From sequence record NC_019405.1: a DNA stretch of 64,000 nt; one strand, written 5' to 3'. Numbering within the stretch: the first letter of the stretch is position 1; each line of letters opens with the position of its first letter. The notes under the pieces are model-generated. The model saw only the letters and a list, made by a program, of their open reading frames with translations. It made no database searches and was not told the origin of the DNA. A program made the translations under genes and the position numbers. This document shows, in pieces, positions 1 to 64,000 of the stretch.

Positions 1-171
1 GTAAGCGCAGCCGTCCTGGATGGACTTGCCCTCCAGGAGGGCCGCCCAGTTCATGCAGATGTCGCCCCACTTCTTGGCGGCCAGGACATCCCAGGCGGTG
101 CGTTGCTTGGCGTCGCGCTCGTAATAGACCCTGGCGGCGTCGCGCAGATGATCGGAGAAGGTCTGGATCAT
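1..171 (-). CDS. hypothetical protein (N-terminal 57 codons; runs off window)
   Basis: ATG at 171 overlaps the TGA of the upstream gene; open frame MIQTFSDHLRDAARVYYERD... to window edge. Confidence 0.6.
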   Translation of the reverse strand, partial: MIQTFSDHLRDAARVYYERDAKQRTAWDVLAAKKWGDICMNWAALLEGKSIQDGCAY

Positions 172-464
172 CAGTCGACCTTCGGTTCGCGCTTGAAGCG
201 GCCGTTCTCGTCATAGCGGTCCGGGTTGGCGCCGGGGGCGTGGAAGCCCGCCATCGAGCCGATCTCCATGGCCGCGCGCTGCGCCGGCGTAACGCCCATG
301 CGCTGGTTCATGGCGGTGACGGCGGCCTCGCCCTGGACCCCGTAGTCGGTGGGGTAGTAGCCGGTCTCGTCCTTCTTCAGGATGACCGTCTCGCCCGTCT
401 CGATGTTGATCGAGTAGCAGAGGTCGGGCAGGGCCGCGAGATTGATCTGGCGTTGGGTCAGCAT
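171..464 (-). CDS. hypothetical protein, 97 aa
   Basis: ORF with AAGGAGG SD, first gene after the promoter at 494-522. Confidence 0.75.
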   Translation of the reverse strand: MLTQRQINLAALPDLCYSINIETGETVILKKDETGYYPTDYGVQGEAAVTAMNQRMGVTPAQRAAMEIGSMAGFHAPGANPDRYDENGRFKREPKVD

Positions 465-493
465 GGAGGCCTCCTTGTTGTCGTCGAGGATGG

Positions 494-522
494 CTTCTAG
501 CCGGCCCAGGTCAGGTTGTCAA
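494..522 (-). promoter_or_regulatory. sigma70-type promoter cassette
   Basis: GTGTTGACA-17-TAGAAG on minus strand, followed by the ACGACAA element (478-484) and SD. Confidence 0.75.
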
Positions 523-839
523 CACTCGACAGCCAAGTAGACGTTTCGGCGCGGCTCATAGGGGAGATCGTTGGCGATCGCCATCAGCCAGCCGGCGTGG
601 CAGCGCTTGGGAGCGCAGTGGCAGACGAGATGGAAGCCCTTGAAGTTGGCCTTGACCCAGGCGACGAACGCCTCGTCCTTGGACTTCAGGGCGATGTACT
701 TGTCGATCACCGTGTCGCGATCGCCATCCTGACCGATGCGGAATTCGTTGCCCGCCGGGGTCCCCCGGCCGACGTACTTGGACATCGGCGGGAGATGGCC
801 TGGGAACTCGCTTCGGCTGAGAACGCGCAGTTCGATCAT
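519..839 (-). CDS. DUF4326-like protein
   Basis: YVGRGTPAGNEF ... LVCHCAPKRCH motifs match the DUF4326 pattern. Confidence 0.75.
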   Translation of the reverse strand: MIELRVLSRSEFPGHLPPMSKYVGRGTPAGNEFRIGQDGDRDTVIDKYIALKSKDEAFVAWVKANFKGFHLVCHCAPKRCHAGWLMAIANDLPYEPRRNVYLAVEC

Positions 840-1474
840 GCCGCCCGGCTCTCCACGTAGTCGGCGAGGATCGCCAGGGTGTCCTCGGCCGAGGTGTGGA
901 GGATCGAGAAGCCCCCAGCCCGGTTCCAGGCCACGCAGTTGGCGACGCGATCGTCGATCAGGATTTGGTGGTCGGAGTGCTTGCGGTGCATGAACTCCTG
1001 CTTCTTGGCCGAGGTCGTGCAGATGAAGCGGTGGTCCTCGATCCGGATGCGATCGGGCACCATGCCGGCCACGGCCTCGTCCCCGGAGAACATCTCGGCG
1101 AACGCCTGGGGCAGAAGCGTCTCCTCGATCCAGCGCCGCTTGCCATAGGCCGCGCCCAGCCAGTAGGGGTGGATCAGGAAGTCCTCGTCCGTCGCCCCGA
1201 ACTTGGGCGAGGCGGTCAGGATGATCGGATCGGCCTCGAACACCGCCGTGTAGAGGTCGACGGCGCCGGGCATGAACGGCAGGGTCTCGAAGAAGTTCGT
1301 GCCCTCGATCTTGCGGTACATCCCCTGCTTCCAGAGGTTGGCTTCGTCGTCCATCGCGTGGCTCGACTTGTTGTACTCGGAATCGGGCTCGAACCCGAGC
1401 CGGCGGATGCCCGCGTCGAAATCGGCCAGGACGCCGTCCATGTCGAGATAGATGGCGAAGTTCTTCAGGTTCAT
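836..1474 (-). CDS. HAD-family 5'(3')-deoxyribonucleotidase (NT5C-like)
   Basis: IYLDMDGVLADF (HAD motif I) and ILIDDR..N...W motifs; ATG 1474 has a GGAG SD (GTG 1480 is an alternative start). Confidence 0.8.
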   Translation of the reverse strand: MNLKNFAIYLDMDGVLADFDAGIRRLGFEPDSEYNKSSHAMDDEANLWKQGMYRKIEGTNFFETLPFMPGAVDLYTAVFEADPIILTASPKFGATDEDFLIHPYWLGAAYGKRRWIEETLLPQAFAEMFSGDEAVAGMVPDRIRIEDHRFICTTSAKKQEFMHRKHSDHQILIDDRVANCVAWNRAGGFSILHTSAEDTLAILADYVESRAA

Positions 1475-1476
1475 GG

Positions 1477-1677
1477 TCACTCCGGAAATTGCGCGTGCAG
1501 CCCCATGGCGATGCGCGCCAGTTCGTAGGCGGTCTTGGTCTCCAACTCGCGGGTCGGCGTGCGCTCGATCTTGAGTTGGTCGCTCATCATGTGGATGGCG
1601 TGGATGATGTCGCTCTTGCGCCTCTTCTCGTAGTAGCGGTGCGACGCGGTGGCGCGGATTTCGACGATCGCCATCAC
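1477..1677 (-). CDS. hypothetical protein, 66 aa
   Basis: coupled ORF with stop/start overlaps. Confidence 0.65.
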   Translation of the reverse strand: MMAIVEIRATASHRYYEKRRKSDIIHAIHMMSDQLKIERTPTRELETKTAYELARIAMGLHAQFPE

Positions 1678-2036
1678 AGGGCTCCCGCGCAGGCCAGAGC
1701 CATCGCCCAGCCGCGCTCGGTCGGCTCGAAGCGGGCGATCGGCCCCTTGACGTTCGGATCGTCGGAGAAATGCGGGTCGAGCCAGCCCTTGTTGGCGTGG
1801 ATCACCTCGTCGAGCGAGCGCGCCTCATAGACCAGGATTTTGCGGCCCTCGTAGTTGAGGGCGTCGGGGTACATGATCTCGACCACCGTGCAGCGGCCGA
1901 CCTCCTGGCCCCGGATGAGCCTCCAGCGCGCCGGGTCGGGATCGCCCGGCGTCAGCGTCACGGGAGACTGCCCGCCGGAGAAAAGCCGCATCTTGCTGGG
2001 CTCACGCGCCGAGCGTCCGGTCGAGAACAATCGCAT
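1674..2036 (-). CDS. hypothetical phage protein
   Basis: start moved to ATG 2036; NYEGRKILV...LDPHF...PIARFEPTERGW reads as a real protein. Confidence 0.7.
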   Translation of the reverse strand: MRLFSTGRSAREPSKMRLFSGGQSPVTLTPGDPDPARWRLIRGQEVGRCTVVEIMYPDALNYEGRKILVYEARSLDEVIHANKGWLDPHFSDDPNVKGPIARFEPTERGWAMALACAGAL

Positions 2037-2043
2037 CCCCACC

Positions 2044-2430
2044 CTAGTCTCCCAGGCCCTGCATGGCGTTGTCGCGACTGTCCTCGGCGTCGGGCCGAGA
2101 CGCCAGGGCCGCCAGAAGGTCAACCGAGAGGTGGCGGTTGTAGATCGCCACGCCCTTATACTTGAAAAGCTCGCTGGCCTCGTGGATCAGCGCCCGCTCA
2201 ACCGCCGCCCAGGCCGTCTGGACGATCTCGGTGTCGGTGGTGTAGTAGGAGAGCTTCCACTTGCGCCCCTTCCACATCTCCGGCTCGCCGGTGACGGTGT
2301 TGACCCCGTCCTTGCAGACGATCTGGAGCCAGACCTCGGTGCGGCTGGTCCCGAGTCGGAACTCGAAGCCAGGATAGCTCAGGCGGTCGACGATGGTGCG
2401 GATCGATTGGGCGCTGCGACGATTCGCCAT
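2044..2430 (-). CDS. hypothetical phage protein, 128 aa
   Basis: phage-like codon usage; GRKWKLS...EIVQTA...HEASE motif. Confidence 0.7.
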   Translation of the reverse strand: MANRRSAQSIRTIVDRLSYPGFEFRLGTSRTEVWLQIVCKDGVNTVTGEPEMWKGRKWKLSYYTTDTEIVQTAWAAVERALIHEASELFKYKGVAIYNRHLSVDLLAALASRPDAEDSRDNAMQGLGD

Positions 2431-2432
2431 GC

Positions 2433-2894
2433 TCAGGGCCTCGACTTGATCAGCTTCTTCTTGCGTCGGGGCGGGCGCGGCGCGAGCGGGAAGCCGTGAT
2501 CCGCGTACACGGGTTCGGGCGGCGGGGCGGGGAGGTCCGCCGGGCGTTCCAGGCTAAAGGCGTCCGCGTCGAGGTCGTAGATCGACACCCGATCGCTGTA
2601 GCCGTAGCGGTTGTCATGGTAGGTGATCCCGACGTCTCCCAGGCTGGAGACCATGATCACCCGGCAGGCCTTGCCCTTGTAGCGGCCGTAGAGCTTCGGC
2701 ATGAAGCCGGCCTCCTCGATCGCCAGGGTCTCGGTGGCGTTGCCGGCGTTCAGCGCCAGAAAGCCCCGCACGATGGCCGGCAGCTTGTAGTCGCAGATCG
2801 CGCGGCTGTTGCTGACCTCGTAGGGCATGCCGATCTTGCCCTCCATCAGGGCGCCCAGGACCTCGGCGTCGCTCAGGGTTTCAGTCTCGGCCAT
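2433..2894 (-). CDS. hypothetical phage protein
   Basis: start moved to ATG 2894 (MAETETL...); upstream part of the track ORF overlaps the next gene. Confidence 0.7.
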   Translation of the reverse strand: MAETETLSDAEVLGALMEGKIGMPYEVSNSRAICDYKLPAIVRGFLALNAGNATETLAIEEAGFMPKLYGRYKGKACRVIMVSSLGDVGITYHDNRYGYSDRVSIYDLDADAFSLERPADLPAPPPEPVYADHGFPLAPRPPRRKKKLIKSRP

Positions 2895-3150
2895 AGGTGA
2901 TCCTGTACGGGAGCCCGCCGACGCAGATTTTCCCGCGTCGGCCGTCGGCGGTGGTGAAACGGAAGCCCTGGCGGCTCTTGGTGCCGGCGCAGGACCACCA
3001 TGCGCGGTGGAAGCTGACGACCTCGACGCCGGTGTCGCGCTCGACCAGATGTCGAGCATGACGTCCCTCCCAGGTGTAGGCCCAGACCCCGATGGCGAAG
3101 AAGACCAGAGTCAGGGAGCCATAGACGGCCCCTTTGACATAGTCCTCCAT
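2881..3150 (-). CDS. small membrane protein, 89 aa
   Basis: N-terminal hydrophobic helix AVYGSLTLVFFAIGVWAY. Confidence 0.65.
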   Translation of the reverse strand: MEDYVKGAVYGSLTLVFFAIGVWAYTWEGRHARHLVERDTGVEVVSFHRAWWSCAGTKSRQGFRFTTADGRRGKICVGGLPYRITYGRD

Positions 3151-3527
3151 CAGGCCGCCACGAGCCCGGTGATCACGTCGGTGACGATGCGACGCTTCTC
3201 GGCCGGCATGCCCGCCAGCGCCAGGATCGTCTTGGCGCCGATCTCGGCGACGGCGGTCTCGACGTCGGCCCGGCCGTCGGTCAGGAACGCCGGATCGTCG
3301 ACCGGCGGATAGAAATGCCCGATGTCCTTCTTCAGGAACTGGGCCGCCTCATAGAGCTTCGAGGACGAGATGCGGTTATGCCCGCGCTCGTATTTCTGGA
3401 CCTGCTGGAAGGTCACGCCGATCGCCTCGGCGAGTTGGCCTTGCGAGAAGCCGGCCGTCTTGCGGGTGTCGCGCAGCTTGCGCCCCACATAGACGTCGAC
3501 GGGGTGCGGGGTCTTGTCGTCAGCCAT
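3150..3527 (-). CDS. XRE-family HTH transcriptional regulator
   Basis: PHPVDVYVGRKLR...SQGQLAEAIGVTFQQVQKYERGHNRISSSKL, the alphaproteobacterial XRE signature; start ATG 3527. Confidence 0.9.
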   Translation of the reverse strand: MADDKTPHPVDVYVGRKLRDTRKTAGFSQGQLAEAIGVTFQQVQKYERGHNRISSSKLYEAAQFLKKDIGHFYPPVDDPAFLTDGRADVETAVAEIGAKTILALAGMPAEKRRIVTDVITGLVAA

Positions 3528-4506
3528 GAGCGGCTTCCTCCTTCTGCTTCTTGGACCGCAGGTCGCGGCGGTGTTTAAAGGCCGCGCGCAGGGCCTGGGT
3601 GGTGTCGTCGTGCATGCCCAGGTCCGCCCCATCGGGCGCGACCACGCTGTTCTGGAGACCGAACCGATAGCCCTCGGCCGTCAGTTCATAGACCGCCTGC
3701 TCCTCGTGCATCTGGGCGAGGTGGCGATAATATTCGGCCAGCGCCAGTTCGTAGTCGCCCAGGAAGAGGCGCGCGTTGCGCTCGACGCCGGCGACCTCGG
3801 CGCGGAAGGTCAGCAGGAACCGCCCAGGCCCGACATGCGTCAGCTTGTAGCCGTGTTCGGCCAGCACCTCGTCGACGGTCTTGGTGACCGTGTAGATGTG
3901 GAAGGTGTAGACGGCTTCGATGTGGGTGTCGTCGTAGAGATACTCGGACCGGTTTTGATGCTCGCCGATGTAGGGACCCCACTTGTGGTAGCGCCAGCCG
4001 CCGGACGCGGGCTGGTGCTCACGCCGGACTTCCACCATCGAGATGAAGTAGGGCGTGTCCGGATCGTCGATCAGGTCGGGGATGCAGGCGAGAAGCTGCT
4101 CGGGGCTGTCGCAGACGCCGTAGCTTTCGACCAGATAGGGGATGCGCCTATAGCCCTCGGGGACCGGCGGGACCTCGTCCAGGTACTCGGTGTCGAGCAC
4201 CTCGATCTTGTACTTGTCGTGGAGCAGGTTGATCCGCGCCTCGCGGCGGTCTCCGTCGGCCTTGATCCAGGCCCGGACCGCAGCGCTGCGCTCCTCCTCG
4301 GTCTGGCCGCGTTCGTGGGGCGGACCCCACTTGCTGTCGCGGTCCTCGATCTTTTCGACGATCTCGTACTCGGGATTCCAGGAGCCCATCGAGTAGACGC
4401 CCTGGTGGAGGCGAATGGGCTTGCGGGCGCGGTTGTTCATTTCCGCGATCATCTTGGCGATCGGGTCGACTTCCGAGGCGGGGCGCAGGGTGATGTCGTA
4501 GAGCAT
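3520..4506 (-). CDS. hypothetical phage protein, 328 aa
   Basis: start moved to ATG 4506 (overlaps upstream TGA); YGVCDS..Q...GGWRYHKWGPYIG motif. Confidence 0.7.
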   Translation of the reverse strand: MLYDITLRPASEVDPIAKMIAEMNNRARKPIRLHQGVYSMGSWNPEYEIVEKIEDRDSKWGPPHERGQTEEERSAAVRAWIKADGDRREARINLLHDKYKIEVLDTEYLDEVPPVPEGYRRIPYLVESYGVCDSPEQLLACIPDLIDDPDTPYFISMVEVRREHQPASGGWRYHKWGPYIGEHQNRSEYLYDDTHIEAVYTFHIYTVTKTVDEVLAEHGYKLTHVGPGRFLLTFRAEVAGVERNARLFLGDYELALAEYYRHLAQMHEEQAVYELTAEGYRFGLQNSVVAPDGADLGMHDDTTQALRAAFKHRRDLRSKKQKEEAAHG

Positions 4507-4787
4507 CAGGCGGCGCCCTGGGCGATTTCGTAGGTGATCTTCGAGACGCCGATATCGACCACGAACCGGTCGGGCGAGCCGTCGAACACGTAGTTGGCCT
4601 GACACCCAATCGGCATCATCTTGCCGTTGTCCATCCAGATCGCGTCCGGCGTGGCCTCGACCACGCCGCGCACCTGCGCCTGGGCCGGAGAAGGTTGCAT
4701 CTCCACGCCGCCCACGGTGATCGCCACGGCCGCGAGACGCGCGCCCGGCTGGTTCAACTTGGCGATCAGGTCCTGGATCGAGTTCAC
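4506..4787 (-). CDS. hypothetical protein, 93 aa
   Basis: GTG 4787 with GAAGGAGG SD downstream of the promoter at 4819-4847. Confidence 0.7.
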   Translation of the reverse strand: MNSIQDLIAKLNQPGARLAAVAITVGGVEMQPSPAQAQVRGVVEATPDAIWMDNGKMMPIGCQANYVFDGSPDRFVVDIGVSKITYEIAQGAA

Positions 4788-4818
4788 GCGGCCTCCTTCT
4801 GTCGTTGTGTCGACATAA

Positions 4819-4847
4819 GCTCTAGCCGTGGTTTTCCGGCCTGTCAA
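4819..4847 (-). promoter_or_regulatory. sigma70-type promoter cassette
   Basis: GTGTTGACA-17-TAGAGC, then TGTCG-ACACAA-CGACA. Confidence 0.7.
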
Positions 4848-4866
4848 CACACAACCGCCAAGGGTC

Positions 4867-4898
4867 AAAAGAAAACCGCCGCCCCGAAGGACGGCGGT
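4867..4898 (-). terminator. intrinsic terminator
   Basis: CCGCCGTCC-TTCG-GGGCGGCGG followed by TTTTCTTTT on minus strand, after the 707-aa gene. Confidence 0.8.
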
Positions 4899-4924
4899 CA
4901 TGACAGAGCATGTCAGGAGGGACG

Positions 4925-7048
4925 TCAGACGTCCAGAGCGAAGGCCGGCGGGGAGACGTCCGGCTTCTGAATGATGAATCCCCGATCCAAGAGGGGCGGG
5001 AAGACCTGCTTGAGCACGCCGGCCGCGACCCCGGCTTCCTCGGCGATTTCGGCGAACGTGAAGGCCTCGCGCTGGCCGGCGCTGGCGACAAACAGATCGT
5101 TGAGCGCCAGGATCACCGCGCCCGCCGGACTGATCTCGTAGGCCATGTCGAAATTCGGGTCTTCCGACAGCCGCAGCAGGCCTTCCGCCTCCAGGTTCGC
5201 GATGAGCGCCTTGAGTTGGTCGACCTTGACCGCGCCAAGATGGGTTTGGATTTCCCAGGGCGCCGCCGGCTCCTCGGCGCGCACGGCTTGCAGCGTCGCG
5301 ATCAAGGCGATCGCCGGCATGGCCCGCACGATCATCTCGTCGCCAACCGTCAGGTCCGGGGCGTTGACCAGCAGGTCATTGATCACCGCGTCGCCGTGGG
5401 TCTCGACATAGGTCCGCAGCCGCTTGAGGGCGACCAGGAAATCGTCCTTGGTGATCGGCTCGATGCGGAAGGTCAGGAGCGGGTCGGTCGGAATCTCCGA
5501 GAAGTAGGCCCGACCCCGGTGGCTCCAGCCCTCGACCACATGCAGGAAGAGATCGATCGGCATGGCGACGGCGCCAAAGCCCAGTCGCGCATCGTCCGTC
5601 GCCTCCTCGACCTGCGCCAAGGCGTTGTCGATCGCTTCGAGCGTGAAGCCCCCGACAAGGCCGTTTTCCGCCGCGTCCAGCACGTTGGCCGCTTCTTCGG
5701 TGCCGAGCCCTTCGACGACCATTTCCGAGGCCTCCTGAGCCGTTTCCTGCGGCAGGGCGTCGGCGAGCTTGCTCATCGCCTCGGCGACGCCGCTCGTGTC
5801 GAGTTCCAGCTTCAGGGCCAGCTTCTCGGGACGCGCCGAGTAGGGCACGCCCTGGATCACCACGGCGCCCAGGTCGCCGACGACGCGCTTGGTCACTTCC
5901 AGATAGGCGTAGCGCGAGGCGGCGTTGAGCAGCGACAGCCGTTCGAAGACGATCTGCTGCTCCTGCTCGCGCGACAGGATGCCCGTCTCCAGGATGAACA
6001 GCGGCTCGGAGCCGTCCAACGGAGGCTTGGCCTCGCCGTCGTCTTCCGGAAGGTCCTCGTCGAAATCGGCGCCGCTGATCGGCTCGCTCTCCGGCGGGGT
6101 GAAGCGGATGCCCGGCTCGCGGGGCGGTTCGGCGGGAGTGGCGTCGTCGAGAGGCATGTCGGTCCTTTGAGGCTTGGAGGTGATGAAGAGCGTGGTGAGA
6201 TCGACGTCCCAGACCCCGCGCCCGTCGGTGAAGAGCGCCATGAAGGTCCCCAGGCGCGCATCCCAGCGGATGGTCTGGATCACGCCGTTGACTTCGCCAT
6301 AGACGCCGGTCGCCCCCACGAGTTCATCGCGCAGGACCTCCGCATGGTCGTGGCACTCACCAAGCGTCGCCGGACGCACGGCGTGGAACGGGTATTGCTG
6401 ATAGGCGCCCGGCGGCGAGACGAGGCGGACATTGACGTAGAGCGGCCCCAGATAGGTGTGGGCGTCGCGCAGGAAGCCGACCACGGTCTCCCCGTCGTTC
6501 TGGGTCGCCACCACGGGCATGCCGGCGCAGTTAGCCGTCAGGACCGCCGGATAGTCCTGGGGATAGGCCACGGCGTACAGGTGGAGATGATCACCCCGGC
6601 GCTGGGCCTTCCAGTCGGCGACACACCAAGCCGCCACCCGCGTGGCCCCGAACTCCGGCGTCTCCTCGATCAAGACGCCGCCGTCCGGAAGGTCCGCCTG
6701 CCCGACGTAAGGAACGACCTCGCTATGGCTGACGCTCCAGGCGGGCTTGGGAAATTGCGGGGTGATCATGAGCTTCTCGGTGAAGGTGAGATTGATGGCG
6801 TCGGCGTAGTGAACATACGGGCCGACCGGGGTAGTCCAGGGCGGATCACCCTTGCGGATGTCCGACAGCGGCACTGCGACGTGCCTGCCGTTGGGCTGGA
6901 CGATGTCGGCCAGGATGCGCGGCGGCTGGTGCATCAGGGTCACGACGTGCCCCTCGCCCGCCTCGAAGGTGCGGCTCTTGGGCCACCAGACCTTGGACCC
7001 GGTCCAGTGGATCGACTGGATGACGAGGTCTTGTTCGGTCCCGATCAT
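4925..7048 (-). CDS. large hypothetical protein with two C-terminal winged-helix-like segments, 707 aa
   Basis: long ORF with normal codon bias; LIANLEAEGLL..YEISPAG and FTFAEIAEEAGV..LLDRGFI resemble wHTH. Confidence 0.7.
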   Translation of the reverse strand: MIGTEQDLVIQSIHWTGSKVWWPKSRTFEAGEGHVVTLMHQPPRILADIVQPNGRHVAVPLSDIRKGDPPWTTPVGPYVHYADAINLTFTEKLMITPQFPKPAWSVSHSEVVPYVGQADLPDGGVLIEETPEFGATRVAAWCVADWKAQRRGDHLHLYAVAYPQDYPAVLTANCAGMPVVATQNDGETVVGFLRDAHTYLGPLYVNVRLVSPPGAYQQYPFHAVRPATLGECHDHAEVLRDELVGATGVYGEVNGVIQTIRWDARLGTFMALFTDGRGVWDVDLTTLFITSKPQRTDMPLDDATPAEPPREPGIRFTPPESEPISGADFDEDLPEDDGEAKPPLDGSEPLFILETGILSREQEQQIVFERLSLLNAASRYAYLEVTKRVVGDLGAVVIQGVPYSARPEKLALKLELDTSGVAEAMSKLADALPQETAQEASEMVVEGLGTEEAANVLDAAENGLVGGFTLEAIDNALAQVEEATDDARLGFGAVAMPIDLFLHVVEGWSHRGRAYFSEIPTDPLLTFRIEPITKDDFLVALKRLRTYVETHGDAVINDLLVNAPDLTVGDEMIVRAMPAIALIATLQAVRAEEPAAPWEIQTHLGAVKVDQLKALIANLEAEGLLRLSEDPNFDMAYEISPAGAVILALNDLFVASAGQREAFTFAEIAEEAGVAAGVLKQVFPPLLDRGFIIQKPDVSPPAFALDV

Positions 7049-7470
7049 GCGGACGCCGCCGCGCCGGCCGGCGTCAAGCCGTAGATGGTGGGGCCGCGCG
7101 GCGACTTTCCGAGCGCGACCACTTCCAGATAGCCCATATTATTCAAAGCCTTGGCTGTTTCATGATCGGGGTGATCGTTGAAGACGTTGAGGCGCCCGCC
7201 CTCGCCCATCGCCTGGGCGGCGCGCAGAAGACTCGCCTCGGCTTCGGTCAGGGTGACCAAGGCGACGTCCTCCAGCGCCACGTCGATCACGCAGGTCTGA
7301 CCCTGGTGAACAAACTCGATAATCGCCAGCCGGCGATAGGTCCCCGGCAGGACCGCGAGGCAGACGCCTCGGACCTCGACCTTCTGGCGGGCGGTGATCG
7401 GGAGATAGAGGCTCGTCTTGACGGCCTTGCCCTTGAGGGACAGATGCTCGTGCGTCGCCAGCGGGATCAT
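7045..7470 (-). CDS. hypothetical protein with C-terminal winged-helix-like motif
   Basis: TAKALNNMGYLEV....YGLTPAG; ATGA coupling. Confidence 0.65.
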   Translation of the reverse strand: MIPLATHEHLSLKGKAVKTSLYLPITARQKVEVRGVCLAVLPGTYRRLAIIEFVHQGQTCVIDVALEDVALVTLTEAEASLLRAAQAMGEGGRLNVFNDHPDHETAKALNNMGYLEVVALGKSPRGPTIYGLTPAGAAASA

Positions 7471-7712
7471 GGCTCGACCTTCCGGACAGTGTAGGAGAAT
7501 TCGTCGTGGACGCGACCGTCGAAACTAGCCTCGTAGCCGGGGCCGAGTTCGGCCAGGATGCGCGCCTCGATCTCGGCGAAGTCGATTTTCGCCATCGCCT
7601 GTTCGGCCGCCCGCATCTGCTGGAGGAAGCCGTCCTTGATCTGGCGCCCCGCCTCGGTGCGGATCGGGATGTTCTGGATCGGCGGCTCGGATTTCGACAG
7701 ACGCTCGCCCAT
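7467..7712 (-). CDS. 81-aa mini-protein made of family A DNA polymerase palm motifs
   Basis: GERLSKSEPPIQNIPIRTEAGRQIKDGF / IDFAEIEARILAEL / RVHDEF resemble PolA GRLSS..PNLQNIP, motif A and motif C; GGAGG SD; coupled to both neighbours. Confidence 0.75.
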   Translation of the reverse strand: MGERLSKSEPPIQNIPIRTEAGRQIKDGFLQQMRAAEQAMAKIDFAEIEARILAELGPGYEASFDGRVHDEFSYTVRKVEP

Positions 7713-8260
7713 CAGGCCCTCCGGCGATAGACCCGCACCGGGCGGGTGGGGAGGCGTTTCTCGGGCGGCTTGTAGGCGACCAGGGCATGGCTGATGCAGT
7801 AGACGCCTGCCTTGGCGCGGCACCCGCAATGGCCAAAGTCCGGCGAGTTCGGGTCGCCATAGGGCCAGCGGCACATTCCGCGCTTGAGTTCGGCCGTCGC
7901 GAACAGCCGCGCCGGGCGCGGCGGGATGACCGCCGTTCCTTCGGGGACCAGGGCGAGCTTGGGCTTGGCCGGCGGAGCGGGCTTTTCGACCTTCTTGGGC
8001 TTGCGCGCCGTGGCCTTCTTGACCTTGCGGACCTGGATGCCCAGGCCGCGCGTCTTCTTGCGGCGGGCGGTCGGAGGCGGAACCTTCTCGCCCAGTTCGC
8101 CGGCGGCCTTCAGTCGGTCGGCCTTGCCGCAGACGGCGCTCTTGGTGCGCGGCACGCTCAGGCGCTGACCGATCTCCTTGGTCCCGACCGGCTCCGCCCA
8201 GAGCTTCTTGAGCAGGGCGATGTCCTCGTCCGGCCAGTCGGAATTCCGCTTCTTCACCAC
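7712..8260 (-). CDS. gcrA: GcrA-like cell-cycle transcription regulator
   Basis: N-terminal W.DE.IALLKKLW...TKSAVCGKADRL and C-terminal CRWPYGDP..PDFGHCG...YC..H..AY, both GcrA hallmarks. Confidence 0.9.
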   Translation of the reverse strand: MVKKRNSDWPDEDIALLKKLWAEPVGTKEIGQRLSVPRTKSAVCGKADRLKAAGELGEKVPPPTARRKKTRGLGIQVRKVKKATARKPKKVEKPAPPAKPKLALVPEGTAVIPPRPARLFATAELKRGMCRWPYGDPNSPDFGHCGCRAKAGVYCISHALVAYKPPEKRLPTRPVRVYRRRA

Positions 8261-8267
8261 GCTTGCA

Positions 8268-8447
8268 CTACTCCTTGATCTCGACGCTCTTGGGCGGATT
8301 GGGATGAGGAACGAAGACCAGGGCCACGTCCTGACCGCCGGTATAGCGCGTGCGCCGGCTGTAGAGCCAGCCGCCTTCCACCGCCAACCGCTCGGTCACC
8401 TGACCATCGGCTTCGTCGATCTTTTCCCACTTGGACTTCTTAGCCAT
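8268..8447 (-). CDS. small hypothetical protein, 59 aa (absent from ORF track)
   Basis: GAGGGG SD, MAKKSKWEKIDEADGQVTERLAVEGGWLYSRR...FVP; similar to 15925-16221. Confidence 0.7.
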   Translation of the reverse strand: MAKKSKWEKIDEADGQVTERLAVEGGWLYSRRTRYTGGQDVALVFVPHPNPPKSVEIKE

Positions 8448-8468
8448 CTTCCCCTCGAATTTGGCGGC

Positions 8469-8497
8469 ACCCTAGAGGAGCGTTCGAGTGTTGACAA
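8469..8497 (-). promoter_or_regulatory. leftward promoter of divergent pair
   Basis: TTGTCA-17-TAGGGT on minus strand upstream of 8447. Confidence 0.55.
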
Positions 8498-8523
8498 GCA
8501 CCAATGTCGCTGGCTTTCGAGTG

Positions 8524-8552
8524 TTGACAAGTCCGGTGCTCGTCTATAGGGG
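8524..8552 (+). promoter_or_regulatory. rightward sigma70-type promoter cassette
   Basis: GTGTTGACA-17-TAGGGG, ACGACAA at 8561-8567, AAAGGAG SD. Confidence 0.7.
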
Positions 8553-8582
8553 AGACCGGGACGACAACGAAAGGAGCCTGCC

Positions 8583-8891
8583 ATGCGCTATGTGCTCGAC
8601 TATGCCGACGACCGGGACAAGCCGGTCTACACCAATTTCCAGGCCGGCGACCGCAAGGCGGCCATCGCCAAGGCCAAGCGCCTGCTCGCCAAGGCGATCA
8701 AGACCGTCGATTTCTCGCTCCACAGGGCCTACATCTTCGTCGATCCGACGGGCGTCGCCCGCGACGTCGACGACATGATCCCGTTCGGCATGCTGAGCAC
8801 GATGGCCTACGCCAGCATCGTCACCCCGTCGATGATCTCGTTCGACGACCGCGACGCCAAGGCCGCGATCGCCGCGAGGCTCGCCCAATGA
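8583..8891 (+). CDS. hypothetical protein, 102 aa
   Basis: SD plus ORF after promoter. Confidence 0.75.
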   Translation: MRYVLDYADDRDKPVYTNFQAGDRKAAIAKAKRLLAKAIKTVDFSLHRAYIFVDPTGVARDVDDMIPFGMLSTMAYASIVTPSMISFDDRDAKAAIAARLAQ

Positions 8892-9100
8892 TGGATCGTC
8901 AGGACATCCAGCCCGGCTTCATCTATCGCGGCGGCAAGAACGGAACCCTGCGTCAGATCGTGAGCTATGGGGCGACCGAGGATTTCGTCTGCTGGGCCAA
9001 TCCCCACGACCGCCTGCCCTACGGCGGCTTCATCTCCACCATCTGCACGTCCAGGACGTCGTTCGCCCGCTGGGCCGACAAGATCGAGGAAGAGGTCTGA
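8888..9100 (+). CDS. hypothetical protein, 70 aa
   Basis: coupled ORF. Confidence 0.7.
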   Translation: MMDRQDIQPGFIYRGGKNGTLRQIVSYGATEDFVCWANPHDRLPYGGFISTICTSRTSFARWADKIEEEV

Positions 9101-9381
9101 TGCTGTACAGCATGATCACGGGCGACTCTCCCGAAGACGAATTCGCCGACTATGAGTTCGCCAACGGGACCCAGGTCCACAATTCTCAAGCCGAGGACGA
9201 TGGAACCTTCCGTCGCATGATCACCACGCCCAAGGGGATCAACGTCACCTTCTGGAACGTGATGCCCGTCGAGATCGTGGGCGAGGTCGCGGCCGAACTC
9301 GATCGGGTCGCGGCGGTCAACTTCGAGCAGGGCAAGCGTGCGAAGGCAGGTGAAATCATTCGCGTGTTGGGGCTCGGATGA
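9100..9381 (+). CDS. hypothetical protein, 93 aa
   Basis: TGATG coupling, GAGG SD. Confidence 0.7.
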   Translation: MLYSMITGDSPEDEFADYEFANGTQVHNSQAEDDGTFRRMITTPKGINVTFWNVMPVEIVGEVAAELDRVAAVNFEQGKRAKAGEIIRVLGLG

Positions 9382-9650
9382 ACACCTTCTTCCTTCGGCA
9401 GACCAAACGGGACGAGCAGGGTCGACGCTACTTTGAGTTCGTCGATCCTGACCTGACCCAGCGCCTCTATGTCCGCAAGCCGCCGGACGACTGGTCCGAG
9501 GGCTTCCCGATCGTCCTGGAGGACTTCGTCGATGGCAAGCCCGCCGGCTCCATCATCTGCCCGGCCGGGAAGAAGCGGGGGCATGGCTTCGCGGCCTTCT
9601 TCAAGGCCAACCCTAAGGATTTCCGCAAGCTCAAGAAAGGTCGCCTATGA
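9378..9650 (+). CDS. hypothetical protein, 90 aa
   Basis: ATGA coupling. Confidence 0.7.
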   Translation: MNTFFLRQTKRDEQGRRYFEFVDPDLTQRLYVRKPPDDWSEGFPIVLEDFVDGKPAGSIICPAGKKRGHGFAAFFKANPKDFRKLKKGRL

Positions 9651-9904
9651 GGATTCCCCAGCCCGTCGAGTTCACCGTGGCCGACCTCATCGCCCACCTT
9701 GCGACCCTGCCCCAGGACGCCAAGGTCGGCGTGCGCGGCGGGTTCGGGGGCTTCCGGCCGCTCGACGAGATCGCCCCGATCGAACTCGTCACCTTCTACG
9801 GCGAGACCGACGTCGACCGCATGACGCTGGCGACCGCCGACCCCATCGCCATCAACTGGAAGGGCAAGCGCGGCGAGCCCTTCACGGCCATCATTCTCGA
9901 CTAG
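9647..9904 (+). CDS. hypothetical protein, 85 aa
   Basis: ATGA coupling. Confidence 0.7.
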   Translation: MRIPQPVEFTVADLIAHLATLPQDAKVGVRGGFGGFRPLDEIAPIELVTFYGETDVDRMTLATADPIAINWKGKRGEPFTAIILD

Positions 9905-9912
9905 GAGGACCC

Positions 9913-10152
9913 ATGACCAACCGTGTCTGGATTGAACTCGAACCGTCCGCGTCCGAGGGCCACGCCCGCGCCGCCGCCGCGTCGGCCATGCTGAAGCGCC
10001 TGGGTGTCGACGTCGGCGTCCACAAGCCGGTGTTCTGGCACGAGCGCAATGAGCGCTACTGCTTCACGCTCGACGCCTCGGGCGTCTACGTCGAGGCCGA
10101 GGACCACGGCCACTGGTACAACCTCGATTTCCTGGCGGGCGCCGATGTCTGA
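9913..10152 (+). CDS. hypothetical protein, 79 aa
   Basis: AGGAGG SD; start moved to ATG 9913. Confidence 0.7.
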   Translation: MTNRVWIELEPSASEGHARAAAASAMLKRLGVDVGVHKPVFWHERNERYCFTLDASGVYVEAEDHGHWYNLDFLAGADV

Positions 10153-10540
10153 GGTCTTCCCGCCGATCCGCCCCCGCGAGGCCAGGGACGAGGAAATCCA
10201 CGGCTTCGTCGTCCGCTACGGCTGGTTCTGGAACGTGACCCTGCTGAACGGCACGATCCTGGCCTTCGATCCCGACGATGTCGACCCCTGCCGCTACGGC
10301 GTGACGGGCAAGGACGACTTCCGCAACCTCGCCGGCGCGCCCGAGACGATCGCGGCCTACGAGTGCGTCCAGGGCTGGCACGCCAAGGCCAAGCACCTCT
10401 CGGGCTGGACCGAACGTCACGACGACCGGCTCGAAGCCCTGCGGACGGCTTATCGCCGCCTGGAGGAGCAGCGCGAGCGCAATAGCCGCGCCCTGGAGGA
10501 GCACGGCGGCATCTTCAAGTTTCTGGAAGGTCAGGACTGA
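10145..10540 (+). CDS. hypothetical protein, 131 aa
   Basis: start moved to ATG 10145. Confidence 0.65.
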   Translation: MSEVFPPIRPREARDEEIHGFVVRYGWFWNVTLLNGTILAFDPDDVDPCRYGVTGKDDFRNLAGAPETIAAYECVQGWHAKAKHLSGWTERHDDRLEALRTAYRRLEEQRERNSRALEEHGGIFKFLEGQD

Positions 10541-10782
10541 TGCAGAGGACCCTCCATTCGACTGGCCAGGAACTCTCGGTCAAGTTCAAGTTCCCCAGTG
10601 AAAACCTGACCTTGACCGTGCATGCCGAACAGGACAGCCCGATGGCGTTCCTCTGGGTCGAAGGCCGCTCGGTCGACTATTTCGAGAAGCTCCTGAGCTT
10701 CGAGCCGGCCGATCTCGATCTCTTGATCGCCACCCTGTCCGAGGCGCGCAAGATGATCCGCGAGCGCGAGCCGCAGGTCTGA
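10540..10782 (+). CDS. hypothetical protein, 80 aa
   Basis: TGATG coupling. Confidence 0.7.
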   Translation: MQRTLHSTGQELSVKFKFPSENLTLTVHAEQDSPMAFLWVEGRSVDYFEKLLSFEPADLDLLIATLSEARKMIREREPQV

Positions 10783-10783
10783 C

Positions 10784-11038
10784 ATGCTGACCAAGGACGA
10801 GATCACCTTCGCGGGCCTGATCAAGGCCATGGAGGACGCCCGCCGCACCGCCAAGGCGGCGGGCGATCTCGTCAGCACGGCCGAGATCGACCGCTGGTTC
10901 AAGGAACACGCGCCGATCATCCGGGAGGTCCGCGACAAGGCCGAGGCCGACGAATTCGACGCTGGCGTGAGAGTGTTGACAGCCTCTGAGGAAGGGGCTA
11001 AAGACACCCTCGACGACAGCGAAAGGAGCCTGCCTTGA
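10784..11038 (+). CDS. hypothetical protein, 84 aa
   Basis: ORF whose 3' end runs through the promoter cassette at 10976. Confidence 0.65.
   Translation: MLTKDEITFAGLIKAMEDARRTAKAAGDLVSTAEIDRWFKEHAPIIREVRDKAEADEFDAGVRVLTASEEGAKDTLDDSERSLP
10976..11004 (+). promoter_or_regulatory. sigma70-type promoter cassette
   Basis: GTGTTGACA-17-TAAAGA, ACGACAG at 11013-11019, AAAGGAG SD. Confidence 0.7.
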
Positions 11039-12054
11039 CCGACTTCCCGATCATCCGCGCCGCCATCTCGCCCCGCCGGGCCGCCCAATTCGACGCCGCC
11101 CTGGCGAACGTGAAGGCCTTCACCGAGGAAGGCGTCCTGATCAAGGCCGAGTGGAACGACATCAAGGACACGTTCAGCCGCGCGATCGCCGAGACCTGGG
11201 ACGCGTTCAAGGACAAGGAATACTATCCCCGCGCCCGCCAGGGCGAGCACGAGAACGTCGGCAAGCTCTACTGGGAGCTTCTGAGCCCCTACCCCCATGT
11301 CCTGGCCGGCTATCTGAAGAAGGTCCAGAACGCCAAGAACATCGAGCCGGCGATCCTGCGCGATTTCCCGATCGCCTTCTTCACCGAGGCTCTGCCGCTC
11401 AACGACATGCTGGTCGCCCTGAAGCCGCTGATCGGCAAGCGCGCGCCGAAGAAGACCAAGGTCCAGATCGAGCGCGAGGGCAAGGAGCGGACCTGTCAGG
11501 TCTGCGGTCGCGGCATCCTGGCCGAGAACGGCCGGATCGCCCACCACGGCTATCAGCGCCCCGGCATGGGCTATCAGACCCCCTCGTGCAGCGGCGCCCT
11601 GGAACTGCCCTTCGAGATCAGCCGCGACGCCCTGGGCGCCGACATCGAGAACTTGAAGGCCTACCGCGCCCGTCGCCAGACCTATCGCTCCGACGTCAAC
11701 CTGGAACTGGTCAGCCTGCCGGTCAAGTATCAGGTCTCCGAGCAGGACCCGCGCCGCGCGCCGGGTTTCAAGCACGTGGTCGACAAGATGATCCACGTCA
11801 CCCGCGCCGACTGGGACGCCCAGAAAGCTGAAACCCCCGAGGCCTTCGCCGGCAAGTACGGGCCGCGCAAGCCCAACTACACCTACGAGCCCTTCACCTT
11901 CGACGCCCTGAAGACCCAGGTCCTGGGCATGGTCGACGGCGAGATCGAGTTCATCACCGGCACGATCCGGGCGCAGCAGAAGCGCTATGACGACTGGAAG
12001 CAGACGATGGAGTTCGTCGACGGCCAGTATCGGATGCTGGAGGTCGCGGCTTGA
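11035..12054 (+). CDS. hypothetical protein with probable zinc-binding motif, 339 aa
   Basis: TTG start with SD; CQVCGR...HHGY...SC. Confidence 0.75.
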   Translation: MTDFPIIRAAISPRRAAQFDAALANVKAFTEEGVLIKAEWNDIKDTFSRAIAETWDAFKDKEYYPRARQGEHENVGKLYWELLSPYPHVLAGYLKKVQNAKNIEPAILRDFPIAFFTEALPLNDMLVALKPLIGKRAPKKTKVQIEREGKERTCQVCGRGILAENGRIAHHGYQRPGMGYQTPSCSGALELPFEISRDALGADIENLKAYRARRQTYRSDVNLELVSLPVKYQVSEQDPRRAPGFKHVVDKMIHVTRADWDAQKAETPEAFAGKYGPRKPNYTYEPFTFDALKTQVLGMVDGEIEFITGTIRAQQKRYDDWKQTMEFVDGQYRMLEVAA

Positions 12055-12239
12055 CTATCACCGCCCACGCAGAATCCGTCCTGGCGCTCCAGGCGCAGGC
12101 CGCCGACACCCTCAATCGGGTGATCGGAGAGCGCAACGCCGCCACGGGCGCGAAGAAAACGCGCCTGCGCCGCCTGACCCTGATCCTTGAAGACGTGATG
12201 GGTGCCTGCAACGACGCCGTGGAGGAGATGCGCCGGTGA
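12051..12239 (+). CDS. hypothetical protein, 62 aa
   Basis: TTGA coupling. Confidence 0.6.
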   Translation: MTITAHAESVLALQAQAADTLNRVIGERNAATGAKKTRLRRLTLILEDVMGACNDAVEEMRR

Positions 12240-12631
12240 TCTTCAGTTCCAAAACCCAGCCCCACTGCCGCTGCTGCGCCAAGCCGATCAAGAAGCACAC
12301 CCGCCGCCACTATTTCGGCTCCAGGGAAGCCAAGGACAACGGCTGGTCGCTCGACCGGATCGAGACCCCGATGTCGGAGGACGAACTGCGCCGGCTGGTG
12401 AACGGTCATATCGTCTCGTTCGCCTGGAGCCACGACGTCACCTACGACGCCAACTACAAGGCCGTGCGGAAGAAGACCCACATCGCCTGGGCCAACGTCT
12501 GGGACGGCGAGACCTACGAGGACGGTTATTTCTGCACCCTGCGGTGCGCCGCCGCGTTCGGGAGCATGGTCGCCGAGCACTATCCCGATATCCACACCCA
12601 GGCCTACGCCGACTTCAAGGACAAGCGATGA
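12236..12631 (+). CDS. hypothetical protein with CxxC motifs, 131 aa
   Basis: CRCC and FCTLRCA at the two ends. Confidence 0.7.
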   Translation: MIFSSKTQPHCRCCAKPIKKHTRRHYFGSREAKDNGWSLDRIETPMSEDELRRLVNGHIVSFAWSHDVTYDANYKAVRKKTHIAWANVWDGETYEDGYFCTLRCAAAFGSMVAEHYPDIHTQAYADFKDKR

Positions 12632-13350
12632 ACGACGAGATCAAGAGAACCCACGAGGCCTACGGGATCATCGGCTATAGCCACACCCAGGGCGACACCG
12701 ATCTGGTCGGCGTCGACTACGCCCAGGGCCACTATGTGACCCTGACGATCAAGACGGCCGTCGCCTATGAGGGCGAGACCCATGACCGCTTCCACGGCGA
12801 CAAGTACATCTGCAAGGTGGCGATGAGCGAGGTCCAGTGGGCCGCCTTCATCGCCAATCCGAACCGGGGCGACGGCGTGCCTTGCACCTTGCAGTTCTAT
12901 CGCGATCCGCTGACCGGCGAGACCAAGCACCCAAAGTATCATCGCGAGCAAATGACCCGCGTCGAGCGCACCCGCGAGGCCGTCACCGCCCGCGCCAAGG
13001 CCCTGTCGACCAAGGTCAAGGAGGCCCAGGCCGAGCTTCAGAGGTTGATGGACGGCGGCCCGATCAAGAAGGGCGATCTGAAGACGCTCAAGGACCTGCT
13101 CTACTTCGCCAACCAGGACATGGAGTCGAACCTCGGCTACTTCGTCGAGCGGGTGGAGGAGACCATCGACAAGGCGGTGGTCGACGCCAAGGCCCAGGTC
13201 GACGCCCACGTCGACTTCGTGGTTCGCGAACTGGGGGTGCGGGCTCTGGGCGCGCGGCTCCAGGAGGCCATCGACGCGGGGCATGATCCTGGCGCCGTGG
13301 GGCAGGCCCTGATCGGGCTCGTGGCACCGCCGGAGGCAGACCCGACGTGA
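12628..13350 (+). CDS. hypothetical phage protein, 240 aa
   Basis: start moved to ATG 12628 (ATGA coupling); THEAYGII...NRGDGVPCTL, coiled-coil C-terminus. Confidence 0.75.
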   Translation: MNDEIKRTHEAYGIIGYSHTQGDTDLVGVDYAQGHYVTLTIKTAVAYEGETHDRFHGDKYICKVAMSEVQWAAFIANPNRGDGVPCTLQFYRDPLTGETKHPKYHREQMTRVERTREAVTARAKALSTKVKEAQAELQRLMDGGPIKKGDLKTLKDLLYFANQDMESNLGYFVERVEETIDKAVVDAKAQVDAHVDFVVRELGVRALGARLQEAIDAGHDPGAVGQALIGLVAPPEADPT

Positions 13351-13592
13351 GCCGCCGGTTCCTCAACCGCTGGGCCGAGGCGGTCGACGGCTCGCCCCAG
13401 TCCAAGCCCTTCCGGACCAAGGGCCTGTCGTTCGCCCATGCCCGCAGGACGGCGCGGGAGACCCAAGGGGTCGTCGCCGTCGAACACCAAGAACCCGTCA
13501 GCGACGCCTCGCCCAACTGGGCGGTGATCGAGCGCTGGGAATTCTATCCCGACGGCCGTGAGCGCCGCACCCTCAAGCTGGAGACCGTCTGA
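13347..13592 (+). CDS. hypothetical protein, 81 aa
   Basis: GTGA coupling. Confidence 0.6.
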   Translation: MSRRFLNRWAEAVDGSPQSKPFRTKGLSFAHARRTARETQGVVAVEHQEPVSDASPNWAVIERWEFYPDGRERRTLKLETV

Positions 13593-13593
13593 C

Positions 13594-14088
13594 ATGACCC
13601 GCAGCACCGCCGACATCATCGCCCGCATCAAGGCCCTGGAGGAAGACCCCAGCGACTTCTTCGGCTTCCAGACCAATGATCTGGTCTGCTACCTCCCGTT
13701 CGAGGCCGCCAAGCCCTGGCTGAATGAAAACGCCACGCCCGAGGTCTGGACGCCCAACGTCAACACCCCCGAGGCGATCAAGCAGGTCATCCTCGACTAC
13801 ATGGAGTTCGCCTGGGACAAGGCCAACAACCGGCGCGGCCTGTCCGCCGGCCGCTCGCTCGATCACATGAAGGCGTGGCTCTGGATGCTGGAGGAGGACG
13901 CGGCCTGGGTCGCGGCCCTGAAGCTCTCCGACTATACCCACTACGGCAAGCCGCAGCTTCGCGCGATCTGCAAGCGCTTCGGCTGGGACTGGACGCAGTG
14001 GGACGACGGGCGGTGGTCCAGCCGCGAGTTCGGCGATGATCACGCGCCCGAGGACGTCGAGGAAGTCGGGATCATCGAGCCCGCCTGA
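13594..14088 (+). CDS. hypothetical phage protein, 164 aa
   Basis: start moved to ATG 13594; FAWDKANNRRGLSAGRS motif. Confidence 0.75.
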   Translation: MTRSTADIIARIKALEEDPSDFFGFQTNDLVCYLPFEAAKPWLNENATPEVWTPNVNTPEAIKQVILDYMEFAWDKANNRRGLSAGRSLDHMKAWLWMLEEDAAWVAALKLSDYTHYGKPQLRAICKRFGWDWTQWDDGRWSSREFGDDHAPEDVEEVGIIEPA

Positions 14089-14109
14089 GTCTTTCCTGGC
14101 GCGAAAGTG

Positions 14110-14138
14110 TTGACAGCCTGAAGGGACTCCTCTACACC
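14110..14138 (+). promoter_or_regulatory. sigma70-type promoter cassette
   Basis: GTGTTGACA-17-TACACC, CTCG-ACGACAA-CGAG, GAGAGGAG SD. Confidence 0.7.
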
Positions 14139-14167
14139 CACGCTCGACGACAACGAGAGGAGTTCCC

Positions 14168-15928
14168 ATGGCCGAGACCATGTCCCTGAGTTTCCGGATC
14201 GAAGGCGCCGCTCTGGTGGAGCGGGCGCGCGATCGCGTCATCGAAGGTAACTGGGAGCACGGCCTGCGCATCCTGGTCGAGGGCCTGCACGGCATGTCCT
14301 ACGAACTCGCGATCGACATCCTGCTTGGCAAGCACACCCTGGGCGGCTGGTCCTCGGACCCCGAGGGCGTCTATCTCACCGACCAGGACCCGGAGGACGA
14401 GACTTTCAAGCGCTACAAGGAAACCCTCGACTACCAGTTTGCCGGCGTCTTCAAGCTGGACGACGGCCGGATCATGCGCCCCTACGCGGTGGTCGACAGC
14501 TTCTCCAAGATCGACTTCGACTCTAGGGTCCGCTTCCTGCGGCTGGCCCAGGGCTCGGACCCGGTGTTCTCGCGCCCCAAGCGCTATCACGACCCCCGCG
14601 CCGAGATCAACGGCGAGGAGATCGACTGGGCCTATCGCGCCCTGCACTATGCCGACGAGCCGACCCAGGACATCGTCCGGCTGGTCCGCATGGAGGGCTT
14701 CCATCCCTCGATCCGGGCGGCGGTCCTATTCAAGGAAGTCCGCGACTATCCCAAGCTCCTGCTCCCGAAGGTCGAGACCGACGCCCAGAAGGCCGTCGAC
14801 GTGGCGATCAAGGCCCAACGCGGCCTCTCCAAGCGTGGGCACGTCTACGAGTACGGCGCCGGTCAGGACTTCGACAAGGAGCACTACAAGACCACCATGG
14901 GGATCGATCAGGTCCCCACCGCGTGGTCCGTGCGCAATCCGAAGTACGTCGATCCCGACGCCAAGTTCGTGAAGGACACCCTGGCCGAGATCGACGGCGA
15001 CAAGCGCCCGGCGCCGGCCGGTGATTACGCCGGCGCCATGAACCGGATGATCAAGGATGAGATGGACGGCGGCATGGACATCAGCGCGGCCGTCGCCATG
15101 ACCCAGGCCAAGATGGCGCTGCTGGGCGGCATGGCCGAGGACCCCGAGCAGCGCCTGCGGGCGATCAACGACGCCTACGCCGCCAAGTACGAGAAGGCCG
15201 AGGGCCGCAGCGTCGAGGAGTACCGCAAGGCCATCATCGCCCAGGCCGGCGATGATTTCTTTGATCTCGCGTACACGGATGTGAACGGCAAGGACGTCGT
15301 CCTGAAGGTCCCGACCGCGCCGTTCGAGCAGTGGGCGCTCTGGCGCACGGCCGGCTCCCACCTCGCCAAGCCCTGGAAGCGGGTGACCTACACCGGCTTC
15401 AAGACGTTCGGCGATGACCCCTATCACACCGACTGGGTGCTGGGCGCCGGGCTCAATCCCGAGGATTGGCCGATCATCGAGGCCGACAACCCGCCGCTCC
15501 ACAAGGCCGCCTGGGACAAGCGCTTCCGGCTGGCCGAGGAGAAGCTGGGCGGCAACATGCGCGTCCTGCTCGGCAAGGGCTTCGTGACCGGCAAGATCGT
15601 GATGCTCAAGCCGGGCGAGGCCCTGTCACCGGGCGAGATCGGTGTGATCCGCAACGCCGGCCCCGACTACGTTCAGGCCGCCCAGAGCGCGATCGAGCAC
15701 AACACCGCCTTGATCTGCGAGAACGGCGGCAGCGTCGCCCACCTCGTGGTCGAGTACCTGGACAAGCCCCTGCGCCTGACCCGGATCGAGAACGCGCGCA
15801 AGATTTTCAAGGACGGCATGACCGTCTACCTCGACTTTGACAAGTCGACGCGAGAGATCGCCAAGGGCGGCCTGGGGCCGAGCCCTGCCGATCTTGGCCT
15901 CGACACGGAATGGGAGATTTTCGAATGA
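14168..15928 (+). CDS. 586-aa protein with C-terminal PEP-utilising enzyme mobile (phospho-His swivel) domain
   Basis: GEIGVI...ALICENGGSVAHLVVE....L....ARKIFKDGMTVYLD aligns with the T..GG.TSHAAI.AR motif of EI/PPDK/PEPS. Confidence 0.7.
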   Translation: MAETMSLSFRIEGAALVERARDRVIEGNWEHGLRILVEGLHGMSYELAIDILLGKHTLGGWSSDPEGVYLTDQDPEDETFKRYKETLDYQFAGVFKLDDGRIMRPYAVVDSFSKIDFDSRVRFLRLAQGSDPVFSRPKRYHDPRAEINGEEIDWAYRALHYADEPTQDIVRLVRMEGFHPSIRAAVLFKEVRDYPKLLLPKVETDAQKAVDVAIKAQRGLSKRGHVYEYGAGQDFDKEHYKTTMGIDQVPTAWSVRNPKYVDPDAKFVKDTLAEIDGDKRPAPAGDYAGAMNRMIKDEMDGGMDISAAVAMTQAKMALLGGMAEDPEQRLRAINDAYAAKYEKAEGRSVEEYRKAIIAQAGDDFFDLAYTDVNGKDVVLKVPTAPFEQWALWRTAGSHLAKPWKRVTYTGFKTFGDDPYHTDWVLGAGLNPEDWPIIEADNPPLHKAAWDKRFRLAEEKLGGNMRVLLGKGFVTGKIVMLKPGEALSPGEIGVIRNAGPDYVQAAQSAIEHNTALICENGGSVAHLVVEYLDKPLRLTRIENARKIFKDGMTVYLDFDKSTREIAKGGLGPSPADLGLDTEWEIFE

Positions 15929-16221
15929 GCGAGAAGTGGCAACCGGTGGAGGAAGCCGCCAATAACCTCTCCGGCTGGAACGTGCGCTCGGCCCAGATGG
16001 CGGTCGCCGGCGGGACCCTCTATCGGACGATCGTCTCGCGCGACAGCCAGGGCGCCGCGCCGGCGGTGAGCACCACCTTCGTCCCGGACGCCGCGCCGCA
16101 GTTCACCGTCCAGGTGACCGACGAGGACCTCCGGAGCCTTGCCGAGTGCAAGGACGTCGCCAGGGCGCGCAGCCTGTTCCGGGGCATCCTGAAGGCCCAC
16201 GGCCTGGAGATCATCGCCTAG
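15925..16221 (+). CDS. hypothetical protein, 98 aa
   Basis: ATGA coupling; similar to 8268-8447. Confidence 0.7.
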   Translation: MSEKWQPVEEAANNLSGWNVRSAQMAVAGGTLYRTIVSRDSQGAAPAVSTTFVPDAAPQFTVQVTDEDLRSLAECKDVARARSLFRGILKAHGLEIIA

Positions 16222-16416
16222 ATGCCGCTGTTCGAGCTTTCCGTCACCGCGATCCATCGCGACACCGTCACGGTGGAGGCCGACAGCGAGGCGCAGGCAC
16301 GCGCCCGCATCCTTGAGGGAGGCTATTCCGACGGGGGCGACGTCAAGTCGGTCGTCCACGACATCGAGCCCGAGATCGAGATCGTCGATGTCACCCTGAT
16401 CGAAGAGGAGGACTGA
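16222..16416 (+). CDS. hypothetical acidic protein, 64 aa
   Basis: ATG directly follows upstream TAG. Confidence 0.65.
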   Translation: MPLFELSVTAIHRDTVTVEADSEAQARARILEGGYSDGGDVKSVVHDIEPEIEIVDVTLIEEED

Positions 16417-16419
16417 CCT

Positions 16420-16578
16420 TTGGCAACAGACGACGCCCAGGCTAAGCGTGCCGCCGAGATTATGGATGCCCGCTACGGTGAGGCATGGCGACATCGGCCC
16501 ATGCTGAGAAGCCCCGAATGGGCGCAGGCTTGGGAAGAAGCCGGCCGTGCGCCTCCAGAAGACCTGAAGGAAGACTGA
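16420..16578 (+). CDS. small hypothetical protein, 52 aa (absent from ORF track)
   Basis: GAGGAGG SD, TTG start, fills the gap exactly. Confidence 0.5.
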   Translation: MATDDAQAKRAAEIMDARYGEAWRHRPMLRSPEWAQAWEEAGRAPPEDLKED

Positions 16579-16579
16579 C

Positions 16580-17086
16580 ATGGCCGACTTCAGCCGCGCC
16601 CGCCGGTCCATGGAGACCGCCGACCTGATCGAGCGCCTCAAGGCTCTCTATGACCTGGAGGACGCCCGCGACATCCCGGACGAGGAGACCAAGAGCGCCT
16701 TGAAAGAGGCGGTGGTCCAGTTGGGCATGCTGACCGAGCAGGTCGAACTCGGGGAGACCCTCCAGAAGTCCTACCAGAACCTGATCAACTACTACAAGAC
16801 CGACGCCCTGGCCTCGTCCCAGGAGCCGGACTTCAAGCGCGCGGCCCGCGAGCTTCACCTGATCGAGTCCTACCCGCCCAGGCTGCGCCTCGCGGTCGGC
16901 GGCTTCCGCAAGGCCATGGACGAGCAAGGCTTCCTGACCGGCGAGACCGGACGGGCGATCAGCCGGCTGATCAGCAAGCATCTCGACCACGATCTGGCGG
17001 GGCTGCTGGGGTCCGAGATCAATTATTACACGCGTAAGGCTATCGCCGCCTTGCGGGGGTTGGCCCCCGAGGAGCCCAAAGCATGA
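16580..17086 (+). CDS. hypothetical protein, 168 aa
   Basis: SD plus ORF. Confidence 0.7.
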   Translation: MADFSRARRSMETADLIERLKALYDLEDARDIPDEETKSALKEAVVQLGMLTEQVELGETLQKSYQNLINYYKTDALASSQEPDFKRAARELHLIESYPPRLRLAVGGFRKAMDEQGFLTGETGRAISRLISKHLDHDLAGLLGSEINYYTRKAIAALRGLAPEEPKA

Positions 17087-17655
17087 TCGATCCGAAAGCC
17101 AAACTCGCCGACCAAGTCGCCGGCCTCGGCCGTGATGGCGCCCGCCTCTGCGCCGAGGTGCAGGAGCGCTGCACCAGCAACATCGCCGACGCCGTGCTGG
17201 AATTCGTCGCCGACGCCGAGACGATCATCGAGCGCCAGCAAAAGCGCGTCGATGAACTCCAGGTCTCGACGGCGCGGCGGATGCACGTCGAGCGGGCCTA
17301 TCTGCGGGTGATCCAGGAGTTCATCGCCGCCAAGCGCCTGCCGAGCCTGACGGCGTTCCATGATGCGGTCGGCATGCTCCAGGCCCAGACCGAGCAGATG
17401 AACGGCGACATCGAGCGGCTCGCGACCTATCTGCGCGGACTGGACCGGCGCGCCATGGACCCTAAGCTGAAGGACCTCGTGGAGCACCTGGACTTCTACA
17501 TCTTCCACGAGTTGATGCGAAAGATACACTACATCGAGCATTTCGTCCTGCGAGACGCCCGCCTCGCCCTGGTCAGCCTGACCGAGGCCGACTTCGGGCG
17601 GATGGGGCTGGGCGAGCGGCCCGAGCCCCCGGTCAGCCAGGACATGCCGTCGTGA
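17083..17655 (+). CDS. hypothetical coiled-coil protein, 190 aa
   Basis: ATGA coupling. Confidence 0.7.
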   Translation: MIDPKAKLADQVAGLGRDGARLCAEVQERCTSNIADAVLEFVADAETIIERQQKRVDELQVSTARRMHVERAYLRVIQEFIAAKRLPSLTAFHDAVGMLQAQTEQMNGDIERLATYLRGLDRRAMDPKLKDLVEHLDFYIFHELMRKIHYIEHFVLRDARLALVSLTEADFGRMGLGERPEPPVSQDMPS

Positions 17656-17885
17656 TCGAGCATGTCTATCGTCGCGATCCGCGCGGGCGCGATTACGGGC
17701 TCCAATGCCTGGACCTCGACGAGGCGCTGAAGATCGTCGCGGCCGAGAAGCAGGACTTCCTTCTGCGCTTGGTCGCGGTCCTGCACGAGAACAACCTTCT
17801 GCGCGACGCCGACGTCATGGAACTGCTCGGCAGGGGCTGGGCGCTTGAACCCTATGATCTCCACTACAGCGACGCCGACGATTAG
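17652..17885 (+). CDS. hypothetical protein, 77 aa
   Basis: GTGA coupling. Confidence 0.65.
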   Translation: MIEHVYRRDPRGRDYGLQCLDLDEALKIVAAEKQDFLLRLVAVLHENNLLRDADVMELLGRGWALEPYDLHYSDADD

Positions 17886-17888
17886 GCG

Positions 17889-17917
17889 TTGACAACACTC
17901 TCGCGCCAACATAGAAC
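17889..17917 (+). promoter_or_regulatory. sigma70-type promoter cassette
   Basis: TTGACA-17-TAGAAC; first 28 bp identical to copies at 31771 and 34257. Confidence 0.8.
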
Positions 17918-17945
17918 CGCCCTCGACGACAACGAGGAGGCTTCG

Positions 17946-18329
17946 ATGAAGCTCGCGACCCAAGACCGCACCGACCCGCGCCTGAACGCGCGCTACCGTC
18001 TCGCCAAGGCGGTGTTCTACTATGGCGGCCCGCACGAGTACCCGATCCACCTGAACGACTGGTGGAACGAGGTGACGCCGGCCGACGTCGAGGACCGCAT
18101 CTCCGAACTCTGCCGCGAACTGTCCAAGCTGTCGGGCCAGACCCTGGCGCCGGCGACCTTCTACGAACGGATGAAGCTGGGCTTCGTCGACCTCCCGGAA
18201 GTGAAGGACGAGGACTTCGCCGCCCTGTCGGAGACGACCCGCAACAACCTGCTCGCCATGCAGGACCGCTTCTCGGTCCACGGGAGCGGCTTCATGCTCT
18301 ACTGGAACATCGTCAAAGAGGAGGCCTGA
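17946..18329 (+). CDS. hypothetical protein, 127 aa
   Basis: start moved to ATG 17946 (GAGGAGG SD); the track's TTG is the -35 box. Confidence 0.75.
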   Translation: MKLATQDRTDPRLNARYRLAKAVFYYGGPHEYPIHLNDWWNEVTPADVEDRISELCRELSKLSGQTLAPATFYERMKLGFVDLPEVKDEDFAALSETTRNNLLAMQDRFSVHGSGFMLYWNIVKEEA

Positions 18330-18332
18330 GCC

Positions 18333-18692
18333 TTGGATCGCAACGACCCCGCCAAGCCCATGTGCAAGATCGCCGTCCTGGCCGGCCCCCTGTGGGAGGT
18401 CGACACCGACAATTGCGAGACCCTGCTGGTCCCGGTCAAGGATGTTCCCCACCCCTGCGCCGAGAACTTCCAGGACGAGATCGACATGGCCTTGAACATG
18501 AGCGGCGAGGCCATGGACTGGCGCCGCGTCGAGGGCTTCGCCGCCGTCCTGCGCGACCCGCGCGGCTCGGACATGTCGCCCGTCGAGGGTCCGTTCGCCA
18601 GCGCCCAGGAGGCCTTCAACTACGTCAAGGACCAGTGGAGCGACCGCATCCCCGGATCGATGGGGCTGGCTCCCTACGAGGCCCCACAATGA
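18333..18692 (+). CDS. hypothetical protein, 119 aa
   Basis: GAGGAGG SD, TTG start. Confidence 0.65.
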   Translation: MDRNDPAKPMCKIAVLAGPLWEVDTDNCETLLVPVKDVPHPCAENFQDEIDMALNMSGEAMDWRRVEGFAAVLRDPRGSDMSPVEGPFASAQEAFNYVKDQWSDRIPGSMGLAPYEAPQ

Positions 18693-18958
18693 TCAAGATC
18701 ACGCGCCGCATGACCTGGGCTGACGCCGGCCGCTGCTCCAAGACCGACTGGACCGCGTGGCTCATCCCCGCCGGCCCACTGATCGCGGCGCTGCCGTTCG
18801 CCGCCCTGACCGGCGCGTGCCTGTCGATCAAGGACCCGACCCACACCAATCTGGCCATCGCCTTGCTGCCCGGCGCGGCGATGCTCTTCAACGGCTGGAT
18901 GGCGACGTTCGCCTTCGACCAGTTCCTGCGCGGGCGGGCCGGCGAGGAGGTCCGCTGA
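18689..18958 (+). CDS. small membrane protein, 89 aa
   Basis: ATGA coupling; two hydrophobic segments. Confidence 0.65.
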   Translation: MIKITRRMTWADAGRCSKTDWTAWLIPAGPLIAALPFAALTGACLSIKDPTHTNLAIALLPGAAMLFNGWMATFAFDQFLRGRAGEEVR

Positions 18959-18959
18959 C

Positions 18960-19388
18960 ATGAAGCTCTTCATCATCATCCTGGCGGCGATCCTGTGGCT
19001 GGGTGACACCGCCCGCGCCCAGTCCCTGCCGTTCCGCCTGACCCAGCCGCTGAACTACGGCAGTGATCTCCACTACACCGAGACGCGCGACGCGTCCGCC
19101 TCGCGCGAGCCGCTCAAGCGGGTGATCGTCGACCTGTCGCGCTCGTCCACGGTGGTCATCGAGCGGGCCTGGACCTACGCCGAACTCGCTGGCGCCCAGA
19201 CGACCTGCGGCGAGATCGTCCTCAACGGCCGCCATCAGAGATTCGTCCTCCAGGAAGGCCCCAAGACCGCCGTGATCGGCCCGGCGGTGCCCGCCTACTT
19301 CTGGTCGCTCGACGTGCCGGACTACCAGTTCCGCAACGCCGGGTGCCTGCGCGACCGCGCCGCCCTGATCATCCCGCCGAGGTTCTGA
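18960..19388 (+). CDS. putative exported protein, 142 aa
   Basis: Sec-type signal MKLFIIILAAILWLGDTARA. Confidence 0.7.
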   Translation: MKLFIIILAAILWLGDTARAQSLPFRLTQPLNYGSDLHYTETRDASASREPLKRVIVDLSRSSTVVIERAWTYAELAGAQTTCGEIVLNGRHQRFVLQEGPKTAVIGPAVPAYFWSLDVPDYQFRNAGCLRDRAALIIPPRF

Positions 19389-19404
19389 TCCTGGCGTTCT
19401 TGTG

Positions 19405-19434
19405 TTGACAAGGCCGGAGCCGCTGGCCTAGAAC
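19405..19434 (+). promoter_or_regulatory. sigma70-type promoter cassette
   Basis: GTGTTGACA-18-TAGAAC, ACGACAA at 19442-19448, AGGAGG SD. Confidence 0.75.
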
Positions 19435-19459
19435 GTCGTGGACGACAACAGGAGGGACC

Positions 19460-19816
19460 ATGCCGCTCTACGACTTTCCGACCGGACCGACCACGATGGA
19501 GGACATCGAGGCGTTCGTCGCCGGCGCCCAGGCGGTGGTGACCGCCCAACTGGCCAAGGCCTTTCCCGGCGTGTCCGCGCCGGTCCTGGAGATCGCGCCG
19601 GTTCACCCGAGCAGCCAGTTCGCCAAGATCGTCGCGGTCGACGCCAGCCAGCGCTCGGCCTGGGCGTTCGTCCGACTGGAGAACGGCCTGATCTATAAGC
19701 CCTCGTCGTGGAAGGTGCCAGCCAAGCATGCGCGCGGCACGATCCATACCGCCGCGCACGGCGCCGAGTACGTCGACTGGACCGGCCCCCGCTATGTGAA
19801 GGACCTGCGTCGATGA
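19460..19816 (+). CDS. hypothetical phage protein, 118 aa
   Basis: FAKIV...GLIYKPSSWKVPAKHARG motif. Confidence 0.75.
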   Translation: MPLYDFPTGPTTMEDIEAFVAGAQAVVTAQLAKAFPGVSAPVLEIAPVHPSSQFAKIVAVDASQRSAWAFVRLENGLIYKPSSWKVPAKHARGTIHTAAHGAEYVDWTGPRYVKDLRR

Positions 19817-20079
19817 GGAACTTCTCCGTTCTCCTGTCGCTTCATGACGAGCGCCGGCTCTACGTGGTCGAGGCGTCGGACCCCGGCAAGGCGGTGGCCT
19901 TCGCCAAGCGCGTGGCGGCGGCGCACGACACCGTCGGCTCCAACTGGGAGATGGAAGTCGTCTTCCACGGCGCTTCCTACCTCGCCATGAAGGGCGCTTC
20001 CGTCAAGGTCATCGATCTGCGCTCCAGCGCGCAGGAACAGGAACCGGTGCCGCACGCTCAGCGTGGGGGTGGCTGCTGA
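19813..20079 (+). CDS. hypothetical protein, 88 aa
   Basis: start moved to ATG 19813 (ATGA coupling). Confidence 0.65.
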   Translation: MRNFSVLLSLHDERRLYVVEASDPGKAVAFAKRVAAAHDTVGSNWEMEVVFHGASYLAMKGASVKVIDLRSSAQEQEPVPHAQRGGGC

Positions 20080-20492
20080 TGCGCGTCGAGGACGGAAAGG
20101 CCATCGTCGATGACGTCTGGGCGGTGGTCAAGGGCCACCTGCCCGGCGCCATCCATTTTGTGCGCCTCAACTGGGTCGGCCGGCTGCTGCACGGCGGCGA
20201 CATGCTCCACTACTGGGGCATCCAACAGCCGACTCAGATTCCCGGCGTCGCCTATGTCTGGGACGACGAGACGAACGGCGGGCCGCTCGGCGGCTGGATG
20301 GGTCCGGAGACCAAGATCATCGCCCGCTTCGCCGACCAGCGCCAGGGCCTGGACGTCCTGCGCGCGGCGATGGAGACCAAGGCGCGCTTCGACGCCCTGG
20401 TCCGCCAGGGCGAGGACTTGCTGCTCGCCCTCAAGGCCCAGCGTGACCAAGCCCTGTTCGCGGCCTTGACCCAGGGGGTTCCCGAGGCATGA
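20079..20492 (+). CDS. hypothetical protein, 137 aa
   Basis: TGATG coupling. Confidence 0.7.
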   Translation: MRVEDGKAIVDDVWAVVKGHLPGAIHFVRLNWVGRLLHGGDMLHYWGIQQPTQIPGVAYVWDDETNGGPLGGWMGPETKIIARFADQRQGLDVLRAAMETKARFDALVRQGEDLLLALKAQRDQALFAALTQGVPEA

Positions 20493-20899
20493 GCTTTGCG
20501 ATCCGCTACTTCCCCGGCCCGCGCCTGGGCTATGGCAAGGTCGTTTCCCGGCACGGGATGCACGTCCTCTTTCAGGCCTATGCCGGGAATGAACCCCAGC
20601 CGGGGACCCTGCCCGAGGTCGTTCACTGGGACGACATCATCGAAGGTCGCTTTGCCTCGGTCGCCAAGGTCATCCTGGCGATCGACGAATCCATGCGCTG
20701 GTTCAAGGCCCTGGAAGCCGAGCGCGGCACCGAGCAGTCCGCCGAGGTCCTCATGACGCATCTGCGGCGCTATGAGCGCGACGACTGCGAGGTTTGCCAC
20801 GGCGCGCGCGGCGGGGTGCGGGGCAACGAGAACATCGTCGATGGCAAGGTGGTCTGCGACTACTGCACCATGGACATCCTCGACGCGAGGAAAAGCTGA
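20489..20899 (+). CDS. hypothetical protein with C-terminal zinc ribbon
   Basis: CEVCHG...GNEN....CDYC. Confidence 0.7.
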   Translation: MSFAIRYFPGPRLGYGKVVSRHGMHVLFQAYAGNEPQPGTLPEVVHWDDIIEGRFASVAKVILAIDESMRWFKALEAERGTEQSAEVLMTHLRRYERDDCEVCHGARGGVRGNENIVDGKVVCDYCTMDILDARKS

Positions 20900-21114
20900 T
20901 GGGGGCCTACGCCTACTGCCAGAATCCCGACTGCGACGCGCCGCAGGATCGTCCGACGGCCCGCGAGGTCGTGGAGCGCGAGCGCCGCTGCTACGCCTGC
21001 GGTAAGGCCGTTCCGGTCTATGACGACTTGGCCGACGTCCTCGAACGGATGGAGAGCCGGATTGACGATCTGGAAGCCGAGGTCAAGGCCCTGAAGGAAG
21101 GCGGAACCGAATGA
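20899..21114 (+). CDS. zinc-ribbon plus coiled-coil protein, 71 aa
   Basis: start moved to ATG 20899; CQNPDC...CYAC then heptad helix. Confidence 0.7.
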   Translation: MGAYAYCQNPDCDAPQDRPTAREVVERERRCYACGKAVPVYDDLADVLERMESRIDDLEAEVKALKEGGTE

Positions 21115-21509
21115 CCGCGACCCGCCAGGAAATCAAGGACGTCCTCGACCGCGTGGCGAACCTGCGCGAGCCTGACCGTGATGTCGAGCTTGCCGTCTGG
21201 AACATCGTCAGCACCCAGGGCCGCTGGGCGTGGCACGCCCGCCACGAGACGATCCACCAGATCGCCAGCGATGGGCGGTATGGCTTCGGCATCTGCTCGC
21301 TAGAGCGCCTGACCTCGTCGATCAACGACGTGCTGTCGTTCGCCCACTATGCCGATCTCCATCCCCTCGAACTCCTGGAGAAGGGTCTGGCGCGGGTCAA
21401 GCTGCTCCCACGCCACCTCTACGACCAGGACTACGAGGTCCAATTCTTCCTCTGCCGCGACATGCTCAGGGTGATCCTGGAGCATTGTCTTGAGAAGGCC
21501 CGCACATGA
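21111..21509 (+). CDS. hypothetical protein, 132 aa
   Basis: ATGA coupling, GAAGGAAGG SD. Confidence 0.7.
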   Translation: MTATRQEIKDVLDRVANLREPDRDVELAVWNIVSTQGRWAWHARHETIHQIASDGRYGFGICSLERLTSSINDVLSFAHYADLHPLELLEKGLARVKLLPRHLYDQDYEVQFFLCRDMLRVILEHCLEKART

Positions 21510-21895
21510 GCTTCGTCTATCTTGCGATCCCCTATACCTCCCAACTGGAGGACGAGGCCGAAGCCAAGGCCGAGCGCGACGCCCGAATGGTTGAATTCTG
21601 GAAGGCCGCCGCCTTTCTGATCGACCGGGGCGATCACGTCGTCTCGCCCATGACCCTGGAGCCGGCCCTGGTCGCCGTGCCCGACATGCCCTACCGCTGG
21701 GAGCACTGGAAGGAATACTCGATCAAGATGATCGGGATTTCATCGAAGCTGGTGGTCCTGCAACTGCCCGGCTGGTCGACGAGCCGGGGTGTCATCGGCG
21801 AGATGCACGCGGCGGGCGAAGCCGGCATCGAGATCGAGTTCCTGACCCTTCAGACGGTCGCGACGTGGCTGAGCACCAGGGAGATTGAAGCGTGA
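21506..21895 (+). CDS. DUF1937-like protein (nucleoside deoxyribosyltransferase-like fold)
   Basis: VYLAIPYT...V.SP...W..W...VLQLPGW..SRGV..E...A...GI pattern. Confidence 0.7.
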   Translation: MSFVYLAIPYTSQLEDEAEAKAERDARMVEFWKAAAFLIDRGDHVVSPMTLEPALVAVPDMPYRWEHWKEYSIKMIGISSKLVVLQLPGWSTSRGVIGEMHAAGEAGIEIEFLTLQTVATWLSTREIEA

Positions 21896-22347
21896 TCCAG
21901 TTCCTCAAGGACATCACGGGCGTCACCGCGCGCGAGGACGCCCTGGAGCGCGCAAAAGCCAAGGCCCTGCATGCCAATCAGTTGGCTCAGGCGCGCAAGG
22001 TCGGGGAATTTCAGGTGGTGCAGGAAGACCGCAAACTCTTCCACTATCAACTGTTTCTCACCCCCTCCACGCTCGACGGGTCTTGGTTTTACCTGGGGAG
22101 CTACGGCCACATCTGTAGCCGGGTCAACGCCCACTCCTTCTCGTCTCTGGAAGAGGCCAAGGTGGCGGGTGCGGCGGCGGGCGCTCAATGCCGCGAGCGC
22201 ATCGCCGGCGAGATGGAGCGCCAGCAGCAGTTCCGCAATATCTACGCCCCGCCGGAGTTCCTGGCCAAATCCGTCAACGCCTTCAAGTCGAGTGAGGACC
22301 TGCTGATCGAGGTCGCGCGGACGGTGTCCCAGAGGTACCAGCGATGA
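21892..22347 (+). CDS. hypothetical protein, 151 aa
   Basis: GTGA coupling. Confidence 0.65.
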   Translation: MIQFLKDITGVTAREDALERAKAKALHANQLAQARKVGEFQVVQEDRKLFHYQLFLTPSTLDGSWFYLGSYGHICSRVNAHSFSSLEEAKVAGAAAGAQCRERIAGEMERQQQFRNIYAPPEFLAKSVNAFKSSEDLLIEVARTVSQRYQR

Positions 22348-22610
22348 GCGCGGTCGCTCTGAAGTTCGACACGCTCGCCGACGCCGAGATGGCGGTCGCC
22401 CAGGCGCTCTACGAGCACTGGGTGCGGAGCGAGCGCGCGCGTCATGTCACCTGGAACCTCCCCGGCTGGGTCGAGCCGCCCGCCTGGGCGGACATGAACT
22501 GGACCGAGCGCACCCACTGGCTGGTCGAGGCCGGCCTCGTCGTCGACTGCCTGCTCGAATTCGTCAAGAACAACCCCGGCGCCTATGGAGAGAGCCATGA
22601 ACCGTCGTGA
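22344..22610 (+). CDS. hypothetical Trp-rich protein, 88 aa
   Basis: ATGA coupling. Confidence 0.65.
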   Translation: MSAVALKFDTLADAEMAVAQALYEHWVRSERARHVTWNLPGWVEPPAWADMNWTERTHWLVEAGLVVDCLLEFVKNNPGAYGESHEPS

Positions 22611-23217
22611 ACTGATCCTGGGCGCCGGCGCGGTCGTCGCGGCCTCGGCCCTGCCGACCGTGGTCGAGGCCGCGCGCGTCAAGCCCATTCGACGCCTGCT
22701 CCTGGAGAGCGGCTTCGTCCAGCACGAGACCTTCGCCACCTCCTGGATGGCGACCTGGACGGAAGACTCCCACGCCTCGCGGCATGCCGAGGTCGTGCGC
22801 GCCTGGATCGACGAAACGGTCCAGAGCGGCTATCTCAAGTGCGGCGGCGAGACCTACATCCTCGATAAGCACGTGCGGCTTCCGCAGGTGGACTTCACGA
22901 TCTCGCCGACCGACAAGGTCTGGTCGCACTGGTCGGGCTGGGTCGAGGAGGCGGGGCTGAAGGTCGTCGTGCGCGTGCTCGCGTCCGATCCCCAGGTCGA
23001 TGCGACCTTCGATCCGGTCTATCTGATGAAGACCCGTTGGCAGGCCGACGGGACCCAGGCTCCGGAGGAGACGCGCTACCTCGTCCGCCGGCCGCTCCTG
23101 CGTTACCACGAGGAGCGCGAGCTTCGCTACGCCCTCGGAGACACCGCCGGCTACTCGCCGAACTCGTTGATCGAGTTCGACAATAGCTGGCTTCTCGATA
23201 TGGCGAAAAGCGCATGA
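22597..23217 (+). CDS. putative twin-arginine (Tat) signal protein, 206 aa
   Basis: start moved to ATG 22597: MNRRELILGAGAVVAASALPTVVEAA. Confidence 0.65.
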   Translation: MNRRELILGAGAVVAASALPTVVEAARVKPIRRLLLESGFVQHETFATSWMATWTEDSHASRHAEVVRAWIDETVQSGYLKCGGETYILDKHVRLPQVDFTISPTDKVWSHWSGWVEEAGLKVVVRVLASDPQVDATFDPVYLMKTRWQADGTQAPEETRYLVRRPLLRYHEERELRYALGDTAGYSPNSLIEFDNSWLLDMAKSA

Positions 23218-23714
23218 TCCGCTCGCGTAACGAGCCGCCCGAGGTCACCGCCAGCAAGATGGCCGAGCGGTGGTCGGCCCAAAAGAACCTCATCAGCGGT
23301 TTCCTGGCGGGGCCGGCGGAGGCGCTGAACGCCAATTGGCAGTATGTGAGCGCGCTCCTCTGGGCGCACTGTGATCTGCGGGTCGTGGGGGATTGGCAGG
23401 ACCGCCCGGTGCGAGGCTGGACGGCCGAGTCCATCAACGCGCCGTTCGACATCTGCATGATCGAGGACCGTGCCTCGGCGACGATCCAGAACGGCGATCT
23501 CGCCGTGACCATGCTCACCACGCTCCTGCCGCATGCGGAGATCACGATCACCAAGGCGTCCGGACGCAACTGGGATTGGGAAGTCCTGGTCGACACCCGT
23601 TTCGCCGCCCACGCCAAGTTCGAGGGCATGGTCTGGGGCTTTGGCCCCAGCATCGCCCTGGCGGCTTGGCGCGCCTATTTCAGCTACGTCAACAAGGAGC
23701 CCACCGATGTCTGA
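23214..23714 (+). CDS. hypothetical protein, 166 aa
   Basis: ATGA coupling. Confidence 0.7.
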   Translation: MIRSRNEPPEVTASKMAERWSAQKNLISGFLAGPAEALNANWQYVSALLWAHCDLRVVGDWQDRPVRGWTAESINAPFDICMIEDRASATIQNGDLAVTMLTTLLPHAEITITKASGRNWDWEVLVDTRFAAHAKFEGMVWGFGPSIALAAWRAYFSYVNKEPTDV

Positions 23715-23925
23715 CGTCTTCGACGAGGTCGAGCGCCGCCTGAACCGCCGGCGTCCTGGCTTCTGGATTCACAAGGTCGCTATCGCGATCATCGTGGTGA
23801 TCGGCCTGTTGGTCGTCGCCGGCGCCGCCGTCCAGGTCTTCAACCCGACCCTGGCGGTCCAGTGGCAGGCCAAGCAGGACGCGGCCTATGACCGCGCCTA
23901 CGAAGAAGCCCGGCGGGCCGAGTGA
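23707..23925 (+). CDS. single-pass membrane protein, 72 aa
   Basis: AAGGAG SD, ATG 23707; one long hydrophobic helix. Confidence 0.7.
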   Translation: MSDVFDEVERRLNRRRPGFWIHKVAIAIIVVIGLLVVAGAAVQVFNPTLAVQWQAKQDAAYDRAYEEARRAE

Positions 23926-24416
23926 TGGCGATCTTCGCGCCTGAATACACCTGGGAGGCGATCGGCACCGATGTCGCCGTTGGCCTGACCGAGGCGGTGA
24001 TCCGGGGCGAGGCCGCGCCGGTCTGCGTCGGCTCCTCGCTGCACGCCATGGAATTCCATGTCATCTGGCGCGGCGATCTCTACCGGGCCTTCACCGGCAT
24101 GGGGAGCGATCCCGACTGGACCTGCGCCGAGAAGGGCGTGCGGGTTCCGCATCCGCTGGACGGCAAGAAGATCGACGAGATCGAGAAGGTCCAGTATCGC
24201 GACGAGGAACGCTACCGCCGCGAGATCGAGACCATGCCCGGCCGGCACCTCTACATCTGCCGCAAGACCGACGACCTCCAGGACATCCTCGCCCGCATCC
24301 CGATGGACCTGCGGATGCGCCACGAGATGTCGAACATGATCACCCTCCTGGCCCGGATGATGCTGGTCCAGAACTCCACCCGCACGCTTTCCCGCTCCAA
24401 ACTCGACCGGTTCTGA
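23925..24416 (+). CDS. hypothetical protein, 163 aa
   Basis: TGATG coupling. Confidence 0.7.
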   Translation: MAIFAPEYTWEAIGTDVAVGLTEAVIRGEAAPVCVGSSLHAMEFHVIWRGDLYRAFTGMGSDPDWTCAEKGVRVPHPLDGKKIDEIEKVQYRDEERYRREIETMPGRHLYICRKTDDLQDILARIPMDLRMRHEMSNMITLLARMMLVQNSTRTLSRSKLDRF

Positions 24417-24417
24417 C

Positions 24418-24939
24418 ATGACCACCCAACGCCTCGATTTCTCCAGCGACGTCAACTGGCCCCCGAAGGTCGACTTCGATCTCAAGAAGCTGCGCTACGA
24501 CGTGGCGGTCGAAATCCTGGAGACCCTGTGGCCCAAGCATCGCCACGACAAGCGCCACGACCTGTCGCTGCTGGGCTCGCTCTGCAAGGTCAAGTTCGGC
24601 GCGGCGGGCTTCAAGGCCGACGACATCAAGGAGCAGACCCTGGCGGTCATGCGCACGCTCGAAGCGGCCAACTTCGTGCGCAACGACGGCGGCGACTGGC
24701 ACCTGACGGCGACCGGGGCGATCTGGGTCCTGGTGGCCCGGACTGCGCCCTCGGGCTGGGCGACCGAGAGCGCCCTGCTTCACCACATCGAACTGGCGAC
24801 CTTCCCCGCCGCCGAGATCATCTGGGCGGTCGAGTCCTGCCCCTATTTCCACATCCGCAAGGGAAGCCTGTTCGACGACAAGGTCTTCGATCTCCAGGCC
24901 TACCAGCAGCCGCTCGACGGGTGGAACGGATGGCGCTGA
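24418..24939 (+). CDS. hypothetical protein with winged-helix-like segment, 173 aa
   Basis: VMRTLEAANFV....WHLTATG. Confidence 0.65.
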   Translation: MTTQRLDFSSDVNWPPKVDFDLKKLRYDVAVEILETLWPKHRHDKRHDLSLLGSLCKVKFGAAGFKADDIKEQTLAVMRTLEAANFVRNDGGDWHLTATGAIWVLVARTAPSGWATESALLHHIELATFPAAEIIWAVESCPYFHIRKGSLFDDKVFDLQAYQQPLDGWNGWR

Positions 24940-25466
24940 TCCCCAAGACCTGGGACAGCCTGATTCTCGACCTGCGGACCGCCGCCGAGGACAAGGACCG
25001 CGAGGCCTGGGACGACGCGATCCAGGCCCTGGAAAGCGCCTTCGACGAGCATGTCGAGGGACCGCTGGAGAGCCATCCCAACACCCTGGCCTGGAAGAAG
25101 AGCCTCGACGAGAAGACGCGGTTCCTGGCCGGCTGGCGCCACTGGGGCGGCGGGGCGCGTGACGTCCCCGACGCCTACCGGGGCGACCCGCACTTCAACC
25201 GGGGCCGGTCCGGCGCGGCGATCGCCCAGGACATGAGCGCGGTGAAGGACCTTGACGCGTGTCACCATCCGGTCAAGCATCGGATCGCCGGCGGGGATAA
25301 TCAGGTCCTGCCGCGCCACCCGGCCGTCTATGGCTCCTACGCGGTCGAAATCTGCCGCCTCTGCCGGGGGTGGTCCCTGGTCCAGCACGGGACGCCCCGG
25401 TGGCGTCCTGGTCCGTACTATGACGCCTACGAGAAGGCGACGCGCGAGGAAGAGGAGCGCTGCTGA
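24930..25466 (+). CDS. hypothetical protein, 178 aa
   Basis: start moved to ATG 24930; CHHP...CRLC. Confidence 0.7.
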   Translation: MALIPKTWDSLILDLRTAAEDKDREAWDDAIQALESAFDEHVEGPLESHPNTLAWKKSLDEKTRFLAGWRHWGGGARDVPDAYRGDPHFNRGRSGAAIAQDMSAVKDLDACHHPVKHRIAGGDNQVLPRHPAVYGSYAVEICRLCRGWSLVQHGTPRWRPGPYYDAYEKATREEEERC

Positions 25467-26161
25467 TGCTCTATGTGTTCGGGGATATCCACGGCCGCCT
25501 CGACCTCCTGGAGAAGGCGCGACACGAAATCCGTGTACGCGGCGACTGCACGCAGATGATCTTCCTCGGGGACTATGTCGATCGCGGCCCTGACAGCAGG
25601 GGCGTGGTCGAGGCCGTGATGGCGCTCCAGGCCCAGGGCGAGATCGCCCTGATGGGCAACCATGAGGAAATGATGCTGACCGCCTGTCAGATCAAGTCCT
25701 ACAACGCCATGTCCAAGCTCTGGGTGTCGAACGGCGGCAAGCAGACCCTGAAGTCCTACGGCGCCGGCGACAATGCCTGGAACGCCAAGTGGGACCTGAT
25801 CCCCCAGGAGCACGTCGACTGGCTGGCGCGGCTCAAGCCGATCCACGAGACGCCGGGGCGGGTGTTCGTTCACGCCGGCCTCGCGCCGGGCGTGGCGGTC
25901 AAGATGCAGGAGGAGGAACACCTTCTCTGGATCAGGGACAAGTTCCTCAACGCCTCGGCCGACCAGTTCGAAAAGCACGTCGTCCACGGCCACACCCACA
26001 CCCATGCGCGCAAGAAGATCGAAGAGCCCGAGCTTCTCGCCCACCGGACCAACCTCGACACCGGGGCCTTCTATACCGGCGTCCTGGCCGTCGGGGTGTT
26101 CGATCCGGACGGCTATGGCGGACCCGAGGAGGTGCTGTTGATCCGCGAGGACGACGCATGA
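25466..26161 (+). CDS. metallophosphoesterase, Ser/Thr protein phosphatase (lambda PP/PrpA-like)
   Basis: GDIHG, GDYVDRGPDS, GNHE, VHAG, VVHGHTH, NLDTG motifs. Confidence 0.92.
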   Translation: MLYVFGDIHGRLDLLEKARHEIRVRGDCTQMIFLGDYVDRGPDSRGVVEAVMALQAQGEIALMGNHEEMMLTACQIKSYNAMSKLWVSNGGKQTLKSYGAGDNAWNAKWDLIPQEHVDWLARLKPIHETPGRVFVHAGLAPGVAVKMQEEEHLLWIRDKFLNASADQFEKHVVHGHTHTHARKKIEEPELLAHRTNLDTGAFYTGVLAVGVFDPDGYGGPEEVLLIREDDA

Positions 26162-26733
26162 TCCCAGACTTCGTCCAGAAGGCGCGCAAGCTCCTGCGCC
26201 TCTATGGCGACAAGCCCAAGGTCAAGCCGGCCGATCCCGCCGCGCCGCTCGGGGGAAGCGTGTCTTCGCCGCCCCTCCCGGCGGCGCCGTCTCTATCCTC
26301 CACCCACGGGTTCTGGGGCGGCCCTGGCGGCGGCTCGATCCACGTGGGCTCCGGCCATGCGACCGCCATGGGCTCGGGCGGGGGCGGTAGCACCCAAATC
26401 CTGGTCTACAACGGCGGGACGGTGGGCTGGGCGACCATGCCCCAGGCCGTGGTCACGGATGTCAAGACGGTCAGCAAGACGCGGCCCGGCCTGACGGCGG
26501 GAGAGGACGAGGTCATCACGACCATGGTTCGCTATGGCGATGTCGAACTGGTCCTGGAGCGCGACCGCAGGTTCGCCTTCGTCCGTTTCGGCCTGGAGCT
26601 TGCCTATCCCCGTGTCTCGGGCCGTATGCTCAAGTCCTTGATCAAGAAGGGCTATCTGAAGGCTATCGAGCATGACGAGATGGGCGGGCCGCAGGTGGTG
26701 GTGGTCGTGGCGGGCAAGGTCGCGGTCTGCTGA
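26158..26733 (+). CDS. hypothetical protein, 191 aa (Gly/Ser-rich N-terminus; C-terminal repeated-family motif)
   Basis: start moved to ATG 26158; RVSGRMLKSLIKKGYLKAIEHDEMG. Confidence 0.65.
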   Translation: MIPDFVQKARKLLRLYGDKPKVKPADPAAPLGGSVSSPPLPAAPSLSSTHGFWGGPGGGSIHVGSGHATAMGSGGGGSTQILVYNGGTVGWATMPQAVVTDVKTVSKTRPGLTAGEDEVITTMVRYGDVELVLERDRRFAFVRFGLELAYPRVSGRMLKSLIKKGYLKAIEHDEMGGPQVVVVVAGKVAVC

Positions 26734-26753
26734 ATTTTGTTGGCGTTAGAACG

Positions 26754-26782
26754 TTGACAGCCTCGGCGTGATGTCATAAAAG
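26754..26782 (+). promoter_or_regulatory. sigma70-type promoter cassette
   Basis: TTGACA-17-TAAAAG, GCCTCCTCG-ACGACAA-CGAGGAGGC. Confidence 0.8.
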
Positions 26783-26810
26783 CCTCCTCGACGACAACGA
26801 GGAGGCCCAC

Positions 26811-27230
26811 ATGGCTTACGCAATTCCGGACCTGAGCACGTTCACGTTCCACGATCCCAAGGTCGAACGTTTCGCCAAGGCGATGATCTCGACGATCGAG
26901 ACCGCCCAGACCATCCTCACGGCCTTCGCCAACGATCTCGCCGACAATCCTCTTCAGGCGTTCGAGCATAGCTACGGCGCCAAGATGGCCGCCGCCCACA
27001 GGGACGTCGCCAAGGGGCTGCTCAACGAAGTCCTCGACGCGCTGCTGCACGGTCAGGACAAGACCTGGGCCTACATCGGCCAGGACCTGCGCGAGCGGCT
27101 GATGTATCGCGTGATCTACGCGGCCTCGAACCCGCCGCGCTCGACCAACGTCGAGGGCAACGACATGGCCCGCTTCGTCCTGCGCGCCGAGGCCGACATG
27201 CTCGACCGCATGACCAAGAGCCGCTTCTGA
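26811..27230 (+). CDS. hypothetical protein, 139 aa
   Basis: GAGGAGG SD after promoter. Confidence 0.75.
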   Translation: MAYAIPDLSTFTFHDPKVERFAKAMISTIETAQTILTAFANDLADNPLQAFEHSYGAKMAAAHRDVAKGLLNEVLDALLHGQDKTWAYIGQDLRERLMYRVIYAASNPPRSTNVEGNDMARFVLRAEADMLDRMTKSRF

Positions 27231-27544
27231 TGCGGATCGTCGACTTCGCGACGTTCGTGACGCTTCCGGCTGGGACCCTCTACCAGGAGATCGATCAGTA
27301 CGGGAGCCCCATCAGCGCCCTGGCGATCCGCCACGACGTGCTGTTCGACGGCGATCGCCCGTTCGACTTCATCTACGAGGAAATCCTCTACCAGACGGCC
27401 GACGGCTTCCTGGGCGACCCGCCGAAGCTGGCCGAGTTGGGGACCAAGCGCTGGGGGCTCTTCGATGACGAGACCCTGTTCATCGTCTACGAGACGCAGG
27501 ACCGCGCCCGGCTGGCCAAGATCATCCTGGGAGACGCCGCATGA
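27230..27544 (+). CDS. hypothetical protein, 104 aa
   Basis: TGATG coupling. Confidence 0.7.
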   Translation: MRIVDFATFVTLPAGTLYQEIDQYGSPISALAIRHDVLFDGDRPFDFIYEEILYQTADGFLGDPPKLAELGTKRWGLFDDETLFIVYETQDRARLAKIILGDAA

Positions 27545-27924
27545 AGCCGCTCGACGAACGCATCCGCGACGCGATCGACACCCCGCGCCCGGCCTGGATC
27601 GAGCGCGTCGGGAGCCGCTATCAGGTGATCACCAAGGGCGTGCTGTTCCCGAACACGCGCAATCCGGTCGGCAAGACCTGGAGCCTGAAGAGCGGCGCCC
27701 TGACCTACGTTCGCCAGCAATACCTCACCCTGCTGGAGGGCGACTGCCCGCTGCCCGCCCCGACCCAGGAAGAGCGCGACGCCTATCAGAACGAAGGGCG
27801 CGAGCGCCGCGCCGCCGTCGAGCAACTGTCGATGGAACTGGACCGGCCCTATGCCGAGGTCTGGCGCGCGGTCCGCAACCTGGAGGCCAAGGGCCTGATC
27901 CGTTTCGAGGAGGCTCGCCCATGA
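27541..27924 (+). CDS. hypothetical protein with C-terminal HTH-like segment, 127 aa
   Basis: VEQLSMELDRPYAEVWRAVRNLEAKGLI. Confidence 0.7.
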   Translation: MKPLDERIRDAIDTPRPAWIERVGSRYQVITKGVLFPNTRNPVGKTWSLKSGALTYVRQQYLTLLEGDCPLPAPTQEERDAYQNEGRERRAAVEQLSMELDRPYAEVWRAVRNLEAKGLIRFEEARP

Positions 27925-28142
27925 CGTCGCAGACCCAGAGAACCCTCATCCTGTCCGGCGTGGGCTTCTTCATCGGCTTCATGCTGGTGTTTGGCTTTAT
28001 GAGCGTCTCGCAGGCCTCCTACAACCGAGGCTATCGAGACGCCAAGGCCGACACGCGCCGGGACGAGCCCGCATGCTTTACCTCCCAGCGCTGCTACCTG
28101 GGCCAGGACGCCGACGGGCGGTGGTTCATCGAGCCGAAATAG
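27921..28142 (+). CDS. small membrane protein, 73 aa
   Basis: GAGGAGG SD, ATG 27921; one hydrophobic helix. Confidence 0.7.
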   Translation: MTSQTQRTLILSGVGFFIGFMLVFGFMSVSQASYNRGYRDAKADTRRDEPACFTSQRCYLGQDADGRWFIEPK

Positions 28143-28156
28143 TTGGCGTTCAAGTG

Positions 28157-28185
28157 TTGCCAAAGCTGATCTGATCAGCTAGAAC
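28157..28185 (+). promoter_or_regulatory. sigma70-type promoter cassette
   Basis: GTGTTGCCA-17-TAGAAC, ACGACAA at 28194-28200. Confidence 0.7.
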
Positions 28186-28221
28186 CCTCGCCGACGACAA
28201 CGCAAGAGGAGCCCCCGAGCC

Positions 28222-28602
28222 GTGGAACACCTGAACCGCGCCATCGACCCCCGCATCGGCTACCTGAACTCGGGCGTCTACTACGCCTTCGTCGACGGCT
28301 ACGACAAGCCCGAGACGCGGGGCACGCTAGAAGAGGTCGAGATCGCCCTGGGCCTGCGCGCTGCGAAGCCGGCTCCGACCAAGCGCATCGTCGCCGCCCA
28401 GCCGGCCGTCAAGACCTACTCGGTCCACATGCGGTTCGAATATCCGGGCTGGAGCTACGTCGACGGCATCACCTACGACGGTATGCTCGGCCGCACGAAG
28501 GCCGAAGCGATCCGCAACGCCCGCGCCGAGGCCTTTGCCGACGGTCACCTCGGCGTCGGCCAGGGCCGGGTGTGGTTCAAGGCCACGGAAGAGGACGCCT
28601 AG
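28222..28602 (+). CDS. hypothetical protein, 126 aa
   Basis: AGAGGAG SD, GTG start. Confidence 0.7.
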   Translation: MEHLNRAIDPRIGYLNSGVYYAFVDGYDKPETRGTLEEVEIALGLRAAKPAPTKRIVAAQPAVKTYSVHMRFEYPGWSYVDGITYDGMLGRTKAEAIRNARAEAFADGHLGVGQGRVWFKATEEDA

Positions 28603-28836
28603 ATGAGCCGCATCCGCGTCATCGACCGCGACGGGTTCATGCAGGGCTGGGTCGACGCCCGCGTCGGCCTTCCCACCTATTCCGGTCCCGTCACCCGCTG
28701 GACCGAGAAAGGCTCGTTCTGGACCACCGGCTCGGACGGCGAGGAGCGCCTGTGGAAGGCCGGCAACCACCAGCCCTGCGTCTACAGGAGCAAGCTCCGC
28801 AAGAGCGATATCATCCACGAGCGACGGGAGGGCTGA
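28603..28836 (+). CDS. hypothetical protein, 77 aa
   Basis: ATG directly after TAG. Confidence 0.7.
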   Translation: MSRIRVIDRDGFMQGWVDARVGLPTYSGPVTRWTEKGSFWTTGSDGEERLWKAGNHQPCVYRSKLRKSDIIHERREG

Positions 28837-28837
28837 C

Positions 28838-29155
28838 ATGGGCCTGCTGAGCATCTACCTGACCGGCGCGGCGCTCACCGGCGCGGCGACGGCCGTCTAT
28901 CTCTTCAAGGTCCGGGCTCCGGCGACCAAGGAGACCTACACCACCACCTGGGGCTATGTCGAAACCGACGACGTCAATGAGACCGGCAACCACCTGGGGG
29001 CGATCCTCCTGATGGCGGTCCTCTGGTTCCTCACCGTCCCGCTCGCGATCGTCATGGGCCTCTGGCATCTCCTGGTCCGCGCCATCGACAAGGCTTGGCG
29101 CCGCTGCACGCCGCGCCGCGAGAAGACGCACGTTGGCACCCATCGCTATCTGTGA
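28838..29155 (+). CDS. two-helix membrane protein, 105 aa
   Basis: two hydrophobic segments; GGGAGG SD. Confidence 0.7.
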   Translation: MGLLSIYLTGAALTGAATAVYLFKVRAPATKETYTTTWGYVETDDVNETGNHLGAILLMAVLWFLTVPLAIVMGLWHLLVRAIDKAWRRCTPRREKTHVGTHRYL

Positions 29156-29184
29156 TCGCCGCCAGCCCGGCTGGCTTCAGTGTG

Positions 29185-29213
29185 TTGACGGCGCGTCGAT
29201 CGCCCGCTAAGAA
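29185..29213 (+). promoter_or_regulatory. sigma70-type promoter (no ACGACAA element)
   Basis: GTGTTGACG-17-TAAGAA. Confidence 0.6.
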
Positions 29214-29271
29214 GGGCTGACGGTCACGCTCTGGCTGCATGAATTTTCAAGAGACAAAGGGCCTTAAGTCC

Positions 29272-31302
29272 ATGGATTTCCACGTCTTTAAGACGGCCGT
29301 CGCCAAGCAGTGGGCCGCGATGACCAAGGATGACGCGACCCTGTTCCGCGTCGACGTCGACAAGGACCTCCTGTGGTCGACCTACCTGAAGGCGTTCCCG
29401 GCTGGGACCGATCCGATCTTCCGCGAGCGCTCCGAGCACGACTGCTCGTGCTGCCGCAACTTCATCCGCAACGCCGGCGACGCCGTGGCGGTGGTCAACG
29501 GCCAGATCGTGACGATCTGGGATGGCAAGATCGAGGGCGAGCCGGCCTATCAGCAGGTCTCCCAGACCCTGGCGGCGCTGGTCCGCTCGCGCCCGGTGCG
29601 CGACATCTTCCTGCACGACCAGAAGACCATCGGGACCGACAAGAACGTCGAGACCATGCTGGGCGGCGACGTCACCTGGAACCACTTCTTCGTCAATGTC
29701 CCCTCGCGCTTCGTCAAGAAGGGCAAGGACATCCCGACCGCGCTCCACCTCCCGCGCACGGCGCAGGAAACGCTCCTGCGCGCCGTCAATGAGATCACCG
29801 ACGAGGCGATCGACACGGTGCTGGACCTGATCGCCCAGAACGCGCTCTATCGCGGCGCCGAGCACAAGGCGGCGGTGGTGGCGTTCCAGAAGGCCAAGAA
29901 GACCTTCGAGGGCCTGTCGGCCGCCGACAAGGCGCTGAAGGCTTGGGTCAACGTCGCCAGCGGCGAACTCTGGGGCTCGGTCTCGGGCATCCGGAGCACG
30001 GTGATCGGCTCGCTGCTGGTCGACCTGTCGGCCGATGTCGACCTGGAGGAGGCGGTCAAGAAGTTCGAGGCCAAGGTCGCGCCGTACAATTACAAGCGCA
30101 CGACCGCCCTGGTGACCAAGAAGCAGATCGAGAACGCCAAGAAGACGATCTCCGACCTGGGCCTGACCTCGGCCCTGGAGCGGCGCTACGCCGTCCTCAA
30201 GGACGTGTCGATCAACGACGTGCTGTTCGCCGACCGCGACGCCAAGTCGGTGATGAACGACGTCTTCGACGATCTGGCGGCCGACGTCGCCGAGAAGACC
30301 AAGTCCTATGATAAGGTCGAGGAGGTGTCGATCGACAAGTTCCTGGCCGACATCCTCCCGAGGGTGACGAGCGTCGAGGCCCTGGTCGAGAACCGCCTGA
30401 CGAGCAATTTCGTCAGCCTGATCGCGCCGGTCGATCCGACCGCCGGCTCCCTCTTCAAGTGGGGGAATAACTTCTCCTGGTCCTATGCCGGGGAGGTGGC
30501 GGACTCGATCAAGGCCCGCGTCAAGGCGGCCGGCGGCAACGTCACCGGCGATCTCTGCTGCCGTCTGGCGTGGTTCAACTATGACGACCTCGACTTCCAC
30601 ATGAAGGAGCCGGGCGGCAACCTGATCTACTTCCGCCAGAAGTCCTCGCCCTACACGGGCGGGCGCCTCGACGTCGACATGAACGCCGGCGGGGGCCATA
30701 CCCGCGAGCCGGTCGAGAACATCTTCTACGGCGACCGCCGGACGATGAAGGAAGGCGTCTACGAACTGATGGTCCATCAGTACAGCAAGCGCGAGTCCAG
30801 CAACGTCGGCTTCGAGGTGGAGATCGACTACCTGGGCTCGGTCACCCGCTACGCCTACACCACGGCCCTGCGCCAGGAGCAGGTCGTCAAGGTGGCGCAG
30901 TTCAAGTACAGCCACGCGCGCGGCATCGAGTTCATCTCCTCGCTCCCGGCCTCGTCGGCGAGCAAGGACGTCTGGGGCGTGAAGACCGAGACCTTCCGCA
31001 GGGTCAACGTCATCATGCTCTCGCCCAACCACTGGGAAGGCGAGCCGGGCGTGGGGAACAAGCACTGGTTCTTCATGCTGGACGGAGGCGTCAACGAGGA
31101 CGGCGCCCGTGGCTTCTACAACGAGTTCCTGAAGGATAGCCTCACGCCCCACCGTCGCGTCTTCGAGATGCTGGGGTCCAAGCTGAAGCCCGCGCCGGCG
31201 ACTGAACAACTCTCCGGCCTGGGCTTCTCCTCGACCAAGCGCGACGAACTCGTCGTGCGCGTCAAGGGGGCCTTCACGCGTACCCTCAAGATCAAATTCT
31301 AA
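29272..31302 (+). CDS. large phage protein with YfaP/DUF2135-like segment, 676 aa
   Basis: HDCSCCRNFI N-terminal Cys cluster; LAWFNYDDLDFHM.EPGG..IYF...GRLDVDMNAG...VENI; ATG 29239 is an alternative start. Confidence 0.7.
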   Translation: MDFHVFKTAVAKQWAAMTKDDATLFRVDVDKDLLWSTYLKAFPAGTDPIFRERSEHDCSCCRNFIRNAGDAVAVVNGQIVTIWDGKIEGEPAYQQVSQTLAALVRSRPVRDIFLHDQKTIGTDKNVETMLGGDVTWNHFFVNVPSRFVKKGKDIPTALHLPRTAQETLLRAVNEITDEAIDTVLDLIAQNALYRGAEHKAAVVAFQKAKKTFEGLSAADKALKAWVNVASGELWGSVSGIRSTVIGSLLVDLSADVDLEEAVKKFEAKVAPYNYKRTTALVTKKQIENAKKTISDLGLTSALERRYAVLKDVSINDVLFADRDAKSVMNDVFDDLAADVAEKTKSYDKVEEVSIDKFLADILPRVTSVEALVENRLTSNFVSLIAPVDPTAGSLFKWGNNFSWSYAGEVADSIKARVKAAGGNVTGDLCCRLAWFNYDDLDFHMKEPGGNLIYFRQKSSPYTGGRLDVDMNAGGGHTREPVENIFYGDRRTMKEGVYELMVHQYSKRESSNVGFEVEIDYLGSVTRYAYTTALRQEQVVKVAQFKYSHARGIEFISSLPASSASKDVWGVKTETFRRVNVIMLSPNHWEGEPGVGNKHWFFMLDGGVNEDGARGFYNEFLKDSLTPHRRVFEMLGSKLKPAPATEQLSGLGFSSTKRDELVVRVKGAFTRTLKIKF

Positions 31303-31321
31303 CGGAAGGACCTGAAAGACC

Positions 31322-31744
31322 ATGAGCACCGACCTCTTCGAGATCGCCGCGCGCGAGAAGTTCCGCTTCGAAAGCCCCAAGGGCCTCCTGGGCGTGGAAG
31401 AACTGTTCGACCTGCCACTGACCAGCACCGTCGCCGGCAAGGCCAACCTGAACGATATCGCCGTCGACCTGTTCAAGCAGATCAAGGACCTCGACAACAT
31501 CTCGTTCGTCACGCCCAAGAAGGTCGACCCCTCGATCGGCCAGCGCCTGGACATCGTCAAGCGGGTGATCGAGATCAAGCAGGCCGAGAACGCGGCCAAG
31601 CTGAAGACCGCCCAGGACAAGGAGACCCTGCGCATCCTCGACGAGGCGATCGCCGCCAAGAAGTCCGAGAAGATCGCCGGCACCTCGCTGGAAGACCTCG
31701 AAGCCCAGCGCGCGGCCCTGCTCTCGGGCGGCGCCTCCGCCTAA
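31322..31744 (+). CDS. hypothetical helical protein, 140 aa, likely partner of upstream gene
   Basis: LFE.A.R.KFRF....G.L.VEELFDLPL motif; coiled-coil C-terminus. Confidence 0.75.
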   Translation: MSTDLFEIAAREKFRFESPKGLLGVEELFDLPLTSTVAGKANLNDIAVDLFKQIKDLDNISFVTPKKVDPSIGQRLDIVKRVIEIKQAENAAKLKTAQDKETLRILDEAIAAKKSEKIAGTSLEDLEAQRAALLSGGASA

Positions 31745-31770
31745 GCCTTCGGGCGGGCTGACATAGGCGC

Positions 31771-31799
31771 TTGACAACACTCTCGCGCCAACATAGAAG
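31771..31799 (+). promoter_or_regulatory. sigma70-type promoter cassette
   Basis: TTGACA-17-TAGAAG, identical core to 17889 and 34257. Confidence 0.8.
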
Positions 31800-31831
31800 G
31801 GCCTCCGACGACAACGCCGGAGGCCCTTTTT
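31797..31831 (+). terminator. hairpin plus T-tract overlapping the promoter start and SD; possible terminator for upstream read-through
   Basis: AAGGGCCTCCG-ACGACAACGC-CGGAGGCCCTT followed by TTT. Confidence 0.5.
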
Positions 31832-31832
31832 C

Positions 31833-32285
31833 ATGCCTTATCCGATCCAGATCGATCCCATCATCCTCGCCCTCGGCAGCGCCTGGAAGGCGGCCGACGC
31901 CTTGGCGCTCGACCTGCGCCACAAGTGGTCCTGTGTCACCAATGACCGCAGCGCCTACGAGGCCTGGAAGATCGCCGACGACGTCCGCAACGCCGCCTTC
32001 AAGGCCATGACCTACGCCCTGCCCGATCCGGGCAGGCCGGTGTTCATCAGCCCGACCGACTGGCTGGCCGACAAGGACAACTGGCGCACCGAGTACGCGC
32101 CCGTCCGGGTCTGGAATGGCGCGGACCACTACAAGGACTGGTACCCGTGCCTGGGCCACTACGAGTTCAACGTTCGCACCGGCGAGCGCTTCTACCGTGG
32201 GGCCGAGATGTTCGACCGCTGCGTCGAGGAGGCCGCCCGGCGCAATGCCGAGTACGCGGCATACTACGCCAAGCAGGCCGCATGA
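31833..32285 (+). CDS. hypothetical protein, 150 aa
   Basis: GGAGG SD after promoter. Confidence 0.75.
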   Translation: MPYPIQIDPIILALGSAWKAADALALDLRHKWSCVTNDRSAYEAWKIADDVRNAAFKAMTYALPDPGRPVFISPTDWLADKDNWRTEYAPVRVWNGADHYKDWYPCLGHYEFNVRTGERFYRGAEMFDRCVEEAARRNAEYAAYYAKQAA

Positions 32286-32488
32286 CCGTCTCGCCCGAAC
32301 TCGCCGCGCTCCTGGATGAGCAGCCCAAGGACAGCCCTCAAGCGGTCACGGCCTGGATGGCGCGGAAACTGGCCGATCGCCTGATCGTGGCCGTCCGGAC
32401 GATGGACCGCCAGTCGGCCGATTACGAAGTCCAAGACGTCGCCGATGACCTGATCAAGCTCGCCAACATCGAAGAGTTCGGCGAATGA
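32282..32488 (+). CDS. hypothetical protein, 68 aa
   Basis: start moved to ATG 32282 (ATGA coupling). Confidence 0.7.
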   Translation: MTVSPELAALLDEQPKDSPQAVTAWMARKLADRLIVAVRTMDRQSADYEVQDVADDLIKLANIEEFGE

Positions 32489-32730
32489 AATCCGTCCAGG
32501 TCCAGCGCGGCAAGACCACCTACCACGTCACCTTCGACGAGGCTGGGCAGGTCTCGTCGATCATCGGCGTCGCGGTGGTCGGCAAGGTCCCGCGCTACAA
32601 GGGCGGCACGCGCCGCGTCACCTATTCCGGCGCCGGCAACGGCTGGCACGCCAGCGCCGGCCGTCCCATCCCCATGCAGCTTCGCCCGATCGCGGACGAG
32701 GCGTTCCAGATCAAGGAGGCCCAGACTTGA
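32485..32730 (+). CDS. hypothetical protein, 81 aa
   Basis: ATGA coupling. Confidence 0.7.
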   Translation: MKSVQVQRGKTTYHVTFDEAGQVSSIIGVAVVGKVPRYKGGTRRVTYSGAGNGWHASAGRPIPMQLRPIADEAFQIKEAQT

Positions 32731-33524
32731 GCGAGCTTTCCGCCCCGCACCAGCGGATCGTCAACAACGTGATCGACACGCTGGACCAACTCGTCTTTCG
32801 CAACGGCAAGCCGCCGATGAGCGGCGAGATGCCCGGCAACATCGCCGACCTCGACAGCATCGCCGACAACATTTCGGCCGTCCTGGCGGCGCTTCCGAGC
32901 AACGCCGATCTGCTGACGAAGTATCTCTTCATCGCGCAAGGGATGTTCCGTTCGCTGGTCAATTACGAGACGGTCTCGCCGGACGAACTGCGCCGGCTGG
33001 CGCATGGCCTGCGCCCGTTCCACGCGATCTCCTCGCGCCGAGGGCTCTCGCAGGGCGCCCAGCAGACCCTCGACTTCATGGTTGAGGGCCTGCGCTTCCT
33101 GGCGGAGAACGACTGCGAGCCCCCGTCAGGCGGCGAGCAGATGTACAACCGCATCTCGCTCCTGAGCCGCACCGGCTCGGACGCCAAGCGCCTGCGCCAG
33201 GAGGCCCCCAGCCTCGCCGTGGTGATCACCCAGGTCGAGGCCCTGTTCATCGACCTGTGGCACTATCGCCCCATCGCCCTGAAGGACGTCAAGGACGCCT
33301 TGGAGGCCCTGGCGCCGTTCCGCACCCCGGTCATCCCGATCGTCGCGACGCCCGCGCCGGCGCCAAAGCCCGCCAGCCGCCCGGTCTCAAAGGCCGAGGC
33401 CCTGGAACTGCTCGACCACATCGCGGTCACGGCCTCCACTCTGCGGATGCAGATGGGGCCGGCCAACGCCGACATCACGCTGGAGCGGATCAAGACGCTC
33501 GAAGCCTTCGTCAATCAGCAATAG
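32727..33524 (+). CDS. hypothetical helical protein, 265 aa
   Basis: AAGGAGG SD, TTG start. Confidence 0.7.
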   Translation: MSELSAPHQRIVNNVIDTLDQLVFRNGKPPMSGEMPGNIADLDSIADNISAVLAALPSNADLLTKYLFIAQGMFRSLVNYETVSPDELRRLAHGLRPFHAISSRRGLSQGAQQTLDFMVEGLRFLAENDCEPPSGGEQMYNRISLLSRTGSDAKRLRQEAPSLAVVITQVEALFIDLWHYRPIALKDVKDALEALAPFRTPVIPIVATPAPAPKPASRPVSKAEALELLDHIAVTASTLRMQMGPANADITLERIKTLEAFVNQQ

Positions 33525-33533
33525 GGGACCAGC

Positions 33534-33983
33534 ATGACCACTCCGCTCTGTCTGAACCCGGACGGCGCCGACTTCCAGGCCCAGGCCGTCCTCGCCCTGG
33601 TCCGCTTCATCATCGGCGACGACTTCGAGCCGTCCTGGAACGCCCAGAAGCAGGTCTTCGAGGGCGAGCCCCAGGTCGCCCGCTTCGATAGCCCTCGCTG
33701 CCACGGCTACGTGATCTGGCTGGTCGATCACCGCGCGGCGGCGTTCGGCGGCGAGGCCCGGCAGATCAACATCACCATCTACCAGCACGGGGTCAGCGAC
33801 GAGATCGTGATCAACGCGTGGCTGGGCGAGACCAACCGCTGGATGGTTCCGACCTATCACGACATGCCCGGCCTGGACCTGATGTACAAACACGTCACCT
33901 TCCGCTGCCTGGACGTCAAGTCGGCCGCCTACTTCGTCACCGACCTGATGCAGGAGTTCTGGGTCCAGGGGACCGGCGCGTGA
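33534..33983 (+). CDS. hypothetical protein, 149 aa
   Basis: SD plus ORF. Confidence 0.7.
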   Translation: MTTPLCLNPDGADFQAQAVLALVRFIIGDDFEPSWNAQKQVFEGEPQVARFDSPRCHGYVIWLVDHRAAAFGGEARQINITIYQHGVSDEIVINAWLGETNRWMVPTYHDMPGLDLMYKHVTFRCLDVKSAAYFVTDLMQEFWVQGTGA

Positions 33984-34282
33984 GCGACCACGACGCCTGC
34001 CTGACCAACTGGGTCCTCTGTGATGCGCCCGGCGGCGGATTGGTGGTGATCGGCGAGATCATGGCCGACAAGCGCGGGCGATGGCCGGACGGGCGGCTCA
34101 TCCACACCTCGCTCCTCCAGGACAAGGCCGAGGCGGTGGCGCCGGGCGCGGTGATCGCCACGCTCAACTCCCGCTACATCCTGGGTCGCAAGGCCAAGGA
34201 GATCACCGTCCGACACTTCGTCGGGGCGATGCTCGCCCGCGTCGCGATCAGGCCGCTTGACAACACTCTCGCGCCAACATAG
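33980..34282 (+). CDS. hypothetical phage protein, 100 aa
   Basis: GTG 33980 (GTGA coupling); G.I.AD.RGRWPDG..IHTS...TLNSRY; 3' end runs into promoter. Confidence 0.7.
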   Translation: MSDHDACLTNWVLCDAPGGGLVVIGEIMADKRGRWPDGRLIHTSLLQDKAEAVAPGAVIATLNSRYILGRKAKEITVRHFVGAMLARVAIRPLDNTLAPT

Positions 34283-34285
34283 AAG
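34257..34285 (+). promoter_or_regulatory. sigma70-type promoter cassette
   Basis: TTGACA-17-TAGAAG, ACGACAA at 34294-34300. Confidence 0.8.
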
Positions 34286-34349
34286 GGTCCTCGACGACAA
34301 CGGCTGTCCGAAATTTGTAGACAGATTTCGGACATAGAGGAGCACCCCG

Positions 34350-34733
34350 ATGGCCCAGCGCCTGAAGATCAAGGAAGTCGTGGTGGCGCAGCAGGACGCT
34401 GTCTACCACTGGCGTGGCGAGGAAGGCGACGAGTATCGGGTCATGAGCCTCGTTCACGTCCAGACCGTGGACGGCCGCTGGTTCCTGATGCCGGCCATGC
34501 GCCCCTTCACGCGCGCCGAGGAGGCCGCGTTCGACGAGGCTTGCGGGGAAATCCTGTTCGGGATGAAGACCCGCTACTCGGACCCGCAGGCGTTCGCCGA
34601 CATCGTCCGCGCCGCCGGCTCGATCGATCCTGATCTGTGGGTCGAGTACCAGCCCGACACCCGCACCATCGAAGAGCGCTTCCACGACGATTGGGTCGAG
34701 GAGCAGTTCGATCGCCAACGCTACGCCGCCTGA
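34350..34733 (+). CDS. hypothetical protein, 127 aa
   Basis: AGAGGAG SD. Confidence 0.75.
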   Translation: MAQRLKIKEVVVAQQDAVYHWRGEEGDEYRVMSLVHVQTVDGRWFLMPAMRPFTRAEEAAFDEACGEILFGMKTRYSDPQAFADIVRAAGSIDPDLWVEYQPDTRTIEERFHDDWVEEQFDRQRYAA

Positions 34734-34743
34734 GGAGGACCCG

Positions 34744-35211
34744 ATGAGCTACCAACAAGCCATGATGGACGCCCAGGCGGAGTTCCACGCCCGCGAGATG
34801 GACGTCAGCGACCGCGCCTGGGAGCGCTTCGTCAAGAAGCTGGAGGACGTCCTGGGCTTCGACATCGACGCCGACAACTCCGAGGAGGCCAAGGCCTTCT
34901 ACTGCGACATGGGCTACTCGCTCGACGAGACCTTCGAGATGTTCGACAAGGGCATGAGCGTCGAGCAGGCCCGCGTCGCCATCCTGCGCGGCGCCTATGA
35001 GGCCGCCGCCCGCGCCGCCGGCGTGGGCCTGGACGCCCTGGTCGAGGCCGAGAAGCGCGCGATCGCCTGCCGTGACGCCCTGCCCGAAAAGCGCAAGGTG
35101 GACCGCGAGCAATACGCCCACTACGCCGACCTGCTGGGCAAGATGATCGCCCGCATCCGCGAGGTCGGCGACGACTCGGGCGCGGCGCTTGAGAAGGCGT
35201 TCGGCCAATGA
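34744..35211 (+). CDS. hypothetical protein, 155 aa
   Basis: GAGGAGG SD. Confidence 0.75.
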   Translation: MSYQQAMMDAQAEFHAREMDVSDRAWERFVKKLEDVLGFDIDADNSEEAKAFYCDMGYSLDETFEMFDKGMSVEQARVAILRGAYEAAARAAGVGLDALVEAEKRAIACRDALPEKRKVDREQYAHYADLLGKMIARIREVGDDSGAALEKAFGQ

Positions 35212-35435
35212 GCGGCGGTCTCCACATGCGCCGGATCGATCACCCGCCGGGCCACGAGCTTCATGGCGTCACCGAGCGCGAGTTCGAGTGGTTCGGCAAG
35301 TCCTACCACGTGCGCAAGGAGTCTGGCGCCGTGCGGGTCTGGGTCCGCAAGAAGCGCGGGAGCCACTACCGCTTCCTGTCGCGCGACAGCGTGATCGCCG
35401 CCTGTGTGCGCCAAGCCTCGGGGCTCTTCCAATGA
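35208..35435 (+). CDS. hypothetical basic protein, 75 aa
   Basis: ATGA coupling. Confidence 0.65.
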   Translation: MSGGLHMRRIDHPPGHELHGVTEREFEWFGKSYHVRKESGAVRVWVRKKRGSHYRFLSRDSVIAACVRQASGLFQ

Positions 35436-35824
35436 GCCGCCCGTCGATCGCGGTGGTCGCCGCCACGCCCGCCCTGGCGCCCATGCACTGGGAGATCGTC
35501 GACCTCAAGGTCTGCGACGACAGCCGGGTCAAGCTGAACGGCGACGGGACGATGTACGCCCGCGCCGCCGATCCGACGGCGACGGGCTGGATCGGGTTCA
35601 AGATCGTCCTGGGATGCTTCGCCACCTTCGCCGACGCCTACGAGGCGCGCAACAAGGCCCGGTCCCTCTGGTTCAAGATGGGCGAGATGGTCGACATCGC
35701 CGCCGACACCGTGGCCGCCGCCGAACGCGCCCTGGCAGGCGCCCGCGCCGCCCACGCCCTGGCTGAAACCGCCCAGCGCGCCGCCACCCGCGAGCCGTTC
35801 CTCGGCACGCCCACCGACTACTAG
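35432..35824 (+). CDS. hypothetical protein, 130 aa
   Basis: start moved to ATG 35432. Confidence 0.65.
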   Translation: MSRPSIAVVAATPALAPMHWEIVDLKVCDDSRVKLNGDGTMYARAADPTATGWIGFKIVLGCFATFADAYEARNKARSLWFKMGEMVDIAADTVAAAERALAGARAAHALAETAQRAATREPFLGTPTDY

Positions 35825-35832
35825 GAGGTCCC

Positions 35833-36210
35833 ATGCGTCAGCCCAAGAAGACCGAGCAGGCCTATATCGTGTCGGGGACGTGGCCGTTCCCGTCCGACAT
35901 GCTACGCTATGACGACGCCCGCCCGGCGACCGAGGGCGACGCCAACCTGATCAAGGCCCTGGAGAGCGAGGACCCCTCGCTTTCGGACCTGCGCAACCGC
36001 GTCCAGATCAAGCTCATCCGCCCGGCCAACGGCCTGCCCGCCGTCAAGCGCTGGGAGTCCTTCCTCTGGAAGGTCGTGGGCGGCGACGAGGAGGTCGCGG
36101 CGGACGTGGCGTGGCGCGACGCCCTGGATAACCGCGACGCCCTGCGCAAGTCCGGCCTCGCCAAGCTGACCCCCGCCGAGCGCGCCGCGCTCAATCTCGA
36201 CATCCGCTAG
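35833..36210 (+). CDS. hypothetical phage protein, 125 aa
   Basis: AGGAGG SD; FPSDMLRYD motif. Confidence 0.75.
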   Translation: MRQPKKTEQAYIVSGTWPFPSDMLRYDDARPATEGDANLIKALESEDPSLSDLRNRVQIKLIRPANGLPAVKRWESFLWKVVGGDEEVAADVAWRDALDNRDALRKSGLAKLTPAERAALNLDIR

Positions 36211-36224
36211 GACAAGGAGGTCCC

Positions 36225-36710
36225 ATGCCCTGCAATTCCGAATATCAACAGCCCAACCAGCGCGAAGCCGAGTCCAAGAAGGTCGCCGGCCTGCTGGTCT
36301 ACGTCCACAACAAGCTGGGCCGCACCGACCTGCCGCGCAGCGTCGAGTTGGCCGCCACCACCTACTATGGCGCGCCCGAACGCTGCGATGAACTGACCGA
36401 ACGGCTCTGCTCGATGTTGCGCGACCTGACGGTCGAGGAGCAGAACGCGGTCCTCTACGACGGCCGCATCCCCAAGGCGCGCGAATTGGCCGACTGGTGG
36501 GAGCGCCACCAGGAGCATGACCGCCAGCGCGCCGAGGCCGAAGCCCGCGCCGCCAAGCCGACCCTGAAGCAAGCCGTCTCGGCGGTGATCGCCCAACTCG
36601 ACTATTCGGTCGACGGCAAGGTGTTCCCGACCGAGGGGAGCGATCAGCTTCCCCCGAAGCTGGCCAAGGCCCTGAACGACATGACCGACGCCTGGAACGA
36701 CGGGCGTTGA
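36225..36710 (+). CDS. hypothetical phage protein, 161 aa
   Basis: AAGGAGG SD; MPC...LC...WWERHQEHD motif. Confidence 0.75.
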   Translation: MPCNSEYQQPNQREAESKKVAGLLVYVHNKLGRTDLPRSVELAATTYYGAPERCDELTERLCSMLRDLTVEEQNAVLYDGRIPKARELADWWERHQEHDRQRAEAEARAAKPTLKQAVSAVIAQLDYSVDGKVFPTEGSDQLPPKLAKALNDMTDAWNDGR

Positions 36711-36727
36711 TCGTTGGCTCCGATGTG

Positions 36728-36757
36728 TTGACAAGAAGCGGCGGCCTCCTGTAGAAG
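36728..36757 (+). promoter_or_regulatory. sigma70-type promoter cassette
   Basis: GTGTTGACA-18-TAGAAG, ACGACAA at 36766-36772. Confidence 0.75.
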
Positions 36758-36786
36758 CATCCTCGACGACAACAGGAGGCCCCGCC

Positions 36787-37281
36787 TTGACCGACACCAT
36801 CGCGCCCGGAACCGAGTTCGAAGACGCCGTCGCCCTCGGCGTCGAGATCATTCAGACCAAGCCGCCGCACCTGACCGCCCGCGAGGCGGTCGAGAAGTTC
36901 CAGCACCAGCCGGATGAGTTCCGCCTGCTGGCGACCCGCTTCAACAAGGCGACCGCCGCCTTGCCGGCGGTGGTCCATGGCCACCAGTTGCAGTCGACCT
37001 GCGCCCAGTGGGTGCTCGACTCGGCGCAGCGGTTGATCGACCTGCCGTTCGAGACGATCGAGCAGCGCGTGGAGTTCTACGCCAAGCAGATGACGCTCCC
37101 GGCCTATGGCTACCTGATGGATCGCTACAAGGACCGGCTCGACGCCAAGATCGCCATCGTCCGAGCCTGCCTGGAAGACCGCAACCATGTCGGAGCCAGC
37201 TACAATCTCGGCATCCTGGAAGAGGATTTCCAGGAGATGGTCGATCGTCACGACGATCTGGTCTCGGACGGCTACCCTTGA
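36787..37281 (+). CDS. hypothetical protein, 164 aa
   Basis: AGGAGG SD, TTG start. Confidence 0.7.
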   Translation: MTDTIAPGTEFEDAVALGVEIIQTKPPHLTAREAVEKFQHQPDEFRLLATRFNKATAALPAVVHGHQLQSTCAQWVLDSAQRLIDLPFETIEQRVEFYAKQMTLPAYGYLMDRYKDRLDAKIAIVRACLEDRNHVGASYNLGILEEDFQEMVDRHDDLVSDGYP

Positions 37282-37288
37282 TGGGCGC

Positions 37289-37317
37289 TTGCAGCCGTCA
37301 CAACTCCAGCCTAGCTT
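37289..37317 (+). promoter_or_regulatory. possible sigma70-type promoter
   Basis: TTGCAG-17-TAGCTT upstream of 37354. Confidence 0.45.
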
Positions 37318-37353
37318 CCTCGCGCCGCACTGACGCGGTCATGAGGATTCGAA

Positions 37354-37614
37354 ATGGACAGGCTGAAAGTCAAACTCTTCGCCAAGGGAATTCATACCTC
37401 GGCCGAGGCCCTGGTCGATGCGATCGCGGCGCTCCCCGAGGGTCCGGAGAAGGACGCGGTGGTCGCGGCCGAACAGCAGCTTCATGCCCGCCTCAACTGG
37501 GGCGCGGCGAAGGCCGGCGAGTTCTTCGGGGACGAATCGATCTCGCTCCTGGCGCGCCGTCGCACCGGCGGCGAAGACAAGCCGGACGCTCCGGAAGTTC
37601 CGCCCGGCGGCTGA
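37354..37614 (+). CDS. hypothetical protein, 86 aa
   Basis: GAGGA SD. Confidence 0.7.
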   Translation: MDRLKVKLFAKGIHTSAEALVDAIAALPEGPEKDAVVAAEQQLHARLNWGAAKAGEFFGDESISLLARRRTGGEDKPDAPEVPPGG

Positions 37615-37624
37615 CGGGTGCGTC

Positions 37625-38125
37625 ATGGGTCTGACGGGCTGCGCCTTCGCGGCCCTGACGACCGGCTCGGTCGCCTACGCGATCGACCGTGGCGGCAAGG
37701 CGCTGAAGCTCAGCGCCTTCCTGCTGCTGGCGTCCTGGGCGTTCTCGGTCACCCTGGGGCAGACCCTACACGCAGGCATGAAGCCCTATGTCTATGCCTG
37801 GGTCGACGCCCTGTTCGCCGGCGCGATGGGGATATTGATCTCCGCCCGGCTCCAGCGCTGGCGGGTCGCCCTCTTCACCCTGGCGATCGCCCAGATGGGC
37901 CTCCACCTGATCATGATCGGGGGCTGGGATTTCTCGCTGCACGCGCGGCGCCTCCACGTCCTGGCCCTCAACCTGACCTACGGCCTGGAACTCTTCGTCC
38001 TGACGATCGGGGCGCGGACCTATCGCGTCGAGGTCGAGGACGACATGCCGGCGCTGATCGAGGCTGACGGTCCCGGACCCGGCTGGCTTGAATGTGTTGA
38101 CAAAGCCAGAGAGCCCGTCCTATAA
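37625..38125 (+). CDS. multi-pass membrane protein, 166 aa
   Basis: start moved to ATG 37625; about five hydrophobic segments. Confidence 0.7.
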   Translation: MGLTGCAFAALTTGSVAYAIDRGGKALKLSAFLLLASWAFSVTLGQTLHAGMKPYVYAWVDALFAGAMGILISARLQRWRVALFTLAIAQMGLHLIMIGGWDFSLHARRLHVLALNLTYGLELFVLTIGARTYRVEVEDDMPALIEADGPGPGWLECVDKAREPVL

Positions 38126-38126
38126 G
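38097..38126 (+). promoter_or_regulatory. sigma70-type promoter cassette
   Basis: GTGTTGACA-18-TATAAG, CCTCG-ACGACAA-CGAGG. Confidence 0.8.
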
Positions 38127-38154
38127 CTCCCTCGACGACAACGAGGAGGCCTCC

Positions 38155-38586
38155 ATGCCGAAGACAAGTCCCGCGACCCTCTCCCGCGCCCTGGCCTATC
38201 TGGCGATCACCGGCGGGACCTCCTGCCTGACCATCAACACCCGCGTGGCCATGCACCCCTACTACGATCTGGTTCCGCGCGTGGTCAAACTCGGCGAGAC
38301 CGAGTTGACCCTGCACGTCTACAAGCTCAACGCCGAGGGCAAGGCCCTGGCCGAGAAGAGCCGCCTGTGGCGCGGGCACCAGAAGCTCCTCGACATGGGC
38401 TTCCAGTTCAAGAAGAACCGCCGGCGCCAATCGTCGCGCTTCCTGCCCTACGATCACGCCGAGCACATGTGCCGCAACGACCGTCGCGGCGCTTTCATCT
38501 CCGGCGACCACGTCTACGCCCAGCCGGCGCCGGGGCAGACGCCTGAAGGCAAGAAGGACTGGGACTACATCGAGGTGAGCCTGTGA
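38155..38586 (+). CDS. hypothetical protein, 143 aa
   Basis: GAGGAGG SD after promoter. Confidence 0.75.
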   Translation: MPKTSPATLSRALAYLAITGGTSCLTINTRVAMHPYYDLVPRVVKLGETELTLHVYKLNAEGKALAEKSRLWRGHQKLLDMGFQFKKNRRRQSSRFLPYDHAEHMCRNDRRGAFISGDHVYAQPAPGQTPEGKKDWDYIEVSL

Positions 38587-38942
38587 GCGCGCGCACCGCG
38601 ACCGACATCCTGATCGCCGCCGCCGAACTCCTGGAGACGCAGGGCTGGGGCCAGGGCACCGCCGTGGTCGACACCGCCGACATCGGCGGCGCCCTCTGCG
38701 CCAATATCGCGCTGGGTCACGCCTCGGTCCGCATCGACCCAAAGGACTACGCCGCCTACACCAGCGCCCAGGTCGCCCTCCTGAAGCATCTGGACATCGA
38801 CTTGGGTCCGGCGCTGCTCCAGAAGACGACCAAGGCCAGCCTGATCATCGAGTGGAACGACGCGCCCGAGCGCACCGCCCGCGAGGTGATCGACGCCCTG
38901 CGCGGCGCGGCCAACACGCTTGGCCGGGAGGTGCAGCCTTGA
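38583..38942 (+). CDS. DUF6197-like protein, copy 1
   Basis: L.AAAELLE.QGWGQG...ALC...WND.PERT..EVIDALR. Confidence 0.7.
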   Translation: MSARTATDILIAAAELLETQGWGQGTAVVDTADIGGALCANIALGHASVRIDPKDYAAYTSAQVALLKHLDIDLGPALLQKTTKASLIIEWNDAPERTAREVIDALRGAANTLGREVQP

Positions 38943-39319
38943 TCACCCCCGTCCAGCAAATCCTCACCGACGCGGCCGTCCTGCTCGAAGAGCGCGGCTG
39001 GGGCCAGGGCAACGACACGATCCGGACGGCCGACCAGGGCGGCGCCATGTGCCTCAACCTCGCCCTGGGCGCGGCGCCTAACGAGGACTTGGCGACCTTC
39101 CGCGCGGCCCAGTACGCCCTCATCAACCATCTGGGCCTGGAGGTGGTCACCGAATATGACCGCTTCGCCGGCCTGATGCGGGAGATGCCGGGCGTGACCC
39201 TGGTCAACTGGAACGACGCGCCGGGGCGAACCGCCCGCGAGGTGATCGACGCCCTGCGGGCCACGGCGCTGTCGGTGGTGGTCGACGCCCTGGCGGCGGC
39301 AGAAGAGGTCATGGCCTGA
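38939..39319 (+). CDS. DUF6197-like protein, copy 2
   Basis: TTG 38939; same motifs as copy 1 with near-identical DNA over WND...EVIDALR. Confidence 0.7.
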   Translation: MITPVQQILTDAAVLLEERGWGQGNDTIRTADQGGAMCLNLALGAAPNEDLATFRAAQYALINHLGLEVVTEYDRFAGLMREMPGVTLVNWNDAPGRTAREVIDALRATALSVVVDALAAAEEVMA

Positions 39320-39663
39320 TGCCGCGTCCTGCCCACCGCCGCCACGCCCTTTACCTGCTGGTCGTCAGTTGCGGCCCGCTGGTGATCATGAAGGGGCCGG
39401 AGGCCTTCACCCCCTGGCCGGTCCTGCGCAAGGCGATCCTCAAGACCATGCGCGAGGCGCACGGGCTGAAGGCCTCCGAGGTTTCGGCCGTCGAGGGTCT
39501 GGCCGATCCGCGCAGCGAAGACCCGCAAGACCGTAACGCCGTCGAGAAGTTCGCCGCCGCCTTCGCCGGCTCGGACAACTTCCCGGCCTTCCATCTCTAC
39601 GCCTGGACTGGCGAAGGCTTCGCCCTGGTCCGCGCCCCTCTGGAACAGGAGACCGCCGCTTGA
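39319..39663 (+). CDS. hypothetical protein, 114 aa
   Basis: TGATG coupling. Confidence 0.65.
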   Translation: MPRPAHRRHALYLLVVSCGPLVIMKGPEAFTPWPVLRKAILKTMREAHGLKASEVSAVEGLADPRSEDPQDRNAVEKFAAAFAGSDNFPAFHLYAWTGEGFALVRAPLEQETAA

Positions 39664-40193
39664 CCCCGACCGATGAGCTTTTGAACCGCGCCGCCCAGCG
39701 CCTGGAACAGCGTGGCGGGCGAGACGCCTACAGCGCCCTGCTCGACGTCTCGCAAGGCGGCGAGAGCATCGCCGAGGCCTTGGAGGCGGTGATCCTCCAC
39801 CTGGGCCTGCCCTATGATCCGACCCGTCGTCTGCGCGGGCCGGTCCTGCGCTGGTGCCTCGCCGAGGACCGCACCCAGACCCAGGTGCTGGGCGCCCTGC
39901 GCGGCGCGGCCCTGTCCATCAAAAAGGCCCGCATGAGGGACCCCTACGAGATCATCAACGGCTGGTGGTGGCTGAGCTTCGCCGACGACACCGGCTTCCT
40001 GGGCGTGGCGGTCCTGCACGCCGAGAGCTTCGACGCGGCGCTGCGCAAGAGCGGCGCCACCGGGCTCAATCCGGGCGGCTCGGTTCAGGGCGTGCCCCTC
40101 CCCGAGGAGTACGTCCCGGCCGAGCCTTATCGCAATCGCCTGCTGAACGCGGCCGAGGCCATCTCCGCCGGCGGGATCAAGGTGAGCGCATGA
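39660..40193 (+). CDS. apparent fusion: degenerate DUF6197-like N-terminus plus WWLSFAD...NPGG domain
   Basis: LLNRAAQRLEQRG...W..AEDRT..QVLGALRGAA, then WWLSFAD..GFLGV...GLNPGG. Confidence 0.6.
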   Translation: MTPTDELLNRAAQRLEQRGGRDAYSALLDVSQGGESIAEALEAVILHLGLPYDPTRRLRGPVLRWCLAEDRTQTQVLGALRGAALSIKKARMRDPYEIINGWWWLSFADDTGFLGVAVLHAESFDAALRKSGATGLNPGGSVQGVPLPEEYVPAEPYRNRLLNAAEAISAGGIKVSA

Positions 40194-40669
40194 CCGAGGC
40201 CCGCATCTACAACGGCGCGGCCGGCGCCATCTTCATCCGCAACCCCAAGTACGGGGTGATCGAGACCGACTCCCTGGTGGTGATCGACCGCCCGGACGAC
40301 CTCGACCATCACGGCCTGATCGGGCGCCTCCACATCCAGCCCGGCATGGACACGGTGATCGTCAAGGCCGGCGTCGTCCACGTCAACGTCTATCCGTGTC
40401 AGGTCCGCCCGCTGAAGCTGGGCGAGCGGATCGGCGATCCCGAGGCCAACGCCCACCTCAACCAGATCGCCGAGATGGTCGGCGAGGGCGAGGACGTCGG
40501 GGCGGCCTGGGAGAGCGTCCAGGCGATCATCACCGAGCGGGACAACCTCAAGACGGCGGCCGAGCGCGTGCGCGACTGCCTGCGGTCGGCCAACCTGACC
40601 GACTCGATGCAGGATGTCCGCCACGAGATCGAGACGGCCGCCAATTTCATCGCCGAGGTCCTGTCATGA
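40190..40669 (+). CDS. hypothetical protein, 159 aa
   Basis: start moved to ATG 40190. Confidence 0.7.
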   Translation: MTEARIYNGAAGAIFIRNPKYGVIETDSLVVIDRPDDLDHHGLIGRLHIQPGMDTVIVKAGVVHVNVYPCQVRPLKLGERIGDPEANAHLNQIAEMVGEGEDVGAAWESVQAIITERDNLKTAAERVRDCLRSANLTDSMQDVRHEIETAANFIAEVLS

Positions 40670-41274
40670 AGGTCCCGCTGAAGCAATGCCCGCCCGGCCC
40701 GTTCCTCTATGAGGGCGTCCTGGGGTTCAAGACCGAGTACGGGGCGATGTCCACGCGCGAGCTTCCGAGCCCGCCGCTCTCGGGACGTCACCAGCGCGAG
40801 TGGTACGTCACCGACCACGCCGACGCCTATTGCATGTCGTCCGGCGAGGCCTTCTGGGCGGACGCCAAGTCGCGTGAGGAGCGGGACGAACTCCTGGTCC
40901 AGCCGCTCTACGAGGGCTGGCTGAAGCTCAACCGTCCGAGCGATCGCGAGCAGCCCTCGGCGGCCGTGCTGCGCGAGGCGATCGACACGGCCCTGGTCCA
41001 GATCAGCGGTGGTCTCTGCTACTTCACGGCCGAGGCCAAGCACGCCCAGCTTCGCGACGCCGAGAAGACCCTGGAGCGGGCGCTGAACGGCGGCGAGACC
41101 CCGTTCGAAAAGCGCGTCTACGGCGAAGAGCCGGCGGCCGACTGGAGCCTGGAGCTTCACGTCTTCCACGCCGCCAACAACCCCGACCTGCCGCAGGCCA
41201 CGCGGGAGCTTCTCAAGACCCTGTGGAAGGCCTACTGCGAGATGGAACAACGCTGCGAAGGAGCCTCGACATGA
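40666..41274 (+). CDS. hypothetical protein, 202 aa
   Basis: start moved to ATG 40666; L..CPPGPF...FKTEYG...SGEAFW. Confidence 0.7.
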   Translation: MKVPLKQCPPGPFLYEGVLGFKTEYGAMSTRELPSPPLSGRHQREWYVTDHADAYCMSSGEAFWADAKSREERDELLVQPLYEGWLKLNRPSDREQPSAAVLREAIDTALVQISGGLCYFTAEAKHAQLRDAEKTLERALNGGETPFEKRVYGEEPAADWSLELHVFHAANNPDLPQATRELLKTLWKAYCEMEQRCEGAST

Positions 41275-41819
41275 ACATTCTGCAAGACCTCCTCGCCCAC
41301 CCGGAGAACATGACGGACGCCTACGCGTCCTGCATCTCGATGCGGATCGGCGACACCCTAGCCAGCCCTCGGCGTCAGGACCTCTTTGATCTGGCGACCA
41401 CCCTGACCTCGATCTCGCACGCCCTGCTGGCCCAGGCCCCGCAGGAGGTGCGCAACGTCCTGATCCATGACAAGGGCGACATGGGCGATCCGGTCATGGT
41501 CGCCTTCCGCCTCGGGCAGTTGTCGATGGCCGGCGAGATCATGGGTTACGAGGCCAGCCGCCGGGCCGATGACGACATCATCGAGGTGGTTCGCGCCCAT
41601 CGCGGGTTCCTCGCCGACATCGCCGCCGGCCGCAACACCCAGCGCGAACTCGCCGCCCAGTTCGGGATGTCGGGTCGGGAGGTCCGCGTCACCCTGCGGC
41701 TCCTCGGGAGCAAGGGCCTCGTCAACACCGTGCTCGGCAAGAAGGTCGGCGAGTTCGAGGCCCGGCTGACGCCACTGGCCGAATCGGTGCTCGACCAGAT
41801 CAGGAGGGCCGCCGCATGA
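41271..41819 (+). CDS. winged-helix (MarR-like) DNA-binding protein, 182 aa
   Basis: start moved to ATG 41271; TQRELAAQFGMSGREVRVTLRLLGSKGLV...RLTPL. Confidence 0.7.
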   Translation: MNILQDLLAHPENMTDAYASCISMRIGDTLASPRRQDLFDLATTLTSISHALLAQAPQEVRNVLIHDKGDMGDPVMVAFRLGQLSMAGEIMGYEASRRADDDIIEVVRAHRGFLADIAAGRNTQRELAAQFGMSGREVRVTLRLLGSKGLVNTVLGKKVGEFEARLTPLAESVLDQIRRAAA

Positions 41820-42172
41820 GCGAGGGCGCCAAGCGCAAGCGGGCCGCCCGGCGCGCGCCGCAAAAGACGCTGATCGAAAAGCTCGACACGATTCTCGACG
41901 AGAGCCTCGCCGGGATCGAGCATCCCTCGCAGGTGGCGATCAATGTCTGCGTGCCCCGCGCGGACCTTCAGGAGGCCGTCAGGGGCCTGAAGCTGCGGGA
42001 GGTGTCCACCGGCCTGCCCGAGGACTTCCTGGTCGCCTGGGACGATCTGCGGCGGGCGATCACCGCCGTCGAGACCGCCAGCCTCTACTCGATCGGCGAG
42101 GCCGTCCGCTGGCTGGAGGAAGAGCGCATGAAGTTCGACGCCAAGGTTCGCGACACGGCAAGGTACGCATGA
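41816..42172 (+). CDS. hypothetical protein, 118 aa
   Basis: ATGA coupling. Confidence 0.7.
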   Translation: MSEGAKRKRAARRAPQKTLIEKLDTILDESLAGIEHPSQVAINVCVPRADLQEAVRGLKLREVSTGLPEDFLVAWDDLRRAITAVETASLYSIGEAVRWLEEERMKFDAKVRDTARYA

Positions 42173-42495
42173 CTCCCAAGACCTTCATCGACAAGCTGCG
42201 GGTCGGCGCTCAGAAGGCGCTCGCTCGCTCCAGGGCCTGGACGCCCGAGGAGAACATCGTGCTCCAGACCCTGGTCTGGGCGCCGGCCAACATCCAGCAG
42301 CGCTCGGACCTCTATGTGGCGGGCGTCATGCGCGGCATGCTGGCCCTGATCTCGACCATGAGCGGCAAGGTCTCCGAGGAGATCAAGACCCTCCTGTGGA
42401 TGGCCGGCGAGGCGACCGAGACCAACGCGCCCGTGCCGGATGATCAGGTCCTGACGGCGCTGGCGGCCCTCGACGGCCTGCATGCGAGGGGCTGA
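42169..42495 (+). CDS. hypothetical protein, 108 aa
   Basis: ATGA coupling. Confidence 0.7.
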   Translation: MTPKTFIDKLRVGAQKALARSRAWTPEENIVLQTLVWAPANIQQRSDLYVAGVMRGMLALISTMSGKVSEEIKTLLWMAGEATETNAPVPDDQVLTALAALDGLHARG

Positions 42496-42890
42496 TGGTC
42501 AGCGCCTACCAGCAATCGCTCAACGCCCAGGCCTCGGGTCTGTCGACCCAGGCTGATCCGCTCGCCCGAGGCTATTGGAAGAACGGCCAGTGGGTGCGCA
42601 ACTCGCTGCACGATCGCCTCAAGGCCTACATCGCCAGGGTCCCAGACGTGGAGTTCCATCGCTACTCGACGCGCCCGGCCGGCTCAATCACCGTCGCGGG
42701 CATCTCGCCGAACGCCTATGTCCCGGTCACCGACCAGAGGAGCCCGCCGGCCCCGTTCAGCAAGGACAGATGGTGCTACATGCCCAAGACGATGCGCGCC
42801 CTGGTCGAGGCCGGCGTCCTGATGGTCGCCAGCCTCGACGTCCAGATGGACGGCAGCACCAAGGTGGCGATCTACAAGCCGGTGCGCTGA
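42495..42890 (+). CDS. hypothetical protein, 131 aa (repeated-family motif)
   Basis: TGATG coupling; KTMRALVEAGVLMV..D. Confidence 0.7.
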   Translation: MVSAYQQSLNAQASGLSTQADPLARGYWKNGQWVRNSLHDRLKAYIARVPDVEFHRYSTRPAGSITVAGISPNAYVPVTDQRSPPAPFSKDRWCYMPKTMRALVEAGVLMVASLDVQMDGSTKVAIYKPVR

Positions 42891-43168
42891 TGCGACGGTT
42901 CATGCGCGCCCCCAGCCTGTCGACCTATCCGATCCCCTACCAGCTTGAGCGCTACCTGCTCAACAACCGCGACGTGCGGCTGGTGCGCTGCCGTGACGGC
43001 TGGCGTCTCCAGGGCCGAACCGGCGTCTTCCACCGATCCCGTGTACCCGGCACCGGGCGCTACTCCTGGCGGTCGGTGGCGATCTGCCTGGATAGCCTCT
43101 GCGTGGTCGAGAGCTATGACGAGACCATGCGCCCCGACGTTGTCGGGCTCGCCAAGGACGTGGTGTGA
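42890..43168 (+). CDS. hypothetical protein, 92 aa
   Basis: start moved to ATG 42890. Confidence 0.65.
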   Translation: MRRFMRAPSLSTYPIPYQLERYLLNNRDVRLVRCRDGWRLQGRTGVFHRSRVPGTGRYSWRSVAICLDSLCVVESYDETMRPDVVGLAKDVV

Positions 43169-43530
43169 TGGTCTGGTGGGACCCTCAGGCGCGGGTCAAG
43201 AGTCACTGGTCCTATGATCCGAAGGACGGCACGCGCCCCTATTACATGTTCGACGGCCGGCGCTACAAGAGCGCCATCGCCGCCGCCACCGCCGAGGTGC
43301 TGAGCAATCGCCTGTGGGCGTTGTTCGACGTCCTCCCGATCCTGCTGCGCTGCGCCGACGGCTCCTATGTCGTCGACTGCGAACCGATCGGGAGCGAGCC
43401 GCACCTGCCGGCCCCGGACATCCGGGTCTCCAAGCGCATCGCGCTTGGGCTGGTCGAGGCCGGGCTGCTGCTGATCACCGAGTACAACGAGCGCGGCGTC
43501 CCTGACCGCCTGGAGCTTGCCGCCACATGA
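43168..43530 (+). CDS. hypothetical protein, 120 aa (repeated-family motif)
   Basis: TGATG coupling; RVSKRIALGLVEAGLLLITEYNERG. Confidence 0.7.
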   Translation: MVWWDPQARVKSHWSYDPKDGTRPYYMFDGRRYKSAIAAATAEVLSNRLWALFDVLPILLRCADGSYVVDCEPIGSEPHLPAPDIRVSKRIALGLVEAGLLLITEYNERGVPDRLELAAT

Positions 43531-43793
43531 GAGGCCTTCCCAAGCCCGCCGAGGTCCAGCTTCGCCGGTACCTCCAGGGCGGTCACTTCAAGCACCTGAT
43601 CCGGGCCTATCGCGGCTGGCGGCCCTACAATCCCGCCACCGGGACCATCCACGTCGACAAGCGGTTCTCGACCAAGACGGTCCAGCGGGCCGTCAGCGCC
43701 GGCACGCTCGACGTCTACGAGTTCGACGAGGAGGGGCAGGTCCAGGTCTACGCCCTCGGCGCCCAGTTCCTCGGCTGGAAGTCCTCGTCATGA
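43527..43793 (+). CDS. hypothetical protein, 88 aa (repeated-family motif)
   Basis: RFSTKTVQRAVSAGTLDVYEFDEEG. Confidence 0.7.
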   Translation: MRGLPKPAEVQLRRYLQGGHFKHLIRAYRGWRPYNPATGTIHVDKRFSTKTVQRAVSAGTLDVYEFDEEGQVQVYALGAQFLGWKSSS

Positions 43794-44098
43794 CCCCGCA
43801 CGAAAAGGCGATGACCAAGTCGGTGATGCGCATCTGCGACGATATCCGCATGGTCGGCGGCGGGACGGGCGAGGCGACCGCGCTCTGGAAGTTCGTCTAT
43901 CGCCCGGCGATCGAGCCGGGGCGCGCCGGGCGCTACGCCTTCGTGACGGCCAAGCGCGACATGCCCTTGCCAATGCGGACCGCCAGGGGTTATCGTCGCT
44001 GCGAGATGGAGGCGGTGGTCGACGTCGGCTATGCGGGGCTGCGCCCCGTGGCCTGGGACGAAACTGGCCGTGTCCTGGAGTATCGGGGTCGGGCGTGA
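43790..44098 (+). CDS. hypothetical protein, 102 aa
   Basis: start moved to ATG 43790. Confidence 0.65.
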   Translation: MTPHEKAMTKSVMRICDDIRMVGGGTGEATALWKFVYRPAIEPGRAGRYAFVTAKRDMPLPMRTARGYRRCEMEAVVDVGYAGLRPVAWDETGRVLEYRGRA

Positions 44099-44715
44099 AG
44101 GCCGATTGGCGCGAGACATTGGCGGTCGCTTTTGACCGGCCTCTTCCGGCTGCGGACGAGGTCAAGGACCCCTACGCCTTCGATCCCACCGCGCCGGCCA
44201 TCATCCTCGACTTCGCCACCCCGCCCGAGCCGCCGCCCGAGAACGAATATCGTTGGCTGGCCCTGGACGCGGCGGGCGAACCGCTGGGGGAGTTCTGGAC
44301 CATCCCGCTGGCGGCCGAGGGGCTCGCCCATATCCTCTATCCAGGCCACGCCCAGATCGTGCGGGGCAACGCCACCAGCCGCCTGCGGGCCAAGCGCCTG
44401 TCGCGCCTCTGCGAAGCCCAGAACTGGCGCTGCTGCTACTGCTACGGGGTGATGCGCCTGCCGGTCGAGTGCCTGCCCCAGGCGCCGGACATGGCGACCC
44501 TGGAGCACCTGCACCGCCAGACCGACGGCGGCGGCGGGCGGCTGGACAATCTGGTCGCCGCCTGCGCGTCCTGCAACTCCCATCGGGGCGGCTTCACGCC
44601 GCTGAAGTGGTGGAAGGTCCGCCAGCGCCTGCTCCCGGTCTGGCCCGCCTGCACGACGATGACCGAGGCCGCCCGATACAATCTGCGCGGCTATGGCCCG
44701 CTGCGGGCCGGCTAG
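44095..44715 (+). CDS. HNH endonuclease
   Basis: CCYC...ATLEHL...GG..LDNLVAACASCNSHRG. Confidence 0.85.
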   Translation: MKADWRETLAVAFDRPLPAADEVKDPYAFDPTAPAIILDFATPPEPPPENEYRWLALDAAGEPLGEFWTIPLAAEGLAHILYPGHAQIVRGNATSRLRAKRLSRLCEAQNWRCCYCYGVMRLPVECLPQAPDMATLEHLHRQTDGGGGRLDNLVAACASCNSHRGGFTPLKWWKVRQRLLPVWPACTTMTEAARYNLRGYGPLRAG

Positions 44716-44720
44716 GTTGA

Positions 44721-44768
44721 ACAACCGTTTTTGGTTGTATTTCCGGAATACAACCGTTTTTTGGTTGT
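44721..44768. repeat. two tandem palindromic ACAACCG-T5/6-GGTTGT boxes (operator-like)
   Basis: 44721-44738 and 44750-44768, separated by near-palindromic TATTTCCGGAATA, just upstream of a -35 box. Confidence 0.8.
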
Positions 44769-44780
44769 AGCGCGACTGTG

Positions 44781-44810
44781 TTGACAGAGTTTACAGAACC
44801 GGGCTAGACC
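44781..44810 (+). promoter_or_regulatory. sigma70-type promoter (very short leader)
   Basis: GTGTTGACA-18-TAGACC directly followed by GGAGG and ATG 44818. Confidence 0.65.
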
Positions 44811-44817
44811 GGAGGCC

Positions 44818-45246
44818 ATGATGGCTTCCGCCCCATTCATCCCGATGCTCCTCAAGGTCGGCGCGACCCGCCGGCGCTTGGCCGCCGCGCCCCAGCGGGT
44901 GCGCGACAAGGTCAACGCCCAGGCGGAGTTCTACACCGACGCCAAGGAGAAGGCCCGCCGGCGCCGGGCGTTCGTCCTGACGGCCCTGCTCGACGAGTTC
45001 CTGCACGGCACGGTGGTGTTCGAGCGCAACGCCCACGGGACCTACGACGCCCATTTCATTGGCACCTCGGCGCAGTTCCAGGCCCTGGATCGGCCGAGCG
45101 CCCATCTCCTGTTGGACGCGCGCTGGTCGCTCAAGACTCTGCGCTACCCCTTGTCGGTGGGCGATCTGGTGGTCGACGCCATGGACGAGAACAGGACGCC
45201 GCTGCGGCTGATCCAGCCCCCGATCCTTCCGGAGGACGCGGCGTGA
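44818..45246 (+). CDS. hypothetical protein, 142 aa
   Basis: GGAGG SD. Confidence 0.7.
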   Translation: MMASAPFIPMLLKVGATRRRLAAAPQRVRDKVNAQAEFYTDAKEKARRRRAFVLTALLDEFLHGTVVFERNAHGTYDAHFIGTSAQFQALDRPSAHLLLDARWSLKTLRYPLSVGDLVVDAMDENRTPLRLIQPPILPEDAA

Positions 45247-45599
45247 AGCGCCAGACCCAGATGGACCTCAACGGGATCACCCGCGCCGAGGCCGCCTGTG
45301 TCGCGGCCCTGATCCACGGCACGCGGCTGAAGTTCGTCGACCGCGCGCCCGACGGCTATTATCGGGTCGTGGCCATGGTGACGCGCGACCTGACGCACCA
45401 GAAGCCCGACGGGCGGGTGCGGCTGAAATGCTACGAGCGCAAGTTCTCCCGCCCGACCATCGACAAGCTGGTGGCGCGCCGGGCGCTCCAGGTCGTCCAG
45501 ATGGACGAGCACGGCCGCGTCCAGATCGCCGCCTCGGCCGAGATGGTTCACGCCTGCATGGCGCTGCACGGGATCAGGCTGAAGAGACCGGGCGGATGA
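45243..45599 (+). CDS. hypothetical protein, 118 aa (repeated-family motif)
   Basis: KFSRPTIDKLVARRALQVVQMDEHG. Confidence 0.7.
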   Translation: MKRQTQMDLNGITRAEAACVAALIHGTRLKFVDRAPDGYYRVVAMVTRDLTHQKPDGRVRLKCYERKFSRPTIDKLVARRALQVVQMDEHGRVQIAASAEMVHACMALHGIRLKRPGG

Positions 45600-45925
45600 A
45601 GACGCGCCGCGTCACCCGGCGACAGGCCGAGGCCAGGGCCGCCTATCGCGTCGCCGACGCGGTCGGCTATCTGGGGCCGCACCGGCTCCTGGTCGAGAAG
45701 GTTCACGGCGGCTGGGTGCTGGTCGACCGCCTGGAGGGCTCCTACGCCCGCCGCGAGCCGCAGGACTTCATGACCGTCACGACCGAGGACCTTTCGGAGG
45801 CCACGCGCTGGACCTGGAGGGCGATCGCCGAGGCCTGCGCCCAGTGCCGCCTTTCACTCCAGGCCATCGCCTGGGATCACCTGCTGCGCCCGGTCCAGTA
45901 CACCCTCAACAAGGAGCCCCTGTGA
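45596..45925 (+). CDS. hypothetical protein, 109 aa
   Basis: start moved to ATG 45596. Confidence 0.65.
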   Translation: MKTRRVTRRQAEARAAYRVADAVGYLGPHRLLVEKVHGGWVLVDRLEGSYARREPQDFMTVTTEDLSEATRWTWRAIAEACAQCRLSLQAIAWDHLLRPVQYTLNKEPL

Positions 45926-46254
45926 GCGCCGCCTTCCGCGTCAAGCGCATCCTCGACTACATCGAGGGCCTGCGCGCCACGGGCGATGGTCGCCCCGCGA
46001 CGATCCACGTCGACCACATCCGGGGCGACGTCTACCGCCTGCGGGTGATCGAGGCCAACGGCGAGACGTCCTATGGCTTCTACTCGCCGCGCCACTATTC
46101 GGCCGACCTCATCCCCGCCGCGCGCGGCGTCTTCTCGCGCTTCCGCCTGGGCTCGATCCGCGACGGCGTCATGCTCTGGCGCGACGACGCGGACCTGGAG
46201 ATGATCTCCTGCGACCACCGCCAGCGGCCGATCGACTTCGTCGTCCGGTCCTGA
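45922..46254 (+). CDS. hypothetical protein, 110 aa
   Basis: AAGGAG SD, GTG 45922. Confidence 0.7.
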   Translation: MSAAFRVKRILDYIEGLRATGDGRPATIHVDHIRGDVYRLRVIEANGETSYGFYSPRHYSADLIPAARGVFSRFRLGSIRDGVMLWRDDADLEMISCDHRQRPIDFVVRS

Positions 46255-46265
46255 GAGGCCCCAAG

Positions 46266-46607
46266 ATGCAGACCAACGCCAAGACCCGCGCGCTCCTGAT
46301 GGACCTCTTCGCGACCACCGAGCACGCCTGGAAGGCCATTCCCTCCTCGCACTCGGCCAAGCGCGCCTTCCACCTGCGGCTGCTCGACGACCACACCGCC
46401 TTCCTGTTCAAGAACCCCGACGGCCTGTGGTCGCTCCAGCGCCAGGGCCACGCCCCGCGCGCCCTGTTCCACGCCTTCGACATCGGGATGGCGATGCTCG
46501 AACACGCCGGCCGCGCCCAGGTGATCGACCACCTCGCCACCTGGGGCGGAAGCCTCACCTTCATCCCGCACGGCTATGTCGCGAACCGTGACCGTCATGA
46601 CGCTTGA
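46266..46607 (+). CDS. hypothetical protein, 113 aa
   Basis: GAGG SD. Confidence 0.7.
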   Translation: MQTNAKTRALLMDLFATTEHAWKAIPSSHSAKRAFHLRLLDDHTAFLFKNPDGLWSLQRQGHAPRALFHAFDIGMAMLEHAGRAQVIDHLATWGGSLTFIPHGYVANRDRHDA

Positions 46608-46632
46608 CACGCCCGCAGGGCCGCGCTAACCA
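46604..46632 (+). promoter_or_regulatory. sigma70-type promoter
   Basis: TTGACA-17-TAACCA ahead of a ~145-nt structured leader. Confidence 0.6.
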
Positions 46633-46784
46633 TTTTCCTTAACGCAACCCATACGAAAATCCTGGTCCAGGGCGCCGCTGAACAGGCTCCCCGGCCGCGC
46701 GAAGCCCCGGACCCCAAAAGGGTGTCGCCCGAGGGCGCCGTAGGCGGACGCCAAATTTTTTCGTAAGAATGAGGAAATACATCC

Positions 46785-47906
46785 ATGCCCCGTGGTCCGC
46801 TGGTCGAGAAGTACGTCAAGGGCAAGCTCTACAGCCAACGCCAGTTCCGCCGCCTGATCATCGACACCCTGCGGGCCATCCTCGATCTGCCCGGCTACGA
46901 GAAGGGAGCCCGCGCCCGCGACATCGCCGACAAGTTCGGCGACCCGACCTGGATCGAGGCCGAGAACCTGCGGCTGATCGCCGTCACCCTGAACAACCTC
47001 AAGACCCAGGGGCTGGTCAAGCAGGTCGAGCGCGGGCTCTACAAGGTCAACGAGGCCAAGGTCGATCTGGGCCTGGACCAGATGGAGCAGACCGAGCAGA
47101 CCATCGCCGAGGTCCTGCGAGCCGAGGGGGGCTACGCCAAGCGCCGGGTGATCGACCGCGAGCACGACGCCGACAGCCAGTCGACCGCCTCCAACCAGGG
47201 CGACATCCAGCGCACCCTCACCCGCGTGCTGATGAACAGCCAGCGAATCCAGAAGGCCTACGGGGGCATGGTCTACGCCTTCTACAATCTCCCCCAGGCC
47301 GAATTGTCCCTGCTGCCCCAGATGGGGAAGTGGCTGCACCTCCAGTCGGCCGCCGCCACCCGCATGCTGACCGGCCAGCCCTCCCACGAGGTCTACAATC
47401 TGATCGAGAAGGCCACCCGCCTCCAGTACCGCCACATCGGGGCGGTCTTCAAGTTCGTGATCGACCACATCGACGAGGACTTCGCCGACGCCGCGCGCGG
47501 CTTTGAACCCCTGCACGAGGCGATGGCCGAATTCAACGACGCCTTCTCGGACGTCAACGCCGGCGCCCGGAACAAGATCGAAGACCGGTTCGGCCCCGAA
47601 GGCGAAGACCACCGCCAAATGCGCGAGGCCGGCAAGACCTACACCGAGATCGACGACGCGCGCGAAGCGGCCTTGCGCGCCTACGACGCCGAAGCCCCGC
47701 TGCGGCTGATCGACCTCTTCTGCGAAGGAAACCCCCAGGCCCACGAGCGCGCCCCGCTCTCCTTCTACGAGGCGTTCGCCGACTGGGCGATGCTCGACGC
47801 GGCCCAACTCAGCCGGGGCATCCTCGTCGCCGACTTCACCCGCGCCAAGCGGATCAAGAAGCTCGACGACCGGGAAGATGGCCCGCTGCCCGGCTATGAG
47901 GGCTGA
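46785..47906 (+). CDS. 373-aa protein with N-terminal winged-helix-like domain
   Basis: ARARDIADKF...IAVTLNNLKTQGLVKQVERGLYKV; TGAGGA SD. Confidence 0.7.
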   Translation: MPRGPLVEKYVKGKLYSQRQFRRLIIDTLRAILDLPGYEKGARARDIADKFGDPTWIEAENLRLIAVTLNNLKTQGLVKQVERGLYKVNEAKVDLGLDQMEQTEQTIAEVLRAEGGYAKRRVIDREHDADSQSTASNQGDIQRTLTRVLMNSQRIQKAYGGMVYAFYNLPQAELSLLPQMGKWLHLQSAAATRMLTGQPSHEVYNLIEKATRLQYRHIGAVFKFVIDHIDEDFADAARGFEPLHEAMAEFNDAFSDVNAGARNKIEDRFGPEGEDHRQMREAGKTYTEIDDAREAALRAYDAEAPLRLIDLFCEGNPQAHERAPLSFYEAFADWAMLDAAQLSRGILVADFTRAKRIKKLDDREDGPLPGYEG

Positions 47907-47939
47907 TCGGCTGGAGGCCCAAAAGGGCTGGCCGCTCTG

Positions 47940-48215
47940 GGTTTGTCAACCAAAGCCCTACTCCTCTATGGTCTAAAAAGGTACACATATTAAATACATT
48001 CTTAGTTTACTCTGTATATGTAAACCTCTCCCTATACTCTCTATAGCTCCTAAAAGGTAACCATATTTAATACATAGTTAGTAATATGTGTGTCTTTCTA
48101 CTCCTTTACTACCCATTTATTTATTATAGTTACTTTTTCTCCTATAGTGTAGGGTAGAGAAGAGAAAGAAGGATGAAAAGTGGACTATCTACTAAATGAA
48201 TAGATAATAATCCCT
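47940..48215. other. AT-rich non-coding island (candidate origin/unwinding element)
   Basis: 64 G+C in 210 nt (about 30%) hand-counted over 48001-48210; imperfect direct repeats at 47973-47999 and 48050-48075. Confidence 0.7.
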
Positions 48216-48437
48216 GCCGGGCAGACCTCGAAATTGGCGTCGAGCAAATCCCGAGCAAATCCTGGTCGCCCCGCCTGAGGGGATCGACACGGTATGCAGG
48301 ACCCGGAGGGAGAGCGGAGCGTGTCCAGGCCGTGTCGGCGGTGGTCCGGGCGAGAAAAGACCCGTCGACCAACACGGCGTCCAGGTCCCGGAGGGCAAGA
48401 GCCCGATAGGGCGGGTTCGGGCCGTGTCGGCGGGGAG

Positions 48438-48466
48438 TTGACAGTCGTCGATCACGACGCTAGACG
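48438..48466 (+). promoter_or_regulatory. sigma70-type promoter for packaging block
   Basis: TTGACA-17-TAGACG; -10 lies inside CACGACG-CTAGA-CGTCGTG inverted repeat. Confidence 0.55.
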
Positions 48467-48549
48467 TCGTGAATCTTGACACAAGCCCGTCTGCATGAGA
48501 GACGTGGTTAACGAGATGGGCTGTTCCCAAGGCCCCTCGGGAGCCGCCC

Positions 48550-49254
48550 ATGCCGACCACCCTCCGCTCGACCTCGCCGTCCGATCCGCGCCCCACCGCC
48601 ATCGATCCCGATGTCCTGGCGCTGGCGATCGGCAAGGTCCTGCCCGACATCCTGGCCTGGGCGAACCTGCGCCAGCCGGGCTTTGGCGAGGCCGATGTCC
48701 GCCACGCGGTGGTCACGGCGCTGCACATCGCTGGCCTGGACGCCTTCCGCCTCGGCGTGGTCCTGGCCTCGCAGTTCAACTGGTCGGTCGACTACAGCCT
48801 CGTGCGCCTGCTCGATAGCGTCATCGAGGCCCTGCCGACCGCCTACCGGGCGGTGACCGGCCGTTGGGTCGCCCGCACCGGCATCCGCTTTCCGGCCAAG
48901 GAAGGCGACACCATCGAGTTCGCCGCCGCCAACGGCGCGCGGCGGGTCGGCAAGGTGGTGGGCGTCTCGGCCCTGACCGCCACGGCCTATGTCCAGCCCG
49001 CCGTCGGCACCGAATTCACCGATCCGCCGATCGAGATCGCCGCCGAGGCGGTGATCGCCAACGTCAGCCAGAAGCGCTACCAGCCCGAGCACCCGATCCT
49101 GGGCGCACGCTACGAGGACGCCCCGGCGCTCGGCGCTCAAGCCGAGGCCGAACGCGTCCGCCGCACTGACGCGGCGGCTTCGCCGAGGACGCCGGCGCCC
49201 CACCCGCACCTGACCGACTTCCGCCCGGACCCTGACGGGCCGGCCATCGCCTGA
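48550..49254 (+). CDS. hypothetical phage protein, 234 aa
   Basis: GGGAG SD; normal codon bias. Confidence 0.75.
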   Translation: MPTTLRSTSPSDPRPTAIDPDVLALAIGKVLPDILAWANLRQPGFGEADVRHAVVTALHIAGLDAFRLGVVLASQFNWSVDYSLVRLLDSVIEALPTAYRAVTGRWVARTGIRFPAKEGDTIEFAAANGARRVGKVVGVSALTATAYVQPAVGTEFTDPPIEIAAEAVIANVSQKRYQPEHPILGARYEDAPALGAQAEAERVRRTDAAASPRTPAPHPHLTDFRPDPDGPAIA

Positions 49255-49263
49255 GACCCTTCC

Positions 49264-49437
49264 ATGAGCCTTTCCTTCAACGACGATCCCGAGCAATGCG
49301 TGCGTGACGCGCTGGACCTCGACCTGGACGAGGTGGCGGTGGTCTGCCGCGACGCCTCGGGCGAGGTCTATGTCCTGGCCTCCACCAAGGGCCGGCGCCT
49401 GGAGCGCCTGCTCGCCGACGGGGTGGACCTGACGTGA
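49264..49437 (+). CDS. small hypothetical protein, 57 aa (absent from ORF track)
   Basis: MSLSFNDDPEQCVRDALD...; TGA overlaps the GTG of the resolvase. Confidence 0.6.
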   Translation: MSLSFNDDPEQCVRDALDLDLDEVAVVCRDASGEVYVLASTKGRRLERLLADGVDLT

Positions 49438-49949
49438 AGATCATCGGCGTCGATCCGGGCATCGCCGGCGGCGTCGTGCTGCTGGACACCAAGGCCTGCA
49501 CCCTGGCGGTTCACGACATGCCGACCGAGCCCTCGACCAAGGGCCGGCGGCTGGCGTCCTCGGCCCTCTTGACCGTCTTCCTGCACGACGTCGCCCCCGA
49601 TCACATCTTCCTCGAAGAGGTCGGGGTCCGGCCCGGCGAGGGCGCGGTCGGGGCCTTTTCGTTCGGGCGCGGCATGGGACGTCTGGAGGGCGTGGCGGCC
49701 GGCACCCGCACCCCGCTGACCATGGTCACGCCCCAGGAATGGAAGCGCGTCACCAAGACCCCGGCCGACAAGAAGCGCGCCATCGCCCGCGCCTACCAAC
49801 TCTTCCCCCGCTGCGTGAAGCTCTTCCAGGGGCCGCGCGGCGGTGAAAAGGACGGGCGCGCCGAAGCCGCCCTGATCGCCTTCTACGGGGCGATGAAGCT
49901 CGGCGCCGTTCCCTCCTCTCCCATCGACCCGGCGGAGTTTCCGGCTTGA
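49434..49949 (+). CDS. ruvC: RuvC-like Holliday junction resolvase
   Basis: IIGVDPG, IFLEEV, AFSFGRG.G, VTPQEWK, DGRAEAALIA. Confidence 0.88.
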   Translation: MKIIGVDPGIAGGVVLLDTKACTLAVHDMPTEPSTKGRRLASSALLTVFLHDVAPDHIFLEEVGVRPGEGAVGAFSFGRGMGRLEGVAAGTRTPLTMVTPQEWKRVTKTPADKKRAIARAYQLFPRCVKLFQGPRGGEKDGRAEAALIAFYGAMKLGAVPSSPIDPAEFPA

Positions 49950-50581
49950 CCCAGCCCCAGTACCTGACGCGCCAAGCGCTTTTCCGCCGCCGCCAGCGCG
50001 GCGACATTTGGCCCGTCCATGACGAGATGGACTACGCCGCCAGCGCCTCCACCGTCATCGACGATCCGCGCGAGCCCAATATCGTTCCGACCGGGGTGCT
50101 CGACGCGGCCGGCGAGATGCTGCTGAAGGTCCACATGCCGATCAAGGTCCCGCTGGGCTTCGCCATCCCGCCGGTCGACCGCGACGACGCCGACGAGGTG
50201 GTCTCCTACGTCCCCGAGAGCCAGTTGATCGTCTCCGACATCGGCCTGGGTCGCGGCTATGTCACCCCCGAGGAAGCCGACGCTGGCGAGATCGACGGCC
50301 ATGAGGCCCACGAGGAACACCCCGGTCAGGCCTCGATCCGCATCCCCGCCACCAAGGCGGTGATCGCCGCCCACGGGGCCATGGGCGAGGCGGCCGAACG
50401 GGTCGCCGATCAGGTCACCGCCCTGCATGTCGATCTCACCCCCGAGGGGATCATCGTGCTGCGCGGCCTGATCGCCGCCCAGGGCGAGGCGCTGATCGCC
50501 TTCCTCCAGGCGGCCCACACCGCGCGGGCCGAGGGTGGCGAAGACGACGAGGACGAGGACGATGGCCCCGAAGAAGCCTGA
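49946..50581 (+). CDS. hypothetical acidic protein, 211 aa
   Basis: GGAG SD, TTG start. Confidence 0.7.
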   Translation: MTQPQYLTRQALFRRRQRGDIWPVHDEMDYAASASTVIDDPREPNIVPTGVLDAAGEMLLKVHMPIKVPLGFAIPPVDRDDADEVVSYVPESQLIVSDIGLGRGYVTPEEADAGEIDGHEAHEEHPGQASIRIPATKAVIAAHGAMGEAAERVADQVTALHVDLTPEGIIVLRGLIAAQGEALIAFLQAAHTARAEGGEDDEDEDDGPEEA

Positions 50582-50867
50582 CCTCTCGACCCGGTCGGGC
50601 GCGGCCCGCCATAGCGCCGAGCGCGACAGAGCCCTCGATGCGGCGGTCTGCGCCTTCCACGAGGCGGTGCGGATGTACACGGGCCTGACCGCCCAGGCCA
50701 ACCTCAACAAGGTCCGCCCGGCCATCGTCGAGGAGTACCGCTTTGGGGCGCTCGCCGCCTTCGAAGCCCTGCTCGACAACATGAAGACCGCCTCCGACGC
50801 CCTGGTGATCCTCAACGCCGTGCGCGGGGCCTCCCCGCCCGACAAGCCCAAACGCACCGAGCTTTAA
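50562..50867 (+). CDS. hypothetical protein, 101 aa
   Basis: GAGGA SD, ATG 50562. Confidence 0.65.
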   Translation: MAPKKPDLSTRSGAARHSAERDRALDAAVCAFHEAVRMYTGLTAQANLNKVRPAIVEEYRFGALAAFEALLDNMKTASDALVILNAVRGASPPDKPKRTEL

Positions 50868-50871
50868 GACC

Positions 50872-51747
50872 ATGCCGCGCCTTGCCAACGACCGCCACGA
50901 GCTATACGCCCTGATGCGGGCCAAGGGCATGAAGCCCCAGGCCGCCGCCCAGGCCGCCGGCTTCGTGGCCGGCTCGTCGATCTACGCCGAACTGGAGAAG
51001 GACCCCGAGGTCCAGGCGCGCGCCCAGGAACTGCTCGACGAGAACAACCTCAAGCGCGAGCAGATGCGCACCGCCGCCACCGAGGCGGCCAAGGTCGTCG
51101 GTCAGGTCTCGGGCCTGTCCAAGGCCTGGGTGCTCCAGAAGCTGGCCGAGAACGCCCAGATGGCGGCCCAGGACGGCGACTACAAGGAGAGCAACGCCGC
51201 CCTCAAGCTGATCGGCGACGAGTTTGGCATGTTCAGCGGCGCCTCCTCGGAAGGCACCGAGGGCCAGAACGGCGAGCGCACTTACGACCTCGACGCGATG
51301 AGCGCCCTGCTGGTCAAGGGAACCGCCACGATCCCGGTCGCGCCGCCTAAGGTCGATCCGTCCGCCGCCTTCGACCTGATCGCCGGCAACGGGGCCGCCG
51401 CCCGCCGCGCCCGCGAGAGCCGGGCCTTCTCCGACGGCGAGGAAAGCGACGCGGTGTTCTCCGAGGACGCCGATATCGACGCGGTCATGGACGGGTCCTG
51501 GAGCGGCCCCAGCCCCGACGACTACATGGAGGCCGAAAATTCGCGTCAGGAGGCCCCTGAAAGCCCCGACCGACCCGAGCCCCCGACCGACCCCGTTCCG
51601 GCCGCTGGCGAGCCCTCCGAGCCCGAAGGGACCTGGGAGCAGATCGATCCCAAGACCTCCCCCGAAGCGATCATGGCGCGCATCCAAGCCGCCGGCCAAT
51701 CCCCGACTTCCAGCGATGACCGGCCCAAGCGCCGCTCCTCGCGCTGA
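50872..51747 (+). CDS. terS: terminase small subunit
   Basis: directly upstream of terL; HTH-like N-terminus; WVLQKL...A...AALKLIG...GMF oligomerisation-type motif; acidic disordered tail. Confidence 0.75.
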   Translation: MPRLANDRHELYALMRAKGMKPQAAAQAAGFVAGSSIYAELEKDPEVQARAQELLDENNLKREQMRTAATEAAKVVGQVSGLSKAWVLQKLAENAQMAAQDGDYKESNAALKLIGDEFGMFSGASSEGTEGQNGERTYDLDAMSALLVKGTATIPVAPPKVDPSAAFDLIAGNGAAARRARESRAFSDGEESDAVFSEDADIDAVMDGSWSGPSPDDYMEAENSRQEAPESPDRPEPPTDPVPAAGEPSEPEGTWEQIDPKTSPEAIMARIQAAGQSPTSSDDRPKRRSSR

Positions 51748-51759
51748 CCCTAGAACGCC

Positions 51760-54492
51760 GTGAGCTACTATCCGATCGAGGACCGCGCCAAGGCCCGGTC
51801 CGTCGTCAAGAACCTGCTGGACCTTCAGCGCGAGGCGGTCAAGGCCTCGCGCGGCGGCCTGATCCTGCCGCCCGACCAGAAGGCGATCATCACCCAGGTC
51901 ACCGAGACCGAGGACCCGGCCCGCTGGGTCGACCTCCTGGGGCAGTTCGCCGATCGCGTCCAGACCGATCACCTCGCCCGGCTCAAGCCCCTGGCCAAGC
52001 ACGACTTCAACGCCTTCTGCGAATACGTCAACCCCGAGGAGGCCCCGGCCTCCAAGTGGCACGTCTACCTGACCTCGCTCCTCCAGGAGATCGAGAACAA
52101 CCACGAGCTTGAGCGCTTCGTGCTCAACTGCCCGCCCGGTCACGCCAAGCCGCTCGACGTCGACACCGAGGTCCTGATGGCCGACGGGTCCTGGAAGCGC
52201 CTGGGCGACATCGAGGTCGGCGAATACGTGGTCGGCGAGAGCGGCGCGCGTTGCAAGGTCACCGCCGTCCATGAGCAGGGCGATCTCGCCACCCTGAAGA
52301 TCACCACCGCCCACGGCCGCCAGATCATCGCCGCCTCCGATCACGCCTTCCGGGTCGGAAACACCTGGAAGGAGGCGGGCAAGCTGCGGCCGGGCGACGC
52401 TCTGTCCGTGGTCGGCGCCGCCAACCTCAACTACGACGCCAGCGGCAAGACCATCGACCACTTCGAGCTTGCCGCCTACCTCCAGGCCAAGGGCGGACGC
52501 TCCTACTTCCACCGCATCCACAAGAGCGGGCCGAAGACCTATCGCAACGTCTTCCTGTGGACCTCCGACCACCGCGAGGCCAGCAAGATCAGCGCCTGCC
52601 TCAAGCGCCTGGGGATCGCCTTCAAGGGGCGCCTCGCCAAGCACGAGCAGGTCTGGAAGATGCGTCTGGCCACCGAATGGGGCGACGCCCTGGCCGAGGA
52701 GTATGGCCTGGACGCGCGGATCGACGCGCGCCGGGTTCCGGCCTTTGTCACGAAAGGCGACGAGGAGCAGATCGCCCGCTACCTGTCGACCTACGCCTCC
52801 CTGGCTGGCGAGGCGCCCGACCGCTACACCATCCCGCGCATCATCCTCTACTTCAAGAACCCGGCCTTCGCCCGCGACATCCAGCGCCTGTTCGCCGTGG
52901 TCGGCGTCAACGCCCGCATCGAGGGGCGCAAGACCGGCCGCACCCGGCTGATCCTGTCGGGGCCGGACCTGGAGGCCTACTTCGCCGCCGGCCTGACCTA
53001 CACCGGCCCCAACGCCGACAAGCTCGACGACAAGCGCGCGGCCTTCCCGACCTCGCCCTCGCTCTTGGCCGACACCGTCACCTGGATCGAGCCGCACGGC
53101 GTGCGCCCCTGCCGCTGCCTGACCGTCGAGGACGAGCACACCTTCATCGCCGAAGGCGTGGTGGTCCACAACTCGACCTACGCCTCGCGCCTGTTCGTGG
53201 CGTGGCGCCTGGGGCGCGATCCGCGCCAGAAGATCATCGGCGGCGGTCACTCCCAGCGCTTCGTCGAGAACGAGTTCTCCGGCAAGATTCGCAACCTCGT
53301 GCGCACCCCGCAATACCGCGACGTGTTCCCCGACGTGGTCATCGACCACGCCACCTCGGCCAAGGACATGTGGGCGATCGCCGGGCACGGCGGACAGTAC
53401 GCCGCCAAGGGCGCGGGGCAGGCCATCCACGGTCTGCGCGCCCACTTCGTCTGCGTCGACGACCCCTACCGGTCGATCGAAGTGGCCGAGTCCGCGATCG
53501 AGCGCGAGAAGATCAAGACGTGGTTCTTCGGCGACGTTGGCTCGCGTCTGTTGCCGCTCGCCAAAGTATTCCTCATCATGACGCGCTTCCATGAGGAAGA
53601 TTTGACCGGGGAGATCATCAAACTCAACCAAGAAGTTCTCACCGGCGCCGACCGTTATCACATCGTTGAAGCGCCCGCCCTGTGCTACGACCCCGAAAAC
53701 GACGTCCTGGGTAGGGCTCTGGGCGAAGTTTTGTGGGACTACTATGACTTGCATTATTTCAAGCGCAAGCGGTCCGAGTGGAAGTACCAAAGATTTGCTT
53801 TGGTTTATCAACAACTTGCCGACGCGGCCTCGGACACCTCCATCGCGTCCAAGTTTCAGACCTACGATCACCTGCCCCACCTGGAGCCGAAGGTGCTCAA
53901 GGCCCGGCTTGACGCGGGTCACGCCGACGAGCGCGGGCGGCCGATTCCGGACCGCAAGGAGCACTTCCGGCGGGTGGTGGTCAGCGTCGACTCGGCCAAC
54001 AAGCCCGGCGCCCGCAACGACTACAGCGTCGCCCAGGTCTGGGGGGAGACCCACGCCCGCAAGCACTACCTGATCTACCAGGAGCGCAAGAAGGTCGACA
54101 TCACCGGCCTGACCGAGATGATCGAGCGGGTGGCCAAGCGCTACGAGGTCGACGCCATCCTGGTCGAAGACAAGGGCAACGGCACCGCCTACATCCAGGC
54201 GCGGGGCCAGACCGACAGCCAGCGGCGGCTCGCCCCGGCCCCGATCGAGGCGATCCAGGTCCCGAGCACCTATTCCAAGGAGTTCCGCTTCAACGAGATC
54301 GTCCCGATGATCGAGGCCGGCGAGGTCTTCCTGCCGGGCAAGGCCCCGTGGCTCGACCTGCTGATCCGCGAAATCGGTCAGTTCCCCGAAGGCGCCCATG
54401 ACGACCAAGTCGACGCCATGACGCAGTACCTCCGCTGGGCCAAGTCCAAGCGCACGCGGTTCGGCGCGCGCAAGGTCGGCTCGATGGGCTGA
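51760..54492 (+). CDS. terL: terminase large subunit containing an intein
   Basis: Walker A NCPPGHAK^ST, Walker B FVCVDDP, IMTRFH, nuclease VSVDSA...DYS, VEDKGNG, HDDQVDA. Confidence 0.95.
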   Translation: MSYYPIEDRAKARSVVKNLLDLQREAVKASRGGLILPPDQKAIITQVTETEDPARWVDLLGQFADRVQTDHLARLKPLAKHDFNAFCEYVNPEEAPASKWHVYLTSLLQEIENNHELERFVLNCPPGHAKPLDVDTEVLMADGSWKRLGDIEVGEYVVGESGARCKVTAVHEQGDLATLKITTAHGRQIIAASDHAFRVGNTWKEAGKLRPGDALSVVGAANLNYDASGKTIDHFELAAYLQAKGGRSYFHRIHKSGPKTYRNVFLWTSDHREASKISACLKRLGIAFKGRLAKHEQVWKMRLATEWGDALAEEYGLDARIDARRVPAFVTKGDEEQIARYLSTYASLAGEAPDRYTIPRIILYFKNPAFARDIQRLFAVVGVNARIEGRKTGRTRLILSGPDLEAYFAAGLTYTGPNADKLDDKRAAFPTSPSLLADTVTWIEPHGVRPCRCLTVEDEHTFIAEGVVVHNSTYASRLFVAWRLGRDPRQKIIGGGHSQRFVENEFSGKIRNLVRTPQYRDVFPDVVIDHATSAKDMWAIAGHGGQYAAKGAGQAIHGLRAHFVCVDDPYRSIEVAESAIEREKIKTWFFGDVGSRLLPLAKVFLIMTRFHEEDLTGEIIKLNQEVLTGADRYHIVEAPALCYDPENDVLGRALGEVLWDYYDLHYFKRKRSEWKYQRFALVYQQLADAASDTSIASKFQTYDHLPHLEPKVLKARLDAGHADERGRPIPDRKEHFRRVVVSVDSANKPGARNDYSVAQVWGETHARKHYLIYQERKKVDITGLTEMIERVAKRYEVDAILVEDKGNGTAYIQARGQTDSQRRLAPAPIEAIQVPSTYSKEFRFNEIVPMIEAGEVFLPGKAPWLDLLIREIGQFPEGAHDDQVDAMTQYLRWAKSKRTRFGARKVGSMG
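52150..53172 (+). mobile_element. intein (341 aa) with degenerate LAGLIDADG domain
   Basis: starts PLDVDTEVLMADGSWKRLGDIEVGEYV, block B ..SDHAF, block F RPCRCLTVED, ends VVHN before Ser+1; removal restores PPGHAKST. Confidence 0.92.
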
Positions 54493-54565
54493 CGAGGCCC
54501 GTTAACCACGTTTGTTAACCTCCGCCGGGGCCTTAACCCTAACACGGCGAGGGTTAACAGGTCCA

Positions 54566-54705
54566 GGGACCCTTCGAAATTAACCTTTCGGGGACCCTGG
54601 GAAATCGTAAGGCGGGGACCCTGGCCATTTTCCGGCTGGGGACCCTGGCAAATTCATCGCCGGGGACCCTCCGAAATTCATCCTCGGGGACCCTGGCAAA
54701 TCAAG
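54566..54705. repeat. six tandem ~24-bp units with GGGACCCT core and A/T tract
   Basis: units start at 54566, 54591, 54615, 54639, 54663, 54687. Confidence 0.9.
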
Positions 54706-54714
54706 GAGCCGGCG

Positions 54715-54906
54715 ATGGCCGAATTTCTCGCCCTGATCCCCAACCTCGCGCCGTTCCTGGCCTGGGGAATCCTCCTCTGGATCGCCGCCGAGGTGGTCTG
54801 GAGCGTCTGCCTCTGGGTCTATGGCCTGCGGACCCTGTTCAAGCTGCACCGCGACGATCTGGCCGAGGCGATCAGCTTCGAGCGGGCGCTCAGCCCCTTC
54901 GACTAG
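54715..54906 (+). CDS. small membrane protein, 63 aa
   Basis: AAGGAG SD; long hydrophobic segment. Confidence 0.7.
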   Translation: MAEFLALIPNLAPFLAWGILLWIAAEVVWSVCLWVYGLRTLFKLHRDDLAEAISFERALSPFD

Positions 54907-54989
54907 GCGCGGCCTGCCGACCTAAGTCACAGACTGTAGGTTTCGTGACAAGGTAGGATATTTCACAACGATTTCAAGGGCTTATACCT

Positions 54990-55253
54990 ATGACGATCCG
55001 ACACTACCTCCACGATCTGGCCGTCCGTTTCGTCGTTTTGGGGTGGATTTTTGCCAAAAAGCCCCGAAAAACCGCTCCAAAAGGGCAAAATTTTCAGCCC
55101 CATCCGCCGGCCCTGGTCGACTGGGACCACCGCTGGCTCTATCTGGCGGCCGGTACTGGGCTGACGGCGGTCTGGCTCTGCTTCAGATTCGTTGGTCCAA
55201 GTCAAGACCCCTCGACCGCCCCGCCGCCAAGTCATAGACCGTGGGCTTCGTGA
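54990..55253 (+). CDS. possible small membrane protein, 87 aa
   Basis: two short hydrophobic stretches; atypical codon usage and weak SD. Confidence 0.4.
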   Translation: MTIRHYLHDLAVRFVVLGWIFAKKPRKTAPKGQNFQPHPPALVDWDHRWLYLAAGTGLTAVWLCFRFVGPSQDPSTAPPPSHRPWAS

Positions 55254-55298
55254 CCAGATCACGCTTCCGTTACCGCTCCAGCCCTTGTGAGGCCTCGG

Positions 55299-55403
55299 AT
55301 GTTCGCCTTTCTCCGCCGGCTCAGCCTCGCCGCCGTCCATGGCGTGCTCTGGGCGATCCTCCTGGCGATGCTCGCCCTGGGCGGCCCGCGCCGCGCGCCC
55401 TAA
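55299..55403 (+). CDS. 34-aa hydrophobic peptide (absent from ORF track)
   Basis: GAGG SD; MFAFLRRLSLAAVHGVLWAILLAMLALGGPRRAP. Confidence 0.5.
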   Translation: MFAFLRRLSLAAVHGVLWAILLAMLALGGPRRAP

Positions 55404-55484
55404 AGCGTCATATCTGACGCCTAAAGCCCTCTAAGGGCTCATCTGTGAGACATTCAACGCCCTCGTGTTCCTCTGAACGCGGGG

Positions 55485-55612
55485 GCGTTTTGACGTCCGA
55501 GCGTTTTGACGCGGGCGCATTTTCGACTTGACGCGCGAGCGTTTTGACGCGGGCGCATTTTTGATTCGACGGGCGAGCGTTTTGACGTCCGAGCGTTTTT
55601 CAACTTGACGTC
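55485..55612. repeat. GCGTTTTGACG array with phased T-tracts
   Basis: copies at 55485, 55501, 55539, 55577; 25-bp unit at 55499 repeated at 55537. Confidence 0.85.
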
Positions 55613-55633
55613 GTTTCATTTACCGCGAGCGCC

Positions 55634-55813
55634 TTAGGGTTAACGCCGGCCGCCGAGCCCTGGGGCGATTTACCACCACCGCGTTAACCTAACGCCTGTT
55701 AACCTATCGGTTGTTAAGGTTAACGCCCCGTTAGGGTTAACGCCCCTTAACCCTGCGCCCGTTAAGGTTAACGCGCCCCGGCCCAGGCGCCGCCCGGCCC
55801 TACCCGTTAACCC
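55634..55813. repeat. cluster of ten TTAA(C) half-sites
   Basis: TTAA at 55640, 55684, 55699, 55714, 55720, 55737, 55747, 55762, 55768, 55807. Confidence 0.8.
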
Positions 55814-55839
55814 TAACCGCCCGACCCCCGCGCCCAGGC

Positions 55840-55875
55840 CATACCCGGTAGGGCCTGACGGCCCTACCGGGTATG
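55840..55875. repeat. perfect 16-bp inverted repeat with 4-nt loop
   Basis: CATACCCGGTAGGGCC-TGAC-GGCCCTACCGGGTATG. Confidence 0.9.
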
Positions 55876-55882
55876 CCCCCGC

Positions 55883-56001
55883 GCCCCGGCGGAGGCCAGG
55901 GACCGCCCCGGCGGAGGCCAGGGACCGCCCCGGCGGAGGCCAGGGACCGCCCCGGCGAGGGCCAGGGACCGCCTCGGCGAGGGCCAGGGACCGCCTCGGC
56001 G
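55883..56001. repeat. 5.4 tandem copies of a 22-bp unit
   Basis: GCCCCGGCGGAGGCCAGGGACC at 55883, 55905, 55927, with variants at 55949 and 55971. Confidence 0.95.
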
Positions 56002-56016
56002 CTTTTTCGCGCCCCG

Positions 56017-56048
56017 TTTACCTTTTGTTAACTTCTGGCCTCTAGGGT
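56017..56048 (+). promoter_or_regulatory. CtrA-box promoter cassette
   Basis: TTTA-N7-TTAAC-10-TAGGGT. Confidence 0.7.
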
Positions 56049-56096
56049 CGCCCTTGTCCCCGCCGCACTCCCGCGCCGGGCAAGGAGCTTCCCGCC

Positions 56097-56282
56097 ATGG
56101 TCCCCGACTCGATCATGAACCCCCGCGACCACTTCCACCGCCTGCGCGAGGAAACCGCCCGCGCTCTGGTCGAGACGTTCGCCGAAACCGACCCCGGCGA
56201 GGACTACCGCGCCGAGGAAAAGGCCGGCGCGTGGGTTGTCGCCTATTACGACGCGGCGGGCGAATTCGTCGCCTATCTCTAG
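56097..56282 (+). CDS. hypothetical protein, 61 aa
   Basis: AAGGAG SD. Confidence 0.7.
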   Translation: MVPDSIMNPRDHFHRLREETARALVETFAETDPGEDYRAEEKAGAWVVAYYDAAGEFVAYL

Positions 56283-56306
56283 CCGCCTTCGCCCCCTGGC
56301 GCCGCG

Positions 56307-56338
56307 TTAACGGTTTGTTAACATATCGGCGCCAGGGT
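56307..56338 (+). promoter_or_regulatory. CtrA-box promoter cassette
   Basis: perfect TTAA-N7-TTAAC, 10 nt, CAGGGT. Confidence 0.75.
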
Positions 56339-56381
56339 CGCCCTAGCCCGGCGCGTCGCCGCGCCTTCGGAGAAAACCGCC

Positions 56382-57185
56382 ATGCTCTACACCCCCGCCG
56401 CCCGCCGCCTTCGCGCCTATCGCGAAACCGCCGCGAAGAACGCCGAAATTCACGCCCGGCCGCACATGTCCGGCAACGTCGCCGGCTATAACGAGTCGGT
56501 TTGGCCGACGACGGCGCTAGGCGTCGCCGCCAAGGCTGGCGCCTTCAAGCGCCCCGAAACCGCCGGCAACTGGTCGGAAGATCGCAAGGCCTATTACGCC
56601 CCCGCGTGGCCGGCCGGCTGGCGCGTGCTGGGCACGGCCGAAGAGGTTTGCCGCAAGGAAGGTTCGCGCCGGGTGGAACATTCCGGATGGTACACGACGC
56701 CCGACGACTACAGCGCCACCCTTTCGGGCTATGTGCTGCAAATCCCCGCCCGCGACGGCCGCCCGCAATACGTCGCCGGAACCGCCCATAGTGAATGGGA
56801 CGGGGTGACCCTTTACCCCGCCGACCGTTTCGACAACCCGCTAGACGCGGCGAGCGCCGCCGACCGTCACGCCGAACGCGACGCCGAAGAGGAACGCGAA
56901 TATCAAACCGCGTGGCAAGCGGGCCAGCGCTACGCCGAACTCGGCGCCGAAGCCAAGGAGGCCCGCAAGGAAGCGCTGGCGATCCTCGCCGAACGCCGCA
57001 AGGTCAAGGGGCTGGAAACCCCCGCCTTGTGCGGCGCGATCCGGGCGCAAGTTGAGGCCCTGCTAAGCCGGATCGAAGAGGCGCGCGCCTCGCGCGCCAA
57101 GCTCAAGGAAGGCGAGGACTCGCGCCTCATGTTCTACCCCTCCGCCCGCATGGTCGCGGCCTTCAATGACGGGGCGGCCGGGTGA
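56382..57185 (+). CDS. hypothetical protein, 267 aa
   Basis: GGAG SD; GWYT....G.V.Q.P motif, coiled-coil C-terminus. Confidence 0.75.
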   Translation: MLYTPAARRLRAYRETAAKNAEIHARPHMSGNVAGYNESVWPTTALGVAAKAGAFKRPETAGNWSEDRKAYYAPAWPAGWRVLGTAEEVCRKEGSRRVEHSGWYTTPDDYSATLSGYVLQIPARDGRPQYVAGTAHSEWDGVTLYPADRFDNPLDAASAADRHAERDAEEEREYQTAWQAGQRYAELGAEAKEARKEALAILAERRKVKGLETPALCGAIRAQVEALLSRIEEARASRAKLKEGEDSRLMFYPSARMVAAFNDGAAG

Positions 57186-57391
57186 AGGTCGCCCGCGACG
57201 CCTTCGCCGTGTTCTGGACCCTCCCCGCCGGAGGCGTCCAGTTTCACGCCGACATGAAACGGGCGCTTTACCCGACCGCCCGCGACGCCGCCCGCGCTTT
57301 TAGCGCCATGTTCCCCCGTGACCGGGTCCGGAGCGTCCGCGACGCCTCCGGCCGCTTCCTGGCCTTCAAGGAGTCCGCCCCGTGCGCCTGA
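57182..57391 (+). CDS. hypothetical protein, 69 aa
   Basis: GTGA coupling. Confidence 0.6.
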   Translation: MKVARDAFAVFWTLPAGGVQFHADMKRALYPTARDAARAFSAMFPRDRVRSVRDASGRFLAFKESAPCA

Positions 57392-57663
57392 TCAGCTACA
57401 ACGTCAACGGAACCGGCTTTAAGGGCGGGTCCGCCGCCCCCGTCCCGTGTCCCGCCCTCGCCGGCCACGCCGACGACGCGGGGCTATGGGTTCCCGACCG
57501 TGAAGCCGTCGCCGCCATGCTCCCGCATCGCTGGCGCGCCGCCTTCGCCCGCGCGGCGTTTTGGTATGACGCCCGCGACAACAAAAAGCCTTGCCGCGCC
57601 GACCTCTACGACGCGCGCGGCCGGTACCTGACTCAGGTCTGGGCGCATCCGGTTTTCGCCTGA
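57382..57663 (+). CDS. hypothetical protein, 93 aa
   Basis: AAGGAG SD, GTG start. Confidence 0.65.
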   Translation: MRLISYNVNGTGFKGGSAAPVPCPALAGHADDAGLWVPDREAVAAMLPHRWRAAFARAAFWYDARDNKKPCRADLYDARGRYLTQVWAHPVFA

Positions 57664-57668
57664 CCAGA

Positions 57669-57692
57669 CGCCCCGGAAGATTTTCCGGGGCG
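57669..57692 (+). terminator. GC hairpin between gene and next promoter
   Basis: CGCCCCGGAA-GATT-TTCCGGGGCG; no immediate U-tract. Confidence 0.5.
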
Positions 57693-57724
57693 GTAACCTT
57701 TTGTTAACTTCTGGCCTCTAGGGT
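57693..57724 (+). promoter_or_regulatory. CtrA-box promoter cassette
   Basis: GTAA-N7-TTAAC-10-TAGGGT; 66 bp identical to 58889-58954. Confidence 0.75.
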
Positions 57725-57782
57725 GACTTTCGCCGCCGGGCAATCCCGCCCGCCGGACCCTCTTTCAAGGATTGCTCCCGTC

Positions 57783-58835
57783 ATGACCTCTCATTCCATG
57801 GTCGCGCACCGTTGGGCGCAGGACGACGAGAACGGCCGCACCGCGCGCGGCTTCAACATGTATTTCGAGCGCTACGGACGCGGCGCCGACCGCGTCAACG
57901 TGATTTTTTCCTACGGGACTCACTTCCCGGCCGCCGCCTTCGTGACCGATGCGCACGGCCGCCGCGTGGTCCTCTACACGACGCACCGCCGGAGCGTTTC
58001 GACCGCGAAACACCTTTCGCATATCCGTTGGGCTATCCCGTCGGGCGTGCCGGTGTTTTCCGTGCCGAACGTGTCGCGGATGCACAAGCCGGGCGGCGCG
58101 GGCGACTTCCACGGGGACAACCTGCGCGCCTATATCGAGAGCGCCGCCGGCCTCGCCGAAAAGGCCAAGCGCGCCCGCGTCTACGGCCCTTGGTTGCTTA
58201 GCCAAGCCCGCGACCAACTCGCCGAAGCGCAACGCTACGCCGACGCCTTCAAGGTCAAGGGCTTCAAGGTCCCGGCCTTGGAAGACGTCGCCGGCCAATG
58301 GGCGAAGATGACGGCCGCCAAGGCGCGGGCCGAAGCCAAGGCCCGCAAGGAAGCCGAAAAGCGAGCCCGCGAAGCCCGTGAAGCCGAACGGCTCGCCGAC
58401 GCCGAAGCCTTCGCCGCGTGGATGCGCGGCGAGCGCCAGAGCGCCCCGTTTAGCTACCGGGTGCGCGATGACGGGACCGTCTATCTTCGCCGCTTCCGGG
58501 GCGTGGTCCGCGACCTGCGCAGTCAAGAGCGCGACGGCTCGCGCGTCGATGAACTGCAAACCTCGCAAGGCGCGGCCGTGCCGTGGGAACACGCGGTAAA
58601 GGCCTTCCGGTTCATCAAGCTTTGCCGCGAACGCGGCGAGAGCTTCCACCGCAACGGCCGGGTGATTCGCGTCGGACACTTCCAAGTTGACGCGATCAGC
58701 CCGCAAGGCGACATGACGGCCGGTTGCCACCGGTTCGCGTGGGATGAAATCGAACGCCTCGCCAGGGCCGAAGGGGTTTTCGACCTCCCCGCCGCCGCCG
58801 ACGCCGTCGAAACCCGGCAAGCCGAACCGGCCTAA
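57783..58835 (+). CDS. hypothetical protein, 350 aa
   Basis: start moved to ATG 57783 (AAGGA SD); the track's GTG lies in the promoter. Confidence 0.75.
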   Translation: MTSHSMVAHRWAQDDENGRTARGFNMYFERYGRGADRVNVIFSYGTHFPAAAFVTDAHGRRVVLYTTHRRSVSTAKHLSHIRWAIPSGVPVFSVPNVSRMHKPGGAGDFHGDNLRAYIESAAGLAEKAKRARVYGPWLLSQARDQLAEAQRYADAFKVKGFKVPALEDVAGQWAKMTAAKARAEAKARKEAEKRAREAREAERLADAEAFAAWMRGERQSAPFSYRVRDDGTVYLRRFRGVVRDLRSQERDGSRVDELQTSQGAAVPWEHAVKAFRFIKLCRERGESFHRNGRVIRVGHFQVDAISPQGDMTAGCHRFAWDEIERLARAEGVFDLPAAADAVETRQAEPA

Positions 58836-58851
58836 GCCCGCCCGACCCTCC

Positions 58852-58881
58852 AGCGCCCCGGCTCCCCGCCGGGGCGCTTTC
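58852..58881 (+). terminator. intrinsic terminator
   Basis: AGCGCCCCGGC-TCCCC-GCCGGGGCGCT then TT. Confidence 0.65.
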
Positions 58882-58890
58882 GTGTACGCG

Positions 58891-58922
58891 GTAACCTTTT
58901 GTTAACTTCTGGCCTCTAGGGT
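58891..58922 (+). promoter_or_regulatory. CtrA-box promoter cassette
   Basis: GTAA-N7-TTAAC-10-TAGGGT. Confidence 0.75.
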
Positions 58923-58970
58923 GACTTTCGCCGCCGGGCAATCCCGCCCGCCGGCCAAGGATCGCAGACC

Positions 58971-59270
58971 ATGAATCTTTTCGTTGTCGCCATTGACCCC
59001 GCCCTCATCCCTTCGGCCGCCGGCTTCGTGGTCGCCTCCCCCTACGGGTGCGGCAAGTGGCGCGCGTGCGTCGGGAGCGAGGCGGACATGATCGCGCTTC
59101 GCGACAAGATGCGCCGCGCGCACCCGGCCCCGGAAGGCTACAGCGTCCAGCCCCTGGCGTCGTTCCTGGCCTATCTCGAAACGGTCGGTGAAAGCCCCTA
59201 TGACCGGTTCCGCGCCCATGACGCCGCCGCCCGCATCCTTGACACCCTGACGACTCATCTCGCCGCCTAG
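58971..59270 (+). CDS. hypothetical protein, 99 aa
   Basis: AAGGA SD. Confidence 0.7.
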   Translation: MNLFVVAIDPALIPSAAGFVVASPYGCGKWRACVGSEADMIALRDKMRRAHPAPEGYSVQPLASFLAYLETVGESPYDRFRAHDAAARILDTLTTHLAA

Positions 59271-59279
59271 CCCCTTCTC

Positions 59280-59308
59280 GCCCCCGGCGCGCGGCCGGGG
59301 GCGCTTTC
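59280..59308 (+). terminator. GC hairpin, possible terminator or stabiliser
   Basis: GCCCCCGGC-GCGCG-GCCGGGGGC then GCTTT. Confidence 0.45.
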
Positions 59309-59327
59309 CTCGAAAGGATCGCCGACC

Positions 59328-59696
59328 ATGACAACCCGTCTTATCGCCGTGCGCGGCCCGACCGCCGCCGAACTCGCCGACCCGTCCAGCCGCGCGGGCG
59401 GCGCCGAAGTCGTTTTCGAGCGCCGCGACCGCGAAGGCCGCACGCGCCTTGTGTTCGCCTCGACCTGCTACGGCTCATATCAGCAATGGGGCGAAACCCG
59501 CGACGTGCTCGCCGACAACGTCGAGGCGGTCACGCTCTGGGCCGAAGGCATGGCGGCCGTTGCCGCCCTCATCGACGAGAGCGACGACGACGACGCGCCC
59601 GACTGGGACGCCGTCACCGATGGAATCGCCTCCTTTGATCACGCCCGCGCCATGGACGGGGAAAACCCGGTCATGCGCGACGACGGGGAGGCGTGA
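59328..59696 (+). CDS. hypothetical protein, 122 aa
   Basis: AAAGGA SD. Confidence 0.7.
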   Translation: MTTRLIAVRGPTAAELADPSSRAGGAEVVFERRDREGRTRLVFASTCYGSYQQWGETRDVLADNVEAVTLWAEGMAAVAALIDESDDDDAPDWDAVTDGIASFDHARAMDGENPVMRDDGEA

Positions 59697-59699
59697 GCC

Positions 59700-60119
59700 G
59701 TGCGCACAACCAAGGCTCAACGCTTCGCCGCCATCGCCTTTGACGCCCTCGCCAAGGCCCTAAGCGAGCCGCGCCAAGCCGTCGCCCGCGTGACCAAATG
59801 GGAGGGCGCGGGCCATAGCTTCGCCAACCTCCAGCGCGATTATGAGCGATACGGCCCCGGCGCCCGCTCATGGTTCGGCCGGGCTGAAATGCGCTTCTTT
59901 GGGACGCGCCTAGAGGCCGCGCCGCTGGACTTCCCGGCGCTGGCCTGCACCCTCTTTCTGACCTCCGAAACCCCGCCCGGCGCCGGCCGGGTCTGGACCC
60001 TTCGCGCCTATGTCTGGGCTTCGGCCGATATCACCACGCTAACCCATGGCGACGAAACCGACGCGGCGACCGCGCAAGCGGCCTTTGACCTGCTTTGGCG
60101 GGTTCTCGCCGCCCGGTAA
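59700..60119 (+). CDS. hypothetical protein, 139 aa
   Basis: GGAGG SD, GTG start. Confidence 0.65.
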   Translation: MRTTKAQRFAAIAFDALAKALSEPRQAVARVTKWEGAGHSFANLQRDYERYGPGARSWFGRAEMRFFGTRLEAAPLDFPALACTLFLTSETPPGAGRVWTLRAYVWASADITTLTHGDETDAATAQAAFDLLWRVLAAR

Positions 60120-60147
60120 CCTTTTGTTAACTTCTGCCCGCTAGGGT
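60116..60147 (+). promoter_or_regulatory. CtrA-box promoter cassette
   Basis: GTAA-N7-TTAAC-10-TAGGGT; first half-site overlaps the upstream TAA stop. Confidence 0.75.
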
Positions 60148-60195
60148 CTTCTTGCGGCCGGGCAATCCCGCCCGGCCGCCCAAGGATTGGACCGC

Positions 60196-60468
60196 ATGAC
60201 CCGCGCTCAAGCCCTCGCCGAAATGAACGCCCTTCCCGGTATCATCGCCTCTTTTGAGCGCGAGACGGGCGAATATCGCGTGACCCTGCGCTTTGGCCCG
60301 CTCCCCATGGGGCGTGGCGCTCAAGACTGGATGAACAAGCGCCGCGAAGCCGTCGCCAGCTACAGCGACGACAAGGCCGACGCCCTGGCCACCGCCCGCG
60401 ACATGTCCGCCCGTTGGGAGGCGATGAACGCCGAAGAGCGTTCGCGCCTCTATCACAACCCCGCCTAA
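60196..60468 (+). CDS. hypothetical protein, 90 aa
   Basis: start moved to ATG 60196 (AAGGA SD). Confidence 0.7.
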   Translation: MTRAQALAEMNALPGIIASFERETGEYRVTLRFGPLPMGRGAQDWMNKRREAVASYSDDKADALATARDMSARWEAMNAEERSRLYHNPA

Positions 60469-60478
60469 AGCCCCGCGC

Positions 60479-60504
60479 GCCGCCCTGGCCTTCGCCGGGG
60501 CGGC
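60479..60504 (+). terminator. GC hairpin, possible terminator or stabiliser
   Basis: GCCGCCCTGGC-CTTC-GCCGGGGCGGC. Confidence 0.45.
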
Positions 60505-60534
60505 TCCCTCAACCCCTCGCAAGGATCGCACCCC

Positions 60535-60819
60535 ATGACCGCCCGTAAGCCCCTGACCAAGGAACAAAAGGCCCGCCGCCGCGCGACCCGTCGCGCCGCC
60601 CGCCTCAACTGGTCGGATGAGCGCCGCGCCCGCGAATTCGAGCGTCAAGCCCGCTTCTTCCTAATGATCGCCACCCGCGCCCAAGGCGCCGGCCAAGGCC
60701 AGGAAGCCGCCCGCCTCGCCACGGTCGCACAACGCAAGGTGACAAACTGGCGCATGGCGCAGGCCTGCGCCCGGATTAACGCCCTGGCCGTGCATCCTTG
60801 GGCGGGGGTCGCCTCCTAA
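60535..60819 (+). CDS. basic hypothetical protein, 94 aa
   Basis: AAGGA SD; Arg/Ala-rich. Confidence 0.65.
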   Translation: MTARKPLTKEQKARRRATRRAARLNWSDERRAREFERQARFFLMIATRAQGAGQGQEAARLATVAQRKVTNWRMAQACARINALAVHPWAGVAS

Positions 60820-61001
60820 TGGCCCGCCGCGTCCGCTACATGCCGTCCGAAGCTCTGGACCTCGCCGACGCGCTCGGCGAGGGGCTGGACCTCGTTAAGG
60901 CGATGAGCGAGGCCCGCCGCGCGGGCGCGCCTATCGCCGACACCCTCGCCGCCCTCGAAGACTGGGCTTTAACCGCCGTCAACCTCATAGAAGAGGACTA
61001 A
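60819..61001 (+). CDS. hypothetical protein, 60 aa
   Basis: TAATG coupling; start moved to ATG 60819. Confidence 0.65.
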   Translation: MARRVRYMPSEALDLADALGEGLDLVKAMSEARRAGAPIADTLAALEDWALTAVNLIEED

Positions 61002-61006
61002 ACCCA

Positions 61007-61189
61007 ATGACGCACCCTCACGCCCTGGCGCTGATCGCCCTCGCCGAAAAGGTGTTGCCGCTTACCCGGCTGCACCCGCTCGACCAACGCGCCGCCGCCG
61101 TCGACCTAATCGGCGACCTCTACGCCCTCGCCGACTCCATTGACGCCACCCCGCAAGCCGCCGCCCTGGCGCAACCGAAGGCCGCCTAA
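61007..61189 (+). CDS. hypothetical protein, 60 aa
   Basis: GAGGA SD. Confidence 0.65.
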   Translation: MTHPHALALIALAEKVLPLTRLHPLDQRAAAVDLIGDLYALADSIDATPQAAALAQPKAA

Positions 61190-61192
61190 GCC

Positions 61193-61783
61193 ATGAACCC
61201 GAACCGCTACCGCCTCGCGCCCCGCGACCGCTTCAGCCGCGAGCTTGCCGAAACGCTCTATCAGGCGGCCGAAGCCGTCGCCCGCGTGATTCCGCTAGTG
61301 CCGGAGTCCGTCCCCGATGAGCGCCGCGCGCTGGGCAAGGTCCGCGCCGACCTGCTAACCCATAGCGCCGGCGCCCTTGTTCCCAAGCCGCCGGCCGCCG
61401 TGCTCGCAACCCTCGTTTGGGTTGTCGAGATGGCGCAAGATCGCGCGACCAACGCCGATTTCAACACCGCCCAAGAGGGACTCGACGAACACGAGTCCCT
61501 AGCCTTTGTCGCCGACTGGCTGGAAGCCGAAGGCCAGGACGTGACGCCGATTCGCAACGCGCAACCGTCCGCCGACGCCCTGGCCGAACTCGCCGCCCGT
61601 CGCGACGCCGAACAAGAGGCGCTAGACGCCTTGGAGGCCGCCGCCCTGGCCGAAGCGCCGGGCGACGTGATCACCGAAGCCTTGCGCCCCTATCTGGGCG
61701 CCACCCTGGCCGAAAACCACGCCGACGACGTGCTAGACGCCCTCACGCGCGCCGGCTTCCAAATCACCCGCAAGGAGGCTTAA
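61193..61783 (+). CDS. hypothetical helical protein, 196 aa
   Basis: GAAGG SD. Confidence 0.7.
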   Translation: MNPNRYRLAPRDRFSRELAETLYQAAEAVARVIPLVPESVPDERRALGKVRADLLTHSAGALVPKPPAAVLATLVWVVEMAQDRATNADFNTAQEGLDEHESLAFVADWLEAEGQDVTPIRNAQPSADALAELAARRDAEQEALDALEAAALAEAPGDVITEALRPYLGATLAENHADDVLDALTRAGFQITRKEA

Positions 61784-61787
61784 GACC

Positions 61788-62366
61788 ATGTCCCGCGCCG
61801 TTTCCACCTTCGCCACCCCTGAAAAGCTCATCGGGGGTTACCTCATGTCGGCGGCCCGTCACGGGGCCATGACCGAAGCCGCCGAAGTCATCGCCACCCT
61901 AGAGGCGGCCGGCTATGTGATCGCCCGCCGCCGCGACGTCTTCACCGATGAGGGCGAGAAGCTGGGCGACCTGTTGGCGGCGCTTTATGACGCCGTCCCG
62001 AACTACGCCGTAAGATCGCAGCGCCTCGCCGACGCCCTCAAGCCGGCGCGAGACTACGTCTATCAGCCCCGGTTCCGGGTCAAGCTGGACGCCGCGCCCG
62101 GCGCGCGCCTGACCGACTGCGACACGGGCGCAACGGTCTATTTCCAGCCGGGCGACGACGCCGACGCCTTCCGGGCCGAATTCGCCCCGTGGGTTCACGA
62201 CGCCAATGTGACGGCCGAAGGCGCGGCCCTGGCCTCGATGATGAACCCGACGGCCGAAGAGTATTTCAGCGCCAGCGGGGAAGATGACGACTTGCCCGGC
62301 GCGCTTTCCGCCTTCGATTCCGCCGGCTCCGGCCAAAGACTGGGCTACGTTCGCCCGCCTCGCTAA
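61788..62366 (+). CDS. hypothetical protein, 192 aa
   Basis: AAGGAGG SD. Confidence 0.7.
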   Translation: MSRAVSTFATPEKLIGGYLMSAARHGAMTEAAEVIATLEAAGYVIARRRDVFTDEGEKLGDLLAALYDAVPNYAVRSQRLADALKPARDYVYQPRFRVKLDAAPGARLTDCDTGATVYFQPGDDADAFRAEFAPWVHDANVTAEGAALASMMNPTAEEYFSASGEDDDLPGALSAFDSAGSGQRLGYVRPPR

Positions 62367-62463
62367 GTCATCATTCCTACCGTCTATGACTTGTCACCGG
62401 CCGAAGTCTTACCCGGTGACAGTCTGGGCAAGTAAAGCTCACTCTGGATTTTATGACTTAGCG
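62361..62463. repeat. nested inverted-repeat block
   Basis: CGCTAAGTCAT (62361) / ATGACTTAGCG (62453); inner AAGTCAT..ATGACTT and TGTCACCGG..CCGGTGACA. Confidence 0.75.
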
Positions 62464-62547
62464 CAAAGGATTGAAATTGCTCGAAAAATTCCTAGAAGCT
62501 CACAAAGTCGTTTTCTGGCTGCTCTTGCTGGCCTGTTTGTGGCGCTT

Positions 62548-62580
62548 TTAACGGTTTGTTAACCCCTGGCCCTCTAGGGT
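62548..62580 (+). promoter_or_regulatory. CtrA-box promoter cassette
   Basis: perfect TTAA-N7-TTAAC, 11 nt, TAGGGT. Confidence 0.75.
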
Positions 62581-62634
62581 CGAATTCCCGGCGCGGCAAT
62601 CCCGCCGCCCCGGCCTTCCTTCGGAGCTTCCAAA

Positions 62635-63081
62635 ATGTTCGCTTCCGTGACCCTTCCCGCCCATGACGCCCAAGGCCTGAGCCTCGAAACCGTCCACATG
62701 GTTTTCGCCCGCGAACTGGCGCAACATTTCGACCACGTGATTTCCGCCCCCGTGGTCGAAAGCTGGCGCGACGAGGAAACCGGCGCCGACCACGCGCAAG
62801 CCGCCGTTTGCTTCACCGTCTCGGCGACCCCGGCCGCGTGGGAAGCCAAGGGCGGGCGCCTCGCGCGCCGGCTGGAAAACCTCGCCGCGCGCTATGCCGC
62901 CGACTGTGACGCCCCGGCCCTGACTGTCACCCATTGCGACGGGCAAACGGTCTATGTCGGCGCTCTGGAAGCCCTGGCGCGCCCCGCTCCGGTGCAAGGC
63001 CCGACCCGCGACGCGGACCCGGCTTTCCTCCCCCGCCAGCGTGAGGACAAGGCCGCCCGCTTCGATCGCCTGACCGCCTAG
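62635..63081 (+). CDS. hypothetical protein, 148 aa
   Basis: GGAG SD. Confidence 0.7.
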   Translation: MFASVTLPAHDAQGLSLETVHMVFARELAQHFDHVISAPVVESWRDEETGADHAQAAVCFTVSATPAAWEAKGGRLARRLENLAARYAADCDAPALTVTHCDGQTVYVGALEALARPAPVQGPTRDADPAFLPRQREDKAARFDRLTA

Positions 63082-63097
63082 CCCCTGGCCTTCCCCT

Positions 63098-63130
63098 AGC
63101 GCACCGCCCCTAGAAAGGCGGTGCGCTTTT
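63098..63130 (+). terminator. intrinsic terminator
   Basis: AGCGCACCGCC-CCTAGAAA-GGCGGTGCGCT then TTT. Confidence 0.7.
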
Positions 63131-63139
63131 CTGTGTCTG

Positions 63140-63172
63140 TTTACTTGTTGTTAAGGAATAGCCTGCTAGTGT
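63140..63172 (+). promoter_or_regulatory. CtrA-box-like promoter cassette
   Basis: TTTA-N7-TTAAG-11-TAGTGT. Confidence 0.55.
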
Positions 63173-63223
63173 CCCCTTGTCGGCGGACGCATCCCGCGCC
63201 CGCCCCTCTCTGGATCGCTCCCC

Positions 63224-63616
63224 ATGGCCCGCCCTTCTGACCTGCTCAACGTCAACGCCGCCCGCGTCCTGGCTTGCCTTGAGCCTATCGCCGCCGCCGC
63301 TAAGACCGCCCCGGCCGCCGACCGCGCCGCCCTTTCCTACCTGCTCGACGCTGGCGAGTATGTCGCCGCGTGGCGCCGCAACCTCACGGAAACCGACCGC
63401 CGCAAGGCCTATGGCGCGGCCTGCGCCGCCGAAGCCCTGGCGCTCGCCAACGCCTATCAGCCCGCCACCCTGCAAGGCGGCGCCGTCCGCCGCGCTCTGG
63501 GCGCCTATGCCGCCGCCCTAAAGGTCCTGCTAGACGGGGAGCCGGTTAAGGCGGTCCGCGCCGCCGAAGGCGCGGCGCTTTCGGTCCGCGCTCGCTACGC
63601 CAACACCCGCCTTTAA
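63224..63616 (+). CDS. Ala-rich hypothetical protein, 130 aa
   Basis: ORF after promoter; TAA stop is part of the next CtrA box. Confidence 0.7.
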   Translation: MARPSDLLNVNAARVLACLEPIAAAAKTAPAADRAALSYLLDAGEYVAAWRRNLTETDRRKAYGAACAAEALALANAYQPATLQGGAVRRALGAYAAALKVLLDGEPVKAVRAAEGAALSVRARYANTRL

Positions 63617-63644
63617 CCTCTTGTTAACACCCCCCGGCTATGGT
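63613..63644 (+). promoter_or_regulatory. CtrA-box promoter cassette
   Basis: perfect TTAA-N7-TTAAC, 10 nt, TATGGT. Confidence 0.7.
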
Positions 63645-63670
63645 CGGGGGGTCGCAAGGAGACACCCGAC

Positions 63671-63865
63671 ATGACCCGTTCCGGCCCCGCCTCGCTCCTG
63701 ACCCCGCAAGCCCGCTTCTCGTCGCCGCGCGTCCTGATCCTTCCGGGCGCGGCTCCCATGCCGATTCGCCAGCCGCGCGGCCTTTGCGCCGTCGAGTGCG
63801 TCGCCCTTGGCGTGACGCTGGGCGCGGCGCTCTACCTCGCCGCCCGCGTGTTCGGTCTGGTCTGA
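63671..63865 (+). CDS. small protein with C-terminal hydrophobic helix, 64 aa
   Basis: AAGGAG SD. Confidence 0.55.
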   Translation: MTRSGPASLLTPQARFSSPRVLILPGAAPMPIRQPRGLCAVECVALGVTLGAALYLAARVFGLV

Positions 63866-63876
63866 CCAGACCCCCG

Positions 63877-63902
63877 CCCCGGCCCTACCGGTAAGGCCGG
63901 GG
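63877..63902. repeat. imperfect palindrome sharing GGCCCTACCGG with 55860-55870
   Basis: CCCCGGCCCTACCGGTAAGGCCGGGG. Confidence 0.65.
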
Positions 63903-64000
63903 GTGTGTCCCATAATGAGACACCCCCCGCCACCTAGTATCTTTTTTGATTCGGAGGGACCCAAAGGCCCCCTACGTTAACCATTTTTGGCGGCGCCCCC

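What the first reader, a model, noticed from the sequence alone, without database searches (positions are those of the whole stretch)
56058..62608. Conserved AAUCCC-loop hairpin with covarying stems in early leaders
Seen: CGGGC-AATCCC-GCCCG (57737, 58935), GCGGCCGGGC-AATCCC-GCCCGGCCGC (60154), GCGGC-AATCCC-GCCGC (62593) and CGC-ACTCCC-GCG (56064). The stems change compensatorily, the loop does not, and the hairpin lies inside the predicted transcript. In 57783 and 60196 CAATCC is also complementary to the SD region GGATTG. Inference: a boxB-like RNA signal for a phage or host protein (antitermination past the cassette terminators, protection from host shut-off), or an SD-sequestering switch.
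Basis: partly seen in the sequence, partly recalled or inferred. Interest (0 to 1): 0.65.

Follow-up and report, generated by a model that had tools for sequence, protein, structure and literature searches.

The report
Leader hairpins behind phage CtrA promoters
In the terminal repeat of Caulobacter phage phiCbK, six promoters driven by the host regulator CtrA are each followed, at about the first bases of the RNA, by a GC-rich hairpin with an (A)AUCCC-type loop. This element is undescribed and most likely protects these short mRNAs, but its function is untested.

Summary

- **Context:** the window is phage phiCbK, and the finding lies in its 10.3-kb direct terminal repeat. The repeated upstream motif is the published CtrA-box promoter (PMC9437464); that paper does not mention the hairpin.
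- **Specificity:** a covariance model finds the hairpin only behind these six promoters. It finds none in the other ~205 kb of the phage or in a host Caulobacter genome.
- **Conservation:** in 15 related phages most CtrA-box promoters carry a hairpin starting 6-13 nt after the -10 hexamer, at about +1 to +4 of the predicted RNA. Arms covary, and orthologous genes swap between a few hairpin types. The core GC-(A)AUCCC-GC stays fixed.
- **Best reading (about 0.45):** a 5'-terminal protective stem-loop that is part of a mobile promoter cassette.
the boxB/antitermination and SD-switch readings are not excluded but fail several tests.
- **New here:** the same cap sits on one terminator outside the repeat, and gene gp013 has an arginine-rich N-terminus that loosely recalls lambda N.

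This scan already found the same element in phages Magneto, Karma and CcrPW. The transcript start and the function remain untested.

The parts
56017..56048 (+). CtrA box (TTTAC-N6-TTAAC, 56017-56032) and -10 hexamer TAGGGT (56043-56048) of the gp004 cassette
   Evidence: Motif as published in PMC9437464.
56059..56080 (+). Leader hairpin CCCG-C-CGC[ACUCCC]GCG-C-CGGG. Loop at 56067-56072.
   Evidence: R1 hit 56051-56087, 28.1 bits. Fold.
56350..56365 (+). Leader hairpin of another class, GGCGCG[UCGC]CGCGCC, behind the gp005 CtrA-box promoter (box 56307-56322, -10 at 56333-56338)
   Evidence: The gp005 promoter was shown to be CtrA-dependent in PMC9437464.
57693..57724 (+). CtrA box (57693-57708) and -10 TAGGGT (57719-57724) of the gp008 cassette
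57733..57756 (+). Leader hairpin CCG-C-CGGGC[AAUCCC]GCCCG-C-CGG. Loop at 57742-57747.
   Evidence: R1 hit, 41.4 bits. Fold.
58891..58922 (+). CtrA box (58891-58906) and -10 TAGGGT (58917-58922) of the gp009 cassette
58930..58955 (+). Leader hairpin GCCG-C-CGGGC[AAUCCC]GCCCG-C-CGGC. Loop at 58940-58945.
   Evidence: R1 hit, 42.4 bits. Fold.
60116..60147 (+). CtrA box (60116-60131) and -10 TAGGGT (60142-60147) of the gp012 cassette
60154..60179 (+). Leader hairpin with a perfect 10-bp stem, GCGGCCGGGC[AAUCCC]GCCCGGCCGC. Loop at 60164-60169. Its first base is the predicted +1.
   Evidence: R1 hit, 45.1 bits. -27 kcal/mol, z -3.4.
62548..62580 (+). CtrA box (62548-62563) and -10 TAGGGT (62575-62580) of the gp018 cassette
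   Evidence: The gp018 promoter was shown to be CtrA-dependent in PMC9437464.
62588..62613 (+). Leader hairpin CCGG-C-GCGGC[AAUCCC]GCCGC-C-CCGG. Loop at 62598-62603.
   Evidence: R1 hit, 36.2 bits. Fold.
63140..63172 (+). CtrA box (63140-63155) and -10 TAGTGT (63167-63172) of the gp019 cassette
63182..63204 (+). Loop at 63191-63195.
   Evidence: R1 hit, 32.5 bits. Fold.
60535..60819 (+). gp013, 94 aa, with an arginine-rich N-terminal helix (KEQKARRRATRRAARLNWSDERR). A speculative candidate binder only.
   Evidence: No family or fold match.

Best explanation
The element is an RNA stem-loop at the very 5' end of the mRNAs made from the CtrA-dependent promoters of the phiCbK terminal repeat. It is the third module of a repeated, mobile regulatory cassette: (terminator) - CtrA box plus -10 - hairpin - Shine-Dalgarno - small ORF.

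The helix begins 0-4 nt after the predicted start. It would therefore bury the 5' end and shield these short transcripts from 5'-end-dependent decay (RppH and the RNase E 5' sensor, possibly RNase J). It would also isolate the ribosome site from whatever lies upstream.

The fixed core GC-(A)AUCCC-GC is a selected cap of the hairpin. Whether a protein reads it is open.

Shown: existence, strand, position relative to the promoter motifs, restriction to these cassettes, conservation and compensatory change across phages. Inferred: the transcription start (7th nt after TANNNT), folding in vivo, and the stabilising effect.
For: - Identity: the window matches phiCbK JX100813 at 100%, inside the annotated terminal repeat.
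- Promoters: CtrA binds and activates the gp005 and gp018 promoters (PMC9437464).
- Specificity in the window: R1 gives six hits of 28 bits or more, all behind CtrA boxes, and the next best is 18 bits.
- Specificity elsewhere: no hit in the other 150 kb of the genome (best 16.6 bits). None in a Caulobacter vibrioides genome (best 23 bits, inside a CDS; no exact core).
- Spread: 75 hits (43 distinct) in 13 phages' repeats.
- Enrichment: a perfect stem of 5 bp or more occurs in 70% of 84 distinct leaders, against 20-29% of shuffled or random genomic controls. For 7 bp or more it is 31% against 2-3%.
- Position: stems start 6-13 nt after the -10 hexamer.
- Covariation: in the AAUCCC class (28 distinct sequences) 88.6% of cells pair, against 33-54% when the partners are slid. 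Four pairs change on both sides. The covariation score is 0.166 against 0.081 in shuffles, reached by 0 of 500.
- Hairpin swapping: orthologous genes keep a hairpin while its sequence is replaced. The gp004 family carries six different hairpins, and gp012 of phage BL57 has GGGCGGGGG[AUCG]CCCCCGCCC.
- Distant relatives: Colossus and CcrPW keep GGCGC[AUCCC]GCGCC and add further classes.
- Cap on a terminator: the same cap sits on a 3' terminator hairpin, and its orthologues have AAUCCC, AUCCC or UUCCC loops. This fits a role of the hairpin as such.
Against: - No transcription start has been mapped. The RNA-seq runs are held only as contigs, which break at the repeated cassettes.
- Known 5' stabiliser hairpins need no particular loop, so the invariant 12-nt core GGCAAUCCCGCC is left unexplained.
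- The cassettes are paralogous copies. Part of the sequence conservation is therefore shared descent, and the shuffle controls overstate significance.
- Folding energies of single leaders are not exceptional for this GC content.
- In Brevundimonas phage Bambus many CtrA-box promoters lack any hairpin, so the hairpin is not needed for promoter function.
Confidence: 0.45

Rival explanations
1. The hairpin cap is a specific recognition site for a protein, phage-encoded or host. That protein would act on the nascent early transcripts, either by boxB/N-like antitermination through the cassette terminators or by timed protection or destruction of early mRNAs. A speculative phage candidate is gp013, a conserved 94-aa helical protein with an arginine-rich N-terminus.
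For: - The loop and three closing pairs are invariant in 28 distinct sequence contexts, while the outer stem and flanks vary.
- The hairpin is about the size of boxB (5 bp plus a 5-6 nt loop).
- Terminators separate the cassettes.
- gp013 reads ARRRATRRAARLNW. By my recollection, lambda N has the same RRR-to-W spacing.
- The RRAARLNWSDE core of gp013 is conserved as far as Colossus and CcrPW.
Against: - The loops are pyrimidine-rich and cannot form the GNRA-like fold of boxB.
- There is no transcribed boxA.
- Three to five loop classes coexist in one phage.
- The same cap closes a terminator.
- gp013 has no family, sequence or fold match. It is predicted to be a folded helical hairpin rather than disordered like N.
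- Every cassette has its own promoter, so read-through is not obviously needed.
Confidence: 0.2
2. The loop (AUCC) pairs with the downstream Shine-Dalgarno GGAU(U) and tunes or switches translation.
For: - CAAUCC is complementary to GGAUUG in the gp008 and gp012 leaders.
- The ACUCCC loop of gp004 goes with a GGAG SD.
- GGAU follows 21 of 45 leaders with AUCC loops, against 3 of 39 others. A rough genome-wide count gives 16%.
Against: - The SD varies freely under an unchanged hairpin within the gp012 family.
- GGAUCG SDs occur without any hairpin in phage Bambus.
- The leaders are copies of one another, so the counts are not independent.
- The 4-nt linker after the 10-bp stem of gp012 is too short for a pseudoknot (my inference).
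- The terminator copy of the cap has no SD partner.
- In that same leader GGA is instead displayed in the small hairpin CCAA[GGA]UUGG.
Confidence: 0.1
3. The hairpin has no function of its own. The inverted repeat travels with a promoter cassette that spreads by duplication and recombination, or it acts only at the DNA level as a recombination site or operator.
For: - The cassettes are clearly paralogous and sit where genes are gained, lost and swapped (PMC9437464).
- Phage Ccr29 has a promoter fused directly to the gp013 reading frame, without a hairpin.
- Composite promoter/stem-loop cassettes (PeSLs) mediate shuffling in T4-like phages (PMC2839356 and PMC4122927).
Against: - Many unrelated hairpin sequences occupy the same position behind the same promoter type, including in distant genera.
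- Arms change in a compensatory way, and arm length and loop size vary. This does not fit a single DNA-binding protein or plain hitch-hiking.
- The loop is more conserved than the stem, the reverse of neutral expectation.
Confidence: 0.15

Closest known systems
5'-terminal stem-loop mRNA stabilisers
   Same: A stable hairpin within a few nucleotides of the 5' end of the transcript, upstream of and separate from the ribosome site.
   Different: Those need no specific loop. Here a 12-nt core (three closing pairs and the loop) is invariant, and the element is repeated behind every promoter of one class. The start site and the effect on half-life are not measured here.
PeSL promoter/stem-loop cassettes of T4-like phages (PMC2839356, PMC4122927)
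   Same: A short composite regulatory cassette, an early host-type promoter plus a stem-loop, repeated between small genes of unknown function in a plastic genome region. It is associated with gene shuffling.
   Different: In PeSLs the stem-loop is described as a terminator combined with the promoter. Here the conserved hairpin lies downstream of the promoter, lacks a U tract, and would be at the 5' end of the RNA. The promoter is CtrA-dependent.
Lambda-type nut sites (boxA plus boxB bound by N)
   Same: A small GC-stem hairpin with a conserved 5-6 nt loop just downstream of early promoters, in a region with terminators. A small early protein with an arginine-rich N-terminus is encoded nearby.
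   Different: The loop chemistry differs (A plus pyrimidines, not a purine-rich GNRA-like fold). There is no boxA, several loop classes coexist, and the cap is also present on a terminator. No homology to N.
C(UUCG)G hairpins of phage T4 intercistronic regions
   Same: One particular hairpin cap is reused at many places in a phage's transcripts, both within leaders and at 3' ends.
   Different: UUCG is a known extra-stable tetraloop. Nothing is known about the stability of C(AAUCCC)G or C(AUCCC)G.

Membership tests
lambda-type nut site (boxA/boxB) | boxB: 5-bp stem with a purine-rich pentaloop that folds like a GNRA tetraloop | tested here: not met
   The loops are AAUCCC, AUCCC, ACUCCC, ACUUCC, AACCC, ACCCC, ACACC, AUCGG and AUUGG.
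lambda-type nut site (boxA/boxB) | A transcribed boxA element a few nucleotides 5' of boxB | tested here: not met
   The helix starts 0-4 nt after the predicted start. The CUCUUG-like tract lies between the -10 hexamer and +1. This rests on an inferred start site.
lambda-type nut site (boxA/boxB) | A cognate N-type arginine-rich protein encoded by an early gene | tested here: inconclusive
   gp013 has an ARM-like N-terminus conserved across genera. It has no family, sequence or fold match, and RNA binding cannot be tested with these tools.
5'-terminal stem-loop stabiliser | Hairpin begins within about 4 nt of the mRNA 5' end | tested here: inconclusive
   This is met if transcription starts 7 nt after TANNNT; the hairpins start 6-13 nt after the hexamer. 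No start-site data exist: the RNA-seq contigs are uninformative.
5'-terminal stem-loop stabiliser | Removing the hairpin shortens the mRNA half-life in an RNase E / 5'-end-dependent way | not testable with these tools
   Needs rifampicin chase of wild-type, stem-broken and stem-restored leaders.
PeSL-type mobile promoter/stem-loop cassette | A repeated composite of early promoter and stem-loop between small ORFs in a plastic region, at the boundaries of gene gain, loss or swap | tested here: met
   Six to ten cassettes per repeat in 15 phages. Orthologous genes carry different hairpin types. Phage Ccr29 has a duplication junction at a cassette. PMC9437464 reports gain and loss of the sites.
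PeSL-type mobile promoter/stem-loop cassette | The stem-loop is an effective terminator combined with the promoter | tested here: not met
   The conserved hairpin lies downstream of the -10 and has no U tract. Separate terminators lie upstream of some promoters.
any Rfam family | A match to a curated covariance model | tested here: not met
   There is no relevant hit at E of 1 or less over 53700-64000.
N4-type hairpin promoter for a virion RNA polymerase | DNA hairpin with a 5-7 bp stem and a 3-nt loop placed upstream of the start | tested here: not met
   The loops are 5-6 nt, and the hairpin lies downstream of a standard -10 hexamer and a CtrA box. I did not search for a virion polymerase gene.

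The most novel reading that the evidence does not exclude
GC-(A)AUCCC-GC is a dedicated RNA recognition cap. A phage protein made early (candidate: the arginine-rich gp013) or a host factor would read it. This would mark every CtrA-driven terminal-repeat transcript, and one tRNA-cluster terminator, for a common fate: antitermination, timed stabilisation or timed destruction. That would amount to a post-transcriptional layer on top of the CtrA 'lytic deferment' circuit.
Probability: 0.17. Interest if true: 0.75.

Novelty: new variant of a known kind. Interest (0 to 1): 0.5.

Why it matters
phiCbK is the standard phage of the Caulobacter cell-cycle field. Its CtrA-driven terminal-repeat genes are the proposed basis of 'lytic deferment'. 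A conserved RNA element at the 5' end of all these transcripts means their output is probably also set after transcription.

The published lacZ fusions of gp005 and gp018 included these hairpins without this being noted. The element gives a small, directly testable handle (stem swaps, loop changes) on early phage mRNA fate in an alphaproteobacterium. It is also a compact 5' module that could be reused in Caulobacter expression constructs.

Tried and rejected
1. **Start sites from RNA-seq.** Four RNA-seq runs hold the stretch, but only as contigs, and these break at the repeated cassettes. They give no start sites and no proof of transcription. The temporal class of gp004-gp020 could not be found in the held supplements of PMC10688885.
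2. **Pair counts on alignment A2.** The GGCGC[AUCCC]GCGCC class is aligned one column out of register, so 15 of 43 rows read as unpaired and the +1 slide scores as high as the true structure. I used the single-class alignment A3 instead.
3. **Loose hairpin measure.** Best-hairpin energy with internal loops allowed does not separate leaders from random GC-rich 48-mers. I replaced it with perfect-stem length.
4. **Clamp idea.** The hairpin might bring the pyrimidine tract between -10 and +1 onto the SD, so that only read-through RNA is silenced. This pairing is seen in 44% of leaders, but also in 50% with that tract shuffled and 35% with random genomic tracts. Rejected.
5. **G-U versus A-C counts as a strand test.** The count is biased by how I called the stems. 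Not used.
6. **SD accessibility probabilities.** My coordinates were off by 1-2 nt and the values looked unreliable. Not used.
7. **Host origin.** No copy exists in a C. vibrioides genome, although only 150 of 5828 first-look candidates were scored.
8. **IMG/VR pattern scan.** It returned mostly chance hits and known genomes.
9. **gp013.** Pfam, PHROGs, PDB sequence and Foldseek searches all gave nothing.
10. **Complex prediction.** Not used, because that tool takes no RNA.


Full report
**What the DNA is**

Window 56000-62700 is 100% identical to Caulobacter phage phiCbK (JX100813, positions 2287-8987) and to near-identical isolates. The finding lies inside the annotated 10,287-bp direct terminal repeat. 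That repeat carries about 20 small genes, all annotated 'hypothetical protein'.

The repeated motif upstream of each hairpin (GTAAC/TTAAC/TTTAC-N6-TTAAC, then about 10 nt, then TAGGGT or TAGTGT) is the CtrA box. It overlaps the -35 region of a host-type promoter. Mascolo et al. 2022 (PMC9437464) showed that CtrA binds the gp005 and gp018 promoter fragments, and that both need CtrA for expression. They also noted that such sites are concentrated in the terminal repeats of phiCbK-like phages. That paper contains no occurrence of 'hairpin', 'stem-loop' or 'leader'. Neither does the phiCbK genome paper (PMC3556154). No Rfam family matches the region.

**Checking the observation**

A sixth member was missed, at 63182-63204: GGCGG-A-CGC[AUCCC]GCG-C-CCGCC, behind the gp019 promoter. 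The gp005 promoter carries a hairpin of another class, GGCGCG[UCGC]CGCGCC, at 56350-56365.

The hexamer AATCCC by itself is not enriched. I built a covariance model from 43 distinct copies in 13 phages. Run with filters off over the whole window, it gives six hits of 28-45 bits. All are on the + strand and directly behind CtrA boxes, and nothing else scores above 18 bits.

- The remaining 150 kb of the phiCbK genome has no hit above 16.6 bits.
- CtrA-box promoters are likewise almost confined to the repeat.
- A Caulobacter vibrioides genome has no convincing copy. The best hit is 23 bits, inside a coding region, and the core never matches exactly. Only part of the first-look candidates were scored.

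**Comparative evidence**

I read the terminal repeats of phiCbK, Magneto, Karma, Ccr2, Ccr5, Ccr29, BL10, Rogue, Swift, BL57, RBC8, BL64, Colossus and CcrPW. I also read a CtrA-box-rich region of Brevundimonas phage Bambus.

Nearly every CtrA-box promoter of the Caulobacter phages is followed by a GC-rich hairpin.

| Measure | 84 distinct leaders | Shuffled or random genomic controls |
|---|---|---|
| Perfect stem of 5 bp or more | 70% | 20-29% |
| Perfect stem of 7 bp or more | 31% | 2-3% |

The 5' base of the helix lies 6-13 nt after the -10 hexamer.

The hairpins fall into a small repertoire:
- stems CCGGGC/GCCCGG or GCGGC/GCCGC with loop AAUCCC;
- stem GGCGC/GCGCC with loop AUCCC (also AACCC, ACCCC, ACACC, ACUUCC);
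- CGC[ACUCCC]GCG;
- in Colossus and CcrPW, GGCGGGA[CGG]UCCCGCC and GGGCGGCGG[AUCGG]CCGCCGCCC;
- in Bambus, various stems with loop AUUGG.

Within the AAUCCC class (28 distinct sequences) the three closing pairs and the loop never vary. The outer seven pairs and the flanks do vary.
- 88.6% of cells pair, against 33-54% when the partners are slid.
- Four pairs change on both sides (for example G-C to C-G at 8/29 in 9 sequences).
- The covariation score is twice the shuffled mean and is reached by 0 of 500 shuffles.

These sequences are related copies, so the shuffle figure overstates significance. The slid controls are the fairer comparison.

The more telling evidence comes from orthologous genes, which keep a hairpin while exchanging its identity.
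- The gp004 family carries six different hairpins across phages.
- The gp012 leader of BL57 has GGGCGGGGG[AUCG]CCCCCGCCC where all others have the 10-11 bp AAUCCC hairpin.
- Rogue and RBC8 differ in the same way for another gene.
- GGCGC[AUCCC]GCGCC is shared between genera.

What is selected is therefore a hairpin at this place, drawn from a short list of allowed caps.

**Where it sits in the RNA**

The hexamers TAGGGT, TAGTGT, TAATGT, TATGGT and CAGGGT keep the A at position 2 and the T at position 6 (TANNNT, or CANNNT in one), as a sigma-70-type -10 element should. This is my reading, from established promoter knowledge.

The seventh base after the hexamer is usually the only purine in a pyrimidine tract, the G of CTTG. 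If transcription starts there, the helix begins at +1 (gp012), +2 (gp009, gp018), +2 to +3 (gp008) or +4 (gp004, gp019).

This is an inference. The only RNA-seq runs that hold the stretch are kept as contigs. These break at the repeated cassettes and say nothing about starts.

Single leaders fold well but not exceptionally for 75% G+C, with z from +0.3 to -3.4. In every case the dominant structure is the hairpin, and the SD is left outside it.

**How it most likely works**

The anatomy fits a 5'-terminal protective stem-loop: a stable GC helix within four nucleotides of the 5' end, separate from the ribosome site, and present on every transcript of one promoter class in an array of very short operons. 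Established work in E. coli shows that such a helix blocks 5'-end-dependent entry of RNase E and pyrophosphate removal. I take this as the most likely function (about 0.45).

It does not explain why the cap is fixed.

One further observation bears on this. In the whole genome the only other AAUCCC-capped hairpin with a perfect stem of 6 bp or more is an annotated intrinsic terminator at phiCbK 53,017-53,040: CCCGCCAGC[AAUCCC]GCUGGCGGG followed by UCGUUUCGUUUU. Its orthologue keeps AAUCCC in BL57, has AUCCC in Rogue and UUCCC in BL10, on a rearranged stem.

The same two cap variants thus recur on a 3' hairpin with an unrelated stem. This argues that GC-(A)AUCCC-GC matters for the hairpin itself, through stability, folding or a reader that binds hairpins at either end of an RNA. 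It argues against a role tied to leaders or to ribosome sites.

*BoxB-like antitermination.*
- For: the size and placement are reminiscent, and terminators do separate the cassettes.
- For: I also found a candidate partner. gp013 (60535-60819) is a 94-aa protein conserved at 77-98% identity among phiCbK-like phages. Its N-terminal helix reads KEQKARRRATRRAARLNWSDERR. By my recollection of lambda N, the spacing from the RRR cluster to the W is the same. The RRAARLNWSDE core survives in Colossus and CcrPW.
- Against: the loops are pyrimidine-rich, and no boxA can be transcribed.
- Against: several loop classes coexist in one phage, and the cap also closes a terminator.
- Against: gp013 has no family, sequence or fold match. 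It is predicted to be a folded two-helix hairpin.
- I keep this reading at about 0.2 as a protein-recognition hypothesis in general.

*SD sequestration.*
- For: GGAU follows 47% of AUCC-loop leaders against 8% of others. The copies are not independent.
- Against: the SD varies under a constant hairpin within the gp012 family.
- Against: GGAUCG-type SDs occur without hairpins in Bambus.
- Against: geometry is unfavourable where the complementarity is best (my inference).

A related idea was that the hairpin clamps the tract upstream of +1 onto the SD in read-through RNA only. It fails its control.

*DNA-level operator.* This is unlikely, because arm sequence, arm length and loop size all vary.

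**Comparison with what is known, and novelty**

In function the element looks most like a 5' stabiliser hairpin. As a genomic object it looks most like the PeSL promoter/stem-loop cassettes of T4-like phages (PMC2839356, PMC4122927). It differs from PeSLs in that the hairpin lies downstream of the promoter and is not a terminator.

I found no description of it in the phiCbK literature held here.

This scan has already reported the same element from the terminal repeats of phages Magneto, Karma and CcrPW, with the same leaning. The present window is therefore a further, concordant instance. It adds:
- the genome-wide and host-genome specificity tests;
- the terminator copy of the cap;
- the gp013 lead;
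- the negative control for the clamp idea.

I class it as a new variant of a known kind, of moderate interest.

Noticed in passing
L014:43018-43041 (phiCbK 53,017-53,040); orthologues in L164, L165, L166: An annotated intrinsic terminator after the tRNA cluster carries the same cap: CCCGCCAGC[AAUCCC]GCUGGCGGG plus a U-rich tail. The BL57 orthologue keeps AAUCCC, Rogue has AUCCC and BL10 has UUCCC, on a rearranged stem.
   Followed up: partly
window 60535-60819: gp013 is a 94-aa protein found only in phiCbK-like phages. Its N-terminal helix is arginine-rich (ARRRATRRAARLNW) and recalls the lambda N RNA-binding motif. It is predicted to be a two-helix hairpin (pLDDT 82), with no family or fold match.
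   Followed up: partly
window 63621-63660 (gp020 cassette); BL10, Rogue and RBC8 gp013 cassettes in L006, L007, L010: In a second cassette type the inverted repeat straddles the -10 hexamer, for example ACCCCCC-GGCTATGGTC-GGGGGGT. Its arms show compensatory changes between phages (CCTCCC/GGGAGG, CCCCCTG/CAGGGGG).
   Followed up: no
window 60180-60190: In the gp012 leader the SD GGA sits in the loop of a 4-bp mini-hairpin, CCAA[GGA]UUGG, directly after the 10-bp leader hairpin.
   Followed up: no
L005:9789-9860 (phage Ccr29): A CtrA-box promoter is fused directly to the gp013 reading frame, with no hairpin and no ATG (..CTCCTTGACCGCCCGTAAG..). It marks the junction of a 2.6-kb duplication within the terminal repeat.
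   Followed up: no
L017 (Brevundimonas phage Bambus, ON529853, 328919-348100, reverse strand): About 20 CtrA-box promoters precede small genes. Most have short leaders without a hairpin (a recurrent GGATCGAAACGGAGAC). A few carry hairpins with an AUUGG or ACUGG loop.
   Followed up: partly
L047:834-886, L074:275-327, L075:8955-9007 (IMG/VR metagenome contigs): Lower-GC phage-like contigs carry an identical GCGGC[AAUCCC]GCCGC hairpin about 35 nt after TTGTTAAC and upstream of an SD and ATG. It is conserved between two sequence variants. This may be chance or an independent occurrence.
   Followed up: partly
window 54545-54700, 55440-55620, 55620-55800 and 55873-55995: The non-coding left part of the terminal repeat holds several repeat arrays: GGGGACCCTGG units; GAGCGTTTTGACG units; a dense cluster of GTTAAC/TTAAC half-sites; and five tandem copies of a 21-22-nt unit, CCCCGGCG(G)AGGCCAGGGACCG.
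   Followed up: no
window about 47980-48090, minus strand: A strikingly AT-rich stretch (TACTAACTATGTATTAAATATGG...) in a genome of 66% G+C, seen in the output.
   Followed up: no
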